A stretch of DNA of 64,000 nucleotides, from the IMG/VR virus record IMGVR_UViG_3300023174_000036, positions 1 through 64,000 of that record. One strand, written 5' to 3'. Positions within the stretch are counted from its first letter, which is position 1. The number at the start of each line of letters is the position of its first letter. Both the position numbers and the translations under genes were made by a program. Below are positions 1-64,000 of this stretch, one piece after another. The notes beneath the pieces are model-generated. The model saw nothing but the letters and a program-made list of their open reading frames with translations. It was not told the origin of the DNA and made no database searches.

Positions 1-303
1 GATCAGGCCAGCCAGGACAGCCCTACTGACTTACGCATGAACTTTGACTCAGCATGGGCTCCGCCTATTGCGGCCATGGAGAAGTTTCAGGACTTGGGCT
101 TTAAGGTCAAGCTCGTCTATTGGGAATCGGGTATGTGCTTCTGCGGTGTCTTTGATGAGAATGGCGATGACTACTTTGACTACACTGATATGTCAGCAGA
201 CGAAGTGGAAGCCAACATCAACCCAGAGATTGACGAGTGTATGTGCATCGTAGAGAACCTGCGTGAATGGGAAGAAGACAACGCAGAAGAGGAGGAAGAG
301 TAA
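1..303 (+). CDS. DUF1281/YubB-like ferredoxin-fold protein, 5'-truncated by window edge
   Basis: Frame open from base 1; FDSAWAPP...YWESGMCFCG motif; acidic tail. Confidence 0.55.
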   Translation, partial: DQASQDSPTDLRMNFDSAWAPPIAAMEKFQDLGFKVKLVYWESGMCFCGVFDENGDDYFDYTDMSADEVEANINPEIDECMCIVENLREWEEDNAEEEEE

Positions 304-464
304 TGGACTTTTGGACATGGCTTGCTTCCTGCCCAGTGAAGTATGAAGTCGATAGCCTACAGGGCTTTGACGGAGTCAGTGTAGCGTTCTACCCACCCAC
401 AGAGGACGAAGAAGAGAATCAGGAAATTGAGTTGAATCACGGAATTGACAGCATCAATGAATGA
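303..464 (+). CDS. Small acidic hypothetical early protein (MDFWTWL...)
   Basis: ATG overlaps upstream TAA (TAATG). Confidence 0.6.
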   Translation: MDFWTWLASCPVKYEVDSLQGFDGVSVAFYPPTEDEEENQEIELNHGIDSINE

Positions 465-473
465 TAGTATAAT
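445..473 (+). promoter_or_regulatory. sigma70-type early promoter
   Basis: TTGACA 445-450, 17 nt, TATAAT 468-473. Confidence 0.85.
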
Positions 474-502
474 TAACACTTAATAACAACAAAGGTACAG
501 CA

Positions 503-640
503 ATGAAAACCAATCGCGAGAAGAACACGGAGTATGATGCTAAGGCGCAAGCCAGCATCCGCCCCAAAGAACCTGAATACAACTGGAAACCACTCGAAGA
601 AGTCATTCGGCAATGGGTGCTAAAGAATGAGCAGACTTGA
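503..640 (+). CDS. 45-aa hypothetical protein (MKTNREKN...), not in ORF track
   Basis: Follows promoter; AAAGG RBS; ATG 503 to TGA 640. Confidence 0.6.
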   Translation: MKTNREKNTEYDAKAQASIRPKEPEYNWKPLEEVIRQWVLKNEQT

Positions 641-890
641 ACTATTCGGTAGACCCTGGACTGTATTCGATCCTGCTAACAAGGATCACAGAAGGTATTA
701 TCACCAATTTGTCCTAACGGCCAGTTGGGGTGAGTGCCCGGTTAGGTTTGTGGTGCCAGAAGACCACGGCGATTTGGTTACTATGATTCAACGCAGTTTG
801 ATTGCTTACTATGTAAACCGTGAGTTCAAATCAAAGAAACCACCTGCTCCTTTGGTTCGCCAAAAGAGGAAGAAAACGGTTGACAACTAA
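627..890 (+). CDS. Hypothetical protein with basic C-terminus
   Basis: 87-aa ORF overlapping upstream gene end. Confidence 0.65.
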   Translation: MSRLELFGRPWTVFDPANKDHRRYYHQFVLTASWGECPVRFVVPEDHGDLVTMIQRSLIAYYVNREFKSKKPPAPLVRQKRKKTVDN

Positions 891-908
891 CCGAAATAGT
901 TGTATAAT
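880..908 (+). promoter_or_regulatory. sigma70-type early promoter
   Basis: TTGACA 880-885, 17 nt, TATAAT 903-908. Confidence 0.85.
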
Positions 909-963
909 TAGAACATGAACAAGGCGTTCATATTTTTTAACACACACAGAAGAGGTATTTAAA

Positions 964-1329
964 ATGGCTACAGATAAATTGTTTACGGTTGCAGGTATTA
1001 GTAAATTGGATGGCGAGTACAAAGTTCGCTTTGCCAATGATATCATGCGTATCAAGGTGTTGGCAAAACATGGTCACGAAGACATTCGATTGGCTGATCT
1101 CGAGAAGGCAGTTACCAAGCTCGAGGCTGCACAGATGATCTTGACTATGGAAGACTTTGCTGATGCAATTGCCCAGGCAACTATCACAGAGTATCTTGAA
1201 GACAAGACTCCTAAGGCTAAGGTCTCTAAGCCTGTTGCTACCAAAGCAACGAAGACTCCGGTAGCGAAGACTACCAAGGCACCTGCGAAAGCAGTTAAGG
1301 TTACTGAGGACGAAGACGCTCCTTTCTAA
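964..1329 (+). CDS. Hypothetical protein with Lys/Ala/Pro/Thr-rich tail (possible DNA binding)
   Basis: GAGGT RBS; tail KTPKAKVSKPVATKATKTPVAK. Confidence 0.7.
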   Translation: MATDKLFTVAGISKLDGEYKVRFANDIMRIKVLAKHGHEDIRLADLEKAVTKLEAAQMILTMEDFADAIAQATITEYLEDKTPKAKVSKPVATKATKTPVAKTTKAPAKAVKVTEDEDAPF

Positions 1330-1332
1330 GCT

Positions 1333-1524
1333 ATGTCATTCATTCAGTATGAAGTATGGGGTGTGGTGGACGGACGCGATGAACTAGTCGAGTGCGTCCC
1401 CACTCTCAAAGAAGCAGAAGAGATCCTCAAGGCTGAATTTGATTCAAACGAATTCTATACCGAAATGTTTATACTGGAAGACAGGGATGATGTATTGAAA
1501 GAAGTACGAAGACAGGCACACTAG
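1333..1524 (+). CDS. Small acidic hypothetical protein
   Basis: 63-aa ORF 3 nt after upstream stop. Confidence 0.6.
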   Translation: MSFIQYEVWGVVDGRDELVECVPTLKEAEEILKAEFDSNEFYTEMFILEDRDDVLKEVRRQAH

Positions 1525-1529
1525 TTTCA

Positions 1530-1607
1530 GGGCCCCTAGCTCATGTTGGTTAGAGCAGTGGACTCATAATCCATTGGTGCCGTGTTCGACTCACGGGGGG
1601 CCCACCA
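1530..1607 (+). tRNA. tRNA with CAT anticodon, probably Ile2 (lysidine) rather than Met
   Basis: Acceptor GGGCCCC/GGGGCCC, anticodon loop CTCATAA, T loop TTCGACT, encoded CCA; C4-G69/C5-G68 pairs typical of TilS substrates. Confidence 0.9.
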
Positions 1608-1612
1608 TACAT

Positions 1613-1689
1613 CAGCCCTTAGCTCAGTTGGATAGAGCAACAGCCTTCTAAGCTGTAGGCCACTGGTTCGAATCCAGTAGGGCTGGCCA
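1613..1689 (+). tRNA. tRNA-Arg(TCT)
   Basis: Acceptor CAGCCCT/AGGGCTG, anticodon loop CTTCTAA, GGTTCGAATCC, encoded CCA. Confidence 0.95.
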
Positions 1690-1701
1690 ATACCCTGCCA
1701 T

Positions 1702-1730
1702 TTGACAGGGTTTCTTTTTGGTTGTATAAT
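1702..1730 (+). promoter_or_regulatory. sigma70 promoter overlapping the tRNA terminator
   Basis: TTGACA 1702-1707, 17 nt, TATAAT 1725-1730; CCCTG/CAGGG stem plus T-tract 1693-1719. Confidence 0.85.
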
Positions 1731-1758
1731 TGATACATACAACACAACGGAGCCCAAT

Positions 1759-2160
1759 ATGAGCAAGATTCTAAATTTTCGTCCAGTGTGCGTGAATCAT
1801 GGTTGCAACAAGCCAGTGATGCAAAAAGGCGGCACTATTGATAATCCCACTGGCTGGCGAGTGCATTGCGGGCATTGCCAAAAGGCATCATATGGCGGGC
1901 ACGCTCATGCTGTGGGTGTTACTCCATTCAAGACAGGCCAATGCTCAAATCAACAGGGCAAATTGGGATTCTCTTGTGTGATTGATTGGGAATCAGCCAG
2001 CCAGCAAGGATTGGCCATTGCCACTGAGATTGATCACATCAACGGCGACCACATGGATAACAGACTGGTAAATCTGCAGGAACTTTGCCCAGTGTGCCAC
2101 AAAATCAAAGGCCAACGAGAAGGCAACTATGACGGATGGCGCAACTACAGAGCTGGTTGA
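1759..2160 (+). CDS. HNH endonuclease-like zinc-binding protein
   Basis: DHINGDHMDNRLVNLQELCPVCH; extra CxxC pairs; start moved to ATG 1759 after GGAG. Confidence 0.8.
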   Translation: MSKILNFRPVCVNHGCNKPVMQKGGTIDNPTGWRVHCGHCQKASYGGHAHAVGVTPFKTGQCSNQQGKLGFSCVIDWESASQQGLAIATEIDHINGDHMDNRLVNLQELCPVCHKIKGQREGNYDGWRNYRAG

Positions 2161-2185
2161 CACTCTAACCAAAAGGCAGTATAAT
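2157..2185 (+). promoter_or_regulatory. sigma70-type early promoter
   Basis: TTGACA 2157-2162, 17 nt, TATAAT 2180-2185. Confidence 0.85.
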
Positions 2186-2213
2186 TAACACATAAACACA
2201 CACAGGAGCGAAG

Positions 2214-2462
2214 ATGATAGCAGAACAAACCCGCACAGTAGTATTCCAGGGCATCACATACGATGCCACACACGGTGGTCCATTCGATAGAGGCTCAGCA
2301 GACAGCTACTACGGTCGCCCACAAGTTCCCCACAAATACCCCAACGGCACTGGCAATGCTCCACGCATTGAAGCCCCAGAGCTGACCCTAGCAGAGATGC
2401 GCGAGTACTACAGGGGCTATGAGTACAATGAGTGCTTTGGCGACAAGAAAGACTGGGGTTGA
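2214..2462 (+). CDS. Hypothetical early protein (HGGPFDRGSADSYY motif)
   Basis: Own promoter and AGGAGCGAA RBS. Confidence 0.8.
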   Translation: MIAEQTRTVVFQGITYDATHGGPFDRGSADSYYGRPQVPHKYPNGTGNAPRIEAPELTLAEMREYYRGYEYNECFGDKKDWG

Positions 2463-2487
2463 CAGCCCGCCCAAAAGGCAGTATAAT
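2459..2487 (+). promoter_or_regulatory. sigma70-type early promoter
   Basis: TTGACA 2459-2464, 17 nt, TATAAT 2482-2487. Confidence 0.85.
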
Positions 2488-2517
2488 TAACACATAAACA
2501 CACACAGGAGCGAACCT

Positions 2518-2712
2518 ATGCTAGTACACTTTATCAACACCGGACACGGTTTGGACATGGGCGTGAAAGAAGTAGAATGCCAAAGCCTCCGGTTGGACCA
2601 TTCGGATGCACCCTACGCCATCGTAAGCCACCCTTTCCAACCCAACGGATGCTGTAGAGCAGAGCGCAACTATTTCAACGGCGAACTGCAATGGGTGGTT
2701 GACTTCGATTGA
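2518..2712 (+). CDS. Hypothetical early protein
   Basis: Own promoter and AGGAGCGAA RBS. Confidence 0.75.
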   Translation: MLVHFINTGHGLDMGVKEVECQSLRLDHSDAPYAIVSHPFQPNGCCRAERNYFNGELQWVVDFD

Positions 2713-2727
2713 TTTTGGCGCTATAAT
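2699..2727 (+). promoter_or_regulatory. sigma70-type early promoter
   Basis: TTGACT 2699-2704, 17 nt, TATAAT 2722-2727. Confidence 0.8.
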
Positions 2728-2760
2728 ACACACATACACAGCAAATAAGGAGCGAACTTT

Positions 2761-3090
2761 ATGCAACTGCTAATCACTACACAAACACAAGAAAACTACG
2801 GTGCCCACGATTGGGACGGAGTTGGTGAGTGCCCACAGTATTGGAAGTTCAAAGGCGGCCAGGACTACCGGTATGATTTGGGCAAGTTCGGTCGTAGCCA
2901 AGAGGCGCTCACTGAGTTGGTGATGGCCTTGCGTGGCCAGATTGAAGAAGACAATGACTACTACCGCAACCACATCATTGGTTGGGAAGTGGTTGCAGAC
3001 GACTACCTCACTGAGTTCGAACAGAGCCAGTTGGAGTACGAAGGGCGCATTGCCTATCCCGCAACCCGTTTGGAGTTGGAGACTGCATGA
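2761..3090 (+). CDS. Hypothetical early protein (ENYGAHDWDG..ECPQYWKFKGG)
   Basis: Own promoter and AGGAGCGAA RBS. Confidence 0.8.
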   Translation: MQLLITTQTQENYGAHDWDGVGECPQYWKFKGGQDYRYDLGKFGRSQEALTELVMALRGQIEEDNDYYRNHIIGWEVVADDYLTEFEQSQLEYEGRIAYPATRLELETA

Positions 3091-3188
3091 ACGACATCTT
3101 GTATGCGTTCTATATCACTATGGAACTGTGGATCTTCTGCGGTGTCCTGTTGACAGCTTTGGTAATTGAAGCTATAATTACTACTTAA
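3087..3188 (+). CDS. 33-aa hydrophobic peptide (MNDILYAFYITMELWIFCGVLLTALVIEAIITT), not in ORF track
   Basis: ATGA overlap with upstream stop; single TM-like stretch. Confidence 0.45.
   Translation: MNDILYAFYITMELWIFCGVLLTALVIEAIITT
3150..3178 (+). promoter_or_regulatory. sigma70-type early promoter
   Basis: TTGACA 3150-3155, 17 nt, TATAAT 3173-3178. Confidence 0.85.
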
Positions 3189-3212
3189 ACAACACAATAG
3201 GGAGCGACCCAA

Positions 3213-3596
3213 ATGGCTAAAACAAATTATGACAACTTCGCGAGCTTTGACCTTAACGAAGCCTGTGATCACTTTGACTGTACTGATCAAAAGGCCTGGA
3301 AGAAGATCCGTCCTTTCATCGTAGCAGACGGTGAAGAGTACGCAGAGGTCATGGAGAAAGAGTTTGACTTTGAAGAAGTCACCGACACAGACCACATGGT
3401 GTTTGAAGCAGGCGTCAAGTATGCGCTTACCAAAATGAACATTGCACTGGACAAAGCAGGCATAGACGTGCAGGTCTGCGAGGTAGACTTGGTAGAGAGC
3501 ATGGGCTTTATGATGGTCCGTTGCGATGACGAGCCCGAGGACTTTGTAAAACGAGTGCTGAAGAAGCCCGTCATGATGGTTGACAGCTGGGTGTAA
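3213..3596 (+). CDS. Acidic hypothetical early protein
   Basis: Own promoter and GGGAGCGAC RBS. Confidence 0.8.
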   Translation: MAKTNYDNFASFDLNEACDHFDCTDQKAWKKIRPFIVADGEEYAEVMEKEFDFEEVTDTDHMVFEAGVKYALTKMNIALDKAGIDVQVCEVDLVESMGFMMVRCDDEPEDFVKRVLKKPVMMVDSWV

Positions 3597-3608
3597 TCCA
3601 GTTATAAT
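3580..3608 (+). promoter_or_regulatory. sigma70-type early promoter
   Basis: TTGACA 3580-3585, 17 nt, TATAAT 3603-3608. Confidence 0.85.
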
Positions 3609-3643
3609 ACATACTTACACAACACAACATAGGAGCGAAACTT

Positions 3644-3970
3644 ATGATTACAGCAGATCAAATTGCAGTTGGCAAACAACTAGCAGAGCAAGCGTCAGTA
3701 GACATGTACAACCAAATGGGCCGCAAGGATGCATTTGCCTGTGGCTTTGCTTGGGTAGACGTCTACGTGGATCGTACTAACAGCAAGCAGGCTAAGGAAT
3801 TGATTGCCGCAGGCTTTAAGAAGGACTACAAACCAAAATGTCTGAGCATTTGGAATCCAGGCAATTTGCCAGTCCAAAACATCGACATCAAAGAAGCGGG
3901 TGCGGATGCTATGGCCACTTACTTGAGAGGTTTGGGTTTGAATGCCTACAGCGGATCACGTTTAGACTAA
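3644..3970 (+). CDS. Hypothetical early protein (CGFAWV...SRLD)
   Basis: Own promoter and AGGAGCGAA RBS. Confidence 0.8.
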   Translation: MITADQIAVGKQLAEQASVDMYNQMGRKDAFACGFAWVDVYVDRTNSKQAKELIAAGFKKDYKPKCLSIWNPGNLPVQNIDIKEAGADAMATYLRGLGLNAYSGSRLD

Positions 3971-3979
3971 CCAAATGAC

Positions 3980-4008
3980 ATGACACGGAGTCGCCTCCGT
4001 GTTATAAT
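3980..4008 (+). promoter_or_regulatory. sigma70 promoter with palindromic spacer (possible operator)
   Basis: ATGACA-17-TATAAT; ATGACACGGAG-TCGC-CTCCGTGTTAT inverted repeat. Confidence 0.7.
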
Positions 4009-4039
4009 TAATGTATATTAACACGCGAAGGAGCGAACA

Positions 4040-4936
4040 ATGGGTAATAAAGTTGTTACTAGTAAGATGTTGATGGCCCTGCAGAGTGATGTAAAGACTT
4101 TGGAAGTGGACACTACAGCAATTAAGGCCAAAGAAGCGGCATTGAAGAACGAAACAGATGAAGACATTTTGGGTCGTTTGCGTGACCGTTTTGAGATACT
4201 GGACGACATGACTCGTGCAGTCAAAGCAGGCAAGGTACGTGCTATGATTGTAACAGGCCCTCCAGGCGTTGGCAAGAGTTATGGCGTAGAGAATGTACTT
4301 TCAAAGCATGATGTGTTTGCTAACGTAGCACAAGACGAGAAGCTGAAGAAGTACGAAGTGGTTAAAGGTGCTATGTCAGCACTGGGCTTGTACAGCAAGC
4401 TATACCATTACAAGGATGCCAAGAACATCATTGTGTTTGATGACTGTGACTCAGTATTGCTGGACGACTTGAGCTTGAACATTCTCAAGGCAGCTTTGGA
4501 TACAAGCTCCAAGCGCATGATCCATTGGAACACTGACTCACACCTATTGCGTCGTGAAGGCGTGCCAGACAGCTTTGAGTTCAAGGGCGGTGCTATCTTT
4601 ATTACCAATATCAAGTTCGATCACGTTAAGAGCAAGAAGCTCCGCGATCACTTGGAAGCATTAGAGTCACGTTGCCATTACTTGGACTTGACTATTGACA
4701 CCACACGTGAGAAGCTACTACGCATTGAGCAGGTAGTTAACGAGTGTGGCATGTTGGACAAGTATGAGTTTGAAGACTACCAAAAGAGTGAAGTGGTAGA
4801 CTTTGTTAAGGCCAACGTTGACAAGCTACGTGAGCTGAGCTTGCGTACAGTACTTAAGGTAGCTGACTTGAAGCATGGCTTCCCGGACAAGTGGCGGGCA
4901 GTAGCAGAGGTTACATGTATGCGCAACAGCCGCTAG
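4040..4936 (+). CDS. AAA+ / P-loop ATPase
   Basis: Walker A GPPGVGKS, Walker B IIVFDDCD, sensor IFITN, ALESR; AGGAGCGAA RBS. Confidence 0.85.
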   Translation: MGNKVVTSKMLMALQSDVKTLEVDTTAIKAKEAALKNETDEDILGRLRDRFEILDDMTRAVKAGKVRAMIVTGPPGVGKSYGVENVLSKHDVFANVAQDEKLKKYEVVKGAMSALGLYSKLYHYKDAKNIIVFDDCDSVLLDDLSLNILKAALDTSSKRMIHWNTDSHLLRREGVPDSFEFKGGAIFITNIKFDHVKSKKLRDHLEALESRCHYLDLTIDTTREKLLRIEQVVNECGMLDKYEFEDYQKSEVVDFVKANVDKLRELSLRTVLKVADLKHGFPDKWRAVAEVTCMRNSR

Positions 4937-4945
4937 GCTAGTGTG

Positions 4946-5114
4946 TACAGTACAGCAAGCAGCCTACAAGAGCTGTACGCTGTAGCAGTAGGACAAGCTA
5001 GTAGATTCGCTCCCGAACGCTTGCCCATAAACACTAACGCCAACAAGGCAATGGTGTTTGGATCTAGGAACTCGTAAGCCCGATTCGCTCCCGGCTAGTT
5101 CCTAGATTTTTTTT
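4946..5114 (+). ncRNA. Putative structured RNA (four hairpins; two loops with GAUUCGCUCCCG) ending in an intrinsic terminator
   Basis: Stems 4950-4978, 4991-5026, 5029-5059, 5062-5107 followed by T-tract; 12-mer repeated at 5004-5015 and 5082-5093. Confidence 0.65.
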
Positions 5115-5255
5115 GATCGGATTATCGAAAAAGAAAAGCCTCCCGGAGGTTGAGAATACGAAATATTCTGCGAGGGGGGGTCGGGGCATATACATTTACA
5201 ACTGTTGTATTTTTACAACAGCGCATGGAATTTTGGTGGGCATAGGTGCCAAATC

Positions 5256-5860
5256 ACCCCACCAAAAGCATAAGTACTTCTTTATAATTTTTTGCGCAAC
5301 GCCGCTACAGGTACACAGGACCATTTTGGGCATAAATACCACATAGAGGATCCATCATGCCAACACCCATATTACCCACCAAAACACAACTAGCTGGACT
5401 GCAATTCACACCCAAACAGCTGGTAGCAGACAAAACCGTTGAAGAGTATCTCACCATTACCAACAACTATGATTTCATACTCAAACTCATAGCCCAATAC
5501 AGAAGCGGAGCCAGAGCGTCATGGGCGGGTACTGGTGTAACTCCAGATGCATCCACTTATACTGAATTTGTTTATTTTTGTGATCTCCCCACATTGAATC
5601 TATTGATTGAGTATCTCACCAATGTAGACTATGGTTATGGCTATGTTGTGAAAGTGGCCAAAACTTCAGTTGGTTGGGAAACCAGAACCACTGCTATCTC
5701 CGTCACACCCAGTGACAGTTACATACTGCCCACTGGCAACAACGCAGGCAAATACGCACTGTTGGTATCTTGGGCTTAAAAACAACCCCACCAGAACTTC
5801 AAGTACTTCCCAAATTTTTTTTTGCGCCCACAAAAAATGGGCCCTAAAGACCCATTTTGG
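5256..5860 (+). repeat. Imperfect ~75-80 bp direct repeat at 5256-5329 and 5785-5860
   Basis: Shared blocks ACCCCACCA, AAGTACTTC, TTTTTTGCGC, CCATTTTGG in the same order and similar spacing. Confidence 0.75.
5357..5779 (+). CDS. Hypothetical protein, probably late
   Basis: CATAAATA at 5331-5338, GAGGA RBS. Confidence 0.75.
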   Translation: MPTPILPTKTQLAGLQFTPKQLVADKTVEEYLTITNNYDFILKLIAQYRSGARASWAGTGVTPDASTYTEFVYFCDLPTLNLLIEYLTNVDYGYGYVVKVAKTSVGWETRTTAISVTPSDSYILPTGNNAGKYALLVSWA

Positions 5861-5873
5861 TTGTTACTGTGCG

Positions 5874-5945
5874 TTAACGATTCATCACATACATGGTAAT
5901 TTCAAAGCCAAATCGCATTTCTTGTGCTGTTGGTTTAGTCCACAT
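5874..5945 (-). CDS. pqqA: PQQ precursor peptide PqqA (MWTKPTAQEMRFGFEITMYVMNR), not in ORF track
   Basis: 23 aa; MWTKP start, R-x-G-F-E-x-T-x-Y core with the ExxxY Glu/Tyr pair; AGGAGG RBS at 5953-5958. Confidence 0.95.
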   Translation of the reverse strand: MWTKPTAQEMRFGFEITMYVMNR

Positions 5946-6065
5946 GGTAGTTCCTCCTGGTTGATTACGGTTGTACATACTGTTCTTACACTAGTATGTA
6001 TCCGTATAGTAGCACGTATTCACCATGGAACACATAGTGAAAATCATTGATTCACCATAGTGATA

Positions 6066-6425
6066 TTATGGAGCAAAGTCACTGGCAGCTTGTGCTATAC
6101 GCCTGGCTTTAAGCTCATCTTCTTCACCAGTGTTGAGTTTCCCGCTCCATCCTGCCAAACTCAAAAACGGTACTCCCACTCTACTGGCAAAAGCACTGAG
6201 TCCATTCCAAAAGTTTGCGGCTCCATATGTGTTCACCGCATAGTTCAGCACACGCCATTGATCCACAGTCAAATAGGGTTTTAGCTGTGGGGCCGCAGTT
6301 ATAGCACCAGCGGCAACAGCACCAGTCCAATTGCCCTTGCTTATATAGTTCAGTATGGTTCGAATCAACACAGCATTTGCTGTGGCTTTTTCTGGCGCGG
6401 GCTCAGTGATTTCTTTCAGTCTCAT
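6066..6425 (-). CDS. Hypothetical late protein (MRLKEITEP...)
   Basis: Start moved to ATG 6425, 5 nt after TATAAATA (6431-6438). Confidence 0.65.
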   Translation of the reverse strand: MRLKEITEPAPEKATANAVLIRTILNYISKGNWTGAVAAGAITAAPQLKPYLTVDQWRVLNYAVNTYGAANFWNGLSAFASRVGVPFLSLAGWSGKLNTGEEDELKARRIAQAASDFAP

Positions 6426-6707
6426 ACATATATTTATAAGTATACATATGCTGATACCCATTCCGCTAGACCCCATAGCCGTAGACATCATAATAGAGCT
6501 ACTGTTGGAGTCTTTACAGTCATACGGGGCTGGGTGAGCATTAGCACTCATTTCGTGCGTTAACGCTCTGCTACTTCGTAGCTGTAAAAAATCTGCGCTT
6601 CGCGTTTGTTCTAAAATTTTGCGCTGGCGCTTCGCGATACTAAATAATCAGCGGTCCAATTAGTTTGAATCGCATAAATACACTTATAATTAAGGATATA
6701 CGATACA

Positions 6708-7025
6708 ATGAACCCGTTACCAACAACTTATACATTAGGACAGCGTACAATGAATTTTGTGGGTGCGTTGCAAAGTCTTTCTATTCACAGCAAGGAACAC
6801 CAGCACGTGGCACACCGAATTCTAGACAAGGTACATGCACCCAGATATCTTCACACGTTAACGCCAGAAGTGCTGGCCACCATGTACAGAACCATGCTGA
6901 CTGAAGCTGGACTTGATTCAGACTGTGTCACACAGTTCACTGACATTGCTGTGCAAATGAACCTGTTCCGTGATGTGGAAACACTGGATGACAATGTGAC
7001 TCCTTGGGTAGAACCACAGTCCTAA
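6708..7025 (+). CDS. Hypothetical protein
   Basis: CATAAATA 6673-6680 and AAGGA RBS. Confidence 0.65.
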   Translation: MNPLPTTYTLGQRTMNFVGALQSLSIHSKEHQHVAHRILDKVHAPRYLHTLTPEVLATMYRTMLTEAGLDSDCVTQFTDIAVQMNLFRDVETLDDNVTPWVEPQS

Positions 7026-7053
7026 AACCATGCCCGTTCCGCACGGGCATTTT
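7025..7053. terminator. Hairpin between convergent genes
   Basis: ATGCCCGT-TCCGC-ACGGGCAT followed by T residues. Confidence 0.6.
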
Positions 7054-7058
7054 CACCT

Positions 7059-7316
7059 CTAACTCCAGTGCAACAAGAACAGGGTTTTGTTGCGTTCTCG
7101 GCGGAAAGCTATACAGGCCTGCCAGTAATCCACACTGGTGCCGTTGTGATAAGCCCATTCCGAATAGTGATGTCCTATGTATTGATTCAGCCATGCTTCC
7201 ATCTCATCCACTGCTGTGACCCAATCCCATTGATCATTCACAATTATGGTGGGCCATGTGGCATAGGCAATGTGCTCAAACGGATGCAGTTCCGGAAGAT
7301 AAAAGCTTCTTGGCAT
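7059..7316 (-). CDS. Hypothetical Trp-rich protein (MPRSFYLPE...)
   Basis: Start moved to ATG 7316, 5 nt after CTAAATA. Confidence 0.65.
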   Translation of the reverse strand: MPRSFYLPELHPFEHIAYATWPTIIVNDQWDWVTAVDEMEAWLNQYIGHHYSEWAYHNGTSVDYWQACIAFRRERNKTLFLLHWS

Positions 7317-7381
7317 AAAAATATTTAGCCCATACACTAAAAAGTTAAATATCATATACACCAACAAGGATCACGTGCCGT

Positions 7382-7921
7382 ATGACTTTAATAGAATTTC
7401 CGCTTGAAAAATTCATCAACGCTTACCAGTTCAACGGGTCAGAAACCAATGCTGAACTGATAAGATTAATACGCGAGGACGGCGGCAAATTAAGTCAGCA
7501 AACTGTGGTCAAAGCCTACATGACTGATTGGCGCTTGACCATGGATCATCAAAGTCCGTTACTGGATCCTTTCTTCAAGTTTCTCAATGAAGGGTTGTCC
7601 CACAGTATAGCCAGCCTTGCAGGTGTTACCAAAGATCCTTTCAAATATCGCATTGCCAACATTTGGGGAGCAATATACAGCAAGGATGACCACACTGAAG
7701 CACACAGTCACGCACCTTGTCAAATGAGTTTTGTGTACTATGTTCAAGCAGATGACTCAGTATCTGCTCCATTGATATTTCCTGAAATTGAACACACAGT
7801 GATACCCAGCACTGGCATGCTGGTCATATGCCCAGGTTGGCTTACCCATTATGTGCCCAAGTACAATCCAGTCACTGGGCAAGAACGCATAGTTATTGCA
7901 GGCAATATAGAACTACAATGA
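7382..7921 (+). CDS. Putative 2OG-Fe(II) oxygenase
   Basis: HSH...SFVYY...PGWLTHYV...RIVIAGN. Confidence 0.8.
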   Translation: MTLIEFPLEKFINAYQFNGSETNAELIRLIREDGGKLSQQTVVKAYMTDWRLTMDHQSPLLDPFFKFLNEGLSHSIASLAGVTKDPFKYRIANIWGAIYSKDDHTEAHSHAPCQMSFVYYVQADDSVSAPLIFPEIEHTVIPSTGMLVICPGWLTHYVPKYNPVTGQERIVIAGNIELQ

Positions 7922-8475
7922 TAGACAGCACAGCACCAATCAGTTTTAACCTTGGACGATTTGTAAACACATACCAGTTCAGTGATTCTGAAACAATTCA
8001 AGCACTGATAGACACAATTAGGGCAGAAGCTGTGCGTGGCCAAAGACCCAGTAATGTACAGGCTTTGGTCACATGGAATCTTTACAACATTGATCACAAT
8101 GCCCAACCACAGGATAGATTTTTTACTTTTTTAAAAACCAGCCTTGAACACAGTTGGTCCAACTTGCTGTGTGATAACAAGGGCAGTGAATCAGTCAACT
8201 TTCGTATCAGCAGTATGTGGGGAGCAATTTATCAGCCAGGCGATTGGGCAGATTATCACACACACGGGCCCAGCAGAACCAGTTGGGTATATTATTTGCA
8301 AGCTGATCCTACTCAGGGTGCTCCTTTGGTTTTTGATAATACTGGTTATGAAATAATGCCCACCACTGGACAATTGATCATGTTCCCCAGCTGGTTGGGG
8401 CACAGTGTTCCCAAATTTATGCCCAAAGATGCCAGTGAACGCATTGTGCTGGCTGGCAATGTGGAAATACAATGA
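7918..8475 (+). CDS. Putative 2OG-Fe(II) oxygenase, tandem paralogue
   Basis: HTH...SWVYY...FPSWLGHSV...RIVLAGN; ATGA overlap. Confidence 0.8.
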   Translation: MIDSTAPISFNLGRFVNTYQFSDSETIQALIDTIRAEAVRGQRPSNVQALVTWNLYNIDHNAQPQDRFFTFLKTSLEHSWSNLLCDNKGSESVNFRISSMWGAIYQPGDWADYHTHGPSRTSWVYYLQADPTQGAPLVFDNTGYEIMPTTGQLIMFPSWLGHSVPKFMPKDASERIVLAGNVEIQ

Positions 8476-8506
8476 ACATCACGTTGCCTTTGTCAAGACA
8501 GTACAA

Positions 8507-8950
8507 TTAGTCCTTGTGGTAGTAACGGTAGTTCACTGAGGTTTCGTTGGTCTGGTGCACGAGTGCGCCATTCTTGATATGAAAGCGTCGGGCCATTTCA
8601 GTTTGTGGACTCAGTGTAACAATGTCGTTGACTTCACTGTGTTCTTTCAAAATCCAATCAGCAGCCTTTTTGATTAAAGCCGCACCTGCGCCAGGACTGT
8701 AACTCCAAATGGTATAAAACACAGCTACATTTTTGCTCTTGCTGACTGATTTTAAATCTTCTTCGTTCTTGGGGATTTCTGTGAGCCATTGCAAACAAGT
8801 AGCCGCCAGGATCTCTTCCCCTGCTTTGAGTAACAAGATTTCAGCCGCATCGTTGATACGTTGCTCAAGAGGAATATGCGGACGAACTGGATCGTCTTTG
8901 ATTACTCGGGTCAAAGGGTCAGTGATGTCTCTAATGTGGTGCAATTCCAT
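8507..8950 (-). CDS. Hypothetical protein, possible GNAT-like fold
   Basis: FYTIWSY.PGAG..LI and A.RFH.KNGA motifs; ATAAATA 8981-8987. Confidence 0.55.
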   Translation of the reverse strand: MELHHIRDITDPLTRVIKDDPVRPHIPLEQRINDAAEILLLKAGEEILAATCLQWLTEIPKNEEDLKSVSKSKNVAVFYTIWSYSPGAGAALIKKAADWILKEHSEVNDIVTLSPQTEMARRFHIKNGALVHQTNETSVNYRYYHKD

Positions 8951-9019
8951 GATAAGTCCTAGTGTGTATCTTTATATGCGTATTTATTAACAAGTGTGTG
9001 AAATGTTGTTACAACTAGA

Positions 9020-10507
9020 TTACACCAGGTCATCACCCGGCAAACTGTTCAACAATTCACGCAATTTGGTACTGGCCACTTCAGCTTTGATTTTAGGTTT
9101 GGCCAAGTCAAATCCTTCCTTGGGACTTGCCCGCTCCCAAGCAGTTGTGCTGCCAGCTTCTTCGCCTTGTGCAGTTTGTCTTTGCTTGATGCTGTTGAGT
9201 AGCGTTGAACCTGCACTGGCTTGCCCTGAGCCATATGAATCTTCTTGTTCGCAGTCAGTGATACGCAAACTGTCAATGTTGAACTCCAAATCAATCTTTT
9301 GTCCAACACCACTGCTACTACGTGTTTTCATCAGTTGTATTTGATAACGTCCACGTTCACGCATGGCCCTGCTGGTAAAGATACCAAACACGTTATCAGC
9401 TGTCTGGATCTTACTTAATCCGCCTGAAATATGACTGTGGTCAAATTCAATTTCTTCCACAGCTCCACGATTCAACTGCGCCGCAGTGATAAACACACAG
9501 TTCTTTTCCACTGCCAAATTGCGCAGTTCTTCCGACACATACTTGTCTTTGACAAACAAGTTTTCAGCACTGATGCGCTTGCTCAAGGGCATTAACAAGT
9601 CCATGTAGTCTACCAACAGTACATCGACCTTACGGCCCATTTTGATTTCATACTCTTTCAAATAAGCACGAATGTCATTGGCAGTCTTGCCACTGGGCAT
9701 GTATTTGACTTGAAACTGTCCCGACTTCTTGCCAATCATTTTGACTTTCATTTCAACATCGTCAATGTTCTTGAAAATCTCTCTAGTGGCCATACCAGTT
9801 ACCATGGCATCCACACGCATACTCACAAGTTCTTCACTCAACTCAAGTGTTAAGTAAATTACATTATATCCAGCAAGAGCATAGTTGACACCAAGATTAG
9901 CCAGGAATAGGGATTTACCAGCACCGCTACCGCCCGCCCAAATGTTGAGTTCGCCACGATTAAAGCCCCCAAACAACTTGTCATCAACTGCTTTCCAACC
10001 TGTAGATATTTGTCCATTTTTATCCTTAATCCTCATTAGTCTAGCACGGGGATCTTCAAAGTAGTCAGTACCCATGTCTCGTTGCAGGCCAATTTGCACA
10101 GCCGCTTTGATCTTTTCTTCCACTGGTCCATACTCACCTTTTTCCAGCAAGTCGGCTGATTCTAAAATTGCACGTTCAAGACCTTTGTGGCGGGTAAATG
10201 TTTCAAAGTCATTCATCAACCATTCAAAATGTTCTTCCCGTAATTCAGTGGCGGCTTTTAAGTTTGAACCTGTGGCCGCATTTAAAATGTCAGGTGTGGG
10301 CAACACATTGTTCTCACTCACATATTTGGTTAAGAATTCTGCTGGCTCTTGTAGTCTACGGTCAAACAGTTTGCTGTCAAAAATGCTTTGGCAACGCACA
10401 AATGTACCAGCATCTGCCAACATCATTTCCAAATAGACTTTTTGGATTTCATATCCATAGTCTACATTTTGTCTTGCTTTATCTTTGTCTTTGTTGTATT
10501 CACTCAT
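9020..10507 (-). CDS. DnaB-like replicative helicase (T4 gp41-like)
   Basis: GGSGAGKS, LTLELSEE, LLVDYMD, TAAQLNR, MKTR. Confidence 0.95.
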   Translation of the reverse strand: MSEYNKDKDKARQNVDYGYEIQKVYLEMMLADAGTFVRCQSIFDSKLFDRRLQEPAEFLTKYVSENNVLPTPDILNAATGSNLKAATELREEHFEWLMNDFETFTRHKGLERAILESADLLEKGEYGPVEEKIKAAVQIGLQRDMGTDYFEDPRARLMRIKDKNGQISTGWKAVDDKLFGGFNRGELNIWAGGSGAGKSLFLANLGVNYALAGYNVIYLTLELSEELVSMRVDAMVTGMATREIFKNIDDVEMKVKMIGKKSGQFQVKYMPSGKTANDIRAYLKEYEIKMGRKVDVLLVDYMDLLMPLSKRISAENLFVKDKYVSEELRNLAVEKNCVFITAAQLNRGAVEEIEFDHSHISGGLSKIQTADNVFGIFTSRAMRERGRYQIQLMKTRSSSGVGQKIDLEFNIDSLRITDCEQEDSYGSGQASAGSTLLNSIKQRQTAQGEEAGSTTAWERASPKEGFDLAKPKIKAEVASTKLRELLNSLPGDDLV

Positions 10508-10524
10508 ACTTTATTATACGCTCT

Positions 10525-11472
10525 TTAAATTTTAATTGCAATGTGTTTGACAGGAGCCCATCGATATTTCCACTCTCTTTGCTTGGTATGATACAGCACT
10601 GAACCAATTGCACTACTAGGATCTCCGGGATTAGGTAGGCTCCAACAGTACTTAAATCTTGGCTCTACAAACTTTTTATTAGCTGTACTATTCATAGCAC
10701 ATCCGCCCATGTAAACTAAACTATCTGTATCAATTAGTTGTTTAGCTTTGAGCATAACAGCTGATACTTGATCTTCAAACACCTGTTGTACTGCGGCCGC
10801 AATGTCGCATTGATCTTGCAAATTATTAATAGGATAGGGCCAATCTAAAACACCTCTATGTAAGTTACGGGTTAAATTAACTGTGTAATCTATATAACTT
10901 TTAACCTCGGGCAAATATCTTTTGGGGTCACCTTGTTCTGACATTTGTTGTAGCAAATATTCTTGCTTGATTGGTTCTAATCCTATCAGTTGTGTAAACG
11001 CACTATAGAATAATCCTAGACTATGTGGATAACTTCTGCTCCACACTTTTTTTATTTCACCGTGTAGCCCTTCCCAGATAGTTGCACACTCAAACTCTCC
11101 TATTGCATCGAGGACGACAATAGCACAATGATTAAAAGGACTAGTATAGTAACCGGCGGCAGCATGACTTGCATGATGCGGCGTATAAGTGATTGGTGCA
11201 TAGTGTAACCTTATATTATTTAAATATCTTTTAGGTAATACTGACAAATCCATTGCTGTTTTATATTGACCAGCATACACTTGTCTAGCTTTCTTAACCC
11301 AAGGTCTTTCATACCAAAATAATCTATCCGGAGCTCCTTGGTGCAATGCTTCGGTTATTATAGATGTATCAAACTCATCGTCTTTACAAGTAGTCCACGA
11401 AATAAGTGCGCCGTCCTTAAATACGGCTAGACTTGACCCGTGATTAAGAGCGTTTATCCCCCACTGTATCAT
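10525..11472 (-). CDS. Carbamoyltransferase N-terminal (Kae1-like) domain only
   Basis: HHASHAA, DAIGE, SLGLFYS, GGCAMN, PGDPSSAIG; no C-terminal domain. Confidence 0.8.
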   Translation of the reverse strand: MIQWGINALNHGSSLAVFKDGALISWTTCKDDEFDTSIITEALHQGAPDRLFWYERPWVKKARQVYAGQYKTAMDLSVLPKRYLNNIRLHYAPITYTPHHASHAAAGYYTSPFNHCAIVVLDAIGEFECATIWEGLHGEIKKVWSRSYPHSLGLFYSAFTQLIGLEPIKQEYLLQQMSEQGDPKRYLPEVKSYIDYTVNLTRNLHRGVLDWPYPINNLQDQCDIAAAVQQVFEDQVSAVMLKAKQLIDTDSLVYMGGCAMNSTANKKFVEPRFKYCWSLPNPGDPSSAIGSVLYHTKQREWKYRWAPVKHIAIKI

Positions 11473-11582
11473 TTGTAGATAAATGGATCGCGTTTACGTA
11501 ATTCTTCAAGACGTTTTTTGAAACGCTTGCGTTCTTGGTATTTGTACCAAGGTGTAAGTAACCAATTAATTATTTTATTCAT
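11469..11582 (-). CDS. 37-aa basic peptide (MNKIINWLL...RKRDPFIYK), not in ORF track
   Basis: ATGA overlaps at both ends; AAGGAG RBS. Confidence 0.7.
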   Translation of the reverse strand: MNKIINWLLTPWYKYQERKRFKKRLEELRKRDPFIYK

Positions 11583-12547
11583 TCTATCTCCTTAAACCAT
11601 TTCTTTGCTCTCAATTGTATTTTGAGACTGTTTGATTCTTTTGCCGATACAATCAAGTATAATGTAGCCAATCTTCCTAATTTTATCACAGCATCATTTA
11701 CATCTTTAACGCCTTCGGGCCAATCAGGCATACTAACTGACCAGCCGTATTCTAATGCTTGCTCCACAGTCTTAGGACCTTCGTGATCTCTGTCTGGTAC
11801 TAGTATAATTTCCTTGCTTAGTTGTTTAAGCAACCAATTCTGACTGTCCTTTATTTCTGCTCCAAGTAAAGCACATCCATCAATACTTATCGCATCAAAC
11901 GGTCCTTCACAAACAATTACGAAGTTTCGATTGTTTATTTGTCTATCTAAATTAAACACATATCCCGGTTGTTGCTCGCTAATATACTTGGGTTTAACGT
12001 CGCCTATGGCCCGGGCAGTGTATCCTACAATGACATTGTCTTTGAGGAACGGTATAATCAACCGGTTGCTAAAACCTATCTTAGGAGTCCAATAGAAAGG
12101 ATAATCTTCGAGATATAAATTTCTATTTGAAAGATACTCGAGTACAGGAACTAACTTGTCCGGGATATGGTTTAAACTGGAAATGAGTTCACTATCAGGC
12201 GGTAATTCACGTGGTTCAAACTTAGGTATAACACTACGTATTACTGTATTTGTATTGTCATTTAATCTAAGAGCTTCTAGACGTAATTGATTTATAATGT
12301 CGTCACTCATGTTGAGTAATCGCATTAACTTATTCATCTTTTGACTAATTGCTCTGCCAGGTTGCCAACTGGCTTTGAACTGGCAATTAAAACAATGATA
12401 GCTGACAGCATCACCGGCATTGACGATAAAACCGCCACGTTGGCGTTTATCATCACAGCAAGGGGCATTAAAACTTATCCAACCGCTTGGAGTTTGTTTT
12501 CGCTTACCTGGTAAGTGTTGTAATAGTGTGTCGGCTATGAGGCTCAT
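11579..12547 (-). CDS. DNA primase (T4 gp61-like)
   Basis: Zn finger PCC...HCFNC; TOPRIM VCEGPFDA, PDRD, KDVND. Confidence 0.92.
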   Translation of the reverse strand: MSLIADTLLQHLPGKRKQTPSGWISFNAPCCDDKRQRGGFIVNAGDAVSYHCFNCQFKASWQPGRAISQKMNKLMRLLNMSDDIINQLRLEALRLNDNTNTVIRSVIPKFEPRELPPDSELISSLNHIPDKLVPVLEYLSNRNLYLEDYPFYWTPKIGFSNRLIIPFLKDNVIVGYTARAIGDVKPKYISEQQPGYVFNLDRQINNRNFVIVCEGPFDAISIDGCALLGAEIKDSQNWLLKQLSKEIILVPDRDHEGPKTVEQALEYGWSVSMPDWPEGVKDVNDAVIKLGRLATLYLIVSAKESNSLKIQLRAKKWFKEIE

Positions 12548-12559
12548 AGCACATTATAC

Positions 12560-13366
12560 TTAACTTACCACTACTTTGTCAACTGTTCCGAATGCCGAAT
12601 TATAGTTTCCGTTTTTCCAAGAAACTCTAAAATAATTGTAGTTACCAATCTCAACATCATTAAATGTGATAGTTGTAGTGGTTGCAACTGTGGTAGTTAT
12701 TGTTCGAATAGGCAATGCATTTAAATAAGAATTCACTGAAATAGTGCTGTTCTCCGTTCCTTCTAAATAAATGGTTCCTTTAAAGTTAGTAACTTCAATT
12801 TCAAAATCAAGAATCTTAACAGGCTCGGCTTCGTAAAATTTTGTGGCTATTGCAGGTGTGTGGTTTGTAACATTGCCATCGAGATCTATTTCCTGTGTAA
12901 AGTGTTCATATACCCTATCATCTCGAAAAGTTGGCATAGCATCGCCGACTACTTCTATAGTGCCCACGGCACCAAATCTTGTGTCAGCGTATAACAACAC
13001 ATCATCACCCATGGTATTCATGGCAGAAACACTGTATTTTAAATATTGACTGGTCAATTCATCTAAATCGTCTTGAGGTATAACAACTTTGGCAATGCCT
13101 TTCAATGCAGTTGGAGTAACAGTGTACGGGCTATTTCCCAAAGCATTACCCTGTGCATCCATGACATTAAGTTTGATAATTGGCAGTGTTGATAAATCAA
13201 TACGCTTTTGATCGGCATTCTTTATATCAAACTCAATGGTGTTATCAATGCCATTATAAATTTTTATTGTTCTCTGATACACGTTTGTATACTCCACAGT
13301 AAATCCTGCCAAATTGGCTAATAGTATGATCCTATTAGAATATAAATAACTTGAAATTTTTTGCAT
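12560..13366 (-). CDS. Hypothetical beta-rich protein, possibly virion
   Basis: 268-aa ORF; ATAAATA at 13387-13393; AAGG RBS. Confidence 0.7.
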   Translation of the reverse strand: MQKISSYLYSNRIILLANLAGFTVEYTNVYQRTIKIYNGIDNTIEFDIKNADQKRIDLSTLPIIKLNVMDAQGNALGNSPYTVTPTALKGIAKVVIPQDDLDELTSQYLKYSVSAMNTMGDDVLLYADTRFGAVGTIEVVGDAMPTFRDDRVYEHFTQEIDLDGNVTNHTPAIATKFYEAEPVKILDFEIEVTNFKGTIYLEGTENSTISVNSYLNALPIRTITTTVATTTTITFNDVEIGNYNYFRVSWKNGNYNSAFGTVDKVVVS

Positions 13367-13391
13367 TTGGACGGACCTTTATATACTATTT

Positions 13392-13766
13392 ATGGCAAAA
13401 CTACGAGACAATATAGAACAACAACTACCCTTTATCAGCGTGTTAAACTACGGTGAAAACGAATACGTGGGTATCATTATAAATCAAGATCAGTTTGTTA
13501 CTAGTTTCTATGATCTAAATGCTATTCGTACACCAGAAGAAAAATCTCAATTTTTAATTATTGGCGAAGCATGGTGGTGGGAATCAAATCGACAATTTCC
13601 AATTAATATATTCTGTAGAGAACAGATATATCCATTTCAGTATGCTATCAAGACTTTTAACAGCAAAGATACACGAATATTACTTGGTCCGTGTGTTAAT
13701 TTAATGAATTTAACTGTTAAACGTGTTAAACGTAAGAGTGTACAGTTAGTCCGTAAGGTTCGTTAA
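13392..13766 (+). CDS. Hypothetical protein
   Basis: 124-aa ORF filling divergent gap. Confidence 0.7.
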   Translation: MAKLRDNIEQQLPFISVLNYGENEYVGIIINQDQFVTSFYDLNAIRTPEEKSQFLIIGEAWWWESNRQFPINIFCREQIYPFQYAIKTFNSKDTRILLGPCVNLMNLTVKRVKRKSVQLVRKVR

Positions 13767-14324
13767 TTTTTCACAAATTAAATTCATCTGCACCACAACG
13801 GCCGCCGCATATGCCACCGCGTGGGCTTTCTTAAAATAATATTCATCTCCGACAGGCTTTACCCACACCTCGTCTAAAACTTTGTTCCAGTCTTGACCTA
13901 TCAAATAGCGTTTTGCAGGGCGAATCATTGCTAGTACAGCCGCAAGTTGCTCGATGGTCTTTGGTTGCATTTCTCGAAGTATTGATCCGTGTCCGTTCAC
14001 GTGAAACAGCAGATTTGAAAAGTCGTCCTGTTGCAATAAATCCCATAACGGTTCAGTCTCCAGTAATTTTTTTAAGTGCTCTTTATTTTTAACGCCTTCA
14101 TAGACGCCTACATTCAGGAAATCTATTTTAAAATATCCTCTGTCTTCTGCAGATTTATAATCAATGGTGCTTAGTCCAGTTAACGGGTTGTACGGAATAG
14201 ACGTACAATATATGCCAGTGTTATGCTTTTTAAAAATGCCATGGTCTTCTATAGCCGCAGTAACGTGTTTGAAATGTTCAAGGGCTCGTGTTCTATCTGC
14301 AAAGTCAATATCAATATCTGGCAT
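13746..14324 (-). CDS. Minimal DnaE (Pol III alpha)-like protein
   Basis: PDIDIDF, HNTGIY, GYFKIDFL, LAMIRP, FKKAHAVAY motifs. Confidence 0.85.
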   Translation of the reverse strand: MPDIDIDFADRTRALEHFKHVTAAIEDHGIFKKHNTGIYCTSIPYNPLTGLSTIDYKSAEDRGYFKIDFLNVGVYEGVKNKEHLKKLLETEPLWDLLQQDDFSNLLFHVNGHGSILREMQPKTIEQLAAVLAMIRPAKRYLIGQDWNKVLDEVWVKPVGDEYYFKKAHAVAYAAAVVVQMNLICEKLTNLTD

Positions 14325-15019
14325 TATATATTTGATTCCTTGGCTACTTGGCGAACTAATTCAGTATCTGCTGGCAGTTTTTTAAATCTGTTTAACCAAA
14401 AAGGTATATCCATAATTGCAGTGACGGCAGTCAACTGATCGTCTGTAAATTTCTTTATCATTGCTTTACCGCTTGAACTGTTTAATACCAACCACGGACT
14501 TACTTTGCCATCTTTAATATCATAAGTGGCACGACTAAGACTCACGTAATGAAAATAATGATTCCATTGACTATTGTTGTCATCAGCCCACGACATCATG
14601 TGATTGATAGTTCGCTGTAGAGCAGTTTCTACAGTTTCCGTCCGGACCAAATTGATAACATACTTGTCGTACAACTCATCCCTGCACCAATGGTCGAGTT
14701 TGACTCCGCTGGTAACAACGTAGTCAATAAATCGGTCCGGGTACAAAGGATTAACATTACTAACAAAGCTGCCAAACTTGACAAAAGCATTGTAATAAGG
14801 GCTCCTAGCAAAATCCTCATAAGTTTTATCTTGTTTACTATTTTGCGTTTTTCTGTAAAATCTGTTATAAGTGTCATATCCCAACATCACATGTTTTTCA
14901 GTCTTAGCAAGAGATCGTCTCTTTTGCTCGCACAAATGTACAGCCAATGTTTTTTCCTTTGTAAATCCTGATTTACAAAATTGGCAAGTGTACGTTTTGT
15001 TTTCGGAACTAATTATCAT
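14324..15019 (-). CDS. Hypothetical protein with N-terminal zinc finger
   Basis: YTCQFCKSGFTKEKTLAVHLC. Confidence 0.75.
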   Translation of the reverse strand: MIISSENKTYTCQFCKSGFTKEKTLAVHLCEQKRRSLAKTEKHVMLGYDTYNRFYRKTQNSKQDKTYEDFARSPYYNAFVKFGSFVSNVNPLYPDRFIDYVVTSGVKLDHWCRDELYDKYVINLVRTETVETALQRTINHMMSWADDNNSQWNHYFHYVSLSRATYDIKDGKVSPWLVLNSSSGKAMIKKFTDDQLTAVTAIMDIPFWLNRFKKLPADTELVRQVAKESNI

Positions 15020-15492
15020 TTAATCTTTTTGGCAATAGTTGCTTCGTCATACCCGTGTCGTCTTGCTAGATCTTTAAGCTCTTTGTCTGTAGACAGTTTT
15101 GCCATAATTTCAATTTCGTCTAGTTTTTTATTAGGGTATAGTTCTTCTAAAAATTTAGATTTCTTACTACTGCCTTCTTTCTTTTTATTTCCTAACCACT
15201 GGTGAAAGAACACAGTACTCTTGTCATAACTGCACATACACAGCAACAACCATAATAACTTAGGATGTTTTTGAAGCACATTCCAATTTTTATTAAAGTA
15301 CTCGTTAACAGTTAATACAAAATGTTCTTGTACGTCTCGTTTGGAACTTTGTACATTGCTGATATAACGATTGAGAATAAAATATTCGTTCTTAAGAGCT
15401 TTGCGTTGCTCTGCATCCATCTCGTCCCATAAGGTTCGAAAGTTCATATCTACAGCCGCAAGTTTTTCTTTAAGTTCAATTTTTTCACTCAT
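15016..15492 (-). CDS. Possible clamp-loader small subunit (gp62-like)
   Basis: FILNRYIS...NE...W..KKK...LEELYP pattern, size and replication-gene context. Confidence 0.45.
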   Translation of the reverse strand: MSEKIELKEKLAAVDMNFRTLWDEMDAEQRKALKNEYFILNRYISNVQSSKRDVQEHFVLTVNEYFNKNWNVLQKHPKLLWLLLCMCSYDKSTVFFHQWLGNKKKEGSSKKSKFLEELYPNKKLDEIEIMAKLSTDKELKDLARRHGYDEATIAKKIK

Positions 15493-15773
15493 AGCGGTTT
15501 ATCCTTACTAAGCCTATATATCATTATAGCACGGTCTAATGCTTTTTGTAAAGCGGGATTGGTCTTTGCTTCTCGCCGAATCTCTCCCCACAGCTTATCT
15601 TCCATTATATGTTCGCGCAATGGTCGACCATCATTTGTGCGAGGATCAGGTTTATCTTCCATTTCGTACTTATAACCAATTAGTTTGCGTTCCGTGGCAC
15701 CAAACTCTCGGGCATATACTTCATCACCGTTGCGTTCGTAAATGTAAGTAGCACCAGGTTTAAGACTGCCCAT
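15489..15773 (-). CDS. Hypothetical protein (MGSLKPGATYIYER...)
   Basis: Overlapping operon arrangement. Confidence 0.7.
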   Translation of the reverse strand: MGSLKPGATYIYERNGDEVYAREFGATERKLIGYKYEMEDKPDPRTNDGRPLREHIMEDKLWGEIRREAKTNPALQKALDRAIMIYRLSKDKPL

Positions 15774-16404
15774 CTTGCATATCCTCACGAGGCACTAATA
15801 TTGAATCAAATGCCATAACAGTTCTATGCCCATCACCTTTCCACGGATACACAGTATGCGGAAGATGACTTGGGAATAAGATAAAAGTTCCAGGCTCCGG
15901 CGTGTATTTCCAAGTATCGTTCATTATAAACTTGGTCAAATCTTTGTTTGTAGGCAACCTAAATAAAATTTGACCATCTGAGGGTAGTCTGGCTTCATCG
16001 TAATCCGGCGCACTGATATAAATGTTACCACTTAAATTGCCGGCAGGATGTGTGTGCATTTCTTGATAGTCGCCGGCAGTTTGCCTAATGGTCCAAATGC
16101 TGGTAACTTTGGGTTGACAATATTTTAAATCTTCTACGCCAGATTGTGTGGTAATTAAATCCATATAACCCTGGCATGCTTCTTCTAACCAAGATACAAG
16201 CCACTGTACATCTACATTCAAATTGTTGGGATAAACTTGTATTTGTTGTCCGCCTCGAATACTTAAACCTGCGTTATTTGCATCATTGAGTTCAGGATGC
16301 GAATGTAACATTTCAGAAAGATTAAATATTTTACTAAACTCAACGGGACTTACAGGGCCTGCTACCACAACCGTCGGCACAAAATAAGCTATTTTTAATG
16401 TCAT
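15760..16404 (-). CDS. Putative 2OG-Fe(II) oxygenase
   Basis: HTH..LSGNIY...FPSHLPHTVYP...RTVMAFD. Confidence 0.8.
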   Translation of the reverse strand: MTLKIAYFVPTVVVAGPVSPVEFSKIFNLSEMLHSHPELNDANNAGLSIRGGQQIQVYPNNLNVDVQWLVSWLEEACQGYMDLITTQSGVEDLKYCQPKVTSIWTIRQTAGDYQEMHTHPAGNLSGNIYISAPDYDEARLPSDGQILFRLPTNKDLTKFIMNDTWKYTPEPGTFILFPSHLPHTVYPWKGDGHRTVMAFDSILVPREDMQDGQS

Positions 16405-16907
16405 AATATTTTATCCAAGTGAATGATTTCGCTTTGTCTACTAATTTCTTTAACAAAGTATGCACAGTCTGGTTTGTCTCCAAACCTTGTGGGTGTTGCT
16501 AACAATTGCCCATTCTTCATTTTAGGAAAGTACCATTTAACATCGTTATAAAAATTTACAATTTCAATCTTCTTAAACTCAACTCTAAAGCTACTAAGTG
16601 GATTAAAAATTAGTGCTTCAAAACCTCTGTCATTTAAACTGGTTAACGGAAGAATTTCAATATCAGTTGCGGCACTGCTGTCACCTACTGCTATACTCCA
16701 ATCCAACGGCATTGCTATTTCATCTTCGCCTATTCGCAAAACCATTGCTGGAGCATTAAATGATTCTAAAAAGATTAACGGCATAAAGAAAAAATCTGGT
16801 TCTTTTGCGTCACTATTATCTAACACAGCGAATCTTGTGTTTTCATCCACTTCATCTGGTAAATTATTAAGTGAAAATGTTTTGTTATCAAGTGTTAATA
16901 TTTGCAT
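16401..16907 (-). CDS. Hypothetical protein, possible degenerate Hint fold
   Basis: 168 aa, AAGGA RBS; beta-strand pattern. Confidence 0.65.
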   Translation of the reverse strand: MQILTLDNKTFSLNNLPDEVDENTRFAVLDNSDAKEPDFFFMPLIFLESFNAPAMVLRIGEDEIAMPLDWSIAVGDSSAATDIEILPLTSLNDRGFEALIFNPLSSFRVEFKKIEIVNFYNDVKWYFPKMKNGQLLATPTRFGDKPDCAYFVKEISRQSEIIHLDKIL

Positions 16908-16913
16908 AATTCC

Positions 16914-18380
16914 TTATTTTTGCCAATCTGTCTTTTCAATAGTGAAAGGATATTTGGCATCCTTGTAAAATTTCTTTCGTTCTGTAAGATGCCGTTTAGC
17001 ATACTTACAAGTGGACGTAATGTCCCATATTTGGACAAAATCTTTGTCTTCTGCTTTTCTTATGCCGCGGCCAATGCTTTGAATAACTCTAGTAAACGAT
17101 TTGCCAGACTCCAGCAATACCAAGTTAAAGATCCTAGGAATATTAATACCAACAGCCGCGACACCATAGGTTGCAACAATAATTTTGTTAGTACTTGTTT
17201 TAATTTCATCATACTCCTCTTTCCTATCTTTAGTTTTGACCTCTCCAGACACAAAAACAGCATCCTCTAATTCATTAATAATAAATTTGCCTGAATCAAT
17301 TCTATTAACTAGAACCAATGTGTTGCCTGTTTGTGATATTTTTTTAATTAATTTGCTGACATAGATCATTCTATCTTCGTCAGTCACTAGATACTTTAAT
17401 TCCTCGCTATATGCGGTAAATTCAGGTAGGTCTATCAGTTGTACTATATTAACATGGCAAGTGCTTAATACGCCAATATCTTGCAGTTCATGTGCTTTGA
17501 TTCCGCCAACTACCGGGCCAAGGCTTGCAAAAATTTGTTCGTATTCGAATTTTTCTTTAGGAACAGTACCGGTTAAACCCCAACGTATAGGTGCATTGCA
17601 TAAATTTTGTGTAAGCAAATTCTTTAACACTTCGGCTTTGGCCATATGCACTTCGTCAACAATCACACATTTGACTCCGTCAAGGAATTCAGCCAGTGTT
17701 ACAATATCGTGCTCGTGATTTTTACTTTTCTTATCTAGAATATTAAGACTTTGCCATGTACAAATGGTATGTGTTTTGTTTAAATCTTTACGGTCGCCAT
17801 AGTAAACACCTACATCTAGACCCACTGCAATAAAATCTTCCTCAGTTTGCTCCACTAAACTCTTGTTAGGCACAATAGTAATTGTGCGGCCATATTTCTC
17901 AGCCAACTGACTTAGGGTTGCAGTGGTAATTGTTTTGCCAGCACCTGTGGCAATTTCTTGCAAGCTCTGTGTATTGGTTAAAAATGTATTAATTGCCGCC
18001 ACTTGATAGTCACGCAACATAATAGGTTGGCCAGCCTGCTGGTGACCTTTTGGCCATACTTTACCTTGATCGGCCCAGTATGTTTCAGTCACTGGAGTAA
18101 ACGAAATTGCGCTGGTAGTGCGTAAATCTTCTACGTCATCAACACTAATTCCCAGCTTGCTCAGTATGCCAAATATAGCTTCTAGTTGGCTGAGATAACC
18201 ATTGCCGCCGAGACCAAATAAACTAACCATGCCGTCCCACCGTCCAAGTTTAAATGCTGGATGATATCTTGCATAGGGAATTTCGTATTTAAAAGAGTTG
18301 GCTAGCTTCTTGCGAGCATCAAGTGGCAAGCCTTCTAACTTGATGTTGACTTCGTCTTTGATTATCAATTTAACTGCCAT
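16914..18380 (-). CDS. uvsW: UvsW-like SF2 DNA helicase
   Basis: LRDYQ, ATGAGKT, DEVH, LTGT, QSIGRGIR; start at ATG 18380. Confidence 0.9.
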   Translation of the reverse strand: MAVKLIIKDEVNIKLEGLPLDARKKLANSFKYEIPYARYHPAFKLGRWDGMVSLFGLGGNGYLSQLEAIFGILSKLGISVDDVEDLRTTSAISFTPVTETYWADQGKVWPKGHQQAGQPIMLRDYQVAAINTFLTNTQSLQEIATGAGKTITTATLSQLAEKYGRTITIVPNKSLVEQTEEDFIAVGLDVGVYYGDRKDLNKTHTICTWQSLNILDKKSKNHEHDIVTLAEFLDGVKCVIVDEVHMAKAEVLKNLLTQNLCNAPIRWGLTGTVPKEKFEYEQIFASLGPVVGGIKAHELQDIGVLSTCHVNIVQLIDLPEFTAYSEELKYLVTDEDRMIYVSKLIKKISQTGNTLVLVNRIDSGKFIINELEDAVFVSGEVKTKDRKEEYDEIKTSTNKIIVATYGVAAVGINIPRIFNLVLLESGKSFTRVIQSIGRGIRKAEDKDFVQIWDITSTCKYAKRHLTERKKFYKDAKYPFTIEKTDWQK

Positions 18381-19560
18381 GATTTGCCTTCGAATCCAAT
18401 ACTGGTTTAGTGTCAGTATACGACACAACCAAGTCACAACAGTTGGCATATACCATAGATTTATTATTTCGTATAGTGTCTAACACAATCACACTCATAG
18501 GAGTCCATTTATTTTTTAATAAGAATTTAGGTATCTTATTAGCTTGAATCCCTACAACAACAGTATCGTCATCTAATTGAGCGTTGTATTTGTTACTGGA
18601 TATAAGTTGATTAAATTCTTTGCCAATGCCTTGGCTATCTAATCTAAAATATATACCAACACTGTTATTGACTTTGTTTTCTTTCAATGCTGTATCTAGC
18701 ACTTTCATATTTTTATATACTATGTCGGAATCCCAATTAGGAAATACTATTAGTATAGGAGCTCTACGTAGCTCTATCAAAGAAGATATCACTTGTTTTA
18801 AACTATAGAGTTTGCTGTCTACCCATACTTTAGATGTGTTCCTGTATGCAAGTTCTCCTGCTAATGTTCCAGGTTTTTCTTCTTTATTATCAAATGTGTA
18901 CTGATATCTAAAACTTCTATCTTTGATTATCAAATGATCAATTATTGTTTCGATGCCAAGTTCACTGGTAATACTTTTGTGAAAATTTTGATTTGAAATA
19001 TTAGAAATGTCAAACCTATCCTCGACTTCTTTTCTTTCCCAGCTTTTAATTATATTTGCGTAACTAATAATTTCTTCATCTATTTCAAATTGCAACGGAG
19101 ATAATAGATCAACTAACAACATAATATTTTGTTCAGTTAATGTTGCTGTGTATCCTTTGGCAGGATGTACTTGTACAAACCCTTCTATCTTATTGGCATT
19201 GGTTTGTAATAATTTTCTTATGTTAGCCGAATATGAAAAATTAATACTCAATAACACATCACCATCAACAGTCTTAGATAGTTGTAATTTTTTATATTCT
19301 TCGACTTGTCTAAAAGAACGTGTCCATACAGGATCAACTAGTAAATCGGACATATCGTGCCAAACTGTTTGTAACGATAGTATATGTTCCTTAAATAATT
19401 TTAATATCAATTTAGATTGATTTTCGGTAATAAAATAATGAGAATTTACAGATGTTGCAAGACTACGCAATACTCTGCTATCTCTAGCAGACATTAAGTC
19501 TTCTACAGTGGGATTAGTATTATTTACAATGTCTAGTAATAGCTCGTCTATAGTTATCAT
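18370..19560 (-). CDS. Hypothetical protein
   Basis: Long ORF; start at ATG 19560 after TTGACA-16-TATAAT. Confidence 0.75.
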   Translation of the reverse strand: MITIDELLLDIVNNTNPTVEDLMSARDSRVLRSLATSVNSHYFITENQSKLILKLFKEHILSLQTVWHDMSDLLVDPVWTRSFRQVEEYKKLQLSKTVDGDVLLSINFSYSANIRKLLQTNANKIEGFVQVHPAKGYTATLTEQNIMLLVDLLSPLQFEIDEEIISYANIIKSWERKEVEDRFDISNISNQNFHKSITSELGIETIIDHLIIKDRSFRYQYTFDNKEEKPGTLAGELAYRNTSKVWVDSKLYSLKQVISSLIELRRAPILIVFPNWDSDIVYKNMKVLDTALKENKVNNSVGIYFRLDSQGIGKEFNQLISSNKYNAQLDDDTVVVGIQANKIPKFLLKNKWTPMSVIVLDTIRNNKSMVYANCCDLVVSYTDTKPVLDSKANHGS

Positions 19561-19607
19561 ATGAATTATTATAACACACTTTTGTTGTTTGTCAAAGAAA
19601 ATAGACA

Positions 19608-19640
19608 AAAAAATAGGCCTCAATATTATTTAAGGCCTAT
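19608..19640 (-). terminator. Intrinsic terminator
   Basis: ATAGGCCT/AGGCCTAT stem followed by T-tract on minus strand. Confidence 0.7.
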
Positions 19641-19663
19641 CGGACACCTTTTGGTGGAATTAG

Positions 19664-20119
19664 TTATAAACTTGCGTCTTCCATACCGGCAATTCTTAGT
19701 TTTACAATATTAGTGATTTGCCATTGCTTCTGATCAAGACCTTTGGTAATGCCAAGCCACTTGTTGCGCAACAGTGCAAATTCATTTATAATCTTTTCAA
19801 AGTCCACAACGTCAGCTTCGCCTTCTACAAATCTTTCACAATCTCTAGAACTTAATGCCCGCTGATAATTTTCAAGATATTTTCTAAAATGACTGCTTTT
19901 TAAACGGCGTAATTCAATGTTTAGATACTCTAAGATAGCTTCGATTTCTTGCAATTGTCCAAATCTATGTTCAACAACTCCAGGAAGAGCAGCCGAAGAT
20001 TTTTCCAAATTACCAACAAGTTTGATCTCAGATTTAGCTGACATCAACTCATCTTCAAAGTGCTGAACAGCATCAGGGATATGACTAATATCCTTGGCTA
20101 TCTTAGTGTACCATCCCAT
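19664..20119 (-). CDS. uvsY: UvsY-like recombination mediator
   Basis: Helical 151 aa ending KQWQITNIVKLRIAG; near uvsX/uvsW. Confidence 0.7.
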   Translation of the reverse strand: MGWYTKIAKDISHIPDAVQHFEDELMSAKSEIKLVGNLEKSSAALPGVVEHRFGQLQEIEAILEYLNIELRRLKSSHFRKYLENYQRALSSRDCERFVEGEADVVDFEKIINEFALLRNKWLGITKGLDQKQWQITNIVKLRIAGMEDASL

Positions 20120-20352
20120 TAAAACTCCATTTCTTTATAATCGCGGTCGTCTTCGTCTTCGTCGTCAAGATAATAACTAATAGCTTGGTCAAGTGTATCG
20201 TCAATACCGATAGCACCTTTCATTACTTTATCACTGACGCCAAAGTCTGCAAGCAAATCAATGTATCTTTCTGCCACATTCTCTAGTTGTTTTTTATCTA
20301 GATACTCTACAAAATTTAACCAAATATCACCAATTTGTGTTTCATTCAACAT
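20119..20352 (-). CDS. Small acidic hypothetical protein
   Basis: Overlaps both neighbours. Confidence 0.7.
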   Translation of the reverse strand: MLNETQIGDIWLNFVEYLDKKQLENVAERYIDLLADFGVSDKVMKGAIGIDDTLDQAISYYLDDEDEDDRDYKEMEF

Positions 20353-21397
20353 GCTCTTCTGTCTCCTCAGGAATGGTAGTTGTTGTTTTAATCAAATGAA
20401 ATTTATTCATTATCATATCTAATTTATCATCTTTCCATTCTTTTCGGTAGAATTTGTGTTCTTCTCCAGTCTCGGGATCAATCCATGCAAGTCTATTACC
20501 AGACTGTTTCAATAGACCTTGTTTTTCAAACATATCTACTAGACCACTGTATGGGTTCATACCTGTACTGTATGGGATTTTAATTTGCAATGTTTCAAAA
20601 GGTTTGCTATAGCGTGTTTTCATAATCTTGCATGAAGCACGAATACCATTCACTTCTGCAACCTTGTTGCCGTCTTCGTCTTCTTTCAACTTCAATTTCT
20701 TCATAGCAACTACGATAGAACTTGCGTAAACGAATCCTTGTCCACCTGAGATTTTGTCATCTGGATCAAACATATCTTGGCTAGCGTATGTGTGGTTGGT
20801 ACATACCATTCCAACGTTGTGATTACCAAACATGTTAACACAGTTACGAACTAATGAGGTTAATGCTTTTGGCTTACGGCCCATATCACCTTTCATGTCA
20901 CCAGCTTGAAACTGGTTAATGTCAGTGGGAGTAAGCAACATACCTAGTGAGTCTATGACAAACATGACCTTAGGACGATTTTCCATTACTTTATAATCTG
21001 TCATGAATTCGTGTATCGTTTTAGCAACGTCATCAATCATGGCCATATTAAGTTTAAGTAACTTGTCTTCACTGGTGTCAACGCCAAGGTCTTTCAACCA
21101 TTGTTCGTCAAGTGCATTTTCTGTATCAATTAAGATACAGTAGATACCTTGATCTTGTGCATTCTTAATGATGTTTCCGGAACAAATATAACTTTTGCCC
21201 GCTCCGGATTCGCCAGCAAATACCGTAACTTTGCCCAACGGAACACCTTTGTTCCAGTCACCGCTAATTAGATAGTTTAGTGCAAAATTACCTGTGCTAA
21301 CCCAATCAGTTGGGTCATTAAACCCAATGCCCAAACCGTCAATTGACTTGGTCAAGGTCTTTCTAAATTTACTTAAATCAAACGCTTTAGTTGCCAT
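20342..21397 (-). CDS. uvsX: RecA-like recombinase UvsX
   Basis: GESGAGKS, IDTENA, VIDSLG, SGGQG, KTR. Confidence 0.93.
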   Translation of the reverse strand: MATKAFDLSKFRKTLTKSIDGLGIGFNDPTDWVSTGNFALNYLISGDWNKGVPLGKVTVFAGESGAGKSYICSGNIIKNAQDQGIYCILIDTENALDEQWLKDLGVDTSEDKLLKLNMAMIDDVAKTIHEFMTDYKVMENRPKVMFVIDSLGMLLTPTDINQFQAGDMKGDMGRKPKALTSLVRNCVNMFGNHNVGMVCTNHTYASQDMFDPDDKISGGQGFVYASSIVVAMKKLKLKEDEDGNKVAEVNGIRASCKIMKTRYSKPFETLQIKIPYSTGMNPYSGLVDMFEKQGLLKQSGNRLAWIDPETGEEHKFYRKEWKDDKLDMIMNKFHLIKTTTTIPEETEEHVE

Positions 21398-21398
21398 A

Positions 21399-21611
21399 TT
21401 AAACGTCCCTATCCATTTCGCATGCTTCACGTACCAGTGAAACTACTTCATCTAGGTTGTTACACAAGATTTTAGCGTTAACATAATCGCCTTTCTTGTT
21501 GCGTCCACCTGCTTCCACCATGAAGCCATTGTCGTACATGTTAACTGTAAACGACTCATTTACTTTGGTCAATTTGTCGCCAAATGACTTTATTGTTTTT
21601 GCTGTTGCCAT
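21399..21611 (-). CDS. Hypothetical protein
   Basis: AGGAG RBS. Confidence 0.75.
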   Translation of the reverse strand: MATAKTIKSFGDKLTKVNESFTVNMYDNGFMVEAGGRNKKGDYVNAKILCNNLDEVVSLVREACEMDRDV

Positions 21612-21677
21612 TTTATTTCTCCTAATAAAGATAACCCGGGCGTATGACTAAGTCACAGAGGCCCAAGTCGTTTGCTT

Positions 21678-22655
21678 TTACTTCTGACGATTGCGAATCA
21701 TTGCAAGAATGTCTTGCGCACGACTATCACCGCCTTCTGTTGCTTGTGGAGCACTTGCTTTTGGAGCAGGTGCTGTTTTAGCTACAGGAGCGTCTTCCTC
21801 GTCATCGTGTGCTACAGGAGCACTTGCTTTAGGAGTTGATTGCTTTTGTGGATCGCCAGTGTTCTGACTCATGCCAGCTGGCTTGAAGTACTGACCCCAA
21901 CGTTCCATATCATATGGCTCGCCGTCAACTGACGCTTCAAACATTTCTTTCATGACCTTGAGTTCAACATCAGTTGGCTTTTTAGGCAAGAAGTCGTTTA
22001 GATTAAACAAACCATGCTCTTTGATTGCCGCTTGTTCCTGATCATTTAGTGGACGCTCACGACGACTCCAAGTACTGGTTGAGTAGTCAGCATATCCGCC
22101 CTTTGAACCTTTCTTCATGCGATAGTCCAAACCATGCACAAAGTCAGTTGGCAAATCTTCCAACTCTGGATCAACCAATGCTGAACGAATTGATGTAAAG
22201 ATTTGTGGGCCGATGATAAATCTACGGATTGGGTTTGCTGGTGTTTCTTTTTCTGCAAGACCATCTTCTACTACGAAGCCTTGGAAAATATAACTGCGTT
22301 TCTTCCAGTACTTACGGCCCATGTCTTCCAATGCTGGGTCTTTGAACCATGCACGAACTTCTGAAAGAATAGGACAAGTGTCGCCATACATTTCTACGCA
22401 TGGTACTTGAACAATGGTTGGTTTGCTTTCTGATTCACCTTTGATTCCGGCGAATGGCAATTTGATCATTGCACGCTCTACCCAGAAAAAAGTGTTGTCG
22501 GTGTTTCCATCTGGAAGGAAGCGTAGAACAGCTTCGTCACCTTCTTTTAGATTCCAGAATGGGTAAATTGAATTGTCCCCACCTGTTCTGTTACCGTCTG
22601 AACCACGTGATTCAGCTGCCTTAAGTTTTGCTCGAATTTCAGCCAAAGATGCCAT
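21678..22655 (-). CDS. Single-stranded DNA-binding protein (T4 gp32-like)
   Basis: LRFLPD, CVE..G..CPI, YWKKRSY, GYADYSTS; AAGGAG RBS. Confidence 0.88.
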   Translation of the reverse strand: MASLAEIRAKLKAAESRGSDGNRTGGDNSIYPFWNLKEGDEAVLRFLPDGNTDNTFFWVERAMIKLPFAGIKGESESKPTIVQVPCVEMYGDTCPILSEVRAWFKDPALEDMGRKYWKKRSYIFQGFVVEDGLAEKETPANPIRRFIIGPQIFTSIRSALVDPELEDLPTDFVHGLDYRMKKGSKGGYADYSTSTWSRRERPLNDQEQAAIKEHGLFNLNDFLPKKPTDVELKVMKEMFEASVDGEPYDMERWGQYFKPAGMSQNTGDPQKQSTPKASAPVAHDDEEDAPVAKTAPAPKASAPQATEGGDSRAQDILAMIRNRQK

Positions 22656-22799
22656 AATAATTTCTCCTTTTATATGCCTTTGTTTGCCTAATATTGTTTT
22701 ACACCTGTAAAACAAAAAGTGCATACATGTTATTGTACGCACTTTTATTTAGTAAAGCAAGAGAAATTATGCTCTAAATGTGAGCATTTTACTCAATTG

Positions 22800-24095
22800 T
22801 TATCGGTGATTAACCAAACTCACAATACGCTGTAATTCGTTGTAACCAACTGATTCTGCGGTGACTTTAGATTGTGCCGCGGCTGCTTTGGCCTTGTCTT
22901 CTTTATCATACCTAGATCCTTCTGGATACGGTTTGTATTTTTTATCCGGATTAACAGAAGCCGCTTGCGGTGGTGCCGCTTGCGGTGGTGCCGCTTGCGG
23001 TGGTGCCGCTTGTGCTACATCCGCAGGTGGTGCTGGATCTTCCTCACTACGATTCATTGCTTGTTGATATTGATCGTAGCTCATGTTGTTTGGTAATGCC
23101 CCTTTAATCTTAACAGTTGGATCAGCGGGTGTCTTAGGCTTTGGTGGTGCCAATTTAACTGCATATGGCTTGCCTCTCCAATTAAATTGCTTTTCGCCTT
23201 TTTTCCTTGCATCAGCAAATGCTTGATTAAACGTCATACTATCGCGATTAATTGGCTCAGCAGGAACTGCTGGAGTTACTGAGGCAGCTTGTGCTGGTTG
23301 AGCGTTAAGTTTAGAGTTTTTATAATCGCTGTATTGTTTCATTAAGCCTGCAATTTCTGGATCTTCGCTATCGCCATATGACTGAGCCAGCGTATCTAAT
23401 TGTTTTTCTTCTTCAGGAGTTAATGCTTCATTCAACTGACGTGATTCAATTAATCGTAATTTGCTTAAGAAGTAACTAGTACCTTCATTAGCTTTTAGTT
23501 TGGCGCCGTTGGCTTGCAAAGCGTAAGGAGATTGAGCGGCCGCTGGCGCTGCCGCGGTTGCTGGAGCCATTGCCTTTGCCAATAGTTCTTTAAATTGTTG
23601 TAGACTTTTTCCTACAGCTTCTCCGCTTGCACTGGCGGCGGCTGTTAAATCTTGTGTACTAGGAGCAGTTGGAGTAACACTTGCGGCTTGATTTGCATCT
23701 GGAGCGGCCATTAATTCTGGTTGCTCAGTAGGTGTTGGGGGATTCATTGCAACCCATTTACCATTTTCAATTTTGAAGGTACGCATACCTTTTGCGTCAA
23801 CTGCGTATGTTACTCCATCCTTACCAGTTTCACTTGCAACTGATCCAGGAGCAAGTTGTTCACGATGTTGTACAAGTGCCATGTTTGCACCAGCAGTGGA
23901 ATTCTTGCTAGCATCGTATGCACGTTGTTCGTCTCGGCTGTTACCGCCGGTAAGGCCTTCATAGCCCTGGCCGTTACCCCATGTGGAAGGATTGAATATA
24001 CTCCACTCGTCTACTTGTTGATTTTCGTAAACTTTCAAGTATTCTCTTAGGCTGTTTACTTTGTCCTTGAGTTGGCTTTCTGTAATCTTTTTCAT
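22800..24095 (-). CDS. Ala/Pro-rich hypothetical protein, probably head-associated
   Basis: Low complexity; FNQAFADARKKGEKQFNWRGKPY motif; QAAPP repeats. Confidence 0.7.
   Translation of the reverse strand: MKKITESQLKDKVNSLREYLKVYENQQVDEWSIFNPSTWGNGQGYEGLTGGNSRDEQRAYDASKNSTAGANMALVQHREQLAPGSVASETGKDGVTYAVDAKGMRTFKIENGKWVAMNPPTPTEQPELMAAPDANQAASVTPTAPSTQDLTAAASASGEAVGKSLQQFKELLAKAMAPATAAAPAAAQSPYALQANGAKLKANEGTSYFLSKLRLIESRQLNEALTPEEEKQLDTLAQSYGDSEDPEIAGLMKQYSDYKNSKLNAQPAQAASVTPAVPAEPINRDSMTFNQAFADARKKGEKQFNWRGKPYAVKLAPPKPKTPADPTVKIKGALPNNMSYDQYQQAMNRSEEDPAPPADVAQAAPPQAAPPQAAPPQAASVNPDKKYKPYPEGSRYDKEDKAKAAAAQSKVTAESVGYNELQRIVSLVNHR
22960..23012. repeat. 15-bp tandem repeat, ~3.5 copies (QAAPP)
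   Basis: GCCGCTTGCGGTGGT repeated. Confidence 0.9.
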
Positions 24096-24104
24096 AATAA
24101 GTCC

Positions 24105-26798
24105 TTATCTTAATCCTGCAATTTTAAGCATTGTTGTTAGTTCTGAGCTTTCCATAGTGGGCATGTTGCCACCTTTCGGCATCTTGTCCATAATACCTTT
24201 CATCATAGCATGAGGATCCATATTACCACTAAATCCTGGCATGTCTAATTTTTGTTGGCCTTGTGGAACTTTGTCCATCATACCTTTCATCAAGTTGCCC
24301 ACATGGCTTTGAATTTGCGAACCCATCTTGTCAGGATCACTAAAATCAAAATCCATATCTTGTCCGTTTGCGCCTGGCATTTTTAATTTCATGCCTTTGG
24401 CAATATCTCTAAACTTGGCCATTGCATCTGCGTGGCTAGCTGGTTGCCCGTCTATTGTGCCTGTTTGATTATTTGTACTTGTAGATGTGGTGTTTGTACT
24501 TGTAGACGGAGCAGTAGCTTGTGTTGCATCGCTGGATCTGTCCATTTGATTAGTGTAGTTAGCAGATGATGGATCGTTAGCTTCTTGATCCTTGTACTGT
24601 TTTACCAATTCGTCAATGTCAGCATCTGAGTGTTTTGCTTTGAAGTCTGCCATGAGTTTAGCAAACTCTTCAGCTGACTCAGTGGATGCTTCGTCAATTG
24701 TGCTGTGCATACCGGACAAATGTTTGATATGGCCTAATTCATCGCCAGGCTGATTCACACTGCTGGGCGGATCCATTTTTTTAACCATTTGAATCACGCG
24801 GCCAACATCTTCCTTGGTTGCATTTTCAAAGTTGCCATTCTTAAAATTACTGATAATTTTTGTAATAACTCTAGTAGGACCAATGGTGAAGTTGCCTTCA
24901 GTAATTGTAGCGTCTCTGTTCCAGAAACCACTAATACTTTTTAATATTTCTTCTACTCCACTTTCTTTGGATTTGAATCCCACACTGGCTGGATTAATTC
25001 CACATTCTTGCAGAGCACTGAGTAAAGACATTTTCTTATGTCCAAAATCCAATTCAGTATCTGGACCTGCGCCACATTCAACTGCTTTGATTAATTTTGC
25101 TTTTAATGATGCAACACTTTCTGCAACAGGGCCTGCCAATTGCTCTTCGGGTGCTGGTTCAGGAGCGGCTGCTTGTGGTGCTGGTGCTTCGGGTGCTGGT
25201 GCTGGTGCTGGTTCAGGAGCGGCTGCTTGTGGTGCTGGTGCTTCGGGCTCTGCATCTGCCCCGCCAACTTCTTCGCCACCGCTGAAATCAATAGCATTAG
25301 AATTTAAAATACGTGCAATGTCATCGTTATCTTGAGCAATTCTTTCCAACTCCAATTGCACAGTTGCACGAACATCTAATTCAGGATCTGCTTTTTTTAA
25401 TTCGTCTAATGGAAATAAAGCTTCTCCAGTTACTGGGTCAACTTCAGGCAAATACTTAGACAATGTGTCAATAATATTAATATTAGCGCCCGGGCCGCCA
25501 GTCATTGGTGACTGGAATATTCTGTTTAGTTCTTGTATTGCACTGTTTCTAACTTTTTCATTTTTATCAAAAATTCCAAGACCTTCATCGTCGCCTTCAA
25601 CAATACCATTCATGAAGTTTTCAAATTGATCTTCAGGATCAAATGATTCTGTCTTAGGAATACCTTTTTGTGCAAGAGCTTTTGCGGCATCTTTACCTGT
25701 GCGATTGGGATTATTTTTTTTCTTGAAAGCAGATTGTTTTTTGTCAGCATCTTGTTCAGCTTTGTCTTTGTACCAAGGAGCAACATCTTCTTTGTCGTCT
25801 TCTGCTAATAAATCTTCTGCTGTTAGTTCTTTAACTGGCAATTGTGTGCCATCAACTAGTCTATAGATATATGGGAATACTGATTTTAATTCTTCATTAA
25901 ATGTACGAATAGTCAAACGATCAATCCAATCGTCCATTACTGCTTCAGGAATTAATTGTTCGTCTTGACTTTGAAAAGATTCAGCAAACTGCTCGTAGTA
26001 TGTGGAACGTTGTAAATTATGAATTTCTTTTTTAACTGATTCAATGCGCTCAATTACTTTGCTGGTAACTTCGCCCATTGCTTCGCTTAGTTGTGTTTGA
26101 CGTCCTACGTAGTTTTTAAATTTACGTAAGCTGGCAAGTTCTTCGCTAAGTCCACAAATATGCATACCAATTCCATCGTAAGGATGGCCGCCGTGTTTAA
26201 TGTGTTCTGCAAGAGCACGAGCACCATTAATATGTTTTGTAGGATAACGGAAACGTTCACCTGCGGCATTTTCAATATAGATACTTTCAATGTGCATAGT
26301 TCTGCCAGCGGCAAGTTCTGTGTTAACAGGTTGACTATGTTTAATAACTAATCGCGCTTCGCCTAAATCTTGGTAGCTTATTCTAGCAGTACCAAACAGC
26401 TTGTTTTCCATAATTGTATTATCCTTAACTTTTGCTCGAAACTGGTAGTCTCTTTTATCTAAATTGCTTTTGCCCATACGCTGAACATCATAATTTAACA
26501 GTCTATTTTTAGCAAATTTTCTAAAACTTCTAATAAATTTAAATGCGCCTGGGTGTTGTTTTTCTACAATATCACCGCTAACTTCGATTACTATGCCGTC
26601 ATCTGCATCTAGTGTAATAGCCACAGTTCCAATATCTTCACCGTCTTCTTTGTATTCAAATTCAAAAAATCTAGCTTTTGGAATATCTGTCTTTTTACTA
26701 AGCACATTGGCGTTTTCATCTCCGATAGTTATATCAGAGAATCTTGTTTGAATCTTGCCGTATAAATCCAAGGCAATTTTATCTAAATTAGCATCCAT
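24105..26798 (-). CDS. Large acidic virion/head-associated protein
   Basis: 897 aa; next to terminase; Pro/Ala linker; Met-rich tail. Confidence 0.7.
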   Translation of the reverse strand: MDANLDKIALDLYGKIQTRFSDITIGDENANVLSKKTDIPKARFFEFEYKEDGEDIGTVAITLDADDGIVIEVSGDIVEKQHPGAFKFIRSFRKFAKNRLLNYDVQRMGKSNLDKRDYQFRAKVKDNTIMENKLFGTARISYQDLGEARLVIKHSQPVNTELAAGRTMHIESIYIENAAGERFRYPTKHINGARALAEHIKHGGHPYDGIGMHICGLSEELASLRKFKNYVGRQTQLSEAMGEVTSKVIERIESVKKEIHNLQRSTYYEQFAESFQSQDEQLIPEAVMDDWIDRLTIRTFNEELKSVFPYIYRLVDGTQLPVKELTAEDLLAEDDKEDVAPWYKDKAEQDADKKQSAFKKKNNPNRTGKDAAKALAQKGIPKTESFDPEDQFENFMNGIVEGDDEGLGIFDKNEKVRNSAIQELNRIFQSPMTGGPGANINIIDTLSKYLPEVDPVTGEALFPLDELKKADPELDVRATVQLELERIAQDNDDIARILNSNAIDFSGGEEVGGADAEPEAPAPQAAAPEPAPAPAPEAPAPQAAAPEPAPEEQLAGPVAESVASLKAKLIKAVECGAGPDTELDFGHKKMSLLSALQECGINPASVGFKSKESGVEEILKSISGFWNRDATITEGNFTIGPTRVITKIISNFKNGNFENATKEDVGRVIQMVKKMDPPSSVNQPGDELGHIKHLSGMHSTIDEASTESAEEFAKLMADFKAKHSDADIDELVKQYKDQEANDPSSANYTNQMDRSSDATQATAPSTSTNTTSTSTNNQTGTIDGQPASHADAMAKFRDIAKGMKLKMPGANGQDMDFDFSDPDKMGSQIQSHVGNLMKGMMDKVPQGQQKLDMPGFSGNMDPHAMMKGIMDKMPKGGNMPTMESSELTTMLKIAGLR
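25150..25247. repeat. 44-bp direct repeat in Pro/Ala linker (25150-25193, 25204-25247)
   Basis: PEAPAPQAAAPEPAP twice. Confidence 0.85.
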
Positions 26799-26805
26799 GA
26801 TATAT

Positions 26806-28404
26806 TTATCCTATGCCTGAGGAAATGAATATAGGCAATGGTGCGTCCCATTCTTCGCCAAATTCTGTGTTTACACTTAGGGTTTCAAATACCCGAGGAT
26901 CCCAATCTGCCAGCACCACGCTCATGCGGATTATCAGCAATAATGCACTTACCAAGTCATCATTTTGCCCAGATTTGGCTTTGAAACTGGTACCCGATGC
27001 AACAAAACTCTTTAGTTCACTGATTAGTCCTTTGCTGAGAATCCGCATTTTGTTTCCTTCAATAAGGAATTTTAATCGGGCACACGCTGATATTTTGTTA
27101 CCAAAGGTAGTGTTAAATCCCTTACGGAATTTCCTTACATGACCTTTCTTTACTGGCTCGCTGACAAACAATCCAGGAAATGTATCCTCGCCCATGTCTT
27201 TAATAACTACCAGAGCCGCTTCGCCTAGCGTGTTGTTTTCACAAGACCAGTAAATGCTGTTGGGATAACCTGGACCAATCTTTTCTTCTAAATTCTTTAG
27301 TATATCTCTAAATATTTTCACTTGATCTTGCACAATGGTCAAGTTATGTTGCCATTCTGCTACTTGGGTAAAACTGGGTAATTCAAACACTTGTATTGCC
27401 GCATAATCTCCGCCTGTGCCCAAACTAGGGTCTAATGCCGCCAAATACAAGTTTCCGCCTACTGGCTGTTTGTACCATCTAACTTGTCCCATTTTTTCAA
27501 CAGGATCTCGGCCCAGCAACTCTGCCAGTTTTAATGAACTGATTAAGGTTTCATCATATACTAAAAATTCGCAACCGTACTCACGCCGGAATCGCTCTTC
27601 TCCAATACGTCCCAGTTCTACACGTTTCCATTCATCGTCTCGATCTGGATGCTCATTCCATTCTGCACGGAATCCGTGGAATCCATTACGCCCTAATCCG
27701 TCTGTACGTACATCGCCATATTCGTCAAATGTGTCCTGACTCTCTTTCCAAATGATGGCAAATTCGTCTTCGTCACTGTTGGGCGTTGAAGTGATAATTG
27801 CTCGACCACCAGTTGCTAGTGTCGGGGAAATTGAAGTCCAAAACTCAGTGGCGATATTTGGCTGTACGAAAGCAAACTCATCGCAATATAGTAAGGATAT
27901 GGACATACCACGACCGGTATTACCAGTAGTAGTAGCTGATACAATTCTTGAGCCGTTGTCAAAGTCTATACTCCCTTTGTTGTAGCTGACCACACCACAT
28001 CGGATATGGTCAGCACATAGTTCGTATCCATAGCGGATACGTTGCATAATTTCCTGTGCACCTGTGTATTTGTGTGCGGCAACTAGAATAGTCTGATCTG
28101 GATGAAACATTGCAAACCATAACAGGTAACTGGAGGCGCATGTTGTTTTACCACTCTGACGCGGTAGCATGTTAATGTTGAATCGAAAATCGTGATAACT
28201 GTGTAATAGCCGCTCTTGATATTCAAACGGCTGGAACAACATCTTGCCTTTGACGGGATGTTGTATGTGAAAATGATTGCGAGAAAAATGCAAGTAGCCG
28301 TTGGTTGGATCTGAGCAAGCTAATAAATCTACAACTTGATCTTCCGTGAATTTTTCTCGGGTATGTGCTTTCTTGGTGATTACACCATCTAAACTTTTTG
28401 CCAT
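26806..28404 (-). CDS. Terminase large subunit (gp17-like)
   Basis: PRQSGKTT, LYCDEFAF, TSTPN, DPSLGTGGD, DDLV. Confidence 0.95.
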   Translation of the reverse strand: MAKSLDGVITKKAHTREKFTEDQVVDLLACSDPTNGYLHFSRNHFHIQHPVKGKMLFQPFEYQERLLHSYHDFRFNINMLPRQSGKTTCASSYLLWFAMFHPDQTILVAAHKYTGAQEIMQRIRYGYELCADHIRCGVVSYNKGSIDFDNGSRIVSATTTGNTGRGMSISLLYCDEFAFVQPNIATEFWTSISPTLATGGRAIITSTPNSDEDEFAIIWKESQDTFDEYGDVRTDGLGRNGFHGFRAEWNEHPDRDDEWKRVELGRIGEERFRREYGCEFLVYDETLISSLKLAELLGRDPVEKMGQVRWYKQPVGGNLYLAALDPSLGTGGDYAAIQVFELPSFTQVAEWQHNLTIVQDQVKIFRDILKNLEEKIGPGYPNSIYWSCENNTLGEAALVVIKDMGEDTFPGLFVSEPVKKGHVRKFRKGFNTTFGNKISACARLKFLIEGNKMRILSKGLISELKSFVASGTSFKAKSGQNDDLVSALLLIIRMSVVLADWDPRVFETLSVNTEFGEEWDAPLPIFISSGIG

Positions 28405-28416
28405 ACATTATTTACA

Positions 28417-28444
28417 TAAAAAAAGCCACCCGCAGGTAGCTTTT
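28417..28444 (-). terminator. Intrinsic terminator
   Basis: AAAAGCCACC-CGCA-GGTAGCTTTT with A-tract. Confidence 0.7.
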
Positions 28445-28466
28445 GATATTTTGATTAGGATACTGT

Positions 28467-29267
28467 TTAATCGTATTTGTTATACTTGTCACGAATCTTG
28501 TCTAAGTTTTTGCCTTCTTTACCAGCTTTAGCTAATGCTTGCATACCTTTTTTACCGTATTTTTCATAGCCTTTAGCCGCACGACTCATAGTCTTTTTGT
28601 CGCCAGCTTCTTTGATTTCTTGATACATTTGAGATAACTTAGATGCTAGTGCTTCGTGCATTGGATTGCCGCCGCCGTTTACTTTTCTTGCTTCTGCGCC
28701 TTTGCTGGCAAGGTCGTTTCCAGTGGCAGTGACTGCGTCAATGCCTGCTGTGCTAGTATCTGGATGTGTTGTAGCTGATCCAAACCCGCCGTCGCCCATT
28801 TCTTCGTCAAATGCAACTTCAATATCATTATCACCGCCGAATAACTTGCTAACATCGTGACTGTGAACATCAGTATTATCGCTGCCTTCGATATCACGTA
28901 ATATATTCATTAGATCACGAACACCTCCGGCTCCTGAGCCGTGCAATGTGATATTCATATCTAAATTATCTTGCTGACCTTGTGGACCACTCATACCCAT
29001 CATACCCATTGGCATATCACCGCACTCTTCCAATGATTCGTTTGCAGTAGTTGGTTCTTTTTTAGTGTTATCCGTTTTATCTGACGTTTTGGCAGCTTGG
29101 TTTCCTGGCAATGTACTGCTGAGTCTTTCGCCTGGAACTTTTGGCTTATAAGAAACAGTGCCGTCAGGATTCTTTGTTTTAATCACGCCACCAGGTGCAG
29201 TTGGTTCTGAAGGAGCGGCTCCTTCGTCTATACTTCTAATACGTTGATATAATTCTGTAAAGTTCAT
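28467..29267 (-). CDS. Hypothetical head-associated (core/internal-like) protein
   Basis: GGAGG RBS; low complexity; basic C-terminal repeat. Confidence 0.65.
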   Translation of the reverse strand: MNFTELYQRIRSIDEGAAPSEPTAPGGVIKTKNPDGTVSYKPKVPGERLSSTLPGNQAAKTSDKTDNTKKEPTTANESLEECGDMPMGMMGMSGPQGQQDNLDMNITLHGSGAGGVRDLMNILRDIEGSDNTDVHSHDVSKLFGGDNDIEVAFDEEMGDGGFGSATTHPDTSTAGIDAVTATGNDLASKGAEARKVNGGGNPMHEALASKLSQMYQEIKEAGDKKTMSRAAKGYEKYGKKGMQALAKAGKEGKNLDKIRDKYNKYD

Positions 29268-29268
29268 G

Positions 29269-29856
29269 TTATTTTCCTCCTATTGGACTTTTACTTCCAG
29301 TAGCTTTTGTTTTTGATTGCTTAGGTTGTTTTTCAACAGGAACTTTTTTAGCCAGTAACGTATCGTTAACACCTTTAACTTGTTCTAATTCTTTTTTAGT
29401 TTTAGTTAATTCTTTAAGAAAGTTTTCTTTCTTTTTCTCGCCTACTAGATCTTGATTATTGCTGTTTTCGTATTCGTCAGCAAGAACTGATTTTCCAGAT
29501 TTAGTAGCATATTGATTATTGATAGCAAGCTCTTCTTCTTCTTTAATATTGCGTACACGAACATCATGTGCAGACTTATGTAATTTTTCTGCTAACAAAG
29601 TAGCAACTTGCAAACTAGTTGCAGGATAGCTGGTAGTCACATCAAACACCGTTACACCAATATTTTTATGGTTAGGAAAATCTGCTGGAGATTCTTGTAT
29701 TGGAGTGCTTTTACCTGCACTGCAAGATTCCACTTGAAATTGTCCCAAAGCAGATTTAATAATTGCGGCGCAGTCCTTTGGACAATCACCTGCAATTTTA
29801 ACTTTAAATTCGTAGACTCGTTTGCTTTCTACTAGATACTGTGTAAATGATTTCAT
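29269..29856 (-). CDS. Hypothetical head-associated protein
   Basis: N-terminus MKSFTQYLVES resembles T4 capsid-targeting sequence; ATAAATA 29875-29881. Confidence 0.7.
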   Translation of the reverse strand: MKSFTQYLVESKRVYEFKVKIAGDCPKDCAAIIKSALGQFQVESCSAGKSTPIQESPADFPNHKNIGVTVFDVTTSYPATSLQVATLLAEKLHKSAHDVRVRNIKEEEELAINNQYATKSGKSVLADEYENSNNQDLVGEKKKENFLKELTKTKKELEQVKGVNDTLLAKKVPVEKQPKQSKTKATGSKSPIGGK

Positions 29857-29877
29857 TGTATATTCCTGATAATGTAT

Positions 29878-30357
29878 TTATTTCATATTGCGTAGTTTTT
29901 CCAATAGACTATTGCGATCTGCTACTATAAAGCCGTCACCGGGTATACTGACACTGTTGTCTTCTTGGACTGAATCATTATCTAACTTTTGTTTCTTGAG
30001 TTGTAACTCAATCATTTTGAGTTTTTTGTCAATTTTAGCGGCTTTAGCGTCAATGGCATTTTTAAGCATACCGCCAGCAACTTCAAAAATACGTCCGCTG
30101 TAGCGAGCTTCTACATTCATGCCTAGGTCCATCAAATCGTCATACGCATCCGTAGCACGTTGCGCTAATGCATCAAACTCAGCATCGCTAGCATCGCCTA
30201 ACCCTTTAACTGCGGGCAATGCCGCTGAGATTTTGTCAAATTCGCTCATGTCGCGAAGGAACGGTTGTGCGACTTCAGCTTTGGCTTTTTTCTTTTCTTC
30301 TTCCGTGACCAGCTTTTTGCTTTCAGGAAGGTTTAAAATTTCTTCAAGTTTCTTCAT
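29878..30357 (-). CDS. Probable terminase small subunit (gp16-like)
   Basis: Helical; RIFEVAGGMLKNA resembles the gp16 RxxEV motif; size and context. Confidence 0.6.
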   Translation of the reverse strand: MKKLEEILNLPESKKLVTEEEKKKAKAEVAQPFLRDMSEFDKISAALPAVKGLGDASDAEFDALAQRATDAYDDLMDLGMNVEARYSGRIFEVAGGMLKNAIDAKAAKIDKKLKMIELQLKKQKLDNDSVQEDNSVSIPGDGFIVADRNSLLEKLRNMK

Positions 30358-30365
30358 ATTATTAC

Positions 30366-30803
30366 TTATGCAGTGCCGGTATGAAACAGATCATTTTCGT
30401 TGAGTATACGAAACTTGATACCCTGTTGTTTACACCATAAATTGGCGGCACTCCATTTGGCTTGATTCTTAATAAACTGCGCTTGATTGTATTTGTTTTT
30501 GCCCACACGCTCAATAATTTGCTGACTGGATGGTTTAATTTCAATCAGCTCAACAATCATTTTGCTGTTTTTATCTACATACTGAATAAAAAAATCCGGT
30601 ACATATACTGTTTGGCGGCCAGTTAGCGGGTCTCTATATGGTATTTGTATGGCTTCACTTGCCCATTTTTGTACACTTTTGTTGTTGTCGCAAAAATTCA
30701 TGAAACTCCATTCCCAACTAGATCTATATGTAGGAACTTTGTTTCCTACATATTTTTCTGGGTGTTTCATTACAAATTTTCCGCGAGCAAATTTGGATGC
30801 CAT
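30366..30803 (-). CDS. Head completion nuclease (T4 gp4-like, TnsA fold)
   Basis: YRSSWE, WASE..IPY, YVPDF, EIKP, NQAKWSAA. Confidence 0.9.
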   Translation of the reverse strand: MASKFARGKFVMKHPEKYVGNKVPTYRSSWEWSFMNFCDNNKSVQKWASEAIQIPYRDPLTGRQTVYVPDFFIQYVDKNSKMIVELIEIKPSSQQIIERVGKNKYNQAQFIKNQAKWSAANLWCKQQGIKFRILNENDLFHTGTA

Positions 30804-30804
30804 A

Positions 30805-31167
30805 TTACACTAAAATATTTCTACTTTCGTAAGTGTCTGCTATTGTAGAAATATGATACCCCAGTATGCTTGTTTTTTCTCTGTATGAGTTTAATACCTG
30901 AGCAACTACTTGCCCAAGCTGAACATCAGTTAGTCCTTTAAGACTGTCAAGTAATACAAATACATTTACATTATCAACACGCGACTGATTAAGCAGAATA
31001 ATTGCAGTACTTCTTGCACTGTCTGTGTCAAATCCTCGTTTCATAAAGAATCCAACAGTGGCATCAATTTCGTTGGCAGGAAACGTAACTTCGTGTACAA
31101 AGAAGTTATCAAAAAATTGTTTAGCATCGACTTTACTTGATTGCTCTTGCGGTAAATTATTGGCCAT
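30805..31167 (-). CDS. Hypothetical protein
   Basis: In operon; AGGA RBS. Confidence 0.7.
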   Translation of the reverse strand: MANNLPQEQSSKVDAKQFFDNFFVHEVTFPANEIDATVGFFMKRGFDTDSARSTAIILLNQSRVDNVNVFVLLDSLKGLTDVQLGQVVAQVLNSYREKTSILGYHISTIADTYESRNILV

Positions 31168-31170
31168 ATA

Positions 31171-32166
31171 TTATCCTAGATTAACTTTTTTAGCTTCAGT
31201 TGCTGTTGACTCGGCTGTTTTAACTGGGAATGTTATTCCTTGTATACCGCCAATAGTTTGTGTTGAATTTGTAGATAATAATCCTGGAGTACCTTGCAGT
31301 GCTTTTTCCTGAGTGTTTTGATAAGTGTTAACCGACTCAACAATGTTGTTTAATGTTTCTGCACTGTTTCTGGTAACATTTTGTTGTGATACAAAACTTG
31401 GACTTAGGCTATTAGAGTCAACAACTCCTTCTAATGGACTAGGGGTAACGTCGTAGTGTTCTAAACCAAACCCTTCTACTGTTTCTGGACTAACAGTTCC
31501 TGCGCCATATGATACTGCTTCAAATGAAATAGTCATTGTATTATCATGAACCTTAGTGCTGGAATAATCTAACCCTGCATGATCCCAGCTGGCAATTAAC
31601 GGATTATGTAATTTGTAACTTACAAATTCATGTCGAGCCATTTGATAAATTGTTATATGGTTAAAAAATGGAATATTGCTACCGTTATCTAAACCAAATG
31701 GCGTGGTAATAAAATCAAAATTCTTAGTTGCATTTCTGTTATAAGCAGTTCCATTTTTTGCACTAGTTGGATCTGCATAGTAATAACTGTAATAGTTTTG
31801 CCACAATTGATTGATTAAACCCATGTTATCGTCATGAAATTTAATTGTTGCATTTTCAAACTTATGTTGCATCTGTATTACTTTTTTTCTGTTATATTGA
31901 TTAGCAGTCTCTGACGATATAGTAAATTTAGGTAACGATATACTTTTGACCAGCATATTAATTTCGTTTCTATGTCGTTGTAATAAGTCAATACTTTTTA
32001 ATGCGCCGGGATTTATACTAAAAGATACATGAAATAAATGATCAAACTTTGGAGCAAGTCTAAATGAATCGTCTGCAAATAGTCTGCTTGCGTGACGTTG
32101 ATCCCGCAAGTAAACATGACTTGTAGGACTATGTGATTTTAAATATTTGCTAGGTGTAAAGGCCAT
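31171..32166 (-). CDS. Tail tube-like / baseplate-tube junction protein
   Basis: VKSISLPKF...NQYNRK...IKFHDD; follows tube gene. Confidence 0.65.
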   Translation of the reverse strand: MAFTPSKYLKSHSPTSHVYLRDQRHASRLFADDSFRLAPKFDHLFHVSFSINPGALKSIDLLQRHRNEINMLVKSISLPKFTISSETANQYNRKKVIQMQHKFENATIKFHDDNMGLINQLWQNYYSYYYADPTSAKNGTAYNRNATKNFDFITTPFGLDNGSNIPFFNHITIYQMARHEFVSYKLHNPLIASWDHAGLDYSSTKVHDNTMTISFEAVSYGAGTVSPETVEGFGLEHYDVTPSPLEGVVDSNSLSPSFVSQQNVTRNSAETLNNIVESVNTYQNTQEKALQGTPGLLSTNSTQTIGGIQGITFPVKTAESTATEAKKVNLG

Positions 32167-32185
32167 AATAATATTTATCTTAAAT

Positions 32186-32203
32186 ATTAACTACGTAGTT
32201 AAT
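32186..32203. promoter_or_regulatory. Perfect 18-bp palindrome, putative operator
   Basis: ATTAACTACGTAGTTAAT next to late promoter; 13-bp copy at 51081-51093. Confidence 0.55.
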
Positions 32204-32214
32204 GACTAGTCACT

Positions 32215-32240
32215 AAAAAACCCGCTGAGCGGGTTTTTTT
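32215..32240. terminator. Intrinsic terminator after tail tube gene
   Basis: AAAAAACCCGC-TGA-GCGGGTTTTTTT. Confidence 0.85.
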
Positions 32241-32250
32241 AATTTGTTGA

Positions 32251-32895
32251 TTATCTGTAAGGAACGCCGCCACCTGTTGTAGCAGTACCTGCACGTTTCT
32301 GTCCAAAACCTTCAGTTCCCATACCAGCGCCTGGCCCAATTTGCTGTGCGTTGTCGTATTGGATACTAATATCAATAGTCATAACGTCGGCAGCACCAGT
32401 ATAGCTCAGTGTTTGATAATTTGTGCTGTCAACGTAACAGCCATACAATTCCCAAGTTTCAAGCACTGTGGGAGTGTTAGTACCGTTACCGCCATCTAAC
32501 ATTTCAATTCGTGTTAGGAACTTATAATCACCAGCACTTGCCGCAGAGCTTTGTTCAAAGAAGTCAAACTGCTTTTGATTTTGCTCGCCAACTAATTTAG
32601 TCACGTTGTTAGAAACATCGTCACGTAATTTAATTGTTAGTGGTTGCCATGTTGGCTTACCAGCATAGTGAATCTTACTGTTATAAACTTCAATAGTCTG
32701 ATCTGCAAATTTCACGTTAGGTCTGCCACAATCAGCTACTTGTTTTGTTAATTCTACTGTACCACCTGATACACCAAAGTTTTCAAAACTAACTCTGAAT
32801 CTGTACTTTAACTTAGGCATTAACATGCCTTGAGTACTTGAGCTTTGGTTACTAGCTAGCGGTACTGTAAATCTTGATAATGATGCAATTGACAT
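32251..32895 (-). CDS. Tail tube protein (gp19-like)
   Basis: KYRFRV, YAGKPTWQPLTIKLRDD, WELYGC; follows sheath. Confidence 0.85.
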   Translation of the reverse strand: MSIASLSRFTVPLASNQSSSTQGMLMPKLKYRFRVSFENFGVSGGTVELTKQVADCGRPNVKFADQTIEVYNSKIHYAGKPTWQPLTIKLRDDVSNNVTKLVGEQNQKQFDFFEQSSAASAGDYKFLTRIEMLDGGNGTNTPTVLETWELYGCYVDSTNYQTLSYTGAADVMTIDISIQYDNAQQIGPGAGMGTEGFGQKRAGTATTGGGVPYR

Positions 32896-32911
32896 TGTGT
32901 TCTCCTAATTA

Positions 32912-35900
32912 TTATAGACCTTTAATCTCGCCAGTATTCTTCAAGCGTAATGGAATGTAGATAAATTCCACTGCTTTTACTGGTTCAATTGCGACATCAA
33001 GGTATAGTTCGCTACGATCGATTCGTGCTGGTGTATTGTTTGATGTATCGCAAACTACAAGATAGTCGTACAATGCACGTTGTCCTACTAGTTCTAATAG
33101 TAAACTTTCAGCGGCTTGTTTGATTTCATTACGTGTGATAGTGTCGTTTGGTTCAAACACATATGGTTTTGCCAATTGACTAAACTGTCTACGTAGATAA
33201 ATTACCAAACGTGCAACGTTGATTCTGTCTAATGAACTAGCACTCAGTTGACGTGTGTACTGTCCGTAGTTTACTAAACCTGTTCCGGTAATGTATGTGA
33301 TTGGGTTTACATGGATACTTGCAAGTGTATCGCGTTGTCCAGTGTTTAATGCTGTTGCATTGAATTCGCCTGTTAACGAGTCAATGTAACCTACTGAACT
33401 TACGTTAGTGATACCGCCACGGCGTGTACCAGCTGGAGCAAACCATGGATATGAAACATTATCGCTCAATGCGATAGTGCGCATCATCATGTAGCTTGGA
33501 GGAACAACAACGTTATTTCCCAACAAGTCTGTAGTGTAACCCCATGGATAGAACATACCCAAGTATGCATCTGTGGTTAACAAACCATCGTCGCCGTTGT
33601 TAACTGCATTGTCAGTATTGTTACCCCAGTTACTGATTGTTGTTGCATCTGGCTTCAAGCGAGCAGGAGTATCACCAATAACAAATGCACTAATGCCTCT
33701 ATCATAATTCAATGCAACCAATGATGTGATTGTTTCAGGATAACCTGGGCAAGCAATCAAGTTAAATATGCGACTTTCTTCGTCACGAATTTGTTGGTTA
33801 GCGTTGATTTCTGCATTTAATGCGGCAACCACAACTTCACGTACTGCTTTACGTCCAAAATTTCCAGCGCCGTTAACTTGGTTAGCGGCAGCACTGAGCC
33901 AACGATGTGGATAGTAGTTGGTCATCAATGCGTTTGATTGACGAGTATTTCGTGTAGTGGTATCAACGTAATTTCTAACAAATTTCAACACGTTGTATCC
34001 GCTACGACGCATGTTCCATAACAACATGCCTTTTGGATATAGTGCAGGATCCGGAGCATCAAAATCTAAGAAGTTGCTGGTCAACAAATCACTAATTTCT
34101 GCTTTAGTAGCAGTTAGACCGTCTGTGTTCCAACGTGCATCGTGGAATAGTACACCGTTTTCACTTGTTTGATCTGAGTTGTCTAACAATACCCATTTCT
34201 TAGTTAGATAATTGTATCGTTTGATTAACGGATAGTTTTCTAAATCGCTAGTGTCAATCCACAAGTCGCCGTTGGCCAACGGTGTTCCGTCGCTTTGTAC
34301 AGTTGGTTGTGTTGCACTTACTTTAGGACCCATTGGATCGGTTATATCTCCACCAACTTGGTTTTGAGTGTAGTTCTTATAGCCAACCCATGTGGTGCCG
34401 TTGTGTATCATGATATCAACTTCGTCAATATCGTTGTTGTACCATAATTGGCCGTCAGCGGCAATGTTTGTTGGAGGTGTTGCACTTGCGGCTGCAATTG
34501 CTGTACCGTTTAACACAGCTGACCATAAACTTGCAACATAGTTATTTGCAGTGCCTGCTGGGTTAGGATACAAATTAGCAGTTGTGCTAGTTGAAAATAT
34601 TTTTGCTAAAGGCAAATTAGTAGTGTCAACTAATCTAAAATCTCCACCAACAGTGTGAGTAATGTTAATTGAGTTGTTGGCATTTTTTGTAGCAACTAAT
34701 TTTGAATCAGGTAATGCGGCGTTAAAGGCAGCAATAACTGCATCTGAATCTGCGGCAGCACCTGCGGCTGTGAATGTAATAGTCACAGCTGAAGTTAATG
34801 TACCACTACCAATTACGCTTTCTTGTACTGTAAAGCTGTTTGCGCCTGCTGTAAATGTACTGCTAGTAATAGGCGAGCTAGTAATAGTAGTTGCACCTAC
34901 ACCACTGCGTTTGTAAATTTTAAATGTAGCAATCTCTGGACCGCCTTCGTCATCGTTGTATTTGACATACACTGAGTTAACTGACAAATTGATACCACCA
35001 CCGCTTGGATCAAGTGTTGCCAACGCAGACTGATTTGTTGGGAATAGCTTTGTAGTTTGTGTGATCCAAGAACGAGTTGCGCTGTTGTATTTCTTAATAA
35101 TCCAGTCTGCGCCAGCATTTGCGTTGGTAGTTTTAACCCATACAGAGCCAGTTGGACGACCGTTAGCAGTTGATGTGTTGTCCGTAATTTTATATGTAGG
35201 AACACTTGTGTGTGCTGACATTGCCATGGCAGGAGCCATGTATGTTGTAGAGCTTAAACCAACTTTGGCTACTGTAGTTCCAGATAATACAATGTCTACA
35301 CCTGTTGAGAACAAGTTTAATTTTTCATTAATTATTGCGGCTGTTACACCAGAAACTGTAGTGCCAATTGCGGCTACTAATCCAGTTAGCGTAGTTACAC
35401 CAGTGAATGTAGTTGAATTGATAACAAGAGTATCGCCAGTTAACAATGTAATTGAACTATTAGCAATAGTTCCTGTGGCTGCTGGCCAACTTGCGGCCCA
35501 TGCTGTGGAACCAACTTCAACCCATGTGCCTGCGGCAGTTGCTGATGTATATTTTTTAAAATATAATTTGTTTAATGTTGTTACTGCAACCATTGCATAG
35601 TCGCCAATTGCGCCAACGCTTGCTAATGGTACATAATTAGGAGCCGCTGTAACTTTAGAAGCTTCTGTAATTACTGTTACTTTTTGTACACTGAATGATT
35701 GTCCGTCTGCAACTGTTGCAGGGCTAGCGTTCCATTCAAATACACCAAATTTAGTGTCAGTGGTATCAAGCCAATATGTGCCGTCTTCTGCTGGACTTGT
35801 TGGTGTTGTTGGAGTACCAGTAAGTTGTCCTACATCCAAGTCAGCACGTACAACATATGCACGATTACTCACGCCTAAGAAACTGTATGCAGTAGCTAGG

Positions 35901-36181
35901 CCATATTCATTCTGTTCGCCAGCATGGATAGGATTATTATTTGCATCAGTATAAAATTTAGGAATACCAAACGTATCTGACAAATCTTTCTGACTTGTTA
36001 GTAAGTATACTTTTCCAGCGTTTGCTTTCAATGTGCCAGGCGCTGTGCCTGTTGCCGCTCCGTTTTGTTTGTTTTCTGCTGATGCAACTACAATTAACGG
36101 AACTGTGCCGGCCGCGGCTGGTGTATAGAAACTTTCATCTATAACTGTTACGCTTACGCCTGGTGAACTAAGTTGAGCCAT
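32912..36181 (-). CDS. Tail sheath protein (gp18-like) with large insertions
   Basis: SPGVSVTVIDES, PWFAPAGTRRG, DRINVARL, FEPND, EFIYI. Confidence 0.95.
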   Translation of the reverse strand: MAQLSSPGVSVTVIDESFYTPAAAGTVPLIVVASAENKQNGAATGTAPGTLKANAGKVYLLTSQKDLSDTFGIPKFYTDANNNPIHAGEQNEYGLATAYSFLGVSNRAYVVRADLDVGQLTGTPTTPTSPAEDGTYWLDTTDTKFGVFEWNASPATVADGQSFSVQKVTVITEASKVTAAPNYVPLASVGAIGDYAMVAVTTLNKLYFKKYTSATAAGTWVEVGSTAWAASWPAATGTIANSSITLLTGDTLVINSTTFTGVTTLTGLVAAIGTTVSGVTAAIINEKLNLFSTGVDIVLSGTTVAKVGLSSTTYMAPAMAMSAHTSVPTYKITDNTSTANGRPTGSVWVKTTNANAGADWIIKKYNSATRSWITQTTKLFPTNQSALATLDPSGGGINLSVNSVYVKYNDDEGGPEIATFKIYKRSGVGATTITSSPITSSTFTAGANSFTVQESVIGSGTLTSAVTITFTAAGAAADSDAVIAAFNAALPDSKLVATKNANNSINITHTVGGDFRLVDTTNLPLAKIFSTSTTANLYPNPAGTANNYVASLWSAVLNGTAIAAASATPPTNIAADGQLWYNNDIDEVDIMIHNGTTWVGYKNYTQNQVGGDITDPMGPKVSATQPTVQSDGTPLANGDLWIDTSDLENYPLIKRYNYLTKKWVLLDNSDQTSENGVLFHDARWNTDGLTATKAEISDLLTSNFLDFDAPDPALYPKGMLLWNMRRSGYNVLKFVRNYVDTTTRNTRQSNALMTNYYPHRWLSAAANQVNGAGNFGRKAVREVVVAALNAEINANQQIRDEESRIFNLIACPGYPETITSLVALNYDRGISAFVIGDTPARLKPDATTISNWGNNTDNAVNNGDDGLLTTDAYLGMFYPWGYTTDLLGNNVVVPPSYMMMRTIALSDNVSYPWFAPAGTRRGGITNVSSVGYIDSLTGEFNATALNTGQRDTLASIHVNPITYITGTGLVNYGQYTRQLSASSLDRINVARLVIYLRRQFSQLAKPYVFEPNDTITRNEIKQAAESLLLELVGQRALYDYLVVCDTSNNTPARIDRSELYLDVAIEPVKAVEFIYIPLRLKNTGEIKGL

Positions 36182-36285
36182 TTTTTAATCTCCATGAGTA
36201 CATGTTCTTCAATGTATTTAGTGGATTTTGGATTTTTATCCTTGTTATTAGCTAGAAAAAGGTTTTGAAAAGGTGTAAATAAAGT

Positions 36286-36612
36286 ATGAGACCACTTTGT
36301 ACTTGCGGAATTAAACCTGCGGCTGTTAACTATAAAAAAAATGGGCGTACTTATTATAGGAGCCAGTGTGAATCTTGTCTCGCTGGTAAAGGCGTTGCTA
36401 GATGGTATCGTTCAGGATATCGTATGAAAAATACTTGCGATAAATGCGGGTTTAAAAGCCTGCATAAAGAAGTATTTGCAGTGTTCCACGTAGATGGAGA
36501 TTTAAATAATTGCAGGCCGCTTAATCTTAAGACAGTGTGTGCAAATTGTCAGCGTGTTCTTCACAAAGAAGGTCAGAAGTGGAAGCAAGGTGATCTTGTA
36601 CCAGATCTTTGA
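36286..36612 (+). CDS. HNH-like zinc-binding protein
   Basis: CDKCGF...HVDGDLNN...NLKTVCANC; GTAAATA 4 nt before ATG. Confidence 0.75.
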   Translation: MRPLCTCGIKPAAVNYKKNGRTYYRSQCESCLAGKGVARWYRSGYRMKNTCDKCGFKSLHKEVFAVFHVDGDLNNCRPLNLKTVCANCQRVLHKEGQKWKQGDLVPDL

Positions 36613-37225
36613 CTCTGGCAAACAAGTCATCTATACTGCCATTGTTATCAAGTACTGCATCAAATCTAGTTCCAACCCATGCAGTTTCGCTGGCATGAAT
36701 TCCTAATTTTTCAAGTTTGCTACGGCTAGTGGACCAAGAAAAATTACCAGTTTCTCCCTTGTTGGCATTAACAGCATCGTCGTACCATTCAGGTTCCGGA
36801 CCACGATGAACCCGTATTACAATACCGCCAGCGTCTTTAATACTTTTGATTTCATTAGGAAATCTGCAATCGCTGATAACGATGTCGTCTTTGCTGTTAC
36901 GGAGTTTGTTTTCAAGACTAGCAATCCATATGTCATCGTGAAAGCTCTTACGGCACACTTCAGTGCCCCAGTATTGTAGTACCCAGCGAGGTGTTAGGTT
37001 AGGCATATCAAGTCGTTGAGCCCACCATGGGTCTACTTGTTCGCGCCATTCACGTGCTTGTTTTGTGCGTCCTTCAAGCATTGTTCTATCCCAGCCAAAC
37101 ACATGAGCTACCGCGTCTTTTAAGGAGTTAGCAAATGATTCTCGTCGGAAGCCATGGAAGTTAGTAAGATAATCAGCAACTGTATCTTTGCCAGAACCAA
37201 TAAACCCGCATACACCTATAATCAT
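36527..37225 (-). CDS. Deoxynucleoside monophosphate kinase (T4 gp1-like)
   Basis: GFIGSGKDT, FANSLKD, PRWVLQYWGTE, DCRFPNE, HASE; TTGACC-17-TATACT upstream. Confidence 0.92.
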   Translation of the reverse strand: MIIGVCGFIGSGKDTVADYLTNFHGFRRESFANSLKDAVAHVFGWDRTMLEGRTKQAREWREQVDPWWAQRLDMPNLTPRWVLQYWGTEVCRKSFHDDIWIASLENKLRNSKDDIVISDCRFPNEIKSIKDAGGIVIRVHRGPEPEWYDDAVNANKGETGNFSWSTSRSKLEKLGIHASETAWVGTRFDAVLDNNGSIDDLFARVKDLVQDHLASTSDLLCEEHADNLHTLS

Positions 37226-37282
37226 AGCGTCTCCTAATGTAACGCTAGTATATAACAGATTTATTACAAGGTCAAATATTTT

Positions 37283-38071
37283 TTAACCAATTACAAAAGT
37301 ATAACCCGTGCCGCCCGCAACATAGGTTTCTAGTTCTTTATCCAGTTCTTTTAATTCGGTAGTACCTGCACTAATTAAATCTTTACCGTTTAGCTGAATG
37401 CCGCCCGAACCTGGGCCAGCAATGGTGCCAAACTTGCTACGAGCTTCGCCCAGCATGATTTTACAGTTGGCAAGCGAATAATCCTTCAACCACTGTTTAG
37501 CATAAATGTCTTGTAGTAAAACCCAGTCGGGTCGAAAATTTTGGCTCTTGATTAAAATTTGTTCGCCTTGAGCAAACGGTCGTTGAAGAATATTTAAAAT
37601 ATGACTGGTTGGTTTCCAATTGAATTCAATGAATGCACCAAACATACGACCAGCTAGTTTTTGATATCCTGCAAACATTTCATATGTGGCCAAGCCGCCC
37701 ATAGACGACCCGGTTAACAAATAAGTGTTGGTATAGGCCAAATTAAACGGTTCAAACAAAGTTCCGCCTGCGCCCATGCCAGTACGCGAACCGATAGCTC
37801 TACGGAACACACTTTGTACACTGATAATTTCGTCAGGCAGTCTATATTCGTTTACATCCTGTTGTAGTTCTAAAAAACTGTAGCTTTCTTCAACAGCATT
37901 TGGACTACGTTGTCTATATCGGTTCATAGCACGATCTAGCGCAGTTTCATAGTGGATTGGATCTAGCTCTACTTCGATCATTCCATCGCCCAGCATGGCT
38001 TTAACGTATTCAAATACTTTGTTTCGCTCTATTATCGATGATGATGTATTAGTTGGGGCTTTATCGTCCAT
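37283..38071 (-). CDS. Neck protein (gp13-like)
   Basis: LGDGMIEVELD, WLKDY..A..K..LG..RSKF..GGIQLNG. Confidence 0.85.
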   Translation of the reverse strand: MDDKAPTNTSSSIIERNKVFEYVKAMLGDGMIEVELDPIHYETALDRAMNRYRQRSPNAVEESYSFLELQQDVNEYRLPDEIISVQSVFRRAIGSRTGMGAGGTLFEPFNLAYTNTYLLTGSSMGGLATYEMFAGYQKLAGRMFGAFIEFNWKPTSHILNILQRPFAQGEQILIKSQNFRPDWVLLQDIYAKQWLKDYSLANCKIMLGEARSKFGTIAGPGSGGIQLNGKDLISAGTTELKELDKELETYVAGGTGYTFVIG

Positions 38072-38086
38072 TTTAGTTCTCCACTC

Positions 38087-38108
38087 ATATTTATCTAACG
38101 ATAAATAT
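38087..38108. promoter_or_regulatory. Back-to-back divergent late promoters
   Basis: ATATTTATC-TAAC-GATAAATAT palindrome between gp13- and gp14-like genes. Confidence 0.7.
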
Positions 38109-38111
38109 CAT

Positions 38112-39548
38112 ATGCCAAGACTATCCCTATACAAACCCGAACGTGGGCAAGATTTTAAGTTTATGGACCGACAAATATCTGAAATGTTTCAGGTTGGCGG
38201 TACTGACGTATATTTGCACAAATACATGGGTCCAAAGCTAAATGCCAACGGCACTGCCGATCAGCCTGTTATTGACTCATATAATGTAGCAAATATACAA
38301 GATTTGTTATTTTTAGAAAATCGTGATAGGAAGTATGACGAAGAAATTTATCGCATCAGGGGATGGTATAATGTTGCAAACATTGACTTTAATCTAAGTC
38401 AGTTTGGATTTTTCATTGATAATGATTCCATTTTTATGACAGTGCATATTAATGATTTTATCAAATATATTGGTCGAAAACCTATTGCAGGAGATGTATT
38501 TGAGCTGCCGCATTTGCGTGACGAATTTGCATTAAACGATTACGATATCAGTTTACCGCGTTACTATGTTATTGAAGATGTGGGCCGTGCCAGTGAAGGT
38601 TTTAGTGCAACATGGTATCCGCATTTGTATAGACTCAAGTGCAAAAAAATTGTGGATAGTCAACAATTTGCTGACATACTCAATAAACCAGCAACAGATG
38701 CCAACGGTGATCCAAGTGGTTTAACACTGAGAGAATTACTCAGCACCCACAGTAAAGAATTAGAAATCAATGATCAAATAGTTGCACAGGCAGAGGCCGA
38801 CGCTCCAAAAAGCGGATACGAAACTAGACAATTTTATACACTAGCTGTGAATGAAACCGGCAAGCCCGTGCTGTCAACAGCAGATGCTGGCAACATTGAT
38901 GCCAGCAATGCATCCAATATACGTGCAAGTAGTCAAGATGGCGTTCCTGATAGAACGGGTTACACTGGATATCTTGTAGGCGACGGGTTTCCTGTCAACG
39001 GTCTTGATTTTGGATTTGGTATACAGTTTCCTGCCACAGCCATGCAAGATGATTTCTTTTTACGCACTGACTTTTTACCTAATAGATTGTTTAGATTTGA
39101 CGGTTCTCGATGGGTCAAAGTTGAAGATGCTGTACGCATGAACATGACCAATAACGATTCAAGAAATACACAAAAGACTGGATTCATCAACAACAACAGT
39201 TACATGTATACTGATAAAGTTATTGAAGATGCGGTTACATTGACTAAGGGTACCAGTGTAATCAACACTACAATTGATTTTGCAAGAACTGCTCCTTACA
39301 TTGTTTTAAAGATAGACACATATACTATGGAATATGCTATCGCAGATTATCCAACCATGCTTACTTCTTACAGTTACACTAGTCCGTTGGGTGTAGTGTC
39401 TAACAAGATTAGAATTACATTGCCTGTTGTGGGATCTGTACAACAAACTGTTCCTTACGATGGTGTGTGGACTGCAACATTGTACAATGTAAGAATGGCG
39501 CAAAAACAAAGCCTTAGCAAGGCGCTTAGACCTAGGGCAGATTTATAA
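38112..39548 (+). CDS. Neck/head-closure protein (gp14-like), extended
   Basis: DLLFLENRDRKY, LSQFG, PIAGDVFELP; start moved to ATG 38112. Confidence 0.7.
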   Translation: MPRLSLYKPERGQDFKFMDRQISEMFQVGGTDVYLHKYMGPKLNANGTADQPVIDSYNVANIQDLLFLENRDRKYDEEIYRIRGWYNVANIDFNLSQFGFFIDNDSIFMTVHINDFIKYIGRKPIAGDVFELPHLRDEFALNDYDISLPRYYVIEDVGRASEGFSATWYPHLYRLKCKKIVDSQQFADILNKPATDANGDPSGLTLRELLSTHSKELEINDQIVAQAEADAPKSGYETRQFYTLAVNETGKPVLSTADAGNIDASNASNIRASSQDGVPDRTGYTGYLVGDGFPVNGLDFGFGIQFPATAMQDDFFLRTDFLPNRLFRFDGSRWVKVEDAVRMNMTNNDSRNTQKTGFINNNSYMYTDKVIEDAVTLTKGTSVINTTIDFARTAPYIVLKIDTYTMEYAIADYPTMLTSYSYTSPLGVVSNKIRITLPVVGSVQQTVPYDGVWTATLYNVRMAQKQSLSKALRPRADL

Positions 39549-41047
39549 TGCAACATTTTTACGACGGACAAATAAGACGTTACTTAACGCAGACAATGCG
39601 TGTGTTTAGCAATTTTGTAGTCAAGTACGGTGACGGTACTCTAGTACGCATACCAGTGCTGTACGGCGATGCAGATAGACAAGCCGCGAGTATTATAAGA
39701 CAAAACAGTGAAAATAAAATAAACAGCACTCCCCGCATTGCTGTGTATGTGTCCGAACTTAGTTTAGATAGAGATCGTTTAAGTGACAGCAGTTATGTTG
39801 GTAAAATGCATTTTAGAGAACGTGACACTCAAATTGATCCCGCTACTGGTCATGAAACATACAATCAAGCACAGGGTAGAAATTTTACTGTTGAAAGATT
39901 AATGCCAACTCCTTTTAAATTAAAATTAAAAGTTGACATATGGGCCGCAAATACAGATCAAAAATTACAAATACTTGAACAAATTTTAGTGTTGTTTAAT
40001 CCAAGCCTAGAATTGCAAACCACCGACAACTATATTGACTGGACTAGCTTAACAGTTTTAAATTTAAACGATATTAAATGGAGTAGTAGACAAGTTCCTG
40101 TGGGTAACGACACGCCAATTGATATTGCCAGTTTGGGATTAGATACTCCTATCTGGATCAGTCCGCCTGCTAAAGTCAAACATCTTGGTGTTATCACAAA
40201 AATTATCACAAGTTTTTATCAAGATTCAGACACTAGCCCAACTGGATATATTGACGGATTAGGTGAAGATCTAGCAACACCAACTACCACATTATCAACG
40301 TTGTTGTCATCAATGACCACTACAATAAGTCAATATGGCATACAAATTTACAACAAACAAGCTATACTGTTGGGATCAAGCGAAAGCGTAACTCCTCCAG
40401 AACCCACATTAGAAATTCCAGTACGTCGTGGTTCCAAAATCAATTGGCAGGAATTGTTTGATCAATATCCTGGCAAATACGTTGCGGGATCCAGCAGATT
40501 GTATTTGACTCAACCCAACGGGTCGTCAGTTGTGGGCACTATTGCAATTAATGCCTTAGATGCTAGTATTTTAACAGTTGACTGGGATCCAGATACTTTA
40601 GTTACTAACACCGGCATAGACAGCCTTGGAAGATTAGACTTTGAAGGCTCTGTTAATGATAGTCCTGGATATAATGCAAGTACTGGCTATCGTCCTAATA
40701 GTCCAGGAACATTTGATGCTATTGTTAATCCATTGACGTTTAATCCTGGCGCAGTTGCCGCTGGCACTAGATACTTAATTATTGAAGATATTGGAAACAT
40801 TATTAATGCTGATGGTGCAGATGCTTGGAAAAGCACAGGCGGTGCAGATCTCATAGCCAATGCTAACGATATTATTGAATGGACTGGCACACAGTGGCGG
40901 GTTATATTTGACAGTGTTCACAAAGCTGATGTAATGATATGGCAAACGAATATATACACTGGAGTTCAATACTTATGGAACGGAGTTTCCTGGGTCAAGA
41001 GCTTTGAAGGTGAATATAGGGCCGGCCAATGGAAGATAGAACTTTAA
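39548..41047 (+). CDS. Tail terminator / sheath stabiliser (gp15-like), extended
   Basis: FYDGQIRRY, IPVLYG, MPTPF, QILEQILVLFNP. Confidence 0.8.
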   Translation: MQHFYDGQIRRYLTQTMRVFSNFVVKYGDGTLVRIPVLYGDADRQAASIIRQNSENKINSTPRIAVYVSELSLDRDRLSDSSYVGKMHFRERDTQIDPATGHETYNQAQGRNFTVERLMPTPFKLKLKVDIWAANTDQKLQILEQILVLFNPSLELQTTDNYIDWTSLTVLNLNDIKWSSRQVPVGNDTPIDIASLGLDTPIWISPPAKVKHLGVITKIITSFYQDSDTSPTGYIDGLGEDLATPTTTLSTLLSSMTTTISQYGIQIYNKQAILLGSSESVTPPEPTLEIPVRRGSKINWQELFDQYPGKYVAGSSRLYLTQPNGSSVVGTIAINALDASILTVDWDPDTLVTNTGIDSLGRLDFEGSVNDSPGYNASTGYRPNSPGTFDAIVNPLTFNPGAVAAGTRYLIIEDIGNIINADGADAWKSTGGADLIANANDIIEWTGTQWRVIFDSVHKADVMIWQTNIYTGVQYLWNGVSWVKSFEGEYRAGQWKIEL

Positions 41048-41478
41048 CAGACAAAATTATATGTAGTGGAGCATTGATTTGTTCTCAGGATACCAATAGA
41101 TTTTTATTGTTGCAAAAAGCACACGGTAAACATGCTGGTACTTGGGGACTAGTGGGCGGCACTAATCTCGTAGGAGAAAATCCATGGCAGGGTTTGCAAC
41201 GAGAAATGGAGGAAGAGATCGGTACTCTTCCTTATATTAAAAAAACACTCCCCCTTGAAAAATTTGTCAGCAATGACAGTATTTTTAATTTTCATACATA
41301 TTTTTGTGTAGTAGAAAAAGAATTTATTCCGGTACTGAGTGCAGAACACGATGCATGGGGGTGGTTTGATCTTAGTAGATTACCAAAACCTGTACATAGA
41401 GGTCTTGATTTAAGTTTAAAAAACAAAGTCATTCAAACAAAAATACAAACTGTAATAGATATTATAGATAGTTTATAA
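41029..41478 (+). CDS. Nudix hydrolase
   Basis: GGTNLVGENPWQGLQREMEEEIG Nudix box. Confidence 0.85.
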   Translation: MEDRTLTDKIICSGALICSQDTNRFLLLQKAHGKHAGTWGLVGGTNLVGENPWQGLQREMEEEIGTLPYIKKTLPLEKFVSNDSIFNFHTYFCVVEKEFIPVLSAEHDAWGWFDLSRLPKPVHRGLDLSLKNKVIQTKIQTVIDIIDSL

Positions 41479-41481
41479 AAT

Positions 41482-41507
41482 AAAAAAGCCGCATATAGCG
41501 GCTTTTT
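41482..41507. terminator. Bidirectional terminator
   Basis: AAAAAAGCCGC-ATATA-GCGGCTTTTT between convergent genes. Confidence 0.85.
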
Positions 41508-41524
41508 GTTGAGTACAGTTTGAA

Positions 41525-44500
41525 TTAAGCCTGCGCTTCACCCCAACGTAGAACCAAGTTACAAGGAATGTTTCCTGAACCTGACGCACGGTAAACGTTA
41601 ACAGCTAGCACGTCTGGACCATTAGGATATGCACCTCGTCCGCCTAACACTGTATTTGTAAGTTCTTTCAATCCACTTAGATCCAATACGCTTTGTGTTC
41701 CTGGCGCCGCAATGAACGAGAAAACCTGCTCACCCGGTTGCGCATATGGTGGTTGTCCAAATTTGAACGTAACCGTTGTACTTGCAGGAGTAATTGTAGT
41801 AGCATCCGATGATTGGTTAAATGTCACACGATAATACTGTGTACCAAAATATGTTACCAATGATGCAGTATTAACATAGGTACTACCTGGGAATATACCG
41901 CCTTGGTTGACCTCGGTACCCACCGTAGCATTAGTTGCTTCCCAACTTGCTTTTTGGAAGAAGATCTGTGATGTTCTTGTAACTGGATAACTGTTAGTTA
42001 CCGTACAAGTGCTAACACCCGATGTTGCGCCTGTGGCATTTCTACTCATTGTTATGTAATAATACTGAACGCTGTTGAATGTTCCGTAGAAAGTAATAGC
42101 ACTGATTACTGTGTTTGCTGGAATAAAACCACCAGTTTGAGCACTGAGTGCCTGACCAGTTTGCAAACCGTTGGCAATATAAGTGGCATAGTTTGCGGCT
42201 GTAATAAACAAGTTAGGATAATTGCTCAGTGTTGAACTTGACTGTCCAGGGATAATTTCAAGAGCTAGCGTACCTGTTGGAAACGCCGCTGTTGTAATGG
42301 CACTTGTGGTTTGACTTGCGCCGCCTGCCCATACCACTGAACCACCGGAAGCAACTTGTGAGAAACTAGGCAATCCGCCAGCACCTGAAGTTTGTAGTCC
42401 GTTCCAAGTGATATCAGTAACGTTGGTTGGATAATTTTGTGGATTTAATACACCTTCAATAATCAATCCGCCAGTACCAGTGTCAGCTGTAATTTCAAGA
42501 GCTTGTAATAGTAACTGCGCACGATTCAACAGGTCTCTGTCGCCCAAATCACCAATTAGTGAGTTACTTACACTTGGTGCAAGACGAATCAAGAAAGCTG
42601 TTTGTTTGGTAGTAGTTACTTGCAAGTTTGTGCTTTGATAGTTAAACAAGTAGCCGCGATCTGAGTCAAATCCGCCGTCTTGTAAAAAGGCCGAACCCCA
42701 ATGACTGATGTTAGGTGTAGCTGTTTGACTGCAAAACAACACACCTGTGGTAGCAGTATGAGTAGCGGCCGCGCCTGCTGTGAATGTGCGTTGACTACCA
42801 GCAGTGTATATTGACAAATTGGTTGCTCTCACTGCACCTGTTAAATTACCAGCACCTGTTGTGGTGCTCTTGCCAGTGTAGGCAATCAATTCGTTATCAA
42901 TATAAACTGTTCCAGCTGTTGGGAACAGTGTTAGGTCTGCCACTGGAATTGTGTTTGCCACAGCATCAATAGTTGCTGTCAACTGACTTCTTGCGCCTTC
43001 ATTCAGCACTTCATAACGAACTGGACTGTTACCTGAACGCTGATATGCTTCTCTGTTTACGTTGTTGCCTTTGAGTCTGTGTACAAATATGTACTTGCCT
43101 TCTGGACCTCTTAGCATAAAATCAATAAATCCAGCGCCATACCAAGTCCATTGCAAGCCAATCATCTGCATTCTACCAGGTAAGATATTGAAACCGCTTG
43201 GATTGAATGGGCCGTTAGATCCGTCGCAACGGTCAATGTTCCACTTACTTTGTGGCACTATATAATCAATGGTCTTTGCAATCTTAATACCCAATGCAGT
43301 ATTAACACCGCGATAGTCTGGGCTCATGGTCAAACTGGTGTCGTTTGTAATACCAGTAACAATGTGTGTCATTCCGCGAATAACAATACGATCACCCACT
43401 GTCAACTGACTGGTAAATCGTGTGTTCACTCCGTTTAATAAATTACTGTCTGGAATTGCTGTTACGTTACCAGATATTTGGAATGTGCTTGAACGTTTGC
43501 CAACGGCCATGGTCTGGCCGTCATACTGCCAAAACTGTCCATTTTGATCATCAAATGTGCCTGCACGAACAACAGAGCCTGTCCATCTTTCAACAACCAC
43601 AAAACTTGGGCCGTCTAATGCCGCAGTGGTTCCGCCAAGTACGCTTTTGGCAGTTACCGTAAATGTACGTTCATCAACAATAGTGGCCACAGTGTATGTG
43701 TCCATGTAGCCTGAAGTGAATATGCCCCACAAGCTGATAGTTGCACCCACTTGAAGATTATGATCAACATCATCTGTAGTTACGGTAATAGTACTGCCAA
43801 TTGTGGTGCCGCTTGCAGTAACCAGTTTTAAATCATAGTTTGGTGCAAACAACGCACCGGTGTTGTAGTTAATGGCCTTACCAGATTGGTAACGAATATA
43901 TTTCTTGCTCATACGAATTGCCTGAGCACCGTATGCTGGACTACCTGTGCTTAAAATAACGCCGCCGTCAAGTGGACGATGCTGATAGAACGCATCTGGA
44001 CGAGCATAAACTACACCACCAAGTGTGCCAGTAATCACGGCAGCGGCTCTACTTGTGTAAGTAAATGTTGTAGGTGTTGGCACTGATTCAATAAAATATG
44101 GGCCGCCTGCAACTTTGTGATTTTGTGTGTCGCCTGCATCACTGCTGATACTTACTATAATTGTACTGCCAGGAAGTAGTCCATGAGCATTGGGAAAAGT
44201 CACTGTGATAACCGGAGTTGCGGCACCTGAATATGCAAATGACGGTGCACTGATTGATGCACCAGTATAAAAGCCGCCTTTACGCAATTGAATATATGAT
44301 GTGTACAGTGTGTCGCCACTGTTACCCACTGCGGCTTTTGCATAGTAGGTGAAGCTACTGGTTGACGGTGTTGAGAAAATAGTAAACGATCCTTCTGCGC
44401 GGCTAAATCCTGTAACGCCTGTGCTGAGACCTTTGATAGTGAATGGTTGTCCAACTACCATACTGTGCAGTGAACTTGTGGTCACTGTGATTAAACTTGC

Positions 44501-45019
44501 ACCAGTAGCGCCGTTGGTTGTGATGGCACTAACTGTCATGTCAGTGCCAGGAATTTCATAGATGCTTGGATAGCCACGAAGCATACTGACTGCTTGCCAT
44601 TTGGTACCTTGCAATCCGTATTCAAAGTCAGCGTCTAGCATGGAGTAAGGCTGTGAAACACGAGTACGTTCAAACGCATCTGTACCCATTTCCCAAGGAC
44701 GCACTGTTTGTATTGGCTCTTCGCGGAAAATTTGGATAGCGTCGTTGGCGCTGTGTCCTACACTGCTTACTGCAAGAGTAATTGTTGTGATACCGTCTGT
44801 GTTATCCAACACTGTTGTAAAGTTGCTATCATTGGCTCGACTGAAGCTGATTGCAGTATTGGCGTTGGTTGTGTCGGCAAAATTGTAATAAATTATGTTT
44901 CGTGTGGTATTGGTAATAATTAACAGTTGATTTAAATCAACTTTACCTGGTACCTTAATCGTGCCTACACCTGCCGCGCCTGGCGTAAAAACATATTGTC
45001 TGATCTGACTTTTAGCCAT
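41525..45019 (-). CDS. Large virion structural / fibre-like protein
   Basis: 1164 aa, Thr/Gly/Ser-rich repeated beta modules; CTAAATA and GGAG upstream. Confidence 0.75.
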   Translation of the reverse strand: MAKSQIRQYVFTPGAAGVGTIKVPGKVDLNQLLIITNTTRNIIYYNFADTTNANTAISFSRANDSNFTTVLDNTDGITTITLAVSSVGHSANDAIQIFREEPIQTVRPWEMGTDAFERTRVSQPYSMLDADFEYGLQGTKWQAVSMLRGYPSIYEIPGTDMTVSAITTNGATGASLITVTTSSLHSMVVGQPFTIKGLSTGVTGFSRAEGSFTIFSTPSTSSFTYYAKAAVGNSGDTLYTSYIQLRKGGFYTGASISAPSFAYSGAATPVITVTFPNAHGLLPGSTIIVSISSDAGDTQNHKVAGGPYFIESVPTPTTFTYTSRAAAVITGTLGGVVYARPDAFYQHRPLDGGVILSTGSPAYGAQAIRMSKKYIRYQSGKAINYNTGALFAPNYDLKLVTASGTTIGSTITVTTDDVDHNLQVGATISLWGIFTSGYMDTYTVATIVDERTFTVTAKSVLGGTTAALDGPSFVVVERWTGSVVRAGTFDDQNGQFWQYDGQTMAVGKRSSTFQISGNVTAIPDSNLLNGVNTRFTSQLTVGDRIVIRGMTHIVTGITNDTSLTMSPDYRGVNTALGIKIAKTIDYIVPQSKWNIDRCDGSNGPFNPSGFNILPGRMQMIGLQWTWYGAGFIDFMLRGPEGKYIFVHRLKGNNVNREAYQRSGNSPVRYEVLNEGARSQLTATIDAVANTIPVADLTLFPTAGTVYIDNELIAYTGKSTTTGAGNLTGAVRATNLSIYTAGSQRTFTAGAAATHTATTGVLFCSQTATPNISHWGSAFLQDGGFDSDRGYLFNYQSTNLQVTTTKQTAFLIRLAPSVSNSLIGDLGDRDLLNRAQLLLQALEITADTGTGGLIIEGVLNPQNYPTNVTDITWNGLQTSGAGGLPSFSQVASGGSVVWAGGASQTTSAITTAAFPTGTLALEIIPGQSSSTLSNYPNLFITAANYATYIANGLQTGQALSAQTGGFIPANTVISAITFYGTFNSVQYYYITMSRNATGATSGVSTCTVTNSYPVTRTSQIFFQKASWEATNATVGTEVNQGGIFPGSTYVNTASLVTYFGTQYYRVTFNQSSDATTITPASTTVTFKFGQPPYAQPGEQVFSFIAAPGTQSVLDLSGLKELTNTVLGGRGAYPNGPDVLAVNVYRASGSGNIPCNLVLRWGEAQA

Positions 45020-45087
45020 TTATACTATCTCCAATGTATTAAGTTTATTTAGCTTAAATGCAGGGTTCATACTGTAACCTGGGCATT

Positions 45088-45864
45088 TTAGCGTCCTGTG
45101 AAATAAGCAAACATTATGCTGTTTTCCACGTATCTCTTTGTAGCCAACTGACTTGAGTTTGAATTCCATTTTTCGTCCGGTGCTGTGACCGTTGCTGAAG
45201 TGAATCTACCAGTTGATGCAGTGGTTGTGCCAACTGCTGTATTATCTATTGTGCCAGTTACGGCTGGGTTAACTGTTATAGTACCTGTGCCAGTTGGGCT
45301 AAATGTTATAGACTGGTTGGTTGCTGTTGCACTGATTTGCCCAATTAAGTTAGTAGCAACGCCTGCAGTTCCAAGTGTTATTGATCCAGTTGGGCTGACA
45401 GTTACACTGCCGCCAGGACTAACAGTTACACTGCCAGTTGGACTAATTGTGGCGCTGTTGGTAACTGATAGTGTGCTGAATCTACCAGTAGCTGATGTTG
45501 TAGCACCAATGTTTATATTGTTAATGTTACCCGTAACGCTGGGAGACATAGTAACTGTGCCAGTTGGGCTAAGGGTTACTGTGCCAGTTGGACTGAGAGT
45601 TACATTTCCAGTTCCTGCTAGGCTAACTGTTCCTGCAACATTTAAACCGGTCAATGTTCCTAAAATATTAACAACACTTGATCCTAAAGTTGTTCGACTT
45701 AATAATAAATCTCCAGACGATCCTATATAAGATCCTTGCGTTAATTCAAGACGAGATCCAGTGACTGTTATTGTTTGTGTTATTAAATTTCCAGTGGAAT
45801 CTACAACGAAATACGGGCTAGTATATCCGCTTGCTGATCTAAATAGTTCGTAAACAGTACTCAT
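45088..45864 (-). CDS. Fibre-like repeat protein (SPTGT repeats)
   Basis: VTLSPTGT repeats; LATKRYV collar-like motif. Confidence 0.7.
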   Translation of the reverse strand: MSTVYELFRSASGYTSPYFVVDSTGNLITQTITVTGSRLELTQGSYIGSSGDLLLSRTTLGSSVVNILGTLTGLNVAGTVSLAGTGNVTLSPTGTVTLSPTGTVTMSPSVTGNINNINIGATTSATGRFSTLSVTNSATISPTGSVTVSPGGSVTVSPTGSITLGTAGVATNLIGQISATATNQSITFSPTGTGTITVNPAVTGTIDNTAVGTTTASTGRFTSATVTAPDEKWNSNSSQLATKRYVENSIMFAYFTGR

Positions 45865-45874
45865 AAATTTCTCA

Positions 45875-46549
45875 TTAACTCATTATCATACCGTAGGCAG
45901 CGGCCAAAGCCGCGGCATATCCCACGGTAACTGCACTGGAGGCACCTGCTGGTTGTGCTGTCATTCTAACTGTGGTAAATCGACCAGCTAGCGGCGCACC
46001 AAGGCCAACGCTAACATTATTCATACTACCAGTTTGTGCGGGATTAATAGTTACTAAACCAGTACCAGTTGGGCTTATACTGATGTTGGCGTTGTTGCCG
46101 TTAAATGACACGTTGCCGGTTGAAGACAAAATAGTGAATGTTGCAGGTGCTGGTGTTGTTGCTCCAAAAACAACATTATTAATATTGCCAGTCACTGTGG
46201 GATTCACAGTTAGCGTGCCAGTTCCAGTTGGACTGATAACAATATTGGCATTGTTTGGGCTAAAATTCACTGTTGACAATGCTGTCAATCCGTTAAATGT
46301 GCCTGCTGCCGGTGCAATAGCACCAATAACAATATTGTTGATTGCACCAGTAACTGTGGGATTCGCTGTTAAAGAATTAGTCACAGTTAAATCTGTAATA
46401 GTTCCGCTGGTATTAAGAGTTACAGTATTGGTAACTGCATTGGTCGTAACAGAAATGCCGCCAGCTGGCTGAATAGTAAGTGTGTTATTTGTTGAATTAA
46501 GACCAATAGTGGGTTGGCCAGCTACTGCTAAGTAGGTATATCCGTTCAT
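45875..46549 (-). CDS. Fibre-like repeat protein, paralogue
   Basis: ISPTGTG..T.NP...G.INN..G...P..G.F repeats. Confidence 0.7.
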   Translation of the reverse strand: MNGYTYLAVAGQPTIGLNSTNNTLTIQPAGGISVTTNAVTNTVTLNTSGTITDLTVTNSLTANPTVTGAINNIVIGAIAPAAGTFNGLTALSTVNFSPNNANIVISPTGTGTLTVNPTVTGNINNVVFGATTPAPATFTILSSTGNVSFNGNNANISISPTGTGLVTINPAQTGSMNNVSVGLGAPLAGRFTTVRMTAQPAGASSAVTVGYAAALAAAYGMIMS

Positions 46550-47739
46550 ACTGATGCTCCAAGTAGTATAGATTTCAATTGACTCAAGGCTATCAAATAC
46601 TCGCCCTGTGTTGATGTTGATTCTATTGTGATAGTAGTAAATTGTGCTGGCGCTGGAGTTGTTAATCCAATAGTTACATTGTGCATAGCTCCTGGTACAG
46701 CTGGGTTTATAGTCAATGTGCCTGTGCCAATTGGACTAATAGTTATAGTTTGACTATCGGCAAATGTCACATGTCCGTTTGCTGACAAACTACTAAATGT
46801 TCCAGCCCTTGGTGTAGTTGAGCCAACACGTACATTATTAACATTCCCCGGTGTAGCAGGATTAAATGTCACTGTACCGCTGCCAGTTGGCGACATGGTT
46901 ATTTGTTGATTGCCGTCTGTCATAGTGACTGAGCCACTGGCCGACAGTTGTGTAAATGTTCCCGGCTTGTTATTAGTACTGCCAATAGCTACATTGTTTA
47001 AGGCGCCACCACTTGTTGGATTAATAACAAATGAATTACTAATTGCCAAATCAGTAATACTTGTCAAATTAAGTGTAAGTGTATTTGAAGTAGCGTTTGT
47101 TGTAATTGTTAGCGAACCGTCTGTGTTAACAAAATTCATTTTTGAAAATACAAAATCAGACGTTAGTGTGCTTTGTCCAGGAACTACAATATTGTTTATA
47201 GCACTTACTATAATAGACCCAGCATCATCAAGTTCTAAAAAGCCGTTGGGCAAATTAGAATTATTCCAGTTTCTCAACACACCCGCTTCACCGCCAAGAT
47301 TGGTTGCATCGCCCGTTACTGTAGGAATCCCAATAGGATTTAATCTTTCAGAATACGTTGCTTTGAATGTTAATTTGATATCCGCTAATGGAGTAACGCC
47401 ATCTGGTTGAAAATAAGGTGTTGCTATCAGTGTAATTCTTGAATTGTCAGAAGTTGCTGTGAACTTGACTAGATCTATTCCCAAGTTAAGTCTACCATAA
47501 CTCATTACGGATACTTCGTTTACTCGGGCTGAGACTAACAAGTTCACGTGTTCAACATCGTTGACTCCACGCTCGATTACAATCTCGTAAGCCGCTGTTG
47601 AGAACTCGCCTGCCATCCACTGATCAACCACCGTGGTATTAGGCACACGTATTTCTTGCCCTTTAAAGGAAAAATTTGCGCCGTTTCTAAGTTTAAGAGT
47701 GTTTCTTAAACCCTTTATAAAAAAATCAGAAAAGTTCAT
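46546..47739 (-). CDS. Fibre-like repeat protein, paralogue with extra N-terminal domain
   Basis: Same repeat; ATAAATA 47760-47766. Confidence 0.7.
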   Translation of the reverse strand: MNFSDFFIKGLRNTLKLRNGANFSFKGQEIRVPNTTVVDQWMAGEFSTAAYEIVIERGVNDVEHVNLLVSARVNEVSVMSYGRLNLGIDLVKFTATSDNSRITLIATPYFQPDGVTPLADIKLTFKATYSERLNPIGIPTVTGDATNLGGEAGVLRNWNNSNLPNGFLELDDAGSIIVSAINNIVVPGQSTLTSDFVFSKMNFVNTDGSLTITTNATSNTLTLNLTSITDLAISNSFVINPTSGGALNNVAIGSTNNKPGTFTQLSASGSVTMTDGNQQITMSPTGSGTVTFNPATPGNVNNVRVGSTTPRAGTFSSLSANGHVTFADSQTITISPIGTGTLTINPAVPGAMHNVTIGLTTPAPAQFTTITIESTSTQGEYLIALSQLKSILLGASV

Positions 47740-47831
47740 AGAGTCTCGCCATTACAGTGTATTTATTCATAGTCAGGATTATTGGTCAGCCTCTTAAAAA
47801 CTGCTAAATTACTATAACTAAGGAGTTAAAC

Positions 47832-48404
47832 ATGGGTCGTTATTCAGAGTATTTCCAAGATATTTGGAAACTGCAAGCAAATCGCAAAGTGTTAGGGTTA
47901 ACACTATTCGGGGTAATTTATGATAATTCAACCCCTTTTACACCAGGTAATAAATTAATAGTAGCCGAAGGCGTTGCTGAAGCACTGTCAATATTGTCAA
48001 AAAAGGGTTACGATTTTTTAATTATTGCTGGACAACCTCCCAGCAAAACACGTAATCTAGATCAAGTGGATTTTGAAAATATCCTTGGTGCAACTCGTGA
48101 ACTGATGCAATCAACAAATTCTAGAATAAAGAATGCCTACTATGCTCCGGGTACAGATAAAAATGACCCATATGTCAAACCCAATACCGGTATGTTTGAA
48201 CGTGCTGGCAGTGAAAACCAGCTGACTTGGGAAGAGATTTATTATGTGGGTGCGGAAATTAATGACGTCAAAGCCGCAACAAAAATGAAAGCAATGCCTA
48301 TCCTTATCAAATCTGCTAGTACAAAAACCAAAGCATTTGAATTAACACATCAAATAAAAGTCAAAGAGTTTGGCAGTTTATTAGAATTTGCTAATTCAAT
48401 ATAA
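47832..48404 (+). CDS. GmhB/HisB-like HAD protein with degenerate active site
   Basis: GVAEAL, KPNTGMF, YVGAEINDVKAA; motif I reads GLTLFGVI instead of FLDRDGVI. Confidence 0.7.
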   Translation: MGRYSEYFQDIWKLQANRKVLGLTLFGVIYDNSTPFTPGNKLIVAEGVAEALSILSKKGYDFLIIAGQPPSKTRNLDQVDFENILGATRELMQSTNSRIKNAYYAPGTDKNDPYVKPNTGMFERAGSENQLTWEEIYYVGAEINDVKAATKMKAMPILIKSASTKTKAFELTHQIKVKEFGSLLEFANSI

Positions 48405-48430
48405 AAAAGGAGCTTAACGCTCCTTTTTTT
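48403..48430. terminator. Bidirectional terminator
   Basis: AAAAAAGGAGC-TTAAC-GCTCCTTTTTTT. Confidence 0.85.
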
Positions 48431-50135
48431 ATACTTCTTCGAAATCACCTTTTTTAGTAATCAGCTTGCCTAATTCTGGAAGCCACATATACTTTAAGTC
48501 TGACTTAGCCAACGTTTCTAATGCCTGCTTGACTGTTTCTACTAGTGGGTCGCCTGCAAGATTAAAACTGGTATTAAACAGGATAGGAACATTTTTAATC
48601 TTGTTGAACTCACTGATCAAATCATAGTAGTGAGAATTTTGTTCTTTAGTTACAGTTTGAATTCTACATGTACCGTCAACGTGTGTAATTGCAGGAATCA
48701 ATGCTTGCTTATCTTCTTTAACATCCACTGCATACATCATAAACGGACTATCACTGCGTGTTCTAAAGTCAAACCACTCGCCGGCATGTTCTGCCATAAC
48801 AGATCCTGCAAAAGGCCTAAACCATTCTCTACGCTTTACTTTGTTAACAATAGCTTTGCCGTCTTGAACTGTTGGATCAAACAAAATACTACGATTACCC
48901 AATGCACGTGGGCCTGCTTCACTGCGACCTTGATACAACGTAACAATATTTCCGTCTGCAATTAACTGTGCAACTTCTGTGCTGGTCACAGACCTTTCTA
49001 AAAACCCAGTGTAGTCAATATTGTCATATCTTTTTTCGTCAATAGGACCAATATACAATGAAGTTAGCGGTGCTGGTGTTGCATCTTCGCTTACAGATCT
49101 ATAAACATGTTGACACACGCCCATGGCATTGCCGCCATCGTGACTGATTGGTTCATGGTAAAACTCAACATCTGGGAATTCTTTCAAGTATTCGTAGTTG
49201 GCAACACAGTTTAATCCAAATCCGCCCGCCATAACAATTTTCTTTTTACCAGTGAGTTCAATAGTTTTACGTATTAGACCAAACACACGTTCTTCAGCGG
49301 CCTTTTGCACAGCATACGCAATGTCTTTACGATAATCTCCAACTAGTGATTCGTCATCATGCCATTCTTTTTTATCATTTAGTTCTAATAAATCTGGATC
49401 TAAATCTGCACGAATAAAGTTACCTGCTGGAAAACGTGGTTTAATAAACGCACGATTGTTGAATCTACCATCATTAATTTTAATGTCTGGATTAGGTTTA
49501 CCATATGGTGCTAGACCCATGGTTTTTCCTGCTTCGATTGGGTGAAAGCCAAGGAACTGTGTCACTGCTTCATATGCTTTAGTAAGGCCGTGACTATCGG
49601 AAATTTCCGATTGGTGACCGTTTTCTTCTAATGCAAAATTATCAGCATGGTTTGCGCCGTATTGCTTGTAATGACACTCTACTTTTGCCGGGTAACCTAC
49701 AGACCAAATTGATTCTACTTCCCAAGTTATCTTTTTAAACTCAGGATCACTGCATCCACTGCCAGCACCATCAATTACCAATGCGGCCGCTTCGTCAAAT
49801 CCACTGTTATAAAATGCAGTGAGTGCATGAGTCATATGGTGTATGTCTCCTGCTGGCACTGTTTGAAATGGGATTCCTGGTTGTTTTTTTCGAACAACTG
49901 ATGTATACACATCTTCCTGATTCCACGGTGTTATAGGAAAATCATTCGATGTTGAACAAATAATCAAGAAATCCACATGATCAGTATATGTAAAAGCAAG
50001 GTCAATACCGGCAAATGGATTACCGTCATATTTGGTTCGTGTTAACCGCTCTTCCTCTACATAAAAAATTAATTCGCTATCTTTATATAGTGCTGTACTA
50101 CCATTGTGACCAATATTGATTCCTAAAAGATACAT
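48429..50135 (-). CDS. Carbamoyltransferase (CmcH/NodU family), full length
   Basis: EEERLTR, HHMTHA, GKTMGLAPYG, EAGPRALGNRS, RPFA, HVDGTCRIQTV, NTSFN. Confidence 0.95.
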   Translation of the reverse strand: MYLLGINIGHNGSTALYKDSELIFYVEEERLTRTKYDGNPFAGIDLAFTYTDHVDFLIICSTSNDFPITPWNQEDVYTSVVRKKQPGIPFQTVPAGDIHHMTHALTAFYNSGFDEAAALVIDGAGSGCSDPEFKKITWEVESIWSVGYPAKVECHYKQYGANHADNFALEENGHQSEISDSHGLTKAYEAVTQFLGFHPIEAGKTMGLAPYGKPNPDIKINDGRFNNRAFIKPRFPAGNFIRADLDPDLLELNDKKEWHDDESLVGDYRKDIAYAVQKAAEERVFGLIRKTIELTGKKKIVMAGGFGLNCVANYEYLKEFPDVEFYHEPISHDGGNAMGVCQHVYRSVSEDATPAPLTSLYIGPIDEKRYDNIDYTGFLERSVTSTEVAQLIADGNIVTLYQGRSEAGPRALGNRSILFDPTVQDGKAIVNKVKRREWFRPFAGSVMAEHAGEWFDFRTRSDSPFMMYAVDVKEDKQALIPAITHVDGTCRIQTVTKEQNSHYYDLISEFNKIKNVPILFNTSFNLAGDPLVETVKQALETLAKSDLKYMWLPELGKLITKKGDFEEV

Positions 50136-50143
50136 AATATTCC

Positions 50144-51067
50144 TTATTTGACTGTTTTCTTGATGTGGGCACGGATGTTGGCAATGATTGTTTTAAGTTC
50201 TTCTTTGCTAAAATCCATAATTGTATCGTTTAATCTATCTGCTTCTTCGCTAGCAAACCCAGCAATTCTAATTGGGCTGTACACACGTTCAATGTTTTTC
50301 TTTTCTACAATATTAAAATGCTCTGGATAGGTAGTGTTAATTGGAAAAGTACTTCCGCACACCACAGTTCCTGGTTTGTCAAATGCATAAGCCATATGTT
50401 GTCCTACGCTGTCACACCCAATGAAATAGTCACTAGACTCAATAACTGCGGCCCATACACGCAATGGCACATTGCCTTCTGGTTGGAACAAGGGAAGATT
50501 AATCACATCTAATTTGTGTTCTCCCATGTAAACCATGTTGTAATCCTTGGCCAATTCGCCCACAAGTTCAATAAACGTACTTTGCTCAATACTGCGACTG
50601 CTTGGATCAAACACAATACCTGGTCCCATACTACTGCTACGGCCAAAAGGCTGAATAACAATTGTTTTTTCTTTTTGGCTTGCTTGGCGCACTTGAGATA
50701 ATATTCCCATAGCACTCATTTCTTCTGTTTTGCTTAATACCAGTGTTGGTTTATTATTCTTTGTTGAACGTTCTCCAACAATTTCCCACCAAAAACTCTG
50801 TTGTAAACTACTGCGTTGATTGTAGTATTCGTGATCTCTATAAGGTTCAGTTGATACACATAAGTTATCTTTGATAAGATTTTCAAACAAGCCTTTGTGA
50901 TTCACATCCCAGGCTTTTTCTTGTAATGTGGGATGTCCAAGGAATATCTCCAAGCCGCCTTCACAAACAATTCCTGCCAACTCGCCTCTGCGATCTAACT
51001 CTTCAAGAGCGGGTATACTAGCAATTACGCGGCCTGCCCCACCATTGATAAACACAACTTTTTTCAT
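50144..51067 (-). CDS. Glycosyltransferase, GT9 (heptosyltransferase)-like
   Basis: IVIQPFG, FIGCDSVGQHMAYAFDKPGTVV. Confidence 0.7.
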   Translation of the reverse strand: MKKVVFINGGAGRVIASIPALEELDRRGELAGIVCEGGLEIFLGHPTLQEKAWDVNHKGLFENLIKDNLCVSTEPYRDHEYYNQRSSLQQSFWWEIVGERSTKNNKPTLVLSKTEEMSAMGILSQVRQASQKEKTIVIQPFGRSSSMGPGIVFDPSSRSIEQSTFIELVGELAKDYNMVYMGEHKLDVINLPLFQPEGNVPLRVWAAVIESSDYFIGCDSVGQHMAYAFDKPGTVVCGSTFPINTTYPEHFNIVEKKNIERVYSPIRIAGFASEEADRLNDTIMDFSKEELKTIIANIRAHIKKTVK

Positions 51068-51125
51068 AATATTCCTTAATCTACGTAGTTAATTATTTAT
51101 AGTTCAAAAAAATGTCAAGGTGCAA

Positions 51126-51908
51126 TTACGAAATATTGTGCTGTTGAATATGTTCAAACAATTTTTCTGCATAAAACATATGTGGCACTTCTGTAAAATG
51201 ATTCATAATTAGCATTTGATCAGGATAATTTTTGCATCCATAATCGTAAAAACTACTAGTATCCAAATTATAATAGTTTTTGCATGAAAAGTCTAGATTT
51301 TTGGTATTAAATAACGGGTGACATGTATTAACAAACAAGTGTGCATATCCTCTATTTTCCAATAATTCATGTAGTGCAATAATCCTGGCTTCCTGATTTG
51401 GAACTTGAAGCACATCATCCCACAAGTATTTGGAGGCCCATGGCACTATACTATTATCAGTATCAACAACATCATCGCCGACTGTGAATGTTATTCCCGA
51501 CTGCGGGTTACAAAATACTACTCCAAAGTCTTGAAATTCGACAGGGTATGACGGATCTTTATTAGTCTTAAAATGATTTAAAACTTCTCTCCAATTGGGA
51601 ATTTTACTAAGCCATGCTTCTCCTGATATTTCAATTCTAGATAATGAGCTCCAACCCACTAAAACAAATGTATCCTTAGGATCATGTCCAGATTTTTCTA
51701 ATTCATTGAGATCAAAAATTGTTCTTTTAAAAATATGATCATTACTTGAACCGTTGTATGATTTATTAATATAAGTGTCACAGTTCAAATAGCGGCTTAG
51801 ATGCTTGGCAAATGAGTGTTCTTTACAAGCAACATCTCTGCTGCCAGGTGCAATAGTTTCCATTCCAAACACAAAACTATCACCATTAGTATACAGTGTT
51901 TTTTTCAT
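51126..51908 (-). CDS. SGNH/GDSL-like hydrolase or acyltransferase
   Basis: LYTNGDSF, GSSN, VGWSSLSRIE, C-terminal HF...H. Confidence 0.6.
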   Translation of the reverse strand: MKKTLYTNGDSFVFGMETIAPGSRDVACKEHSFAKHLSRYLNCDTYINKSYNGSSNDHIFKRTIFDLNELEKSGHDPKDTFVLVGWSSLSRIEISGEAWLSKIPNWREVLNHFKTNKDPSYPVEFQDFGVVFCNPQSGITFTVGDDVVDTDNSIVPWASKYLWDDVLQVPNQEARIIALHELLENRGYAHLFVNTCHPLFNTKNLDFSCKNYYNLDTSSFYDYGCKNYPDQMLIMNHFTEVPHMFYAEKLFEHIQQHNIS

Positions 51909-52624
51909 ATTATATTTTCTCTAATCTTTTTCAATACTTGTCGTTGTCTTCCTGAATGAAAAAACAATTTATACAAGTAAGTTAACGATTTCTTGGGTTG
52001 ATATTTTTTATAATTAACGCATCCTTGGGTCATATTCCATAATTCAGGAGTTAAATCAAACCGTACTAACTTAATAGAGTCCGTGGTATTAAATTTTATA
52101 TAGTACAACGGATCACCCGTTGAAATGTTAAGAGTTTGAAATCTATGTTTCATTTCAAAAGCGCCTTCTATAGGTCTAAACCATTTTGCAATATTAAATG
52201 TTCCTGGAATATATGTACAACTAGATTGAAATTCAGTATTATGTAAAAATGCAGGACTAGTTGTTATTTCTAAATCATCTTCGCAAAAAAATAAGAAATT
52301 ATGATAGACATTAAACATAGGGTTGGAACGCGAAGTTGGTTTTGGTGTAAAATGCTCAGAAATTTCATCTCTATGTCCTTGTTCATTTACAAAAGTTCCG
52401 TTTGAATAGTCCACTGTGAGTTTGCTAGTCCATGGACAACGTACTACAAATGTGTTCTGCACTGATTTTAAAAATGCCGGACAATCCATGTAGTTGTTAT
52501 ATGCATTTTCTTTATTTTTATTGGCTAGCAATTCTTTATATAAACTATCAGGTTCTTGATACAGCATAAAATCATTGCCGTACAAGTCTGGTGGAACTGA
52601 TGCAGAATAGTAGATAGTCTTCAT
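51905..52624 (-). CDS. Hypothetical protein (CPAF...PG.F...GDPL family)
   Basis: ATGA overlap; similar pattern to 53226-53906. Confidence 0.65.
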   Translation of the reverse strand: MKTIYYSASVPPDLYGNDFMLYQEPDSLYKELLANKNKENAYNNYMDCPAFLKSVQNTFVVRCPWTSKLTVDYSNGTFVNEQGHRDEISEHFTPKPTSRSNPMFNVYHNFLFFCEDDLEITTSPAFLHNTEFQSSCTYIPGTFNIAKWFRPIEGAFEMKHRFQTLNISTGDPLYYIKFNTTDSIKLVRFDLTPELWNMTQGCVNYKKYQPKKSLTYLYKLFFHSGRQRQVLKKIRENII

Positions 52625-53229
52625 TATCGAGGAATTTTAATAAACCAACCAGTTAAAATATACTTGTTTTGTGTAAACATAGTATTGCCGCGATGTACAT
52701 GAGTCATCCCTGCTGGCCAAATTACAACGGTTCCGGCTGTAGGTTTAACACGAGTTCGTTGATATAAAAATTCAGTTTCTCCCTCGCCGTCGGGCACATC
52801 ATTTAGATATATCATCCATACCAACTCACGTTGTGACATGTTATAGTTACTACTTTCATAATGCCAAGTGTGAAATCCACCGCTGGGTTCTGTACATTGT
52901 AGTTTTAACTCGCTGGGCCACAGTGGTAATTCTGCTAGCTGTTGATATTTTTCAACATATTTGTCCAGTGCAACCCATAACCAACTTACTACATTTTCTG
53001 CATGTTTATCGTGATAATTCAAAAACCATGCAGAATCGTCTCTTAATAATGGCATACCTTTCTTAATATTATCTTTTGCAGAATGTATAATATTTCGTTG
53101 CATAGTTTTGTTAAGTTCAAAATTTTCAATCAACATTTGACAAAATTCAGCAGGTATAAATCTAGGAAATTCTGCAATAAAATCCTTTTCAGTCATTATG
53201 ATATTATCAAGGTCTATATTATGCTTCAT
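52624..53229 (-). CDS. Prolyl-4-hydroxylase-like 2OG-Fe(II) oxygenase
   Basis: WHYE, IYLND, GETEF, THVHRG, KYILTGW. Confidence 0.88.
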   Translation of the reverse strand: MKHNIDLDNIIMTEKDFIAEFPRFIPAEFCQMLIENFELNKTMQRNIIHSAKDNIKKGMPLLRDDSAWFLNYHDKHAENVVSWLWVALDKYVEKYQQLAELPLWPSELKLQCTEPSGGFHTWHYESSNYNMSQRELVWMIYLNDVPDGEGETEFLYQRTRVKPTAGTVVIWPAGMTHVHRGNTMFTQNKYILTGWFIKIPR

Positions 53230-53906
53230 AGTAGTTTATCCATGTTTCTATATTGCGCGGCAGTGTGCATTTTACTTGCAATCCAATTTCTTAAAACACC
53301 AACTGATTTTTTAATTGGAGAATCCGAATCGTACATTTTTATTTCTGGTTGTTTTTTGACAGCAACTAACTGCATTAATGGTGTGCCTTTTTTCAATAAT
53401 AATTCACCTTCAAATTTTCTTAAAATTATTTGTACAAGAATCATAGGATATTTACTACTGTCAATAATACCCGATGCCACTGTAAAATGAGGAGACTCGT
53501 TATAAAATACCGGAAGGCATAATATTGACGTGTCTTTTTTAGTTCGTACATACCATGGACAACGTAACTTCATAGAGAAATTAAAATATTCTGGTCCAAA
53601 CGAATATCCAGCAAAAGTACGCTCATCGTGAAATTGTATATCTTGGAATGGGTTACCATCGTGGTCAGTCATAGTTCCACTGCCCGAAGCATTGACACTG
53701 TGATCTGGATTAACTGTTATTAGTATGTCTTGCCATAGATTTATCACGTATCCTGTAGAAATTAAATCTCTAATTCCAGGACAACTCATCATTGAATGGC
53801 TTTCTTTTTCAAAAGGCAGCGGGCGTGTAGGACTTGATGCCGCTAATATTGGTTCTATTTTTTCAATTCCTGCTATTATAGGAAAAAACTCAATCTGTTC
53901 ACTCAT
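53226..53906 (-). CDS. Hypothetical protein (CPGI...PW...SGIID...KGTPLMQ)
   Basis: Start moved to ATG 53906 after GAGG. Confidence 0.65.
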   Translation of the reverse strand: MSEQIEFFPIIAGIEKIEPILAASSPTRPLPFEKESHSMMSCPGIRDLISTGYVINLWQDILITVNPDHSVNASGSGTMTDHDGNPFQDIQFHDERTFAGYSFGPEYFNFSMKLRCPWYVRTKKDTSILCLPVFYNESPHFTVASGIIDSSKYPMILVQIILRKFEGELLLKKGTPLMQLVAVKKQPEIKMYDSDSPIKKSVGVLRNWIASKMHTAAQYRNMDKLL

Positions 53907-53909
53907 TAA

Positions 53910-53945
53910 AAACCTCACTGTGTGTTATATAGCACAGTGAGGTTT
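53910..53945 (-). terminator. 13-bp hairpin: terminator that also sequesters downstream RBS
   Basis: AAACCTCACTGTG/CACAGTGAGGTTT. Confidence 0.7.
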
Positions 53946-53964
53946 GTTGTTGCTGTAATACTGA

Positions 53965-54561
53965 TTAAGGTGCAGGTGCGCCAGGTGAATTACTTTCAGC
54001 AACATCTGCTGGTTTAGTAGCGTTTGGATTAGTGTTAACACGTTTAATGCGAACCTCAGTAAAATCAGGATTTTTACGGTCCCAATCTCTACCAAAACCT
54101 ACATTAATAGTGAATGTTTGTCCAACTTCATACCCTTCGCCTGCGTCGTTGATTTCAACACTAACTGCTTTTTCAGTTTGCTGGTCATAAGTTACAGTTG
54201 CAACCAAACGCTTACCGTCACCAATGTCATATTGATTTCTAACTGGTGGTGTTTCGTAGTTAGACCCTGCATTGGTAATTTCTAATTCCAATACTGCTCC
54301 CAGTGGGATAGCAATTGGCTTTGGAGCAGTGTCTGGGGCAGGTGCTTCAGCTGTTTTCTTTTCTCCCCAGGCTGAGCCTGTATACCAAGTTTGTGAACTT
54401 TCTTCAAAAACATTTCCAATTGCCGCATGTTCGTCGGGTACTTGTCTCCAGAATTCTAGTGCATCTGGATGCCATAATCCGTTTGGATCTTCGTCATGAA
54501 GTTGGTAAATTTCAAAATTACCGTCTCCATCGCTATCAACCATTTTTGCCCATTGTGTCAT
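53965..54561 (-). CDS. Hypothetical virion or fibre-assembly protein
   Basis: AGGAG RBS; ITNAGSNY / INDAGEGY repeats. Confidence 0.7.
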   Translation of the reverse strand: MTQWAKMVDSDGDGNFEIYQLHDEDPNGLWHPDALEFWRQVPDEHAAIGNVFEESSQTWYTGSAWGEKKTAEAPAPDTAPKPIAIPLGAVLELEITNAGSNYETPPVRNQYDIGDGKRLVATVTYDQQTEKAVSVEINDAGEGYEVGQTFTINVGFGRDWDRKNPDFTEVRIKRVNTNPNATKPADVAESNSPGAPAP

Positions 54562-54571
54562 TTAAATCTCC

Positions 54572-56197
54572 TTAATCTTTCCAATAAATTATTGCAACGC
54601 CTGAACCTGCGTTACTAACGATGTTGTCCAATATGCATGGTGGAAATGCCAGTGGTGTACTTGCCGCGCCATTACAGCAGTCAAAAGATCCGCCCCAACA
54701 TATACATAAAATATAGCATTTAAACACGCCTGCGCCGCCGCCCAATCCTGCTTTACTTGCAAATCCGTGAACACCAATTCCGCCTGAACCGCCAAATATA
54801 CCAGCTTGGCTGATAATGCCTGGAGCCACGTTCCTTGGTTGATCGTATGCATTGGTAGCACTGCCCTGTAATCCCATTTGGCAAACTGCTTGCCAATCCA
54901 GGAACCAGCCTGGAGTACATGGCCAACCCACGTTGATAGGATCGCACAAGTTAGGATAAACTGCACCGCCGGTGCCAGCACCTTCGCCTGAATCTTCTGG
55001 TTTACCTCCCCATGAACATCCCTGTACCCAATAGTTACCTTGGTCCATTTGTCCGTCTGTACAATAACCTAAACCTTTGCCTGGAGCTCCTGTTCCTGAG
55101 ATAGAAAATACGTCATGCCACGGCCATTTTTTAGGCGCTGTTCCACAGCAAACATCGTGTTCGCTACGGCCTGTACACATACATAATGCGCAAGTCCAAT
55201 ACATGGTATCTGGAATACCTTCGTGATTATCGCAGCCACCGCGACCACCAGCACCTGTTCTCCAAATGCCGCCTTCGCACAAGCCAACCCATAGGGTTTG
55301 TTCGCAACTTGACATTTTTGGTACAAAACGACTGCCACCACCACCACCAGAGATTGTTATACTACATAAGCCTGGTTGACTACTGTTTCCGTACATACGA
55401 CAAATGCAGTTACAACGTGCAGAAATATGGCAACATTTGTTCAAATATCCAATGCCGCCACCGCCGCCTGCCATTGCTCCGCCTTCCGAGCCGCCGTAGG
55501 TACTTTGCTTACTACAAACAGTTCCACCGTTTCCACCGCATGGGTATACAAAACTGCCTGCTGATCCGCCACCTGGAAAATAGGGTACACAATATGCGTC
55601 ACCAACTGAGCTAATACAATTGCAGCCGTAAACTACACAATATCCACAGCAAGTGGTAGGAAATATACAGATACAAGTACTTGGGCATGTGCCATTGACC
55701 TCTTGATAGTTTCGTCCCCATCCACCGCATCCACCGCGACTGTTCATTACGTTGCCGCCTGAACCTGCGCCTGGAGTTCTAGTCACTGCGCCAGCGCCAG
55801 TTAGTGTTTGAGCAACACCACCTTGGCAAGTGTATCCAATAGTGGTATCTTGACTTTGGCGTCCAACTACAATGGTCATAACACAACCAGCTGTCACTGT
55901 ATGCACTGATTCGGCATAGCCACCGCCTGACCCTGCAAAATTACAATAAAAATCACTTACACATGCTTTACCACCACCACCAACTGCAATTGCTCGCACA
56001 CAAGCAGTTGAACTGCCTGCAGTAGTTGGTGGTACAACAAATGTATAACTACCTGGTTTATCTAAAATAACCCTATTTTGCCAGCATTCGTTAGAATCAT
56101 ATGAATATTTGTAATTATTAACCTGGTAGCATGTAGTGGGTGAATAACTAGTGCAAGCCGTTGGCTGTGCTGTTCCTGTACTTATATAACGTCCCAT
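54572..56197 (-). CDS. Cys/Gly-rich adhesin-like protein
   Basis: PGSYTFVVP...VGGGG...GSGGGY; ends GSGVAIIYW; ~45 Cys. Confidence 0.75.
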   Translation of the reverse strand: MGRYISTGTAQPTACTSYSPTTCYQVNNYKYSYDSNECWQNRVILDKPGSYTFVVPPTTAGSSTACVRAIAVGGGGKACVSDFYCNFAGSGGGYAESVHTVTAGCVMTIVVGRQSQDTTIGYTCQGGVAQTLTGAGAVTRTPGAGSGGNVMNSRGGCGGWGRNYQEVNGTCPSTCICIFPTTCCGYCVVYGCNCISSVGDAYCVPYFPGGGSAGSFVYPCGGNGGTVCSKQSTYGGSEGGAMAGGGGGIGYLNKCCHISARCNCICRMYGNSSQPGLCSITISGGGGGSRFVPKMSSCEQTLWVGLCEGGIWRTGAGGRGGCDNHEGIPDTMYWTCALCMCTGRSEHDVCCGTAPKKWPWHDVFSISGTGAPGKGLGYCTDGQMDQGNYWVQGCSWGGKPEDSGEGAGTGGAVYPNLCDPINVGWPCTPGWFLDWQAVCQMGLQGSATNAYDQPRNVAPGIISQAGIFGGSGGIGVHGFASKAGLGGGAGVFKCYILCICWGGSFDCCNGAASTPLAFPPCILDNIVSNAGSGVAIIYWKD

Positions 56198-56332
56198 TTC
56201 TTATGCTTCCTTATAGTAAACAATAGCCATGCCAGATCCAGCATTGCTCAATAAATTATCCAATATGCATGGTGGAAATGCCAGTGGTGTACTTGCCGCG
56301 CCATTACAGCAGTCAAAAGATCCGCCCCAACA
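54627..56332. repeat. 74-bp perfect repeat shared by the two Cys/Gly-rich genes (54627-54700, 56259-56332)
   Basis: Encodes CWGGSFDCCNGAASTPLAFPPCIL in both. Confidence 0.9.
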
Positions 56333-57844
56333 CACGCAAGTGAAATGACATTTGGATGTGCCGCCGCCGCCACCAAAACCAGCTTTGCTGGAAAAGTTAC
56401 AGCCGCCCAATCCACCTGAACCGCCTAGTGTTCCTGCACAAGTTAAGAATCCGCTGAATAATTTGTCCTTTAGTGCATAGGCCGCATCGCATCTGAATGG
56501 ATCTGCCAGTGCGCCAAGACAGCACAGCAATATCCAGTTTACTGAACAAGCTGGACTAGCGTCATTTACTGGATAAGCATCTCCCCATTGGTCTGCATTA
56601 CAACAGCGAAACATTGCGCCGCCTGTGCCAGCGCCTTCGCCTGAGTTTGCTGGACGACCCCAGAATGAACTCAATTGGGTTGGTTCGCAACACCAAAAAT
56701 AATTTGTTTCGTTAACATGACCTGGTGCTCCTACGCCGCTGATGTTACAAATGTCCCACCATGGATATGAGCATGGATCAAAACGTTTGGGATTAAAGTC
56801 AATTTTCCAATGTGCGCAACTAACACCATACGACTCGTTGTAACGACAGCGTTGCCACATGTTCCATCTTGCTGGCTGTGCTTCTGTAGCTTGAGTATTT
56901 GGGCCGCCCAAGCCGCCACAACCGCCCTGCCATTTGTGCATAGTACAAATACCTTCCCAGCTACGACATTGCATAGGTTGCGGAGTGTGACTGCCACCAC
57001 CACCACCAGCACCTGTTGGAGCACAGATTTGCCATAATTGACAATTGCCGCCTACAATTCCGTCATAGCCTGGACATACGCAGTTACAGCAAGTGAACTG
57101 CCAAACGGGTGCTGGACTGCCACCTGCATGTCCGCCGCCCACGCCACCACCGCCACCTGCAGTTCCGCCGTGACTGATAGTTCCTGAATTACAAACAATC
57201 ATGCCGCAACCACCTTGGCAGTGTCGTGGACTACCAGCTGAGCCGCCGCCAGCGTATGCTGCCACGCAACAACCATTTCGGGTATCGCCGTGATCAGCAT
57301 CTGTATATGAAAATACAACACAGTATCCACAGCAAGTTGTGGCATTTTGATAGATACAAGCACCACAATAATGGGTTAGTGATCCGTTACAGAAATTACA
57401 GTTAAAACCAGCACAGCCGCCGCAACTATTCCAGTTACCGCCTGATGCCGCACCTGGTGTACATGCTGCCGCGCCGCCAGCAGTGTGAACGCCTACGCTG
57501 TTACATGCAACTGATGAATCTTGACTCTGACGGCCTACCACAATAGTAAATGTTGTGGCACCTGGAGTAACAGCATGGCATTTGTCGCTGTATGCGCCGC
57601 CTGCTCCAGCAAAACCACAACAGTTTCCGTTGGTACAAACTGGTTTGCCACCACCACCCACAATTACAGTTCTTGCGCAAATAGCATTAGATGGTACTGT
57701 GTATGTATAAGTGCCTGGACGATCATATACTATTTTATATTGCCAGCACTCCTTACCGTCGTAATAAACTTTAGCACCCGGAACTTTTGGGGCTACTTTA
57801 GCAAGATTTTGTGCAGTTATATTAATTGGTACAAAACGTCCCAT
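56201..57844 (-). CDS. Cys/Gly-rich adhesin-like protein, paralogue
   Basis: PGTYTYTVP...VGGGG...GAGGAY; ~51 Cys. Confidence 0.75.
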   Translation of the reverse strand: MGRFVPINITAQNLAKVAPKVPGAKVYYDGKECWQYKIVYDRPGTYTYTVPSNAICARTVIVGGGGKPVCTNGNCCGFAGAGGAYSDKCHAVTPGATTFTIVVGRQSQDSSVACNSVGVHTAGGAAACTPGAASGGNWNSCGGCAGFNCNFCNGSLTHYCGACIYQNATTCCGYCVVFSYTDADHGDTRNGCCVAAYAGGGSAGSPRHCQGGCGMIVCNSGTISHGGTAGGGGGVGGGHAGGSPAPVWQFTCCNCVCPGYDGIVGGNCQLWQICAPTGAGGGGGSHTPQPMQCRSWEGICTMHKWQGGCGGLGGPNTQATEAQPARWNMWQRCRYNESYGVSCAHWKIDFNPKRFDPCSYPWWDICNISGVGAPGHVNETNYFWCCEPTQLSSFWGRPANSGEGAGTGGAMFRCCNADQWGDAYPVNDASPACSVNWILLCCLGALADPFRCDAAYALKDKLFSGFLTCAGTLGGSGGLGGCNFSSKAGFGGGGGTSKCHFTCVCWGGSFDCCNGAASTPLAFPPCILDNLLSNAGSGMAIVYYKEA

Positions 57845-57858
57845 TGCATTACCCCTTA

Positions 57859-58197
57859 TTAAGTTGTACTAGTTTCTATGCCGTATGCTACAGCACTAAC
57901 ACCTGTATTGCTTGCACGTACTGTGATATATTTGTTAGTTGAATCACAAACAATACCAGTACGCTCAAGTACGGAGTTTGCTGGAATAGTAACGTCATAT
58001 TCTAAAAATGCGTTATCAGCAGGAGCAGTGTTACCTGATGCTGATGTAGTTGTTAGTGCAATACGCACCTGGACTGCTGTTGCATTTCTATTACACAATG
58101 ATACGTTAACCACTGCAAATGTTGTTGCAGGGCAAGTATACAAATTTGTGTATGTTGCTGATGCTAAATCAGCGATTCCTAGTCTTCCTGTTGCCAT
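57859..58197 (-). CDS. Small beta-rich virion protein
   Basis: GGAG RBS; LYTCP...VSLCNRN...LERTGIV...YGIE. Confidence 0.7.
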   Translation of the reverse strand: MATGRLGIADLASATYTNLYTCPATTFAVVNVSLCNRNATAVQVRIALTTTSASGNTAPADNAFLEYDVTIPANSVLERTGIVCDSTNKYITVRASNTGVSAVAYGIETSTT

Positions 58198-58212
58198 GTT
58201 TTAATTCTCCAA

Positions 58213-61200
58213 TTATCTTAATAAGAAGTAGTTTAGTGCTAAGGGACTACCATCTACTCCCTGTGTAAAGTTTGCTCTATTCTTTATATTTATCGCCGCG
58301 CCTGTTGTATTACTTATCACATTTCCAGTAATTTGTAAATTACCAGCTACCAACGTATTTACGTTTACTGTAGATCCACCACCACCAATTTGGCTAGCAA
58401 TAAATGTTCTAATTGCTCGCTGTGTTGGTACGATATTGTCACTATTTGCAGTAAATGTACCGTCTGTTGAGAAACTGGTAATACTGGTATTTGAGCTACC
58501 CAGTGTAACAGCACCCAATGTCAGTGTTTGTAATCCGCTCAAGTTAAACGCATTGGCATTCAATGTGGCAATACCAGTTGACTGTTGAACTGTGAACAAA
58601 TCACCCACGTTAAAATTACCATCTTGGTCAGTACTGGTGTAGAACACACGACCACCGTTATTTTCAACAGTTTCGTTGGCCTGATCTGCTGCCTGGGTTG
58701 GTATACCTGGGTAGTTGGTTGTGGCAAAATTACCAGTTCCAATACTTAAGAAATCGTGTCCAGTTAAACGACATTGGCTATACAATATTCGCATGGTAAT
58801 AGCAACACCGTGTACGGGGCTAAGACTAATGCTCATGCTTGGGCTGAGTTGTAGGGCCGCACTGTAATTACCAGTACTACCACTTAAACTACTCACGCTG
58901 ACCAATTTGTAATAAGTTGCATTTCCGGCAAATTGTACGTTTGCACCTGGAGTTGGAACTGACGTCATTCCGCTGACATTTATGTATTGAGTTGTTTGGA
59001 ATATATCAGCAAATCCAACACCAGAAACGTTGGTAGTTGCTGTGGTATATCCAGTTCCTCTGTTGGTAAACGATGGATTACCCAATGCACCAATGCCCAT
59101 ACGCACTGTAAAGGTTGCGGCACTGGTTGCATTTGGATCAGTAATGGTCACCGATGGTGCAGTTGCATATCCACTTCCAGGTTCTATTAGTCTGAAACTA
59201 GCAATTTGTCCCGAAGCAATAACCACACGAGCTTGTGCTGTTGTAAAGTTAGGAATTGAAACTGCATTGGCGCTGGTTACTGTACCGCCAGCAATAACAA
59301 CCCAAGTTGGCAACGCCGCGTTTATCGTTATAGATCCAGTAGTGCTGGTATAGTTATTGCTCACAGTCCATGTACTGCTGGAACTGGTTGCAGTACCTGT
59401 CAAATTGGCCACTATTCTAGTGCCAGCACTGATTCCAATACCATTCAATGTTTGTCCAACCACAATGCCAGATCCAGTTGGAGCACTGGTCACTGTTAGT
59501 GTTGTGCTGGTAATGCTACCAGTAAAGCTGGTTTTTGTGTTACCAAATTCCAGTGCGGCCCATGAATCGTTAGTCAACGCACGACTAGTCCAGTTAATAC
59601 CATCCGGACTGCTTGCGGCAGCGCCCGCGCCAGACACACTGGTCCATGCACCAAGACTCAAATTGGCAATTTGAACAATTGGAGTCAGTGTTGCGCTGGT
59701 ACTTAATGTAACTTGATTATTAACAGGATCAACTGTGGCAATATAGTATGTTGTGCCTGAAGTTAATCCGCCCAAATATGAACCAGCTGTGGTTGGCACA
59801 GAGCCGCCAATGCCTGGAGCAACTGTGATACTATCGCCAAGATAACTTGTACTAATAATCAACTGGTTTGTAGCACTAAGAATACCAGTAATATAATAGT
59901 TGAAACTTGCACTTAGAGATGTTGCCAAACTGCCTGTGCTGGTGTCGCTGATTTGAGTAGTCCACTGTGCATTTCCTGCAGATCCACCATTTTGTAGTGT
60001 GATAACTGGTGTTAATGTTGGTGAAGCACTGACTGTAATATTAGCACCTGACACACTGGCCACATAATATAAGCGGCCGTTTACTAGTCCAAACTTGTCG
60101 TCAATACCAGTAGTCCATGCATCGTTACCGTTGATTAGTGTGGCAATTGGGCTTAATGTTGGACTTGTACTCAAACGCACATAGTTTCCGCTTGCACTTA
60201 CAGCCGCAACATAGTAAGGAGTACCTGATGTTAAGCCACCAAAGCCTGCGGCAAACGATCCAACAAAGCTACCTGCTGTTGTACCGCTGGTAAATGACAC
60301 CGCATTTCCAAAGTATGTTGTACTGACAGCAATCTGGTTAGTGCTTGGAACAGTTGCAATCACATAATATGTTGTGCTGTTGCTTAAACCACCAAATGTT
60401 CCGCTTGCTGGAGTAGTAAACTGTTCACCATCTTGTATGTGTCGAACACTATTCACTACCATCAAGTTAGCAGTACCTGTAATTGTTGTACTGGTTACGT
60501 TTGGACCTGTAAAGTAGTTAACTTGCCATGTTCCGCCAGCGCCAGTAATGCCGTTGATGTTGGAAACAATATAAGTTGGCTTGCTGATCACACTACCTGA
60601 AGTAATCATACTGCCAGTAGTGGTGTTTAAATAGCTGACTGTTGTTGCACTAGATGCTGTAACTACAAAAGTTCCGTTGTATCCAACAGGAGTTACACCT
60701 TGAATAGTAATCAACTGTCCAACAATTGGAGCAGTGGCACTTGAGAATGTAATAGTGGCTGTTGTGCCGTTACCACTGGTTGCTGTAACTGCATAATTTT
60801 GTGCAATTGGTATATTTGTACCAGTTAATATCATGCCTGGGAACGGTGCGCCAGCTGACACTGTTAATACACCAGCAGTTGATATTGTACTAGTAGTCAT
60901 ACTAGTTGTCTGTTGACCTAGTGTACTACCAACTGTTACTGATACAGCGTCAGTGACTGGTGTAATAACTTGTCCAACTGCGGCACTTACACTGTTGCTT
61001 AAACGTGCCCAGTTACCGCCTGATGCAGTTTCAAGAATAGTGGTAGTTGCGCCTCCCAGCACGTCACCTGCTCTAACAAGCCATGCACCGTTGGCATTTG
61101 TCAATGGTAATTCTGGAGTTAGAGTTGGGCTTGAGCTGAGTTTTACATAGTTACCAGTGACTGCTGTGACATAATAAACTGCGTTGGCCACATCGCCTGG

Positions 61201-64000
61201 CATTAAATTACCAAAACTTGCACCAACGTTCATAGGAACCACTAATCCAGTACCAGTACCAAGTGTAAAGTTTGCACCTTTAAATGTAGCACTGATTGCA
61301 ATAGTAGTTGCGTTGACCACTTGTGAAATATAATATGTTGTTCCAGCAACAATGTTATTGGAACTGCTGTTAAATTGCACTGGTGCACCAACTATCATGC
61401 CTGCTGTGCTTGGAACTGTGATTATGTTGTTAGTACCAGTAATAGTTGTTGATGCCACTGCAACTGTTGCTGATAAGTTAGTTTGCCATAATGATCCAGT
61501 GATGTTGTTTACCACATAGCATGGCTCACTGATAATTGTACCAGTTGTGGTCAATGCACCAGTTGCACTACTGTTAAATGTTACTTGTGTAGTTGAAGCT
61601 GTGGCCACGGTCCATGTACCGTTGTATGTTGTTGGAGTCATACCGCGAACAGTAATGGTTTGACCAACAATAAACGGAGTAGCACCTTGTGTTGCATAAG
61701 TCAGTGTCACAACTGATCCAGATCCTGATGATACTGTTACTGGAATACTCTGTGCTGTTTGAACACCAGTACCAGTCAATACCATACCCGCAACAGGAGT
61801 TCCCGAACCAACTGTTAACACACCCAGTGTATCTATGCTACTTGCAGTTAGAGAAGTTGTGGCATTAGTAGTGGCTGAAGCTATTACGCTTTGAGAAACT
61901 GCTGTTAAGAACAAGCTGGCGCCAGCAGTGATACCAGTTGCACTTGCAAGTAATAATTGATTTGAACCGCTGGCTGTTTGAGTTGCAGTTGTATTCACTA
62001 TTGTTGCGGTTGGCACAATTACGTTACCTTGCACAACACCAGTACCACTGCTGAGTGTGATTAAATTACCACTGCTGGCAGTCTGTTGAATACTTGGAGT
62101 ACGTGCGGCAGATCCTCCACCAAATGTTATATTTTGTCCCACTGTTAATCCAGCGGAACTTGCCACGTTAATGGTGTTATTCGTACCAGTCATTGCGGTT
62201 GCCGCAACTGCCAATGCTGTATTGGTTTGATAATTTACACCACTGATTGCAAGGGTACCTGTTGGTGCAAAACTGGTGCTGACTGTGTAAGTACCTGCTC
62301 CTCCCGACCCACCCACAAACGCTGTGATATAACCTGTCAAACTGTTACCGTAAATGGTGTTGGTTTGTGTGATATTGTGACTTATACTCAAAGTATAACT
62401 TAAACCGCTGAATGAAGTTCCGCCAGCAATGGCTGCGGTTGTTGCTGGAGTAATATAGTAAGTGCCTGCGGCACCTGGTGCATAGAAGTTGTATGTTCCA
62501 GAACCGTCAGCAATAAAGTTGTTTGACAATGTGATAGTTGTGCTGGCTATGCTAGTCACATAGGTGTTTGTTGGAATACCAGTTCCTGTAACTAACTGTC
62601 CGTTGGCAATACTTGCGGCACTGCTCACAACAAACTGATTAAATCCAGCTACCCCAAAACCAGCTGTTGCAGTCAATGTTGGACTAGCAACTGCGGCCAC
62701 ACTGCTGGTTACTTGTGCAGTTACAAATGCTGCCGAGCTGGTGATAGTTCCGCCAGTTCCAAGATCGTTTGTTAATGCACTGTAGAAACGTACAAAAGTT
62801 GCGGTACATGCTGAAACAACCCATGATGTGTTATATGCACTAACACTTGTACCTGTAATGTCAATACGTTGTCCAACAGCAAATGCCGCTGATCCAGTTG
62901 AAGCATAGTTTACCCTAACTTCAAGTCCGTCTGTTACAATGCTGGTGATGTTGAGAAACTGTGCTTGAGGAATTGTCGCAGGGCCACTTAGCACTGCGCC
63001 TGGAACAACAGACCCAACACCCACTGCACTCACAGTCATAACTACTGGAGTTGCAACTATGCTTGAAGTACTTGCAAGTGTTTGTGGAATATTCACAGTC
63101 CATGTGCTTGATGCACTTGTGCTGGTGCCTGTTAAGTTTCCAGTGATATAGTTCCCGCCAAGTACATTGTTTCTAGTAGGATCAAGTGTGCTGATGCTCA
63201 ATACCATACCAATGTTTAGGCCAGCACCGCTTGGTGCTGATGTCACAGTCAATATGTTACCACTGATACTGCCTGTAAATGTAACATCAGTACCTTTGGC
63301 CACACCAGCGAACCAGCTGGCAGTTGCTGCCGCTGTGATAGTTGTGCCAGTTGCAACGTTAGGGCCAGCAATAAACATACCGCTTGTTGGAGTTCCTGTT
63401 GTTGCACCTGGAATCGATAATGCTGTTCCAATAATTTGTTGGAAGTTTGATGTATAACTGTTGCCACTTAGAGCTTGTCCAAGTGCCACAGTACCAGTTA
63501 CTGTTCCGCCAACTGTTAATGTTGTTCCTGATACACTGCTTGCAGATGATGTAAATGCAGTAGTTCCAGTAATAAAAGTAGGAGTGCTTTGAACAAATCC
63601 AAATGTAGTAACTGTGGTTGTTAAACTGCTGGTAAATTGTATCTGACTTGTTGTTGGCGTACCAGTAACCGTCCATGATCCGTTGTAACCAGTAGGAATA
63701 GCACCTACAATTCTAACAGTTTGTCCAGTAACAAACGGAATAGTCTTTTGTGTGGCATATGTCACTGTTACTGTAGTAGAATTTCCGCTCATTGCTGTGA
63801 TAACAATGTTTTGTGCAGTTGTGACACCTGTGCCAGACAGCACCATACCCACTGCAAGGCTTCCAGATTGAGCCATACCTGGACTTAAAATTCCGTTGGC
63901 ATCAATACGAGATGTACCGCTCAATAATGCCACTGCTCTGTTGGCATTTGTTGTTGTGGTTGTTACTGTGGCTACTGATGGTACTATACTTTGTCCTGTG
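58213..64000 (-). CDS. Giant Thr/Gly/Ser-rich virion (fibre/baseplate) protein, 5'-truncated by window edge
   Basis: Frame has no stop up to base 64000; repeated modules; conserved C-terminus GHDFLSIGTG...GGRVFYTSTDQDGNF..GDLF...VPTQRAI. Confidence 0.85.
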   Translation of the reverse strand, partial: TGQSIVPSVATVTTTTTNANRAVALLSGTSRIDANGILSPGMAQSGSLAVGMVLSGTGVTTAQNIVITAMSGNSTTVTVTYATQKTIPFVTGQTVRIVGAIPTGYNGSWTVTGTPTTSQIQFTSSLTTTVTTFGFVQSTPTFITGTTAFTSSASSVSGTTLTVGGTVTGTVALGQALSGNSYTSNFQQIIGTALSIPGATTGTPTSGMFIAGPNVATGTTITAAATASWFAGVAKGTDVTFTGSISGNILTVTSAPSGAGLNIGMVLSISTLDPTRNNVLGGNYITGNLTGTSTSASSTWTVNIPQTLASTSSIVATPVVMTVSAVGVGSVVPGAVLSGPATIPQAQFLNITSIVTDGLEVRVNYASTGSAAFAVGQRIDITGTSVSAYNTSWVVSACTATFVRFYSALTNDLGTGGTITSSAAFVTAQVTSSVAAVASPTLTATAGFGVAGFNQFVVSSAASIANGQLVTGTGIPTNTYVTSIASTTITLSNNFIADGSGTYNFYAPGAAGTYYITPATTAAIAGGTSFSGLSYTLSISHNITQTNTIYGNSLTGYITAFVGGSGGAGTYTVSTSFAPTGTLAISGVNYQTNTALAVAATAMTGTNNTINVASSAGLTVGQNITFGGGSAARTPSIQQTASSGNLITLSSGTGVVQGNVIVPTATIVNTTATQTASGSNQLLLASATGITAGASLFLTAVSQSVIASATTNATTSLTASSIDTLGVLTVGSGTPVAGMVLTGTGVQTAQSIPVTVSSGSGSVVTLTYATQGATPFIVGQTITVRGMTPTTYNGTWTVATASTTQVTFNSSATGALTTTGTIISEPCYVVNNITGSLWQTNLSATVAVASTTITGTNNIITVPSTAGMIVGAPVQFNSSSNNIVAGTTYYISQVVNATTIAISATFKGANFTLGTGTGLVVPMNVGASFGNLMPGDVANAVYYVTAVTGNYVKLSSSPTLTPELPLTNANGAWLVRAGDVLGGATTTILETASGGNWARLSNSVSAAVGQVITPVTDAVSVTVGSTLGQQTTSMTTSTISTAGVLTVSAGAPFPGMILTGTNIPIAQNYAVTATSGNGTTATITFSSATAPIVGQLITIQGVTPVGYNGTFVVTASSATTVSYLNTTTGSMITSGSVISKPTYIVSNINGITGAGGTWQVNYFTGPNVTSTTITGTANLMVVNSVRHIQDGEQFTTPASGTFGGLSNSTTYYVIATVPSTNQIAVSTTYFGNAVSFTSGTTAGSFVGSFAAGFGGLTSGTPYYVAAVSASGNYVRLSTSPTLSPIATLINGNDAWTTGIDDKFGLVNGRLYYVASVSGANITVSASPTLTPVITLQNGGSAGNAQWTTQISDTSTGSLATSLSASFNYYITGILSATNQLIISTSYLGDSITVAPGIGGSVPTTAGSYLGGLTSGTTYYIATVDPVNNQVTLSTSATLTPIVQIANLSLGAWTSVSGAGAAASSPDGINWTSRALTNDSWAALEFGNTKTSFTGSITSTTLTVTSAPTGSGIVVGQTLNGIGISAGTRIVANLTGTATSSSSTWTVSNNYTSTTGSITINAALPTWVVIAGGTVTSANAVSIPNFTTAQARVVIASGQIASFRLIEPGSGYATAPSVTITDPNATSAATFTVRMGIGALGNPSFTNRGTGYTTATTNVSGVGFADIFQTTQYINVSGMTSVPTPGANVQFAGNATYYKLVSVSSLSGSTGNYSAALQLSPSMSISLSPVHGVAITMRILYSQCRLTGHDFLSIGTGNFATTNYPGIPTQAADQANETVENNGGRVFYTSTDQDGNFNVGDLFTVQQSTGIATLNANAFNLSGLQTLTLGAVTLGSSNTSITSFSTDGTFTANSDNIVPTQRAIRTFIASQIGGGGSTVNVNTLVAGNLQITGNVISNTTGAAINIKNRANFTQGVDGSPLALNYFLLR

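What the first reader, a model, noticed from the sequence alone, without database searches (positions are those of the whole stretch)
13746..14324. 192-aa miniature DnaE that keeps all three catalytic aspartates
Seen: the protein begins at PDIDIDF and retains, in order, counterparts of the DnaE motifs HAxG (HNTG), KxDFL (FKIDFL), LxRPG (MIRP) and FNKSH.AAY (FKKAHAVAY). Established: in the ~1100-aa Pol III alpha these motifs span several hundred residues and supply the three catalytic Asp (PDxDxD and KxD). Here the PHP, thumb, most of the fingers, the clamp-binding and OB regions are missing through internal deletion, not truncation. The gene is coupled to a zinc-finger protein gene. Inference: a streamlined C-family nucleotidyltransferase with a new role (primer extension, repair, nucleotide signalling or modification), or one subunit of a split polymerase.
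Basis: partly seen in the sequence, partly recalled or inferred. Interest (0 to 1): 0.66.

Follow-up and report, generated by a model that had tools for sequence, protein, structure and literature searches.

The report
Half of a split mini-DnaE polymerase
This 192-residue gene of an uncultivated jumbo phage is the metal- and template-binding half of a two-piece miniature bacterial-type (Pol III alpha) DNA polymerase, whose other half lies 171 kb away; the system was already described by computation in 2021 but has never been tested at the bench.

Summary
Window 13746-14324 (-) is an intact 192-aa ORF that starts MPDIDIDF and carries, in order, the DnaE motifs. These map to E. coli D401/D403, H511, K553/D555, R639-P640 and F756-H760.

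It is not a decaying fragment. In 126 relatives, lengths are 185-202 aa, the key residues are invariant, and dN/dS is about 0.14. The fold model (pLDDT 90) matches only C-family polymerases, with Z up to 9.8 against 3.3 for the next, unrelated chain.

The gene lacks the nucleotide-binding GRGS half of the palm. That half is a separate 170-aa gene at G000:C1:184641-185153, outside the window. It stops where DnaE residue 392 aligns, and this gene starts at DnaE residue 399. Both halves occur in all 11 genomes checked and are never adjacent. They co-fold with a score of 0.92 (best control 0.00).

The genome is a 356-kb phage that also has a full family B polymerase. Iyer et al. 2021 already described this "minimal split Pol III alpha" in group 2.2 jumbo phages, so this is a new member of a known, biochemically untested kind.

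The zinc-finger neighbour is conserved in synteny, but its role is unknown.

The parts
13746..14324 (-). C-terminal unit of the split minimal Pol III alpha (192 aa). It carries the catalytic Asp strands (D3, D5, D68) and a reduced finger (R135-P136, K166, H168).
   Evidence: ORF. phrog_11778 E 8e-64. AF2 pLDDT 90.1. VIA Z 9.8 to Taq DnaE residues 461-838 and Z 8.7 to E. coli residues 400-784. Key residues invariant in 126 sequences. dN/dS median 0.14.
14324..15019 (-). Upstream 231-aa protein with an N-terminal Cys/His zinc knuckle and an all-helical body. Its stop codon overlaps the start of the C-unit (TAATG). It is a conserved syntenic neighbour of unknown function.
   Evidence: phrog_11058 E 6e-58 with no Pfam hit. 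A homologue lies upstream on the same strand in 126 of 133 loci. AF2 pLDDT 89.4. No PDB fold match: Foldseek best E 1.4, VIA wide best Z 4.2. Only a weak BFVD hint to gp59-type helicase loaders, E 0.3.
13392..13766 (+). Convergent 124-aa ORF whose 3' end overlaps the 3' end of the C-unit by 21 nt. It is a conserved neighbour of unknown function.
   Evidence: phrog_11637 E 4e-30. A homologue lies downstream on the opposite strand in 128 of 133 loci, with a median gap of 0.
15016..15492 (-). 158-aa protein of unknown function that belongs to the same conserved gene block.
   Evidence: phrog_11758 E 7e-11. A homologue lies upstream in 110 of 133 loci.
11579..12547 (-). DnaG/gp61-type primase, two genes downstream of the C-unit (context).
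   Evidence: Toprim_2 E 9e-7 and phrog_47 E 5e-48. Downstream in 115 of 133 loci.
9020..10507 (-). DnaB/gp41-type replicative helicase (context).
   Evidence: phrog_19 E 8e-69. Same position in 121Q, Phosso, PA5oct and others.
16914..18449 (-). UvsW-type helicase at the upstream edge of the block. UvsY, UvsX and the SSB lie beyond it (context).
   Evidence: phrog_16 E 2e-73. UvsY, UvsX and SSB at 19664-22742.

Best explanation
The gene encodes the C-terminal, metal- and template-binding subunit of the two-gene 'minimal split DNA polymerase III alpha' of group 2.2 (RaK2 / PA5oct / Atu_ph07-like) jumbo phages.

Shown here:
- It is homologous to the part of DnaE from the PDxDxD strand to the FNKSH helix (E. 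coli 399 to about 784). The thumb (about 79 residues) and about 88 residues of the fingers are excised.
- It keeps D401, D403, D555, K553, R639-P640, K758 and the steric-gate H760 equivalents without exception.
- The other half of the Pol-beta-like palm is a separate 170-aa protein (RvxxEL helix plus the GVGRGSS strand-turn-helix, E. coli 321-392) at G000:C1:184641-185153. It stops one residue after the EFL that aligns to DnaE 390-392.
- The two halves are predicted to pack strand against strand (C residues 2-9 against N residues 131-144).

Inferred:
- The heterodimer is an active, dNTP-selective, template-directed DNA polymerase.
- It has no PHP, thumb, proofreading, clamp-binding or OB modules, so it should be distributive.
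- It serves as an accessory polymerase beside the phage's 894-aa family B replicase. Its invariable position next to the primase and DnaB-type helicase suggests short primer extension or gap filling at the fork, or repair.
For: Family and fold.

Selection: 125 IMG/VR loci have lengths of 185-202 aa. D3, D5, D7, H34, K66, D68, R135, P136, K138, H168 and Y172 are invariant in 126 sequences. NG86 dN/dS has a median of 0.14 over 570 pairs.

N-unit: found with Atu_ph07 gp316 as probe. PF07733 scores 40.2 bits, above its cut-off. In 80 loci it is 155-185 aa long, and 78 of them end one residue after [ED]F[LMF].

Co-occurrence: the N-unit was searched for and found in all 10 other genomes tested, plus the window's own, 11-224 kb from the C-unit. 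Host-genus counts in cultured phages match for nearly every genus. The two units are never within 2-3 kb of each other in 212 loci.

Co-fold: ipSAE 0.92 / 0.91 / 0.92, best of 3 controls 0.00. That mark was reached by 58 of 80 solved complexes and 2 of 110 mismatched pairs. The runs agree in at least 98% of contacts, and the partner's pLDDT is at least 90.

Steric gate: H760 and the catalytic D401/D403/D555 are taken from PMC8485763.

Context: PolB sits in an 894-aa frame, and the block holds primase, helicases, UvsX/Y and SSB.

Prior description: PMC7824862.
Against: No biochemistry exists for any member.

Sequence similarity of the C-unit to cellular Pol III alpha is weak. PF17657 scores 15.3 bits against a cut-off of 22, and the PDB profile E is 0.0012.

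The co-fold is of two halves of one known domain, so a high score may partly reflect the model's memory of the DnaE fold. My own alignments were used, so the calibration counts hold only roughly.

With no thumb, HhH or clamp-binding module, it is uncertain how the enzyme would grip primer-template DNA. The specific role (primer extension or repair) rests only on gene neighbourhood.
Confidence: 0.8

Rival explanations
1. The N+C heterodimer is a nucleotidyltransferase with non-replicative chemistry: template-independent tailing, synthesis of a signalling or decoy nucleotide, or addition of a modified nucleotide. It would not be a template-directed DNA polymerase.
For: The Pol-beta-like superfamily holds many such enzymes (established knowledge). 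The thumb and most DNA-gripping modules are missing. The phage already has a complete PolB.
Against: Features specific to templated dNTP insertion are invariant: the steric-gate His, the finger helix FKKxHxxxY, and R135-P136. The gene sits in the replication block, not among defence or counter-defence genes.
Confidence: 0.12
2. The 192-aa protein is a self-sufficient miniature enzyme that acts alone.
For: It holds all three catalytic Asp, and its own fold model is confident.
Against: It lacks the G-S triphosphate-binding strand-helix of every Pol-beta-like nucleotidyltransferase. That piece is encoded separately, co-occurs in all 11 genomes searched, and is predicted to complete the sheet.
Confidence: 0.04
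3. It is a non-catalytic remnant kept for a structural or regulatory role, for example binding the primase-helicase or the replicase.
For: No activity has been shown, and there are conserved neighbours of unknown function.
Against: Catalytic and dNTP-contacting residues are invariant across sequences as little as 31% identical. A scaffold would not need this.
Confidence: 0.03
4. It is a decaying fragment of a captured bacterial dnaE, or two exteins joined by a split intein as in cyanobacterial DnaE.
For: It is short and only weakly similar to DnaE. Split dnaE genes with inteins exist in cyanobacteria (established knowledge).
Against: Lengths are tight and dN/dS is 0.14. More than 8000 clusters at 90% identity exist in metagenomes, nearly all of those listed being 192 aa. 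The N-unit stops one residue after EFL and the C-unit starts MPD, which leaves no room for intein halves and provides no Cys/Ser/Thr at +1.
Confidence: 0.01

Closest known systems
Minimal split DNA polymerase III alpha of group 2.2 jumbo phages (Iyer, Anantharaman, Krishnan, Burroughs, Aravind 2021, Viruses 13:63; PHROG phrog_11778 for the C-unit)
   Same: Full-length match to phrog_11778 (E 8e-64). It is 37-51% identical to the proteins of Atu_ph07, Phosso, PA5oct, 121Q, RaK2 and XacN1. It has the same two-gene split with distant loci, the same company of a family B polymerase and T4-like replication genes, and the same neighbourhood.
   Different: Nothing essential differs. This copy comes from an uncultivated 356-kb IMG/VR phage of a very abundant environmental clade. 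Its zinc-finger gene abuts the C-unit directly, and no DnaQ-like exonuclease was found in this genome, unlike 121Q, XacN1 and Atu_ph07.
Bacterial DnaE / PolC (C-family replicases, about 1100-1450 aa)
   Same: The Pol-beta-like palm has the same three Asp, the same GRGS motif (in the N-unit), the RP motif and the FNKSH finger helix with the steric-gate His. Nearly the whole model superposes structurally, 181-191 of 192 residues.
   Different: About 362 aa in two chains instead of more than 1100 in one. There is no PHP, thumb, HhH, clamp-binding motif, OB or tau-binding domain. Scores fall far below NCBIfam equivalog cut-offs.
B. subtilis DnaE as a primer extender handing off to PolC, and eukaryotic Pol alpha-primase (functional analogy only)
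   Same: A second, less processive polymerase sits beside the main replicase, and the gene sits next to the primase and replicative helicase. The DnaE role is as described in the abstracts of PMC5627055 and PMC5737612.
   Different: No evidence of primase contact or hand-off here. The analogy is inference from gene order.
Cyanobacterial split-intein DnaE
   Same: The catalytic subunit is encoded by two distant genes.
   Different: The split site is different, and there are no intein halves, so association must be non-covalent.

Membership tests
Split minimal Pol III alpha of group 2.2 jumbo phages (Iyer 2021; phrog_11778) | Full-length similarity of the roughly 190-aa protein to the family profile and to named members | tested here: met
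   phrog_11778 E 8e-64, covering residues 3-187 of 192. Found in 96 phage records, 93 of them covering at least 80% of the query.
Split minimal Pol III alpha of group 2.2 jumbo phages (Iyer 2021; phrog_11778) | A separate N-terminal NTP-binding unit encoded by a distant gene in the same genome | tested here: met
   G000:C1:184641-185153 (-), 170 aa, PF07733 at 40.2 bits, 171 kb away. The same holds in 10 of 10 other genomes.
Split minimal Pol III alpha of group 2.2 jumbo phages (Iyer 2021; phrog_11778) | Accompanied by a family B polymerase and T4-type replication genes in a jumbo genome | tested here: met
   PF00136 match in an 894-aa frame. UvsW, UvsX, UvsY, SSB, primase and DnaB helicase are present. 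The record is 356,312 bp.
Split minimal Pol III alpha of group 2.2 jumbo phages (Iyer 2021; phrog_11778) | The two units associate to rebuild one catalytic domain | tested here: inconclusive
   The co-fold scores 0.92 against a best control of 0.00 (58 of 80 solved complexes and 2 of 110 mismatched pairs reached the mark). The runs agree in at least 98% of contacts and the partner's pLDDT is at least 90. This is a model's confidence, not a measurement.
C-family DNA polymerase catalytic core (DnaE/PolC) | Three catalytic Asp on two palm strands (E. coli D401, D403, D555) | tested here: met
   D3, D5 and D68 are invariant in 126 of 126 sequences and lie on predicted strands 4-7 and 66-70. Their spatial clustering could not be measured because no coordinates were available.
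C-family DNA polymerase catalytic core (DnaE/PolC) | G-S triphosphate-binding motif (E. coli G363-S364) in the same chain | tested here: not met
   Absent from the 192-aa ORF. It is present as G140-S141 of the separate N-unit.
C-family DNA polymerase catalytic core (DnaE/PolC) | Finger helix FNKSH with the steric-gate His (H760), and the RP motif | tested here: met
   F164-K-K-A-H168 and R135-P136. H168, R135 and P136 are invariant. The role of H760 comes from PMC8485763.
C-family DNA polymerase catalytic core (DnaE/PolC) | PHP domain, thumb, HhH, clamp-binding motif and OB fold | tested here: not met
   No PF02811 or PF14579 match anywhere in the genome. Only 27 residues lie between D7 and H34, against 106 in E. 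coli. The protein ends 20 residues after the finger helix.
C-family DNA polymerase catalytic core (DnaE/PolC) | Curated family thresholds (Pfam, NCBIfam) | tested here: not met
   C-unit: PF17657 at 15.3 bits against a cut-off of 22, and TIGR00594 at 21 bits against 434. The N-unit does pass PF07733.
C-family DNA polymerase catalytic core (DnaE/PolC) | Template-directed DNA synthesis | not testable with these tools
   No biochemical report was found for any member.
Split-intein DnaE | Intein N and C halves at the split, with a nucleophile at +1 | tested here: not met
   The N-unit stops one residue after EFL in 78 of 80 loci, and the C-unit starts M-P-D.

The most novel reading that the evidence does not exclude
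The two-chain mini Pol III alpha is the catalytic heart of a larger phage-specific machine. That machine would also use the syntenic zinc-finger helical protein (14324-15019) and perhaps the convergent 124-aa protein (13392-13766) in place of the missing thumb and clamp modules. It would work with the adjacent primase-helicase as a Pol-alpha-like primer extender that hands off to the family B replicase. This would give a T4-like replisome a second, bacterial-type polymerase.
Probability: 0.15. Interest if true: 0.7.

Novelty: new member of a known kind. Interest (0 to 1): 0.35.

Why it matters
If active, this roughly 360-residue two-chain enzyme would be the smallest known C-family DNA polymerase. 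That would define the minimal catalytic core of the bacterial replicase fold. It also bears on whether that fold began as a small modular enzyme (the view of Iyer et al.) or was cut down by phages.

It would also mean that a very abundant group of environmental jumbo phages runs a replisome that combines an archaeo-eukaryotic-type PolB with a bacterial-type polymerase. For this scan the practical value is lower: the family is already in the literature and in PHROGs.

This work adds the following:
- the location of the partner gene in this genome
- the exact, conserved split point
- purifying selection on the gene
- retention of the steric-gate His
- a controlled co-fold of the two halves
- two conserved neighbour genes of unknown function

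Tried and rejected
- **Megablast of the 7-kb region against phages:** no match, so no close cultured relative.
- **Paper supplements:** the supplements of Iyer et al. are not held, so accession numbers for the two units could not be read. I located the N-unit through the Atu_ph07 paper's gp316 instead.
- **DnaQ-like exonuclease:** PF00929 and the 121Q 'polymerase exonuclease subunit' both found nothing in this genome. A blank in a 96%-complete record is weak evidence of absence.
- **Other DnaE pieces:** searches for PHP, HHH_6 and finger domains, and tblastn with E. coli DnaE, found nothing beyond the two units.
- **Zinc-finger neighbour:** Pfam, NCBIfam, the ESM Atlas, Foldseek PDB and VIA wide gave no assignment. 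BFVD gave only a weak lead to gp59-type helicase loaders at E 0.3. I do not adopt it.
co-folds with 14324-15019 and 15016-15492 were not run. The single complex job went to the likeliest pair, C-unit plus N-unit.
- The family was not left open by the cheaper searches.
- **Asp geometry:** model coordinates are not exposed, so it was not measured.
- **Rejected readings:** a decaying fragment, a split intein, and a stand-alone enzyme (see rivals).

Full report
**Observation**

Window 13746-14324 (minus strand) is an intact 192-aa ORF that starts MPDIDIDF.
- HNTG at 34-37
- FKIDFL at 65-70
- MIRP at 133-136
- FKKAHAVAY at 164-172

The stop codon of the upstream zinc-finger gene overlaps the start codon by one base (TAATG).

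**Is the protein really DnaE-like?**

Pfam gives only a sub-threshold hit, PF17657 at 15.3 bits against a cut-off of 22. Other evidence is stronger:
- PHROGs gives a full-length match to phrog_11778, 'DNA polymerase', at E 8e-64. It also gives a partial match to the roughly 1190-position Pol III profile phrog_405 at E 4e-7.
- A profile of the family searched against all PDB sequences returns Pol III alpha chains for nine of its ten hits. The segments are collinear: M. tuberculosis DnaE1 412-425, 568-666 and 773-788.
- NCBIfam hits only Pol III alpha models, far below their cut-offs.
- An AlphaFold2 model built on 57 sequences has mean pLDDT 90.1.
- Foldseek's top 16 PDB matches are all C-family polymerases.
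- VIA-align's top 14 are all DnaE or PolC. They align 178-191 of the 192 residues at Z 6.1-9.8. The best is Taq DnaE 3e0d_A: Z 9.8, 187 residues aligned, rmsd 4.3 A, chain residues 461-838. E. coli 2hnh scores Z 8.7 over residues 400-784, and PolC 3f2b scores Z 9.3. The next, unrelated chain scores Z 3.3.

**Mapping onto E. coli DnaE**

| Phage residue | E. coli DnaE residue |
|---|---|
| D3 | D401 |
| D5 | D403 |
| D7 | D405 |
| H34 | H511 |
| K66 / D68 | K553 / D555 |
| R135-P136 | R639-P640 |
| F164-H168 | F756-H760 |

D401, D403 and D555 are the catalytic residues. H760 is the proposed steric gate against ribonucleotides and is invariant in Pol III alpha (PMC8485763).

Relative to E. coli, three things are missing from this ORF:
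- About 79 residues between D405 and H511 (the thumb).
- About 88 residues between P640 and F756.
- Everything after about residue 784; the protein ends 20 residues after the finger helix.

**It is not a decaying fragment**

- The word search found more than 8000 clusters at 90% identity (the candidate cap). Nearly all of those listed are exactly 192 aa, and JGI often names them 'DNA polymerase III alpha subunit'.
- In 125 IMG/VR loci the ORF is 185-202 aa long.
- D3, D5, D7, H34, K66, D68, R135, P136, K138, H168 and Y172 are invariant in 126 sequences.
- The same residues remain invariant in cultured phages down to 31% identity.
- Pairwise Nei-Gojobori dN/dS has a median of 0.14 over 570 pairs, with a maximum of 0.30.

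The spatial clustering of the Asp could not be measured because model coordinates are not exposed.

**What the genome is**

The window is the first 64 kb of a 356,312-bp IMG/VR virus record estimated to be 96% complete.

The gene lies in a T4-like replication block:
- DnaB-type helicase at 9020-10507
- primase at 11579-12547
- UvsW at 16914-18449
- UvsY, UvsX and SSB at 19664-22742
- large terminase at 26806-28404

A family B polymerase lies in an 894-aa frame near 157-160 kb.

tblastn finds the protein in 96 cultured phages at 30-51% identity. Nearly all are jumbo phages: Atu_ph07, Phosso, PA5oct, 121Q, PBECO4, RaK2, K64-1, CBB, XacN1 and SCTP-2. The local gene order is the same in them.

**The other half**

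Iyer et al. 2021 (PMC7824862) described this system in exactly these 'group 2.2' phages. [quoted passage not shown]

I used Atu_ph07 gp316 as a probe; the Atu_ph07 paper (PMC6102473) calls it Pol III alpha. This located the N-unit of this genome at G000:C1:184641-185153 (-). It is 170 aa long and lies 171 kb from the C-unit, outside the window.

Properties of the N-unit:
- It passes Pfam PF07733 at 40.2 bits against a cut-off of 23.9.
- Its residues 95-166 align to E. coli DnaE 321-392, including G138-R-G-S141 = G361-S364.
- In 80 IMG/VR loci it is 155-185 aa long. In 78 of them the stop codon comes one residue after [ED]F[LMF], which corresponds to DnaE 390-392.

The C-unit begins at the residue aligned to DnaE M399. 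The split therefore falls in one short loop, and its position is conserved. There is no room for intein halves.

**Co-occurrence of the two halves**

- The N-unit was found as a separate ORF of about 170-180 aa in all 10 other genomes tested, all chosen because they carry the C-unit. It lies 11-224 kb away from the C-unit.
- Host-genus counts in cultured phages match between the two units for nearly every genus. The N-unit probe additionally hits phages that carry full-length DnaE or PolC.
- In 132 C-unit loci (±3 kb) and 80 N-unit loci (±2 kb), the other unit is never nearby.
- Each unit is single-copy here, and no other DnaE piece was found: no PHP, no HhH, no further finger.

**Co-fold of the two halves**

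- The C-unit plus N-unit co-fold scored 0.92, 0.91 and 0.92.
- The best of 3 controls scored 0.00.
- The pass mark was reached by 58 of 80 solved complexes and by 2 of 110 mismatched pairs.
- The runs agree in at least 98% of contacts, and the partner's pLDDT is at least 90.
- The DxD strand (C residues 2-9) pairs with the strand before the GRGS turn (N residues 131-144).
- The phage-specific N-terminal third of the N-unit (residues 1-32 and 62-75, with invariant D66, Q70 and W73) packs on C residues 40-48 and 62-65.

There are two caveats. These are two halves of a domain whose fold is known, so the score may partly come from the model's memory. My own alignments were used, so the calibration counts hold only roughly.

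**Mechanism**

Shown: homology, the split, co-occurrence, selection, and retention of every catalytic and dNTP-contacting residue examined.

Inferred: the heterodimer is an active, templated, dNTP-selective polymerase. The steric-gate His argues for dNTPs. It has no thumb, proofreading domain or clamp-binding module, so it should be distributive. It would act beside PolB.

Its fixed position two genes from the primase and DnaB-type helicase suggests primer extension or gap filling at the fork. This would be analogous to B. subtilis DnaE acting before PolC (abstracts of PMC5627055 and PMC5737612). Iyer et al. proposed synthesis of one strand, or repair. No experiment on any member was found.

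**Neighbours**

- *Zinc-finger protein (14324-15019).* A homologue lies upstream on the same strand in 126 of 133 loci. It is directly adjacent in PA5oct and XacN1 and one to three small genes away in others. Its model (pLDDT 89.4) is an N-terminal zinc knuckle plus an all-helical body. It has no convincing PDB match and only a weak hint to gp59-type helicase loaders.
- *Convergent 124-aa ORF (13392-13766).* It is conserved in 128 of 133 loci.

The roles of both are unknown.

**Verdict**

The 'split polymerase subunit' reading is supported, and the 'stand-alone enzyme' reading is not.

The kind is already known from comparative genomics and is present in PHROGs, and JGI names many of its metagenomic homologues as Pol III alpha. 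This copy is therefore a new member of it. The feature remains biologically remarkable and is still untested at the bench.

Noticed in passing
L088:4001-4567 (Atu_ph07, MF403008.1 58304-58870): The deposited CDS AUZ94883.1 starts at locus position 4073. That is 24 codons downstream of the conserved PDIDIDF motif, which is in frame at 4001. The annotated protein therefore lacks two of the three catalytic Asp, so the start is probably mis-called. The product is labelled hypothetical.
   Followed up: partly
L093 and L153 (Alishewanella phage Slickus01, OQ508957.1, 141,644 bp): Both units of the split mini Pol III alpha occur in a 141-kb phage, about 11 kb apart and next to an RFC small subunit. 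The system is therefore not confined to genomes above 200 kb.
   Followed up: partly
window 15760-16404 (-) and L005:197-757 (-) = G000:C1:183343-183903: Each polymerase half has a PF13759 2OG-Fe(II) oxygenase paralogue within a few genes (E 1.6e-19 and 1.5e-14). A Cpn10/GroES-like gene (L005:758-1168) sits between the oxygenase and the N-unit. I did not check whether this pairing is conserved.
   Followed up: no
window 10525-11472 (-): A NodU/CmcH-like carbamoyltransferase N-terminal region (phrog_1601, E 8e-24, 315 aa against a profile of 528) is inserted between the DnaB-type helicase and the primase. In 121Q and PA5oct those two genes are adjacent.
   Followed up: no
window 13749-13769 (last 7 codons of the C-unit) and the same position in 126 relatives: After the invariant N-L-I-C-E, most relatives end in a 7-residue aromatic tail of the form x-[ILV]-S-Y-[EG]-[FY]-[SA]. 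This copy has KLTNLTD, and PA5oct ends PDPFKLFS. It could be a docking peptide, for instance for a clamp or a partner. This is untested.
   Followed up: partly
G000 whole record, compared with L002:802-1620 (121Q gene 9) and L092:6865-7458 (XacN1 ORF223): 121Q, XacN1 and Atu_ph07 annotate a DnaQ/epsilon-like exonuclease. Neither PF00929 nor the 121Q protein finds a counterpart in this 96%-complete genome. The positional equivalent between UvsY and UvsW (window 18370-19623) has no family hit.
   Followed up: partly
L004:16878-19847 (Atu_ph07): In Atu_ph07 the family B polymerase is annotated as two adjacent genes (1254 and 1698 bp). This genome has one 894-aa frame.
   Followed up: no
window 1-10000 and 54001-58000: G+C is 0.44-0.48 in these stretches, against 0.34-0.40 across the replication block at 10-22 kb. 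The cause was not examined.
   Followed up: no
window 58213-63933 (-): A very long ORF of 1906 aa with a GTG start, not characterised.
   Followed up: no

Follow-up and report, generated by a model that had tools for sequence, protein, structure and literature searches.

Cysteine-loaded phage proteins with a predicted tail-fiber-tip fold and the glycosyltransferase-like gene that accompanies them

Tail fiber gp24 of the cyanophage Pam3 (PDB 7ypx/7yfw) carries a TNF-like plus glycine-rich receptor-binding domain (Pfam PF21722, Gly_rich_2). It has been reported to resemble the gp38 adhesin of phage S16 (PMC9608196), and disulfide-linked fibers have been documented in Pam3 virions (PMC9942802). 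The gp38 adhesins of T2 and S16, with their polyglycine-II sandwich, are encoded just after the distal fiber gene. On the enzymatic side, the bacterial autotransporter heptosyltransferases TibC and AAH share the CAZy GT9 family with the LPS heptosyltransferases WaaC and WaaF; TibC, a GT9-fold enzyme, provides a precedent for the cytoplasmic hyper-heptosylation of an adhesin (PMC4358343). Genes of this kind are also found in the so-called LPS gene clusters of cyanophages P-SSM2, S-SM2, and S-SSM7, whose function is stated to be unknown (PMC3037559). The locus described here lies in a 356-kb T4-like, cyanomyovirus-related phage. The analyzed window is the first 64,000 nucleotides of IMG/VR record IMGVR_UViG_3300023174_000036.

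Two Cys-rich paralogs in a tail-fiber module

A first-pass annotation, made from the sequence alone, noted two glycine-rich paralogs of about 545 aa with about 45 and 51 Cys residues and a set of tailoring-type enzymes encoded next to them; this observation is confirmed, and the hand counts of Cys were exact. The first protein (CysA, positions 56201 to 57844, minus strand) consists of 547 aa with 51 Cys and 97 Gly; the second one (CysB, 54572 to 56197, minus strand) consists of 541 aa with 45 Cys and 105 Gly. The CC, CxC, and CxxC motifs are found 8, 3, and 5 times in CysA and 4, 6, and 2 times in CysB. The two are 40 to 45% identical, and 24 Cys positions of CysB align with those of CysA. Given that the genome-wide mean is 1.09% Cys over 408 open reading frames (ORFs) and that the neighboring structural proteins contain 0 to 4 Cys, a content of 8 to 9% is an extreme outlier. 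CysA and CysB belong to an unannotated family of 134 clusters, in which all 111 full-length members carry 39 to 56 Cys. A-type and B-type copies are conserved separately and in tandem in the related loci that are long enough to show both.

The AlphaFold2 model of CysA (pLDDT 83.8, pTM 0.85) combines a TNF-like domain with a glycine-rich one. Its structural matches are the Pam3 fiber (7ypx_A; Z 10.9 over 177 residues, 23% identity), the Bxb1 tail tip (9d93; Z 9.6), and the TNF-like/glycine-rich domain of ALK (7nx3; Z 8.6). A search of BFVD returned 140 hits, mostly to entries named “Glycine-rich domain-containing protein.” Relatives of CysA reach the PF21722 threshold, although CysA and CysB themselves do not.

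The genes upstream of this pair also point to a tail-fiber module. The long fiber gene (58213 to 63933, minus strand) encodes a protein of 1906 aa, although the frame may extend to the end of the window. The C-terminal 370 aa of its product match phrog_9851, “tail fiber protein,” at E = 2.8e-44, and its C-terminal domain is 47 to 72% identical to the products of fiber genes that precede the module in S-CAM1, P-SSM2, and the IMG/VR loci. Between this gene and CysA lies the gene for a small conserved protein, p112 (57859 to 58197, minus strand), a possible adapter or assembly factor that matches phrog_11338, “tail fiber protein,” at E = 7.6e-6; its homologs (41 to 93% identity) hold the same slot in nearly all related loci and in S-CAM1 and P-SSM2. 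CysB is followed by p198 (53965 to 54561, minus strand), whose N-terminal part is conserved after CysB in the related loci long enough to show it. The PHROG hits of p198 to Ig-like repeats of virion proteins are weak, and a search of the Atlas gave leads only (0.84 to 0.86), one of them to Phage_tail_APC; its assignment as an assembly chaperone or accessory protein is only a weak possibility. A hairpin with a 14-bp stem followed by a T run (53910 to 53945), a predicted terminator, separates these genes from the enzymes downstream.

A variable enzyme island and a conserved GT/carbamoyltransferase pair

The genes downstream of the terminator, encoded on the same strand, are as originally described, with three nuances. 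The two hypothetical genes, p230 (53226 to 53906) and p239 (51905 to 52624), which had been listed as related, are only remotely so: BLASTP gives E = 0.06, although both hit phrog_7084, p230 at E = 5.8e-29 and p239 at E = 1.1e-3 (p239 matches phrog_17480 at E = 1.7e-22). The p230 protein is DUF6065-like; it probably starts at the ATG at 53906 rather than the GTG at 53918, as the Atlas holds this protein from residue 5 on, where its neighbors are viral, some carrying DUF6065. Between the two lies a gene for a P4H-type 2-oxoglutarate-Fe(II) (2OG) oxygenase (52624 to 53229, minus strand), which matches PF13640 at 42 bits (cut-off 27) and phrog_61 at E = 1.3e-42, contains an HxE...H triad, and in this form is found only in the closest relatives. 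The p239 gene is followed by one for an SGNH/GDSL-like protein (51126 to 51908, minus strand) that matches PF19547 (DUF6071) at 28.4 bits (cut-off 27) and has an N-terminal GDS motif. Homologs of the latter are found in 11 of 33 island-bearing loci, and a second GDSL-like family is found in 20. The 2OG, SGNH, p230, and p239 genes belong to a variable island and are not conserved partners of the Cys-rich proteins.

The island is followed by a T4-type late promoter, TATAAATA (51094 to 51101, minus strand), located 26 nt upstream of the start codon of the glycosyltransferase (GT) homolog GT307 and followed by an AAGGA ribosome-binding site. The same octamer lies within 100 nt upstream of the GT gene in 27 of 78 distinct loci, against a background of 0.0076 per 100 nt. 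The GT307 gene (50144 to 51067, minus strand) has 2046 homolog clusters. Its GT9 assignment, the second nuance, is weak by sequence (12.8 bits against a cut-off of 22; PF01075 scores below the threshold) but clear by predicted fold. The AlphaFold2 model (pLDDT 84.6) matches the GT9 structure 3tov (Z 20.9), TibC (4rap; Z 19.7), WaaF (Z 18.2), and WaaC (Z 17.4), being as close to the protein heptosyltransferase TibC as to the LPS enzymes, whereas other GT-B folds score 12 or less, 5 Z units lower. The D219/H224 motif aligns with the DxxxxH nucleotide-sugar motif of WaaC, but the position of the catalytic Asp (D13 in WaaC and D110 in TibC) is occupied by an invariant Arg, R13, so that the protein may use a different mechanism or may not be a transferase. 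It might instead be a pseudoglycosyltransferase, a noncatalytic assembly factor or chaperone that handles Cys-rich fiber tips and possibly still binds a nucleotide sugar; a GT9-like fold also serves as a structural subunit in the chloroplast NDH complex (7wff_a; Z 17.6), and the neighboring HAD protein is itself a pseudoenzyme in this lineage. This possibility appears unlikely, given that about 20 residues, including the nucleotide-sugar motif, are invariant down to 25% identity and that the tight coupling to a carbamoyltransferase and sugar-nucleotide genes suggests real sugar chemistry.

The NodU/CmcH-type carbamoyltransferase (48429 to 50135, minus strand) matches PF16861 at 206 bits, PF02543 at 76 bits, and phrog_1601 at E = 1.8e-156, is 47 to 49% identical to the S-CAM1 and P-SSM2 enzymes, and in most loci is encoded 3 to 30 bp after the GT gene. 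It is not specific to Cys-rich proteins: it is found in many cyanophages that lack them and in about 118 phage records without the GT. A predicted bidirectional terminator hairpin (48403 to 48429) separates it from the convergent gene for an HAD-IIIA (GmhB-like) protein (47832 to 48404, plus strand). NCBIfam GmhB models match this protein at E = 9.5e-14 but far below the cut-off (51 against 178 bits). As the third nuance, its catalytic motifs have been lost: motif I reads GLTLFG where distant homologs have GLDRDG, and motifs II and IV are also degenerate, so this is probably a pseudophosphatase. A split HldE-like kinase and nucleotidyltransferase, a cupin, and two epimerases are encoded elsewhere in the genome, at 335.3 to 338.5 kb, but no GmhA was found and the GmhB-like protein is catalytically degenerate in this lineage, so a heptose donor is uncertain.

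Co-occurrence of the GT9-like gene with Cys-rich proteins

The gene order fiber, p112, CysA, CysB, p198, island, GT, carbamoyltransferase recurs in the related IMG/VR loci long enough to show it; in four apparent exceptions, the GT gene is about 12 kb downstream. Co-occurrence of the Cys-rich proteins with the enzymes, which had been proposed as a test of their relationship, proved strongly positive for the GT9-like gene. Across 93 GT loci, 33% of the ORFs within 6 kb upstream have at least 4% Cys, against 2.7% elsewhere. A Cys-rich ORF is found within 9 kb in 24 of 26 IMG/VR GT clusters at 70% identity and in 12 of 13 at 60% identity; two clusters, designated L068 and L080, have no Cys-rich neighbor. 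The Cys-rich partners range from triplets of about 260 aa to a 1392-aa protein with 145 Cys.

The same association is seen in the cultured cyanophages P-SSM2, S-CAM1, and S-SSM7 and, independently, outside this group. In the N4-like Vibrio phage SBP1, the GT-like gene is followed by one for a 925-aa tail protein with 41 Cys, and in Aeromonas phage HJ05, it is preceded by one for a 559-aa protein with 23 Cys, while other neighbors have 0 to 6 (most 0 or 1). In contrast, cyanophages P-RSM4 and Syn9 lack the GT, and their glycine-rich tip proteins have 0.5 to 2.5% Cys. Among isolates, detectable homologs of the Cys-rich proteins are found only in GT-positive phages.

These data bear on the possibility that there is no functional link, i.e., that the Cys-rich tip genes and the GT/carbamoyltransferase pair are simply neighbors inherited together in one phage lineage, with the Cys residues serving only as structural disulfides or metal ligands in an extracellular adhesin. 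Indeed, most of the 93 loci belong to one broad group of related T4-like phages with a shared backbone, so much of the synteny is inherited. Virion disulfides are documented in Pam3, some Cys columns covary in pairs (for example, 114-252 and 152-192), and a complex prediction for CysA with the GT gave no answer and no support for a link. However, the adjacency persists at 25 to 50% GT identity and through replacement of the Cys-rich gene type, and it holds in Schitoviridae and in an Aeromonas phage. In addition, even and odd Cys counts are equally frequent (57 against 56), so Cys residues are gained and lost singly, and the variable ones are exchanged with T, N, Y, S, and Q. This is not the pattern of obligate buried disulfide pairs and argues against a strictly paired, all-disulfide design. 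A mere neighborhood appears doubtful but possible.

A comparably tentative alternative is that the GT, the carbamoyltransferase, and the sugar-nucleotide genes are LPS-type auxiliary genes that remodel host envelope glycans, for example, to block superinfection or to stop progeny from sticking to debris, and lie beside the fiber genes only because that slot is a recombination-tolerant island. This is the historical reading of the homologous clusters in P-SSM2, S-SM2, and S-SSM7 (PMC3037559). It is consistent with the classical role of GT9 enzymes in acting on LPS cores, with the JGI annotation of some homologs as LPS heptosyltransferases, and with the variability of the adjacent island. However, it does not explain why the GT tracks hyper-Cys tail proteins in unrelated phage families and across very different Cys-rich architectures, or why GT-negative cyanophages have Cys-poor tips. 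Furthermore, the late promoter places expression with the structural genes, and the acceptor-activating Asp of the LPS enzymes is replaced.

A predicted fiber-tip modification system and its closest known counterparts

The most likely explanation, held with moderate confidence, is that the region is the distal tail-fiber module of this phage and that the GT9-like enzyme decorates the fiber tips. In this view, CysA and CysB are an anciently duplicated pair of receptor-binding tip proteins, each with a TNF-like β-sandwich from which extend long glycine-rich loops laced with about 50 Cys residues, mostly at polar positions, and their genes would be transcribed with those of the 1906-aa fiber, p112, and p198 up to the terminator. 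The phage would make a nucleotide-activated heptose-type sugar, which the GT9-like enzyme would transfer onto the Cys-rich proteins in the cytoplasm late in infection, as TibC and AAH heptosylate autotransporter adhesins, and the carbamoyltransferase would then O-carbamoylate the sugar. The Cys residues might provide the acceptor or recognition context or, alternatively, cross-link and stabilize the tip after release into oxic water. What the analysis establishes is the composition, family, fold, synteny, and co-occurrence of these proteins, the promoter and terminator elements, and the active-site substitutions; the presence of CysA and CysB in the virion, their modification, the activity and substrate of the GT, the identity of the sugar, and the chemistry of the Cys residues (disulfide, metal, or S-glycosylation) are all inferred, and no virion proteome of a GT-positive phage was found in the papers that could be read.

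The first-pass interpretation, which envisaged glycine-rich, gp38-type polyglycine-II adhesins modified by the neighboring enzymes on the fibers rather than on DNA, is partly supported. The predicted fold, the position directly after the fiber gene, and the co-occurrence with the GT agree with it, whereas the specific relationship to gp38 was not recovered. Phage GT-B enzymes can glycosylate DNA (cited in PMC12619734), but DNA modification is very unlikely here: the GT/carbamoyltransferase pair has a late promoter, which fits virion morphogenesis better, and lies inside the tail-fiber module, the fold is specifically GT9, and the association is with tail proteins, not with nucleotide-metabolism genes.

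Among the known systems, the cyanophage LPS clusters encode homologous GT, carbamoyltransferase, kinase, nucleotidyltransferase, cupin, and epimerase genes, but in this phage the sugar-nucleotide genes are not adjacent to the pair, being about 70 kb away around the likely circular map; no link of those clusters to Cys-rich tip proteins turned up in the papers found and read. Unannotated “hypothetical proteins” of P-SSM2 (gp304 and gp306) and S-CAM1 (SXBG_00224 to SXBG_00226) hold the same slot between the fiber/p112 homolog and the GT/carbamoyltransferase pair, followed by the GT (39 to 42% identical), carbamoyltransferase, and heptose genes. They are also Gly-rich and Cys-loaded (25 to 36 Cys in about 300 aa), have PF21722 hits, and show a profile-profile match to the CysA family (85% probability, E = 6e-6 over the core motif), but they are only about 280 to 355 aa long, are too diverged for BLAST, and occur in two or three copies. 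Compared to TibC, AAH, WaaC, and WaaF, GT307 shares the GT-B fold of GT9 (Z 17 to 21) and the DxxxxH motif but has the invariant Arg in place of the catalytic Asp and lacks the N-terminal β-barrel, β-hairpin thumb, and 4-Cys iron finger. Similarly to gp38, CysA and CysB are glycine-rich motif proteins encoded after a fiber gene, but gp38 was not among the reported structural matches, there is no sequence match, and the middle domain is TNF-like rather than a β-helix. Pam3 gp24 remains the best structural match: both proteins have a β-sandwich with stacked GGGG-type loops and the C-terminal G-x-G-x-V-x-I-x-Y strand, and both genes lie at the fiber tip. However, CysA and CysB are twice as long (about 545 aa against 250 to 280), lack the N-terminal helical shaft, carry 45 to 51 Cys, and occur as a conserved A/B pair.

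Predicted fold and cysteine content of CysA and CysB

The window is the first 64 kb of a 356,312-bp IMG/VR virus record, estimated to be 96% complete, which is that of a T4-like myovirus. It encodes a 1,089-aa sheath, a gp15-like sheath stabilizer, and large virion structural proteins, and several of its genes are 40 to 56% identical to those of Kyanoviridae cyanophages. No psbA gene was found in a search of the phage's own genome.

The first-pass annotation described two cysteine-loaded, glycine-rich paralogues followed by a cluster of tailoring-type genes, and this observation proved to be correct. On the minus strand, positions 56201-57844 encode a 547-aa protein with 51 Cys and 97 Gly residues (CysA), and positions 54572-56197 encode a 541-aa protein with 45 Cys and 105 Gly residues (CysB). 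The two proteins are 40 to 45% identical, and 24 of their Cys positions align. By comparison, the mean Cys content over the 408 ORFs of the genome is 1.09%, and the flanking structural proteins contain 0 to 4 Cys residues.

Searches of Pfam, PHROGs, and NCBIfam returned nothing for CysA or CysB. Similarly, megablast of the 10-kb region and tblastn of CysA against 50,697 phage records found no relatives, as these are too diverged and were found only by position and composition. A word search, however, identified 134 clusters of relatives. All 111 full-length ones have 39 to 56 Cys (median, 47) and 16 to 20% Gly; in CysA, 15 Cys residues are near-invariant and 36 are shared by at least half of the family. 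CysA and CysB gave no hit to the glycine-rich domain family PF21722 (Gly_rich_2) even at an E value of 10, but three members of their family (P0003, P0004, and P0110) scored 31.2, 26.5, and 25.4 bits, against a gathering threshold of 24.3 bits. The family profile found nothing among PDB sequences.

An AF2 model of CysA, built on 58 sequences, is confident (pLDDT 83.8, pTM 0.85). Foldseek against PDB gave only marginal E values, at best 1.1e-3, whereas an exhaustive structural comparison with VIA-align placed the Pam3 tail fiber gp24 first (7ypx_A, Z 10.9), followed by a Bxb1 tail-tip protein (9d93_Qa, Z 9.6) and the TNF-like plus glycine-rich domain of ALK/LTK (7nx3_A, Z 8.6). The alignments use both the N- and C-terminal strands, consistent with a TNF-like beta-sandwich carrying a lattice of extended glycine-rich loops. 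A search of BFVD returned 140 hits, mostly annotated as "Glycine-rich domain-containing protein" of uncultured tailed phages, with Syn9 gp38 and an S-CAM3 protein also among them. In Pam3, this domain is the distal, receptor-recognizing end of the fiber (PMC9608196), and Pam3 virions carry functional disulfides between fiber and baseplate (PMC9942802). Accordingly, CysA and CysB are concluded to be very likely fiber-tip proteins, of this fold class but about twice the usual size and uniquely rich in cysteine. The more specific relationship to the S16/T2 gp38 adhesin (polyglycine-II sandwich on a beta-helix domain), whose type was invoked in the first-pass annotation, was not recovered: gp38 is absent from both the Foldseek and the VIA-align lists.

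The role of the cysteines was approached through three indirect tests. Cys counts are even in 57 family members and odd in 56, so that cysteines are gained and lost one at a time. A few column pairs (114-252, 152-192, 366-385, and 75-469) co-vary strongly, which is compatible with some paired cysteines but is confounded by phylogeny. At variable Cys columns, the alternatives are mostly T, N, Y, S, and Q, which are polar, surface-type residues. Together, these results argue against a design in which every Cys sits in an obligate buried disulfide and leave room for surface thiols, stochastic cross-links, metal sites, or modification sites. A search of the phage's own genome for an Erv1/ALR sulfhydryl oxidase found none, but the Erv1 control gave no signal anywhere, so this result is uninformative.

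CysA family members share one additional feature, a near-invariant N-terminal MGR[F/Y] motif (M1 and R3 at 99%, G2 at 96%). In this genome, only CysA (start codon at 57844), CysB (56197), and the HAD-like protein discussed below (47832) start this way; a fourth ORF of the 408 starts with MGRP. In the loci encoding the glycosyltransferase-like (GT) protein described below (the motif was noted in loci L055, L062, L066, L071, L076, L087, and L109), 32 of 163 Cys-rich ORFs start with MGR, and so do 23 of 934 others, all of them 188 to 245 aa, which is HAD-like in length. In some lineages, a Q/P-rich linker separates this tag from the HAD domain. It may be a docking or recognition tag.

Gene order, signals, and predicted enzymes

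In the related IMG/VR loci long enough to show it, the gene order is fiber C-terminal domain, p112 (a small conserved protein), A-type and B-type Cys-rich proteins, p198, a variable stretch, the GT, the carbamoyltransferase, and usually HAD and p397-like proteins. Four of 21 loci seemed to lack the GT within a 10-kb flank but have it about 12 kb downstream (L060, L069). The C-terminal domain of the 1,906-aa fiber (residues about 1565 to 1904) recurs in two other genes of this genome, at 68152-69201 and 197237-198259, with 53% and 32% identity, respectively; related loci also carry two fiber genes with this domain. At the other end of the module (45088-47739, minus strand), p397, p224, and p258 are three tandem paralogues that share a repeated domain (35 to 48% identity), are Gly rich (9 to 12%), and have no cysteine. 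They are conserved downstream of the HAD gene in related loci and are probably further fiber or whisker proteins.

The downstream gene list of the first-pass annotation is correct: p198 is followed by p230, a PF13640 oxygenase, p239, an SGNH/DUF6071 protein, a GT9-like protein, a carbamoyltransferase, and a convergent HAD-IIIA gene. However, p230 and p239, described there as two related hypothetical genes, are at best remote paralogues, as BLASTP of one against the other was not significant. A hairpin with a 14-bp stem and a T run follows p198. The GTG start called for p230 (53918) lies inside this terminator hairpin (53910-53945); the ATG at 53906, where the Atlas record begins, is the likely start. 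A bidirectional terminator separates the carbamoyltransferase from the HAD gene. A T4-type late promoter, TATAAATA, lies 26 nt before the GT start codon, together with an AAGGA ribosome-binding site. This octamer is not enriched in the window as a whole (3 found against 4.5 expected), and only its conserved position before the GT gene is meaningful: it occurs within 100 nt upstream of the GT gene in 27 of 78 distinct loci, against a background of 0.0076 per 100 nt. On this evidence, the enzymes are late genes with their own promoter. A scan for sigma-70 promoters was at background level.

The AF2 model of the 307-aa GT (pLDDT 84.6) matches GT9 structures far above other GT-B folds: 3tov (Z 20.9), TibC (Z 19.7), WaaF (1psw, Z 18.2), and WaaC (2h1f, Z 17.4), with the next GT-B fold at 12.0. 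By sequence the assignment is weak, with PF01075 scoring 12.8 bits against a cutoff of 22 and NCBIfam heptosyltransferase III matching at an E value of 4.9e-5 over 45 residues only. A profile alignment pairs the invariant D219 and H224 with the C-terminal nucleotide-sugar-binding DTGLSH motif of WaaC (D261...H266). In contrast, the invariant R13 (motif GGxGR) is placed opposite the N-terminal catalytic D13 of WaaC, whose equivalent in TibC, D110, is the catalytic base (PMC4358343). The GT aligns only to TibC residues 97 to 391 and lacks the N-terminal beta-barrel, beta-hairpin thumb, and 4-Cys iron finger of the BAHT (TibC/AAH) protein heptosyltransferases; only one of its Cys residues (C218) is conserved. 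A complex prediction for CysA with the GT scored 0.11 against a mark of 0.32, which counts neither for nor against binding.

The carbamoyltransferase is a clear NodU/CmcH-type enzyme, with both the Carbam_trans_N domain (76 bits; cutoff, 24) and the Carbam_trans_C domain (206 bits; cutoff, 27) above threshold. A 315-aa ORF at 10525-11472 (minus strand) shows 23% identity to its N-terminal (Kae1-like) half. The convergent HAD protein (47832-48404, plus strand) belongs to the GmhB-like HAD-IIIA group but scores only 51 bits against a cutoff of 178 for the GmhB equivalog. Its motif I, which should provide the DxD nucleophile, is GLTLFG instead of GLDRDG, motif II is AGQPP instead of S/T-NQGG, and motif IV is VGAEIND instead of VGDxxxD, so that only KPN is kept. 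The protein is nevertheless conserved at 60 to 99% identity across the lineage, whereas distant homologues in other GT loci are canonical; it is probably a pseudo-phosphatase. A search of the phage's own genome for GmhA (SIS_2) found none.

At 335.3-338.5 kb of the genome (L130, positions 3348-6498, minus strand) lies an operon of an SDR epimerase, a PfkB kinase, a cytidylyltransferase-like protein, a cupin, and an SDR epimerase, flanked by LysM-lysozyme, GH19-like, and M23 peptidase genes. It is homologous to the genes that follow the carbamoyltransferase in S-CAM1 and P-SSM2; the cupin is the gene annotated as "cysteine dioxygenase" in those phages.

The PF13640 oxygenase of the window is of the P4H type (42 bits; cutoff, 27), and has an HxD/E...H triad, with H-Y-E and a distal H-V-H seen in the sequence. 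In 33 loci of this lineage, the stretch between the tip genes and the GT carries 2OG oxygenases (PF13759 in 29 loci and PF13640 in 25, mostly on the opposite strand), GDSL/SGNH-like proteins, and, in a few loci, a tryptophan halogenase and a luciferase-like monooxygenase. In Syn9 (locus L129, record positions 28855-43144), the Cys-poor glycine-rich tip proteins gp36, gp38, and gp39 are followed directly by two tryptophan halogenases and an array of 2OG dioxygenases; these arrays were noted previously (PMC2938197). Enzyme islands after the tip genes may be a general feature of cyanomyoviruses. The window's 2OG, SGNH, p230, and p239 genes are therefore accessory, typical of the slot but not conserved partners of the Cys-rich proteins. 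Several further 2OG oxygenase-like ORFs lie at 7.6-8.5 kb and 15.8-16.1 kb of the window.

Association of the GT9-like gene with cysteine-rich tail proteins

Co-occurrence of the Cys-rich proteins with the enzymes, which had been set as a test in the first-pass annotation, provided the main result. In S-CAM1 and P-SSM2, the slot between the fiber/p112 homologue and the GT homologue holds two or three unannotated proteins of 278 to 356 aa with 25 to 36 Cys and 14 to 18% Gly. Two of the five hit PF21722, and their profile matches the core motif of the CysA family at 85% probability (E = 6e-6). Among isolates, GT homologues occur in S-SSM7, S-SSM6a, S-CAM1, S-CAM3, Sf-FS3, P-SSM2, P-SSM5, and AG-345 viruses, and detectable homologues of the Cys-rich proteins occur only in those same phages.

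In IMG/VR, at least 569 stretches encode GT relatives. In 93 fetched loci, 33% of the 428 ORFs of at least 150 aa within 6 kb upstream have at least 4% Cys, compared with 2.7% of 634 ORFs elsewhere in the same loci. After clustering of the GT at 70% identity, 24 of 26 clusters have a Cys-rich ORF within 9 kb; at 60% identity, 12 of 13 do. The partners differ widely and include triplets of about 260 to 300 aa, single proteins of about 500 aa, the 540-aa pairs, and giants of 755 to 1,392 aa with 79 to 146 Cys. Nine of 25 sampled partners hit PF21722. In eight IMG/VR loci (L084, L087, L101, L102, L104, L113, L117, and L119), giant tail-fiber-like proteins of 1,091 to 1,392 aa with 118 to 146 Cys (about 10% Cys and 8 to 10% Gly) end 78 to 543 bp before the GT gene.

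The association extends to phages unrelated to cyanomyoviruses, in which GT-like genes at 25 to 28% identity sit beside Cys-rich tail proteins. In the N4-like Vibrio phage SBP1 (L058, 8001-11522), the GT-like gene is followed by a 925-aa tail protein with 41 Cys, and in Aeromonas phage HJ05 (L059, 6309-8924), it is preceded by a 559-aa protein with 23 Cys, among neighbors with 0 to 6 Cys, most with 0 or 1. Neither phage appears among the carbamoyltransferase hits. Controls without the GT behave differently: P-RSM4 has the carbamoyltransferase, and its 33%-Gly tip protein has 2 Cys, while Syn9 gp36, gp38, and gp39 have 0.8 to 2.5% Cys. The association is therefore between the GT9-like gene and cysteine loading, not between the carbamoyltransferase and cysteine loading. 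Simple co-inheritance of neighboring genes nevertheless remains a live alternative explanation.

Interpretation and comparison with known systems

The interpretation offered in the first-pass annotation, modification of the fibers rather than of DNA, is only partly supported. Composition, modeled fold, gene order, sequence signals, active-site substitutions, and co-occurrence come directly from the analysis, and fold, position, and predicted late expression make a tail-tip role for CysA and CysB very likely; presence in the virion, trimeric tip assembly, receptor binding, and any modification of these proteins are inferred. That the GT9-like protein acts on them is the reading that best explains the cross-lineage association and the controls, and it has a mechanistic precedent in TibC, but it remains an inference. 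Given the Asp-to-Arg change, the degenerate HAD, and the failure to find GmhA in the genome, the sugar donor, the acceptor atom, and even catalysis can only be presumed. The classical reading, in which these genes act on host LPS, also remains a live alternative, whereas DNA modification is unlikely.

A more far-reaching possibility, unlikely on present evidence although not excluded by it, is that the GT9-like enzymes with the invariant Arg in place of the acceptor-activating Asp form a new class of protein glycosyltransferases. They would attach a phage-made, subsequently carbamoylated heptose-type sugar to cysteine thiols (S-glycosylation) of the tip proteins, which would be new chemistry for phages and would give many aquatic phages a chemically unusual, enzyme-written receptor-binding surface. 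In this view, the MGR[F/Y] tag shared by the tip proteins and the HAD-like protein would be the docking or recognition signal of the system.

The "LPS gene clusters" and enzyme islands of T4-like cyanophages have had no assigned function since 2005 to 2010, and one paper asks whether they are merely "stuffer DNA" (PMC3037559). The present analysis ties their GT9-like core gene, in several phage families, to a previously unnoticed class of hyper-cysteine, glycine-rich tail-tip proteins, which makes the question accessible to direct experiment in phages already in culture (P-SSM2, S-CAM1, and S-SSM7). If the tips are enzymatically decorated, host recognition in abundant aquatic phages would depend on post-translational chemistry as well as on sequence, and a new branch of GT9-fold protein-modifying enzymes would be revealed. 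Literature searches on cyanophage cysteine-rich or glycine-rich tip proteins, heptosyltransferase, and virion glycosylation found no description of this association. The components themselves are of known kinds, namely, the glycine-rich tip domain, the GT9 fold, and the NodU-type enzyme; what differs from the known systems is the hyper-cysteine form of the tip protein and its tie to a GT9-like enzyme with an altered active site.
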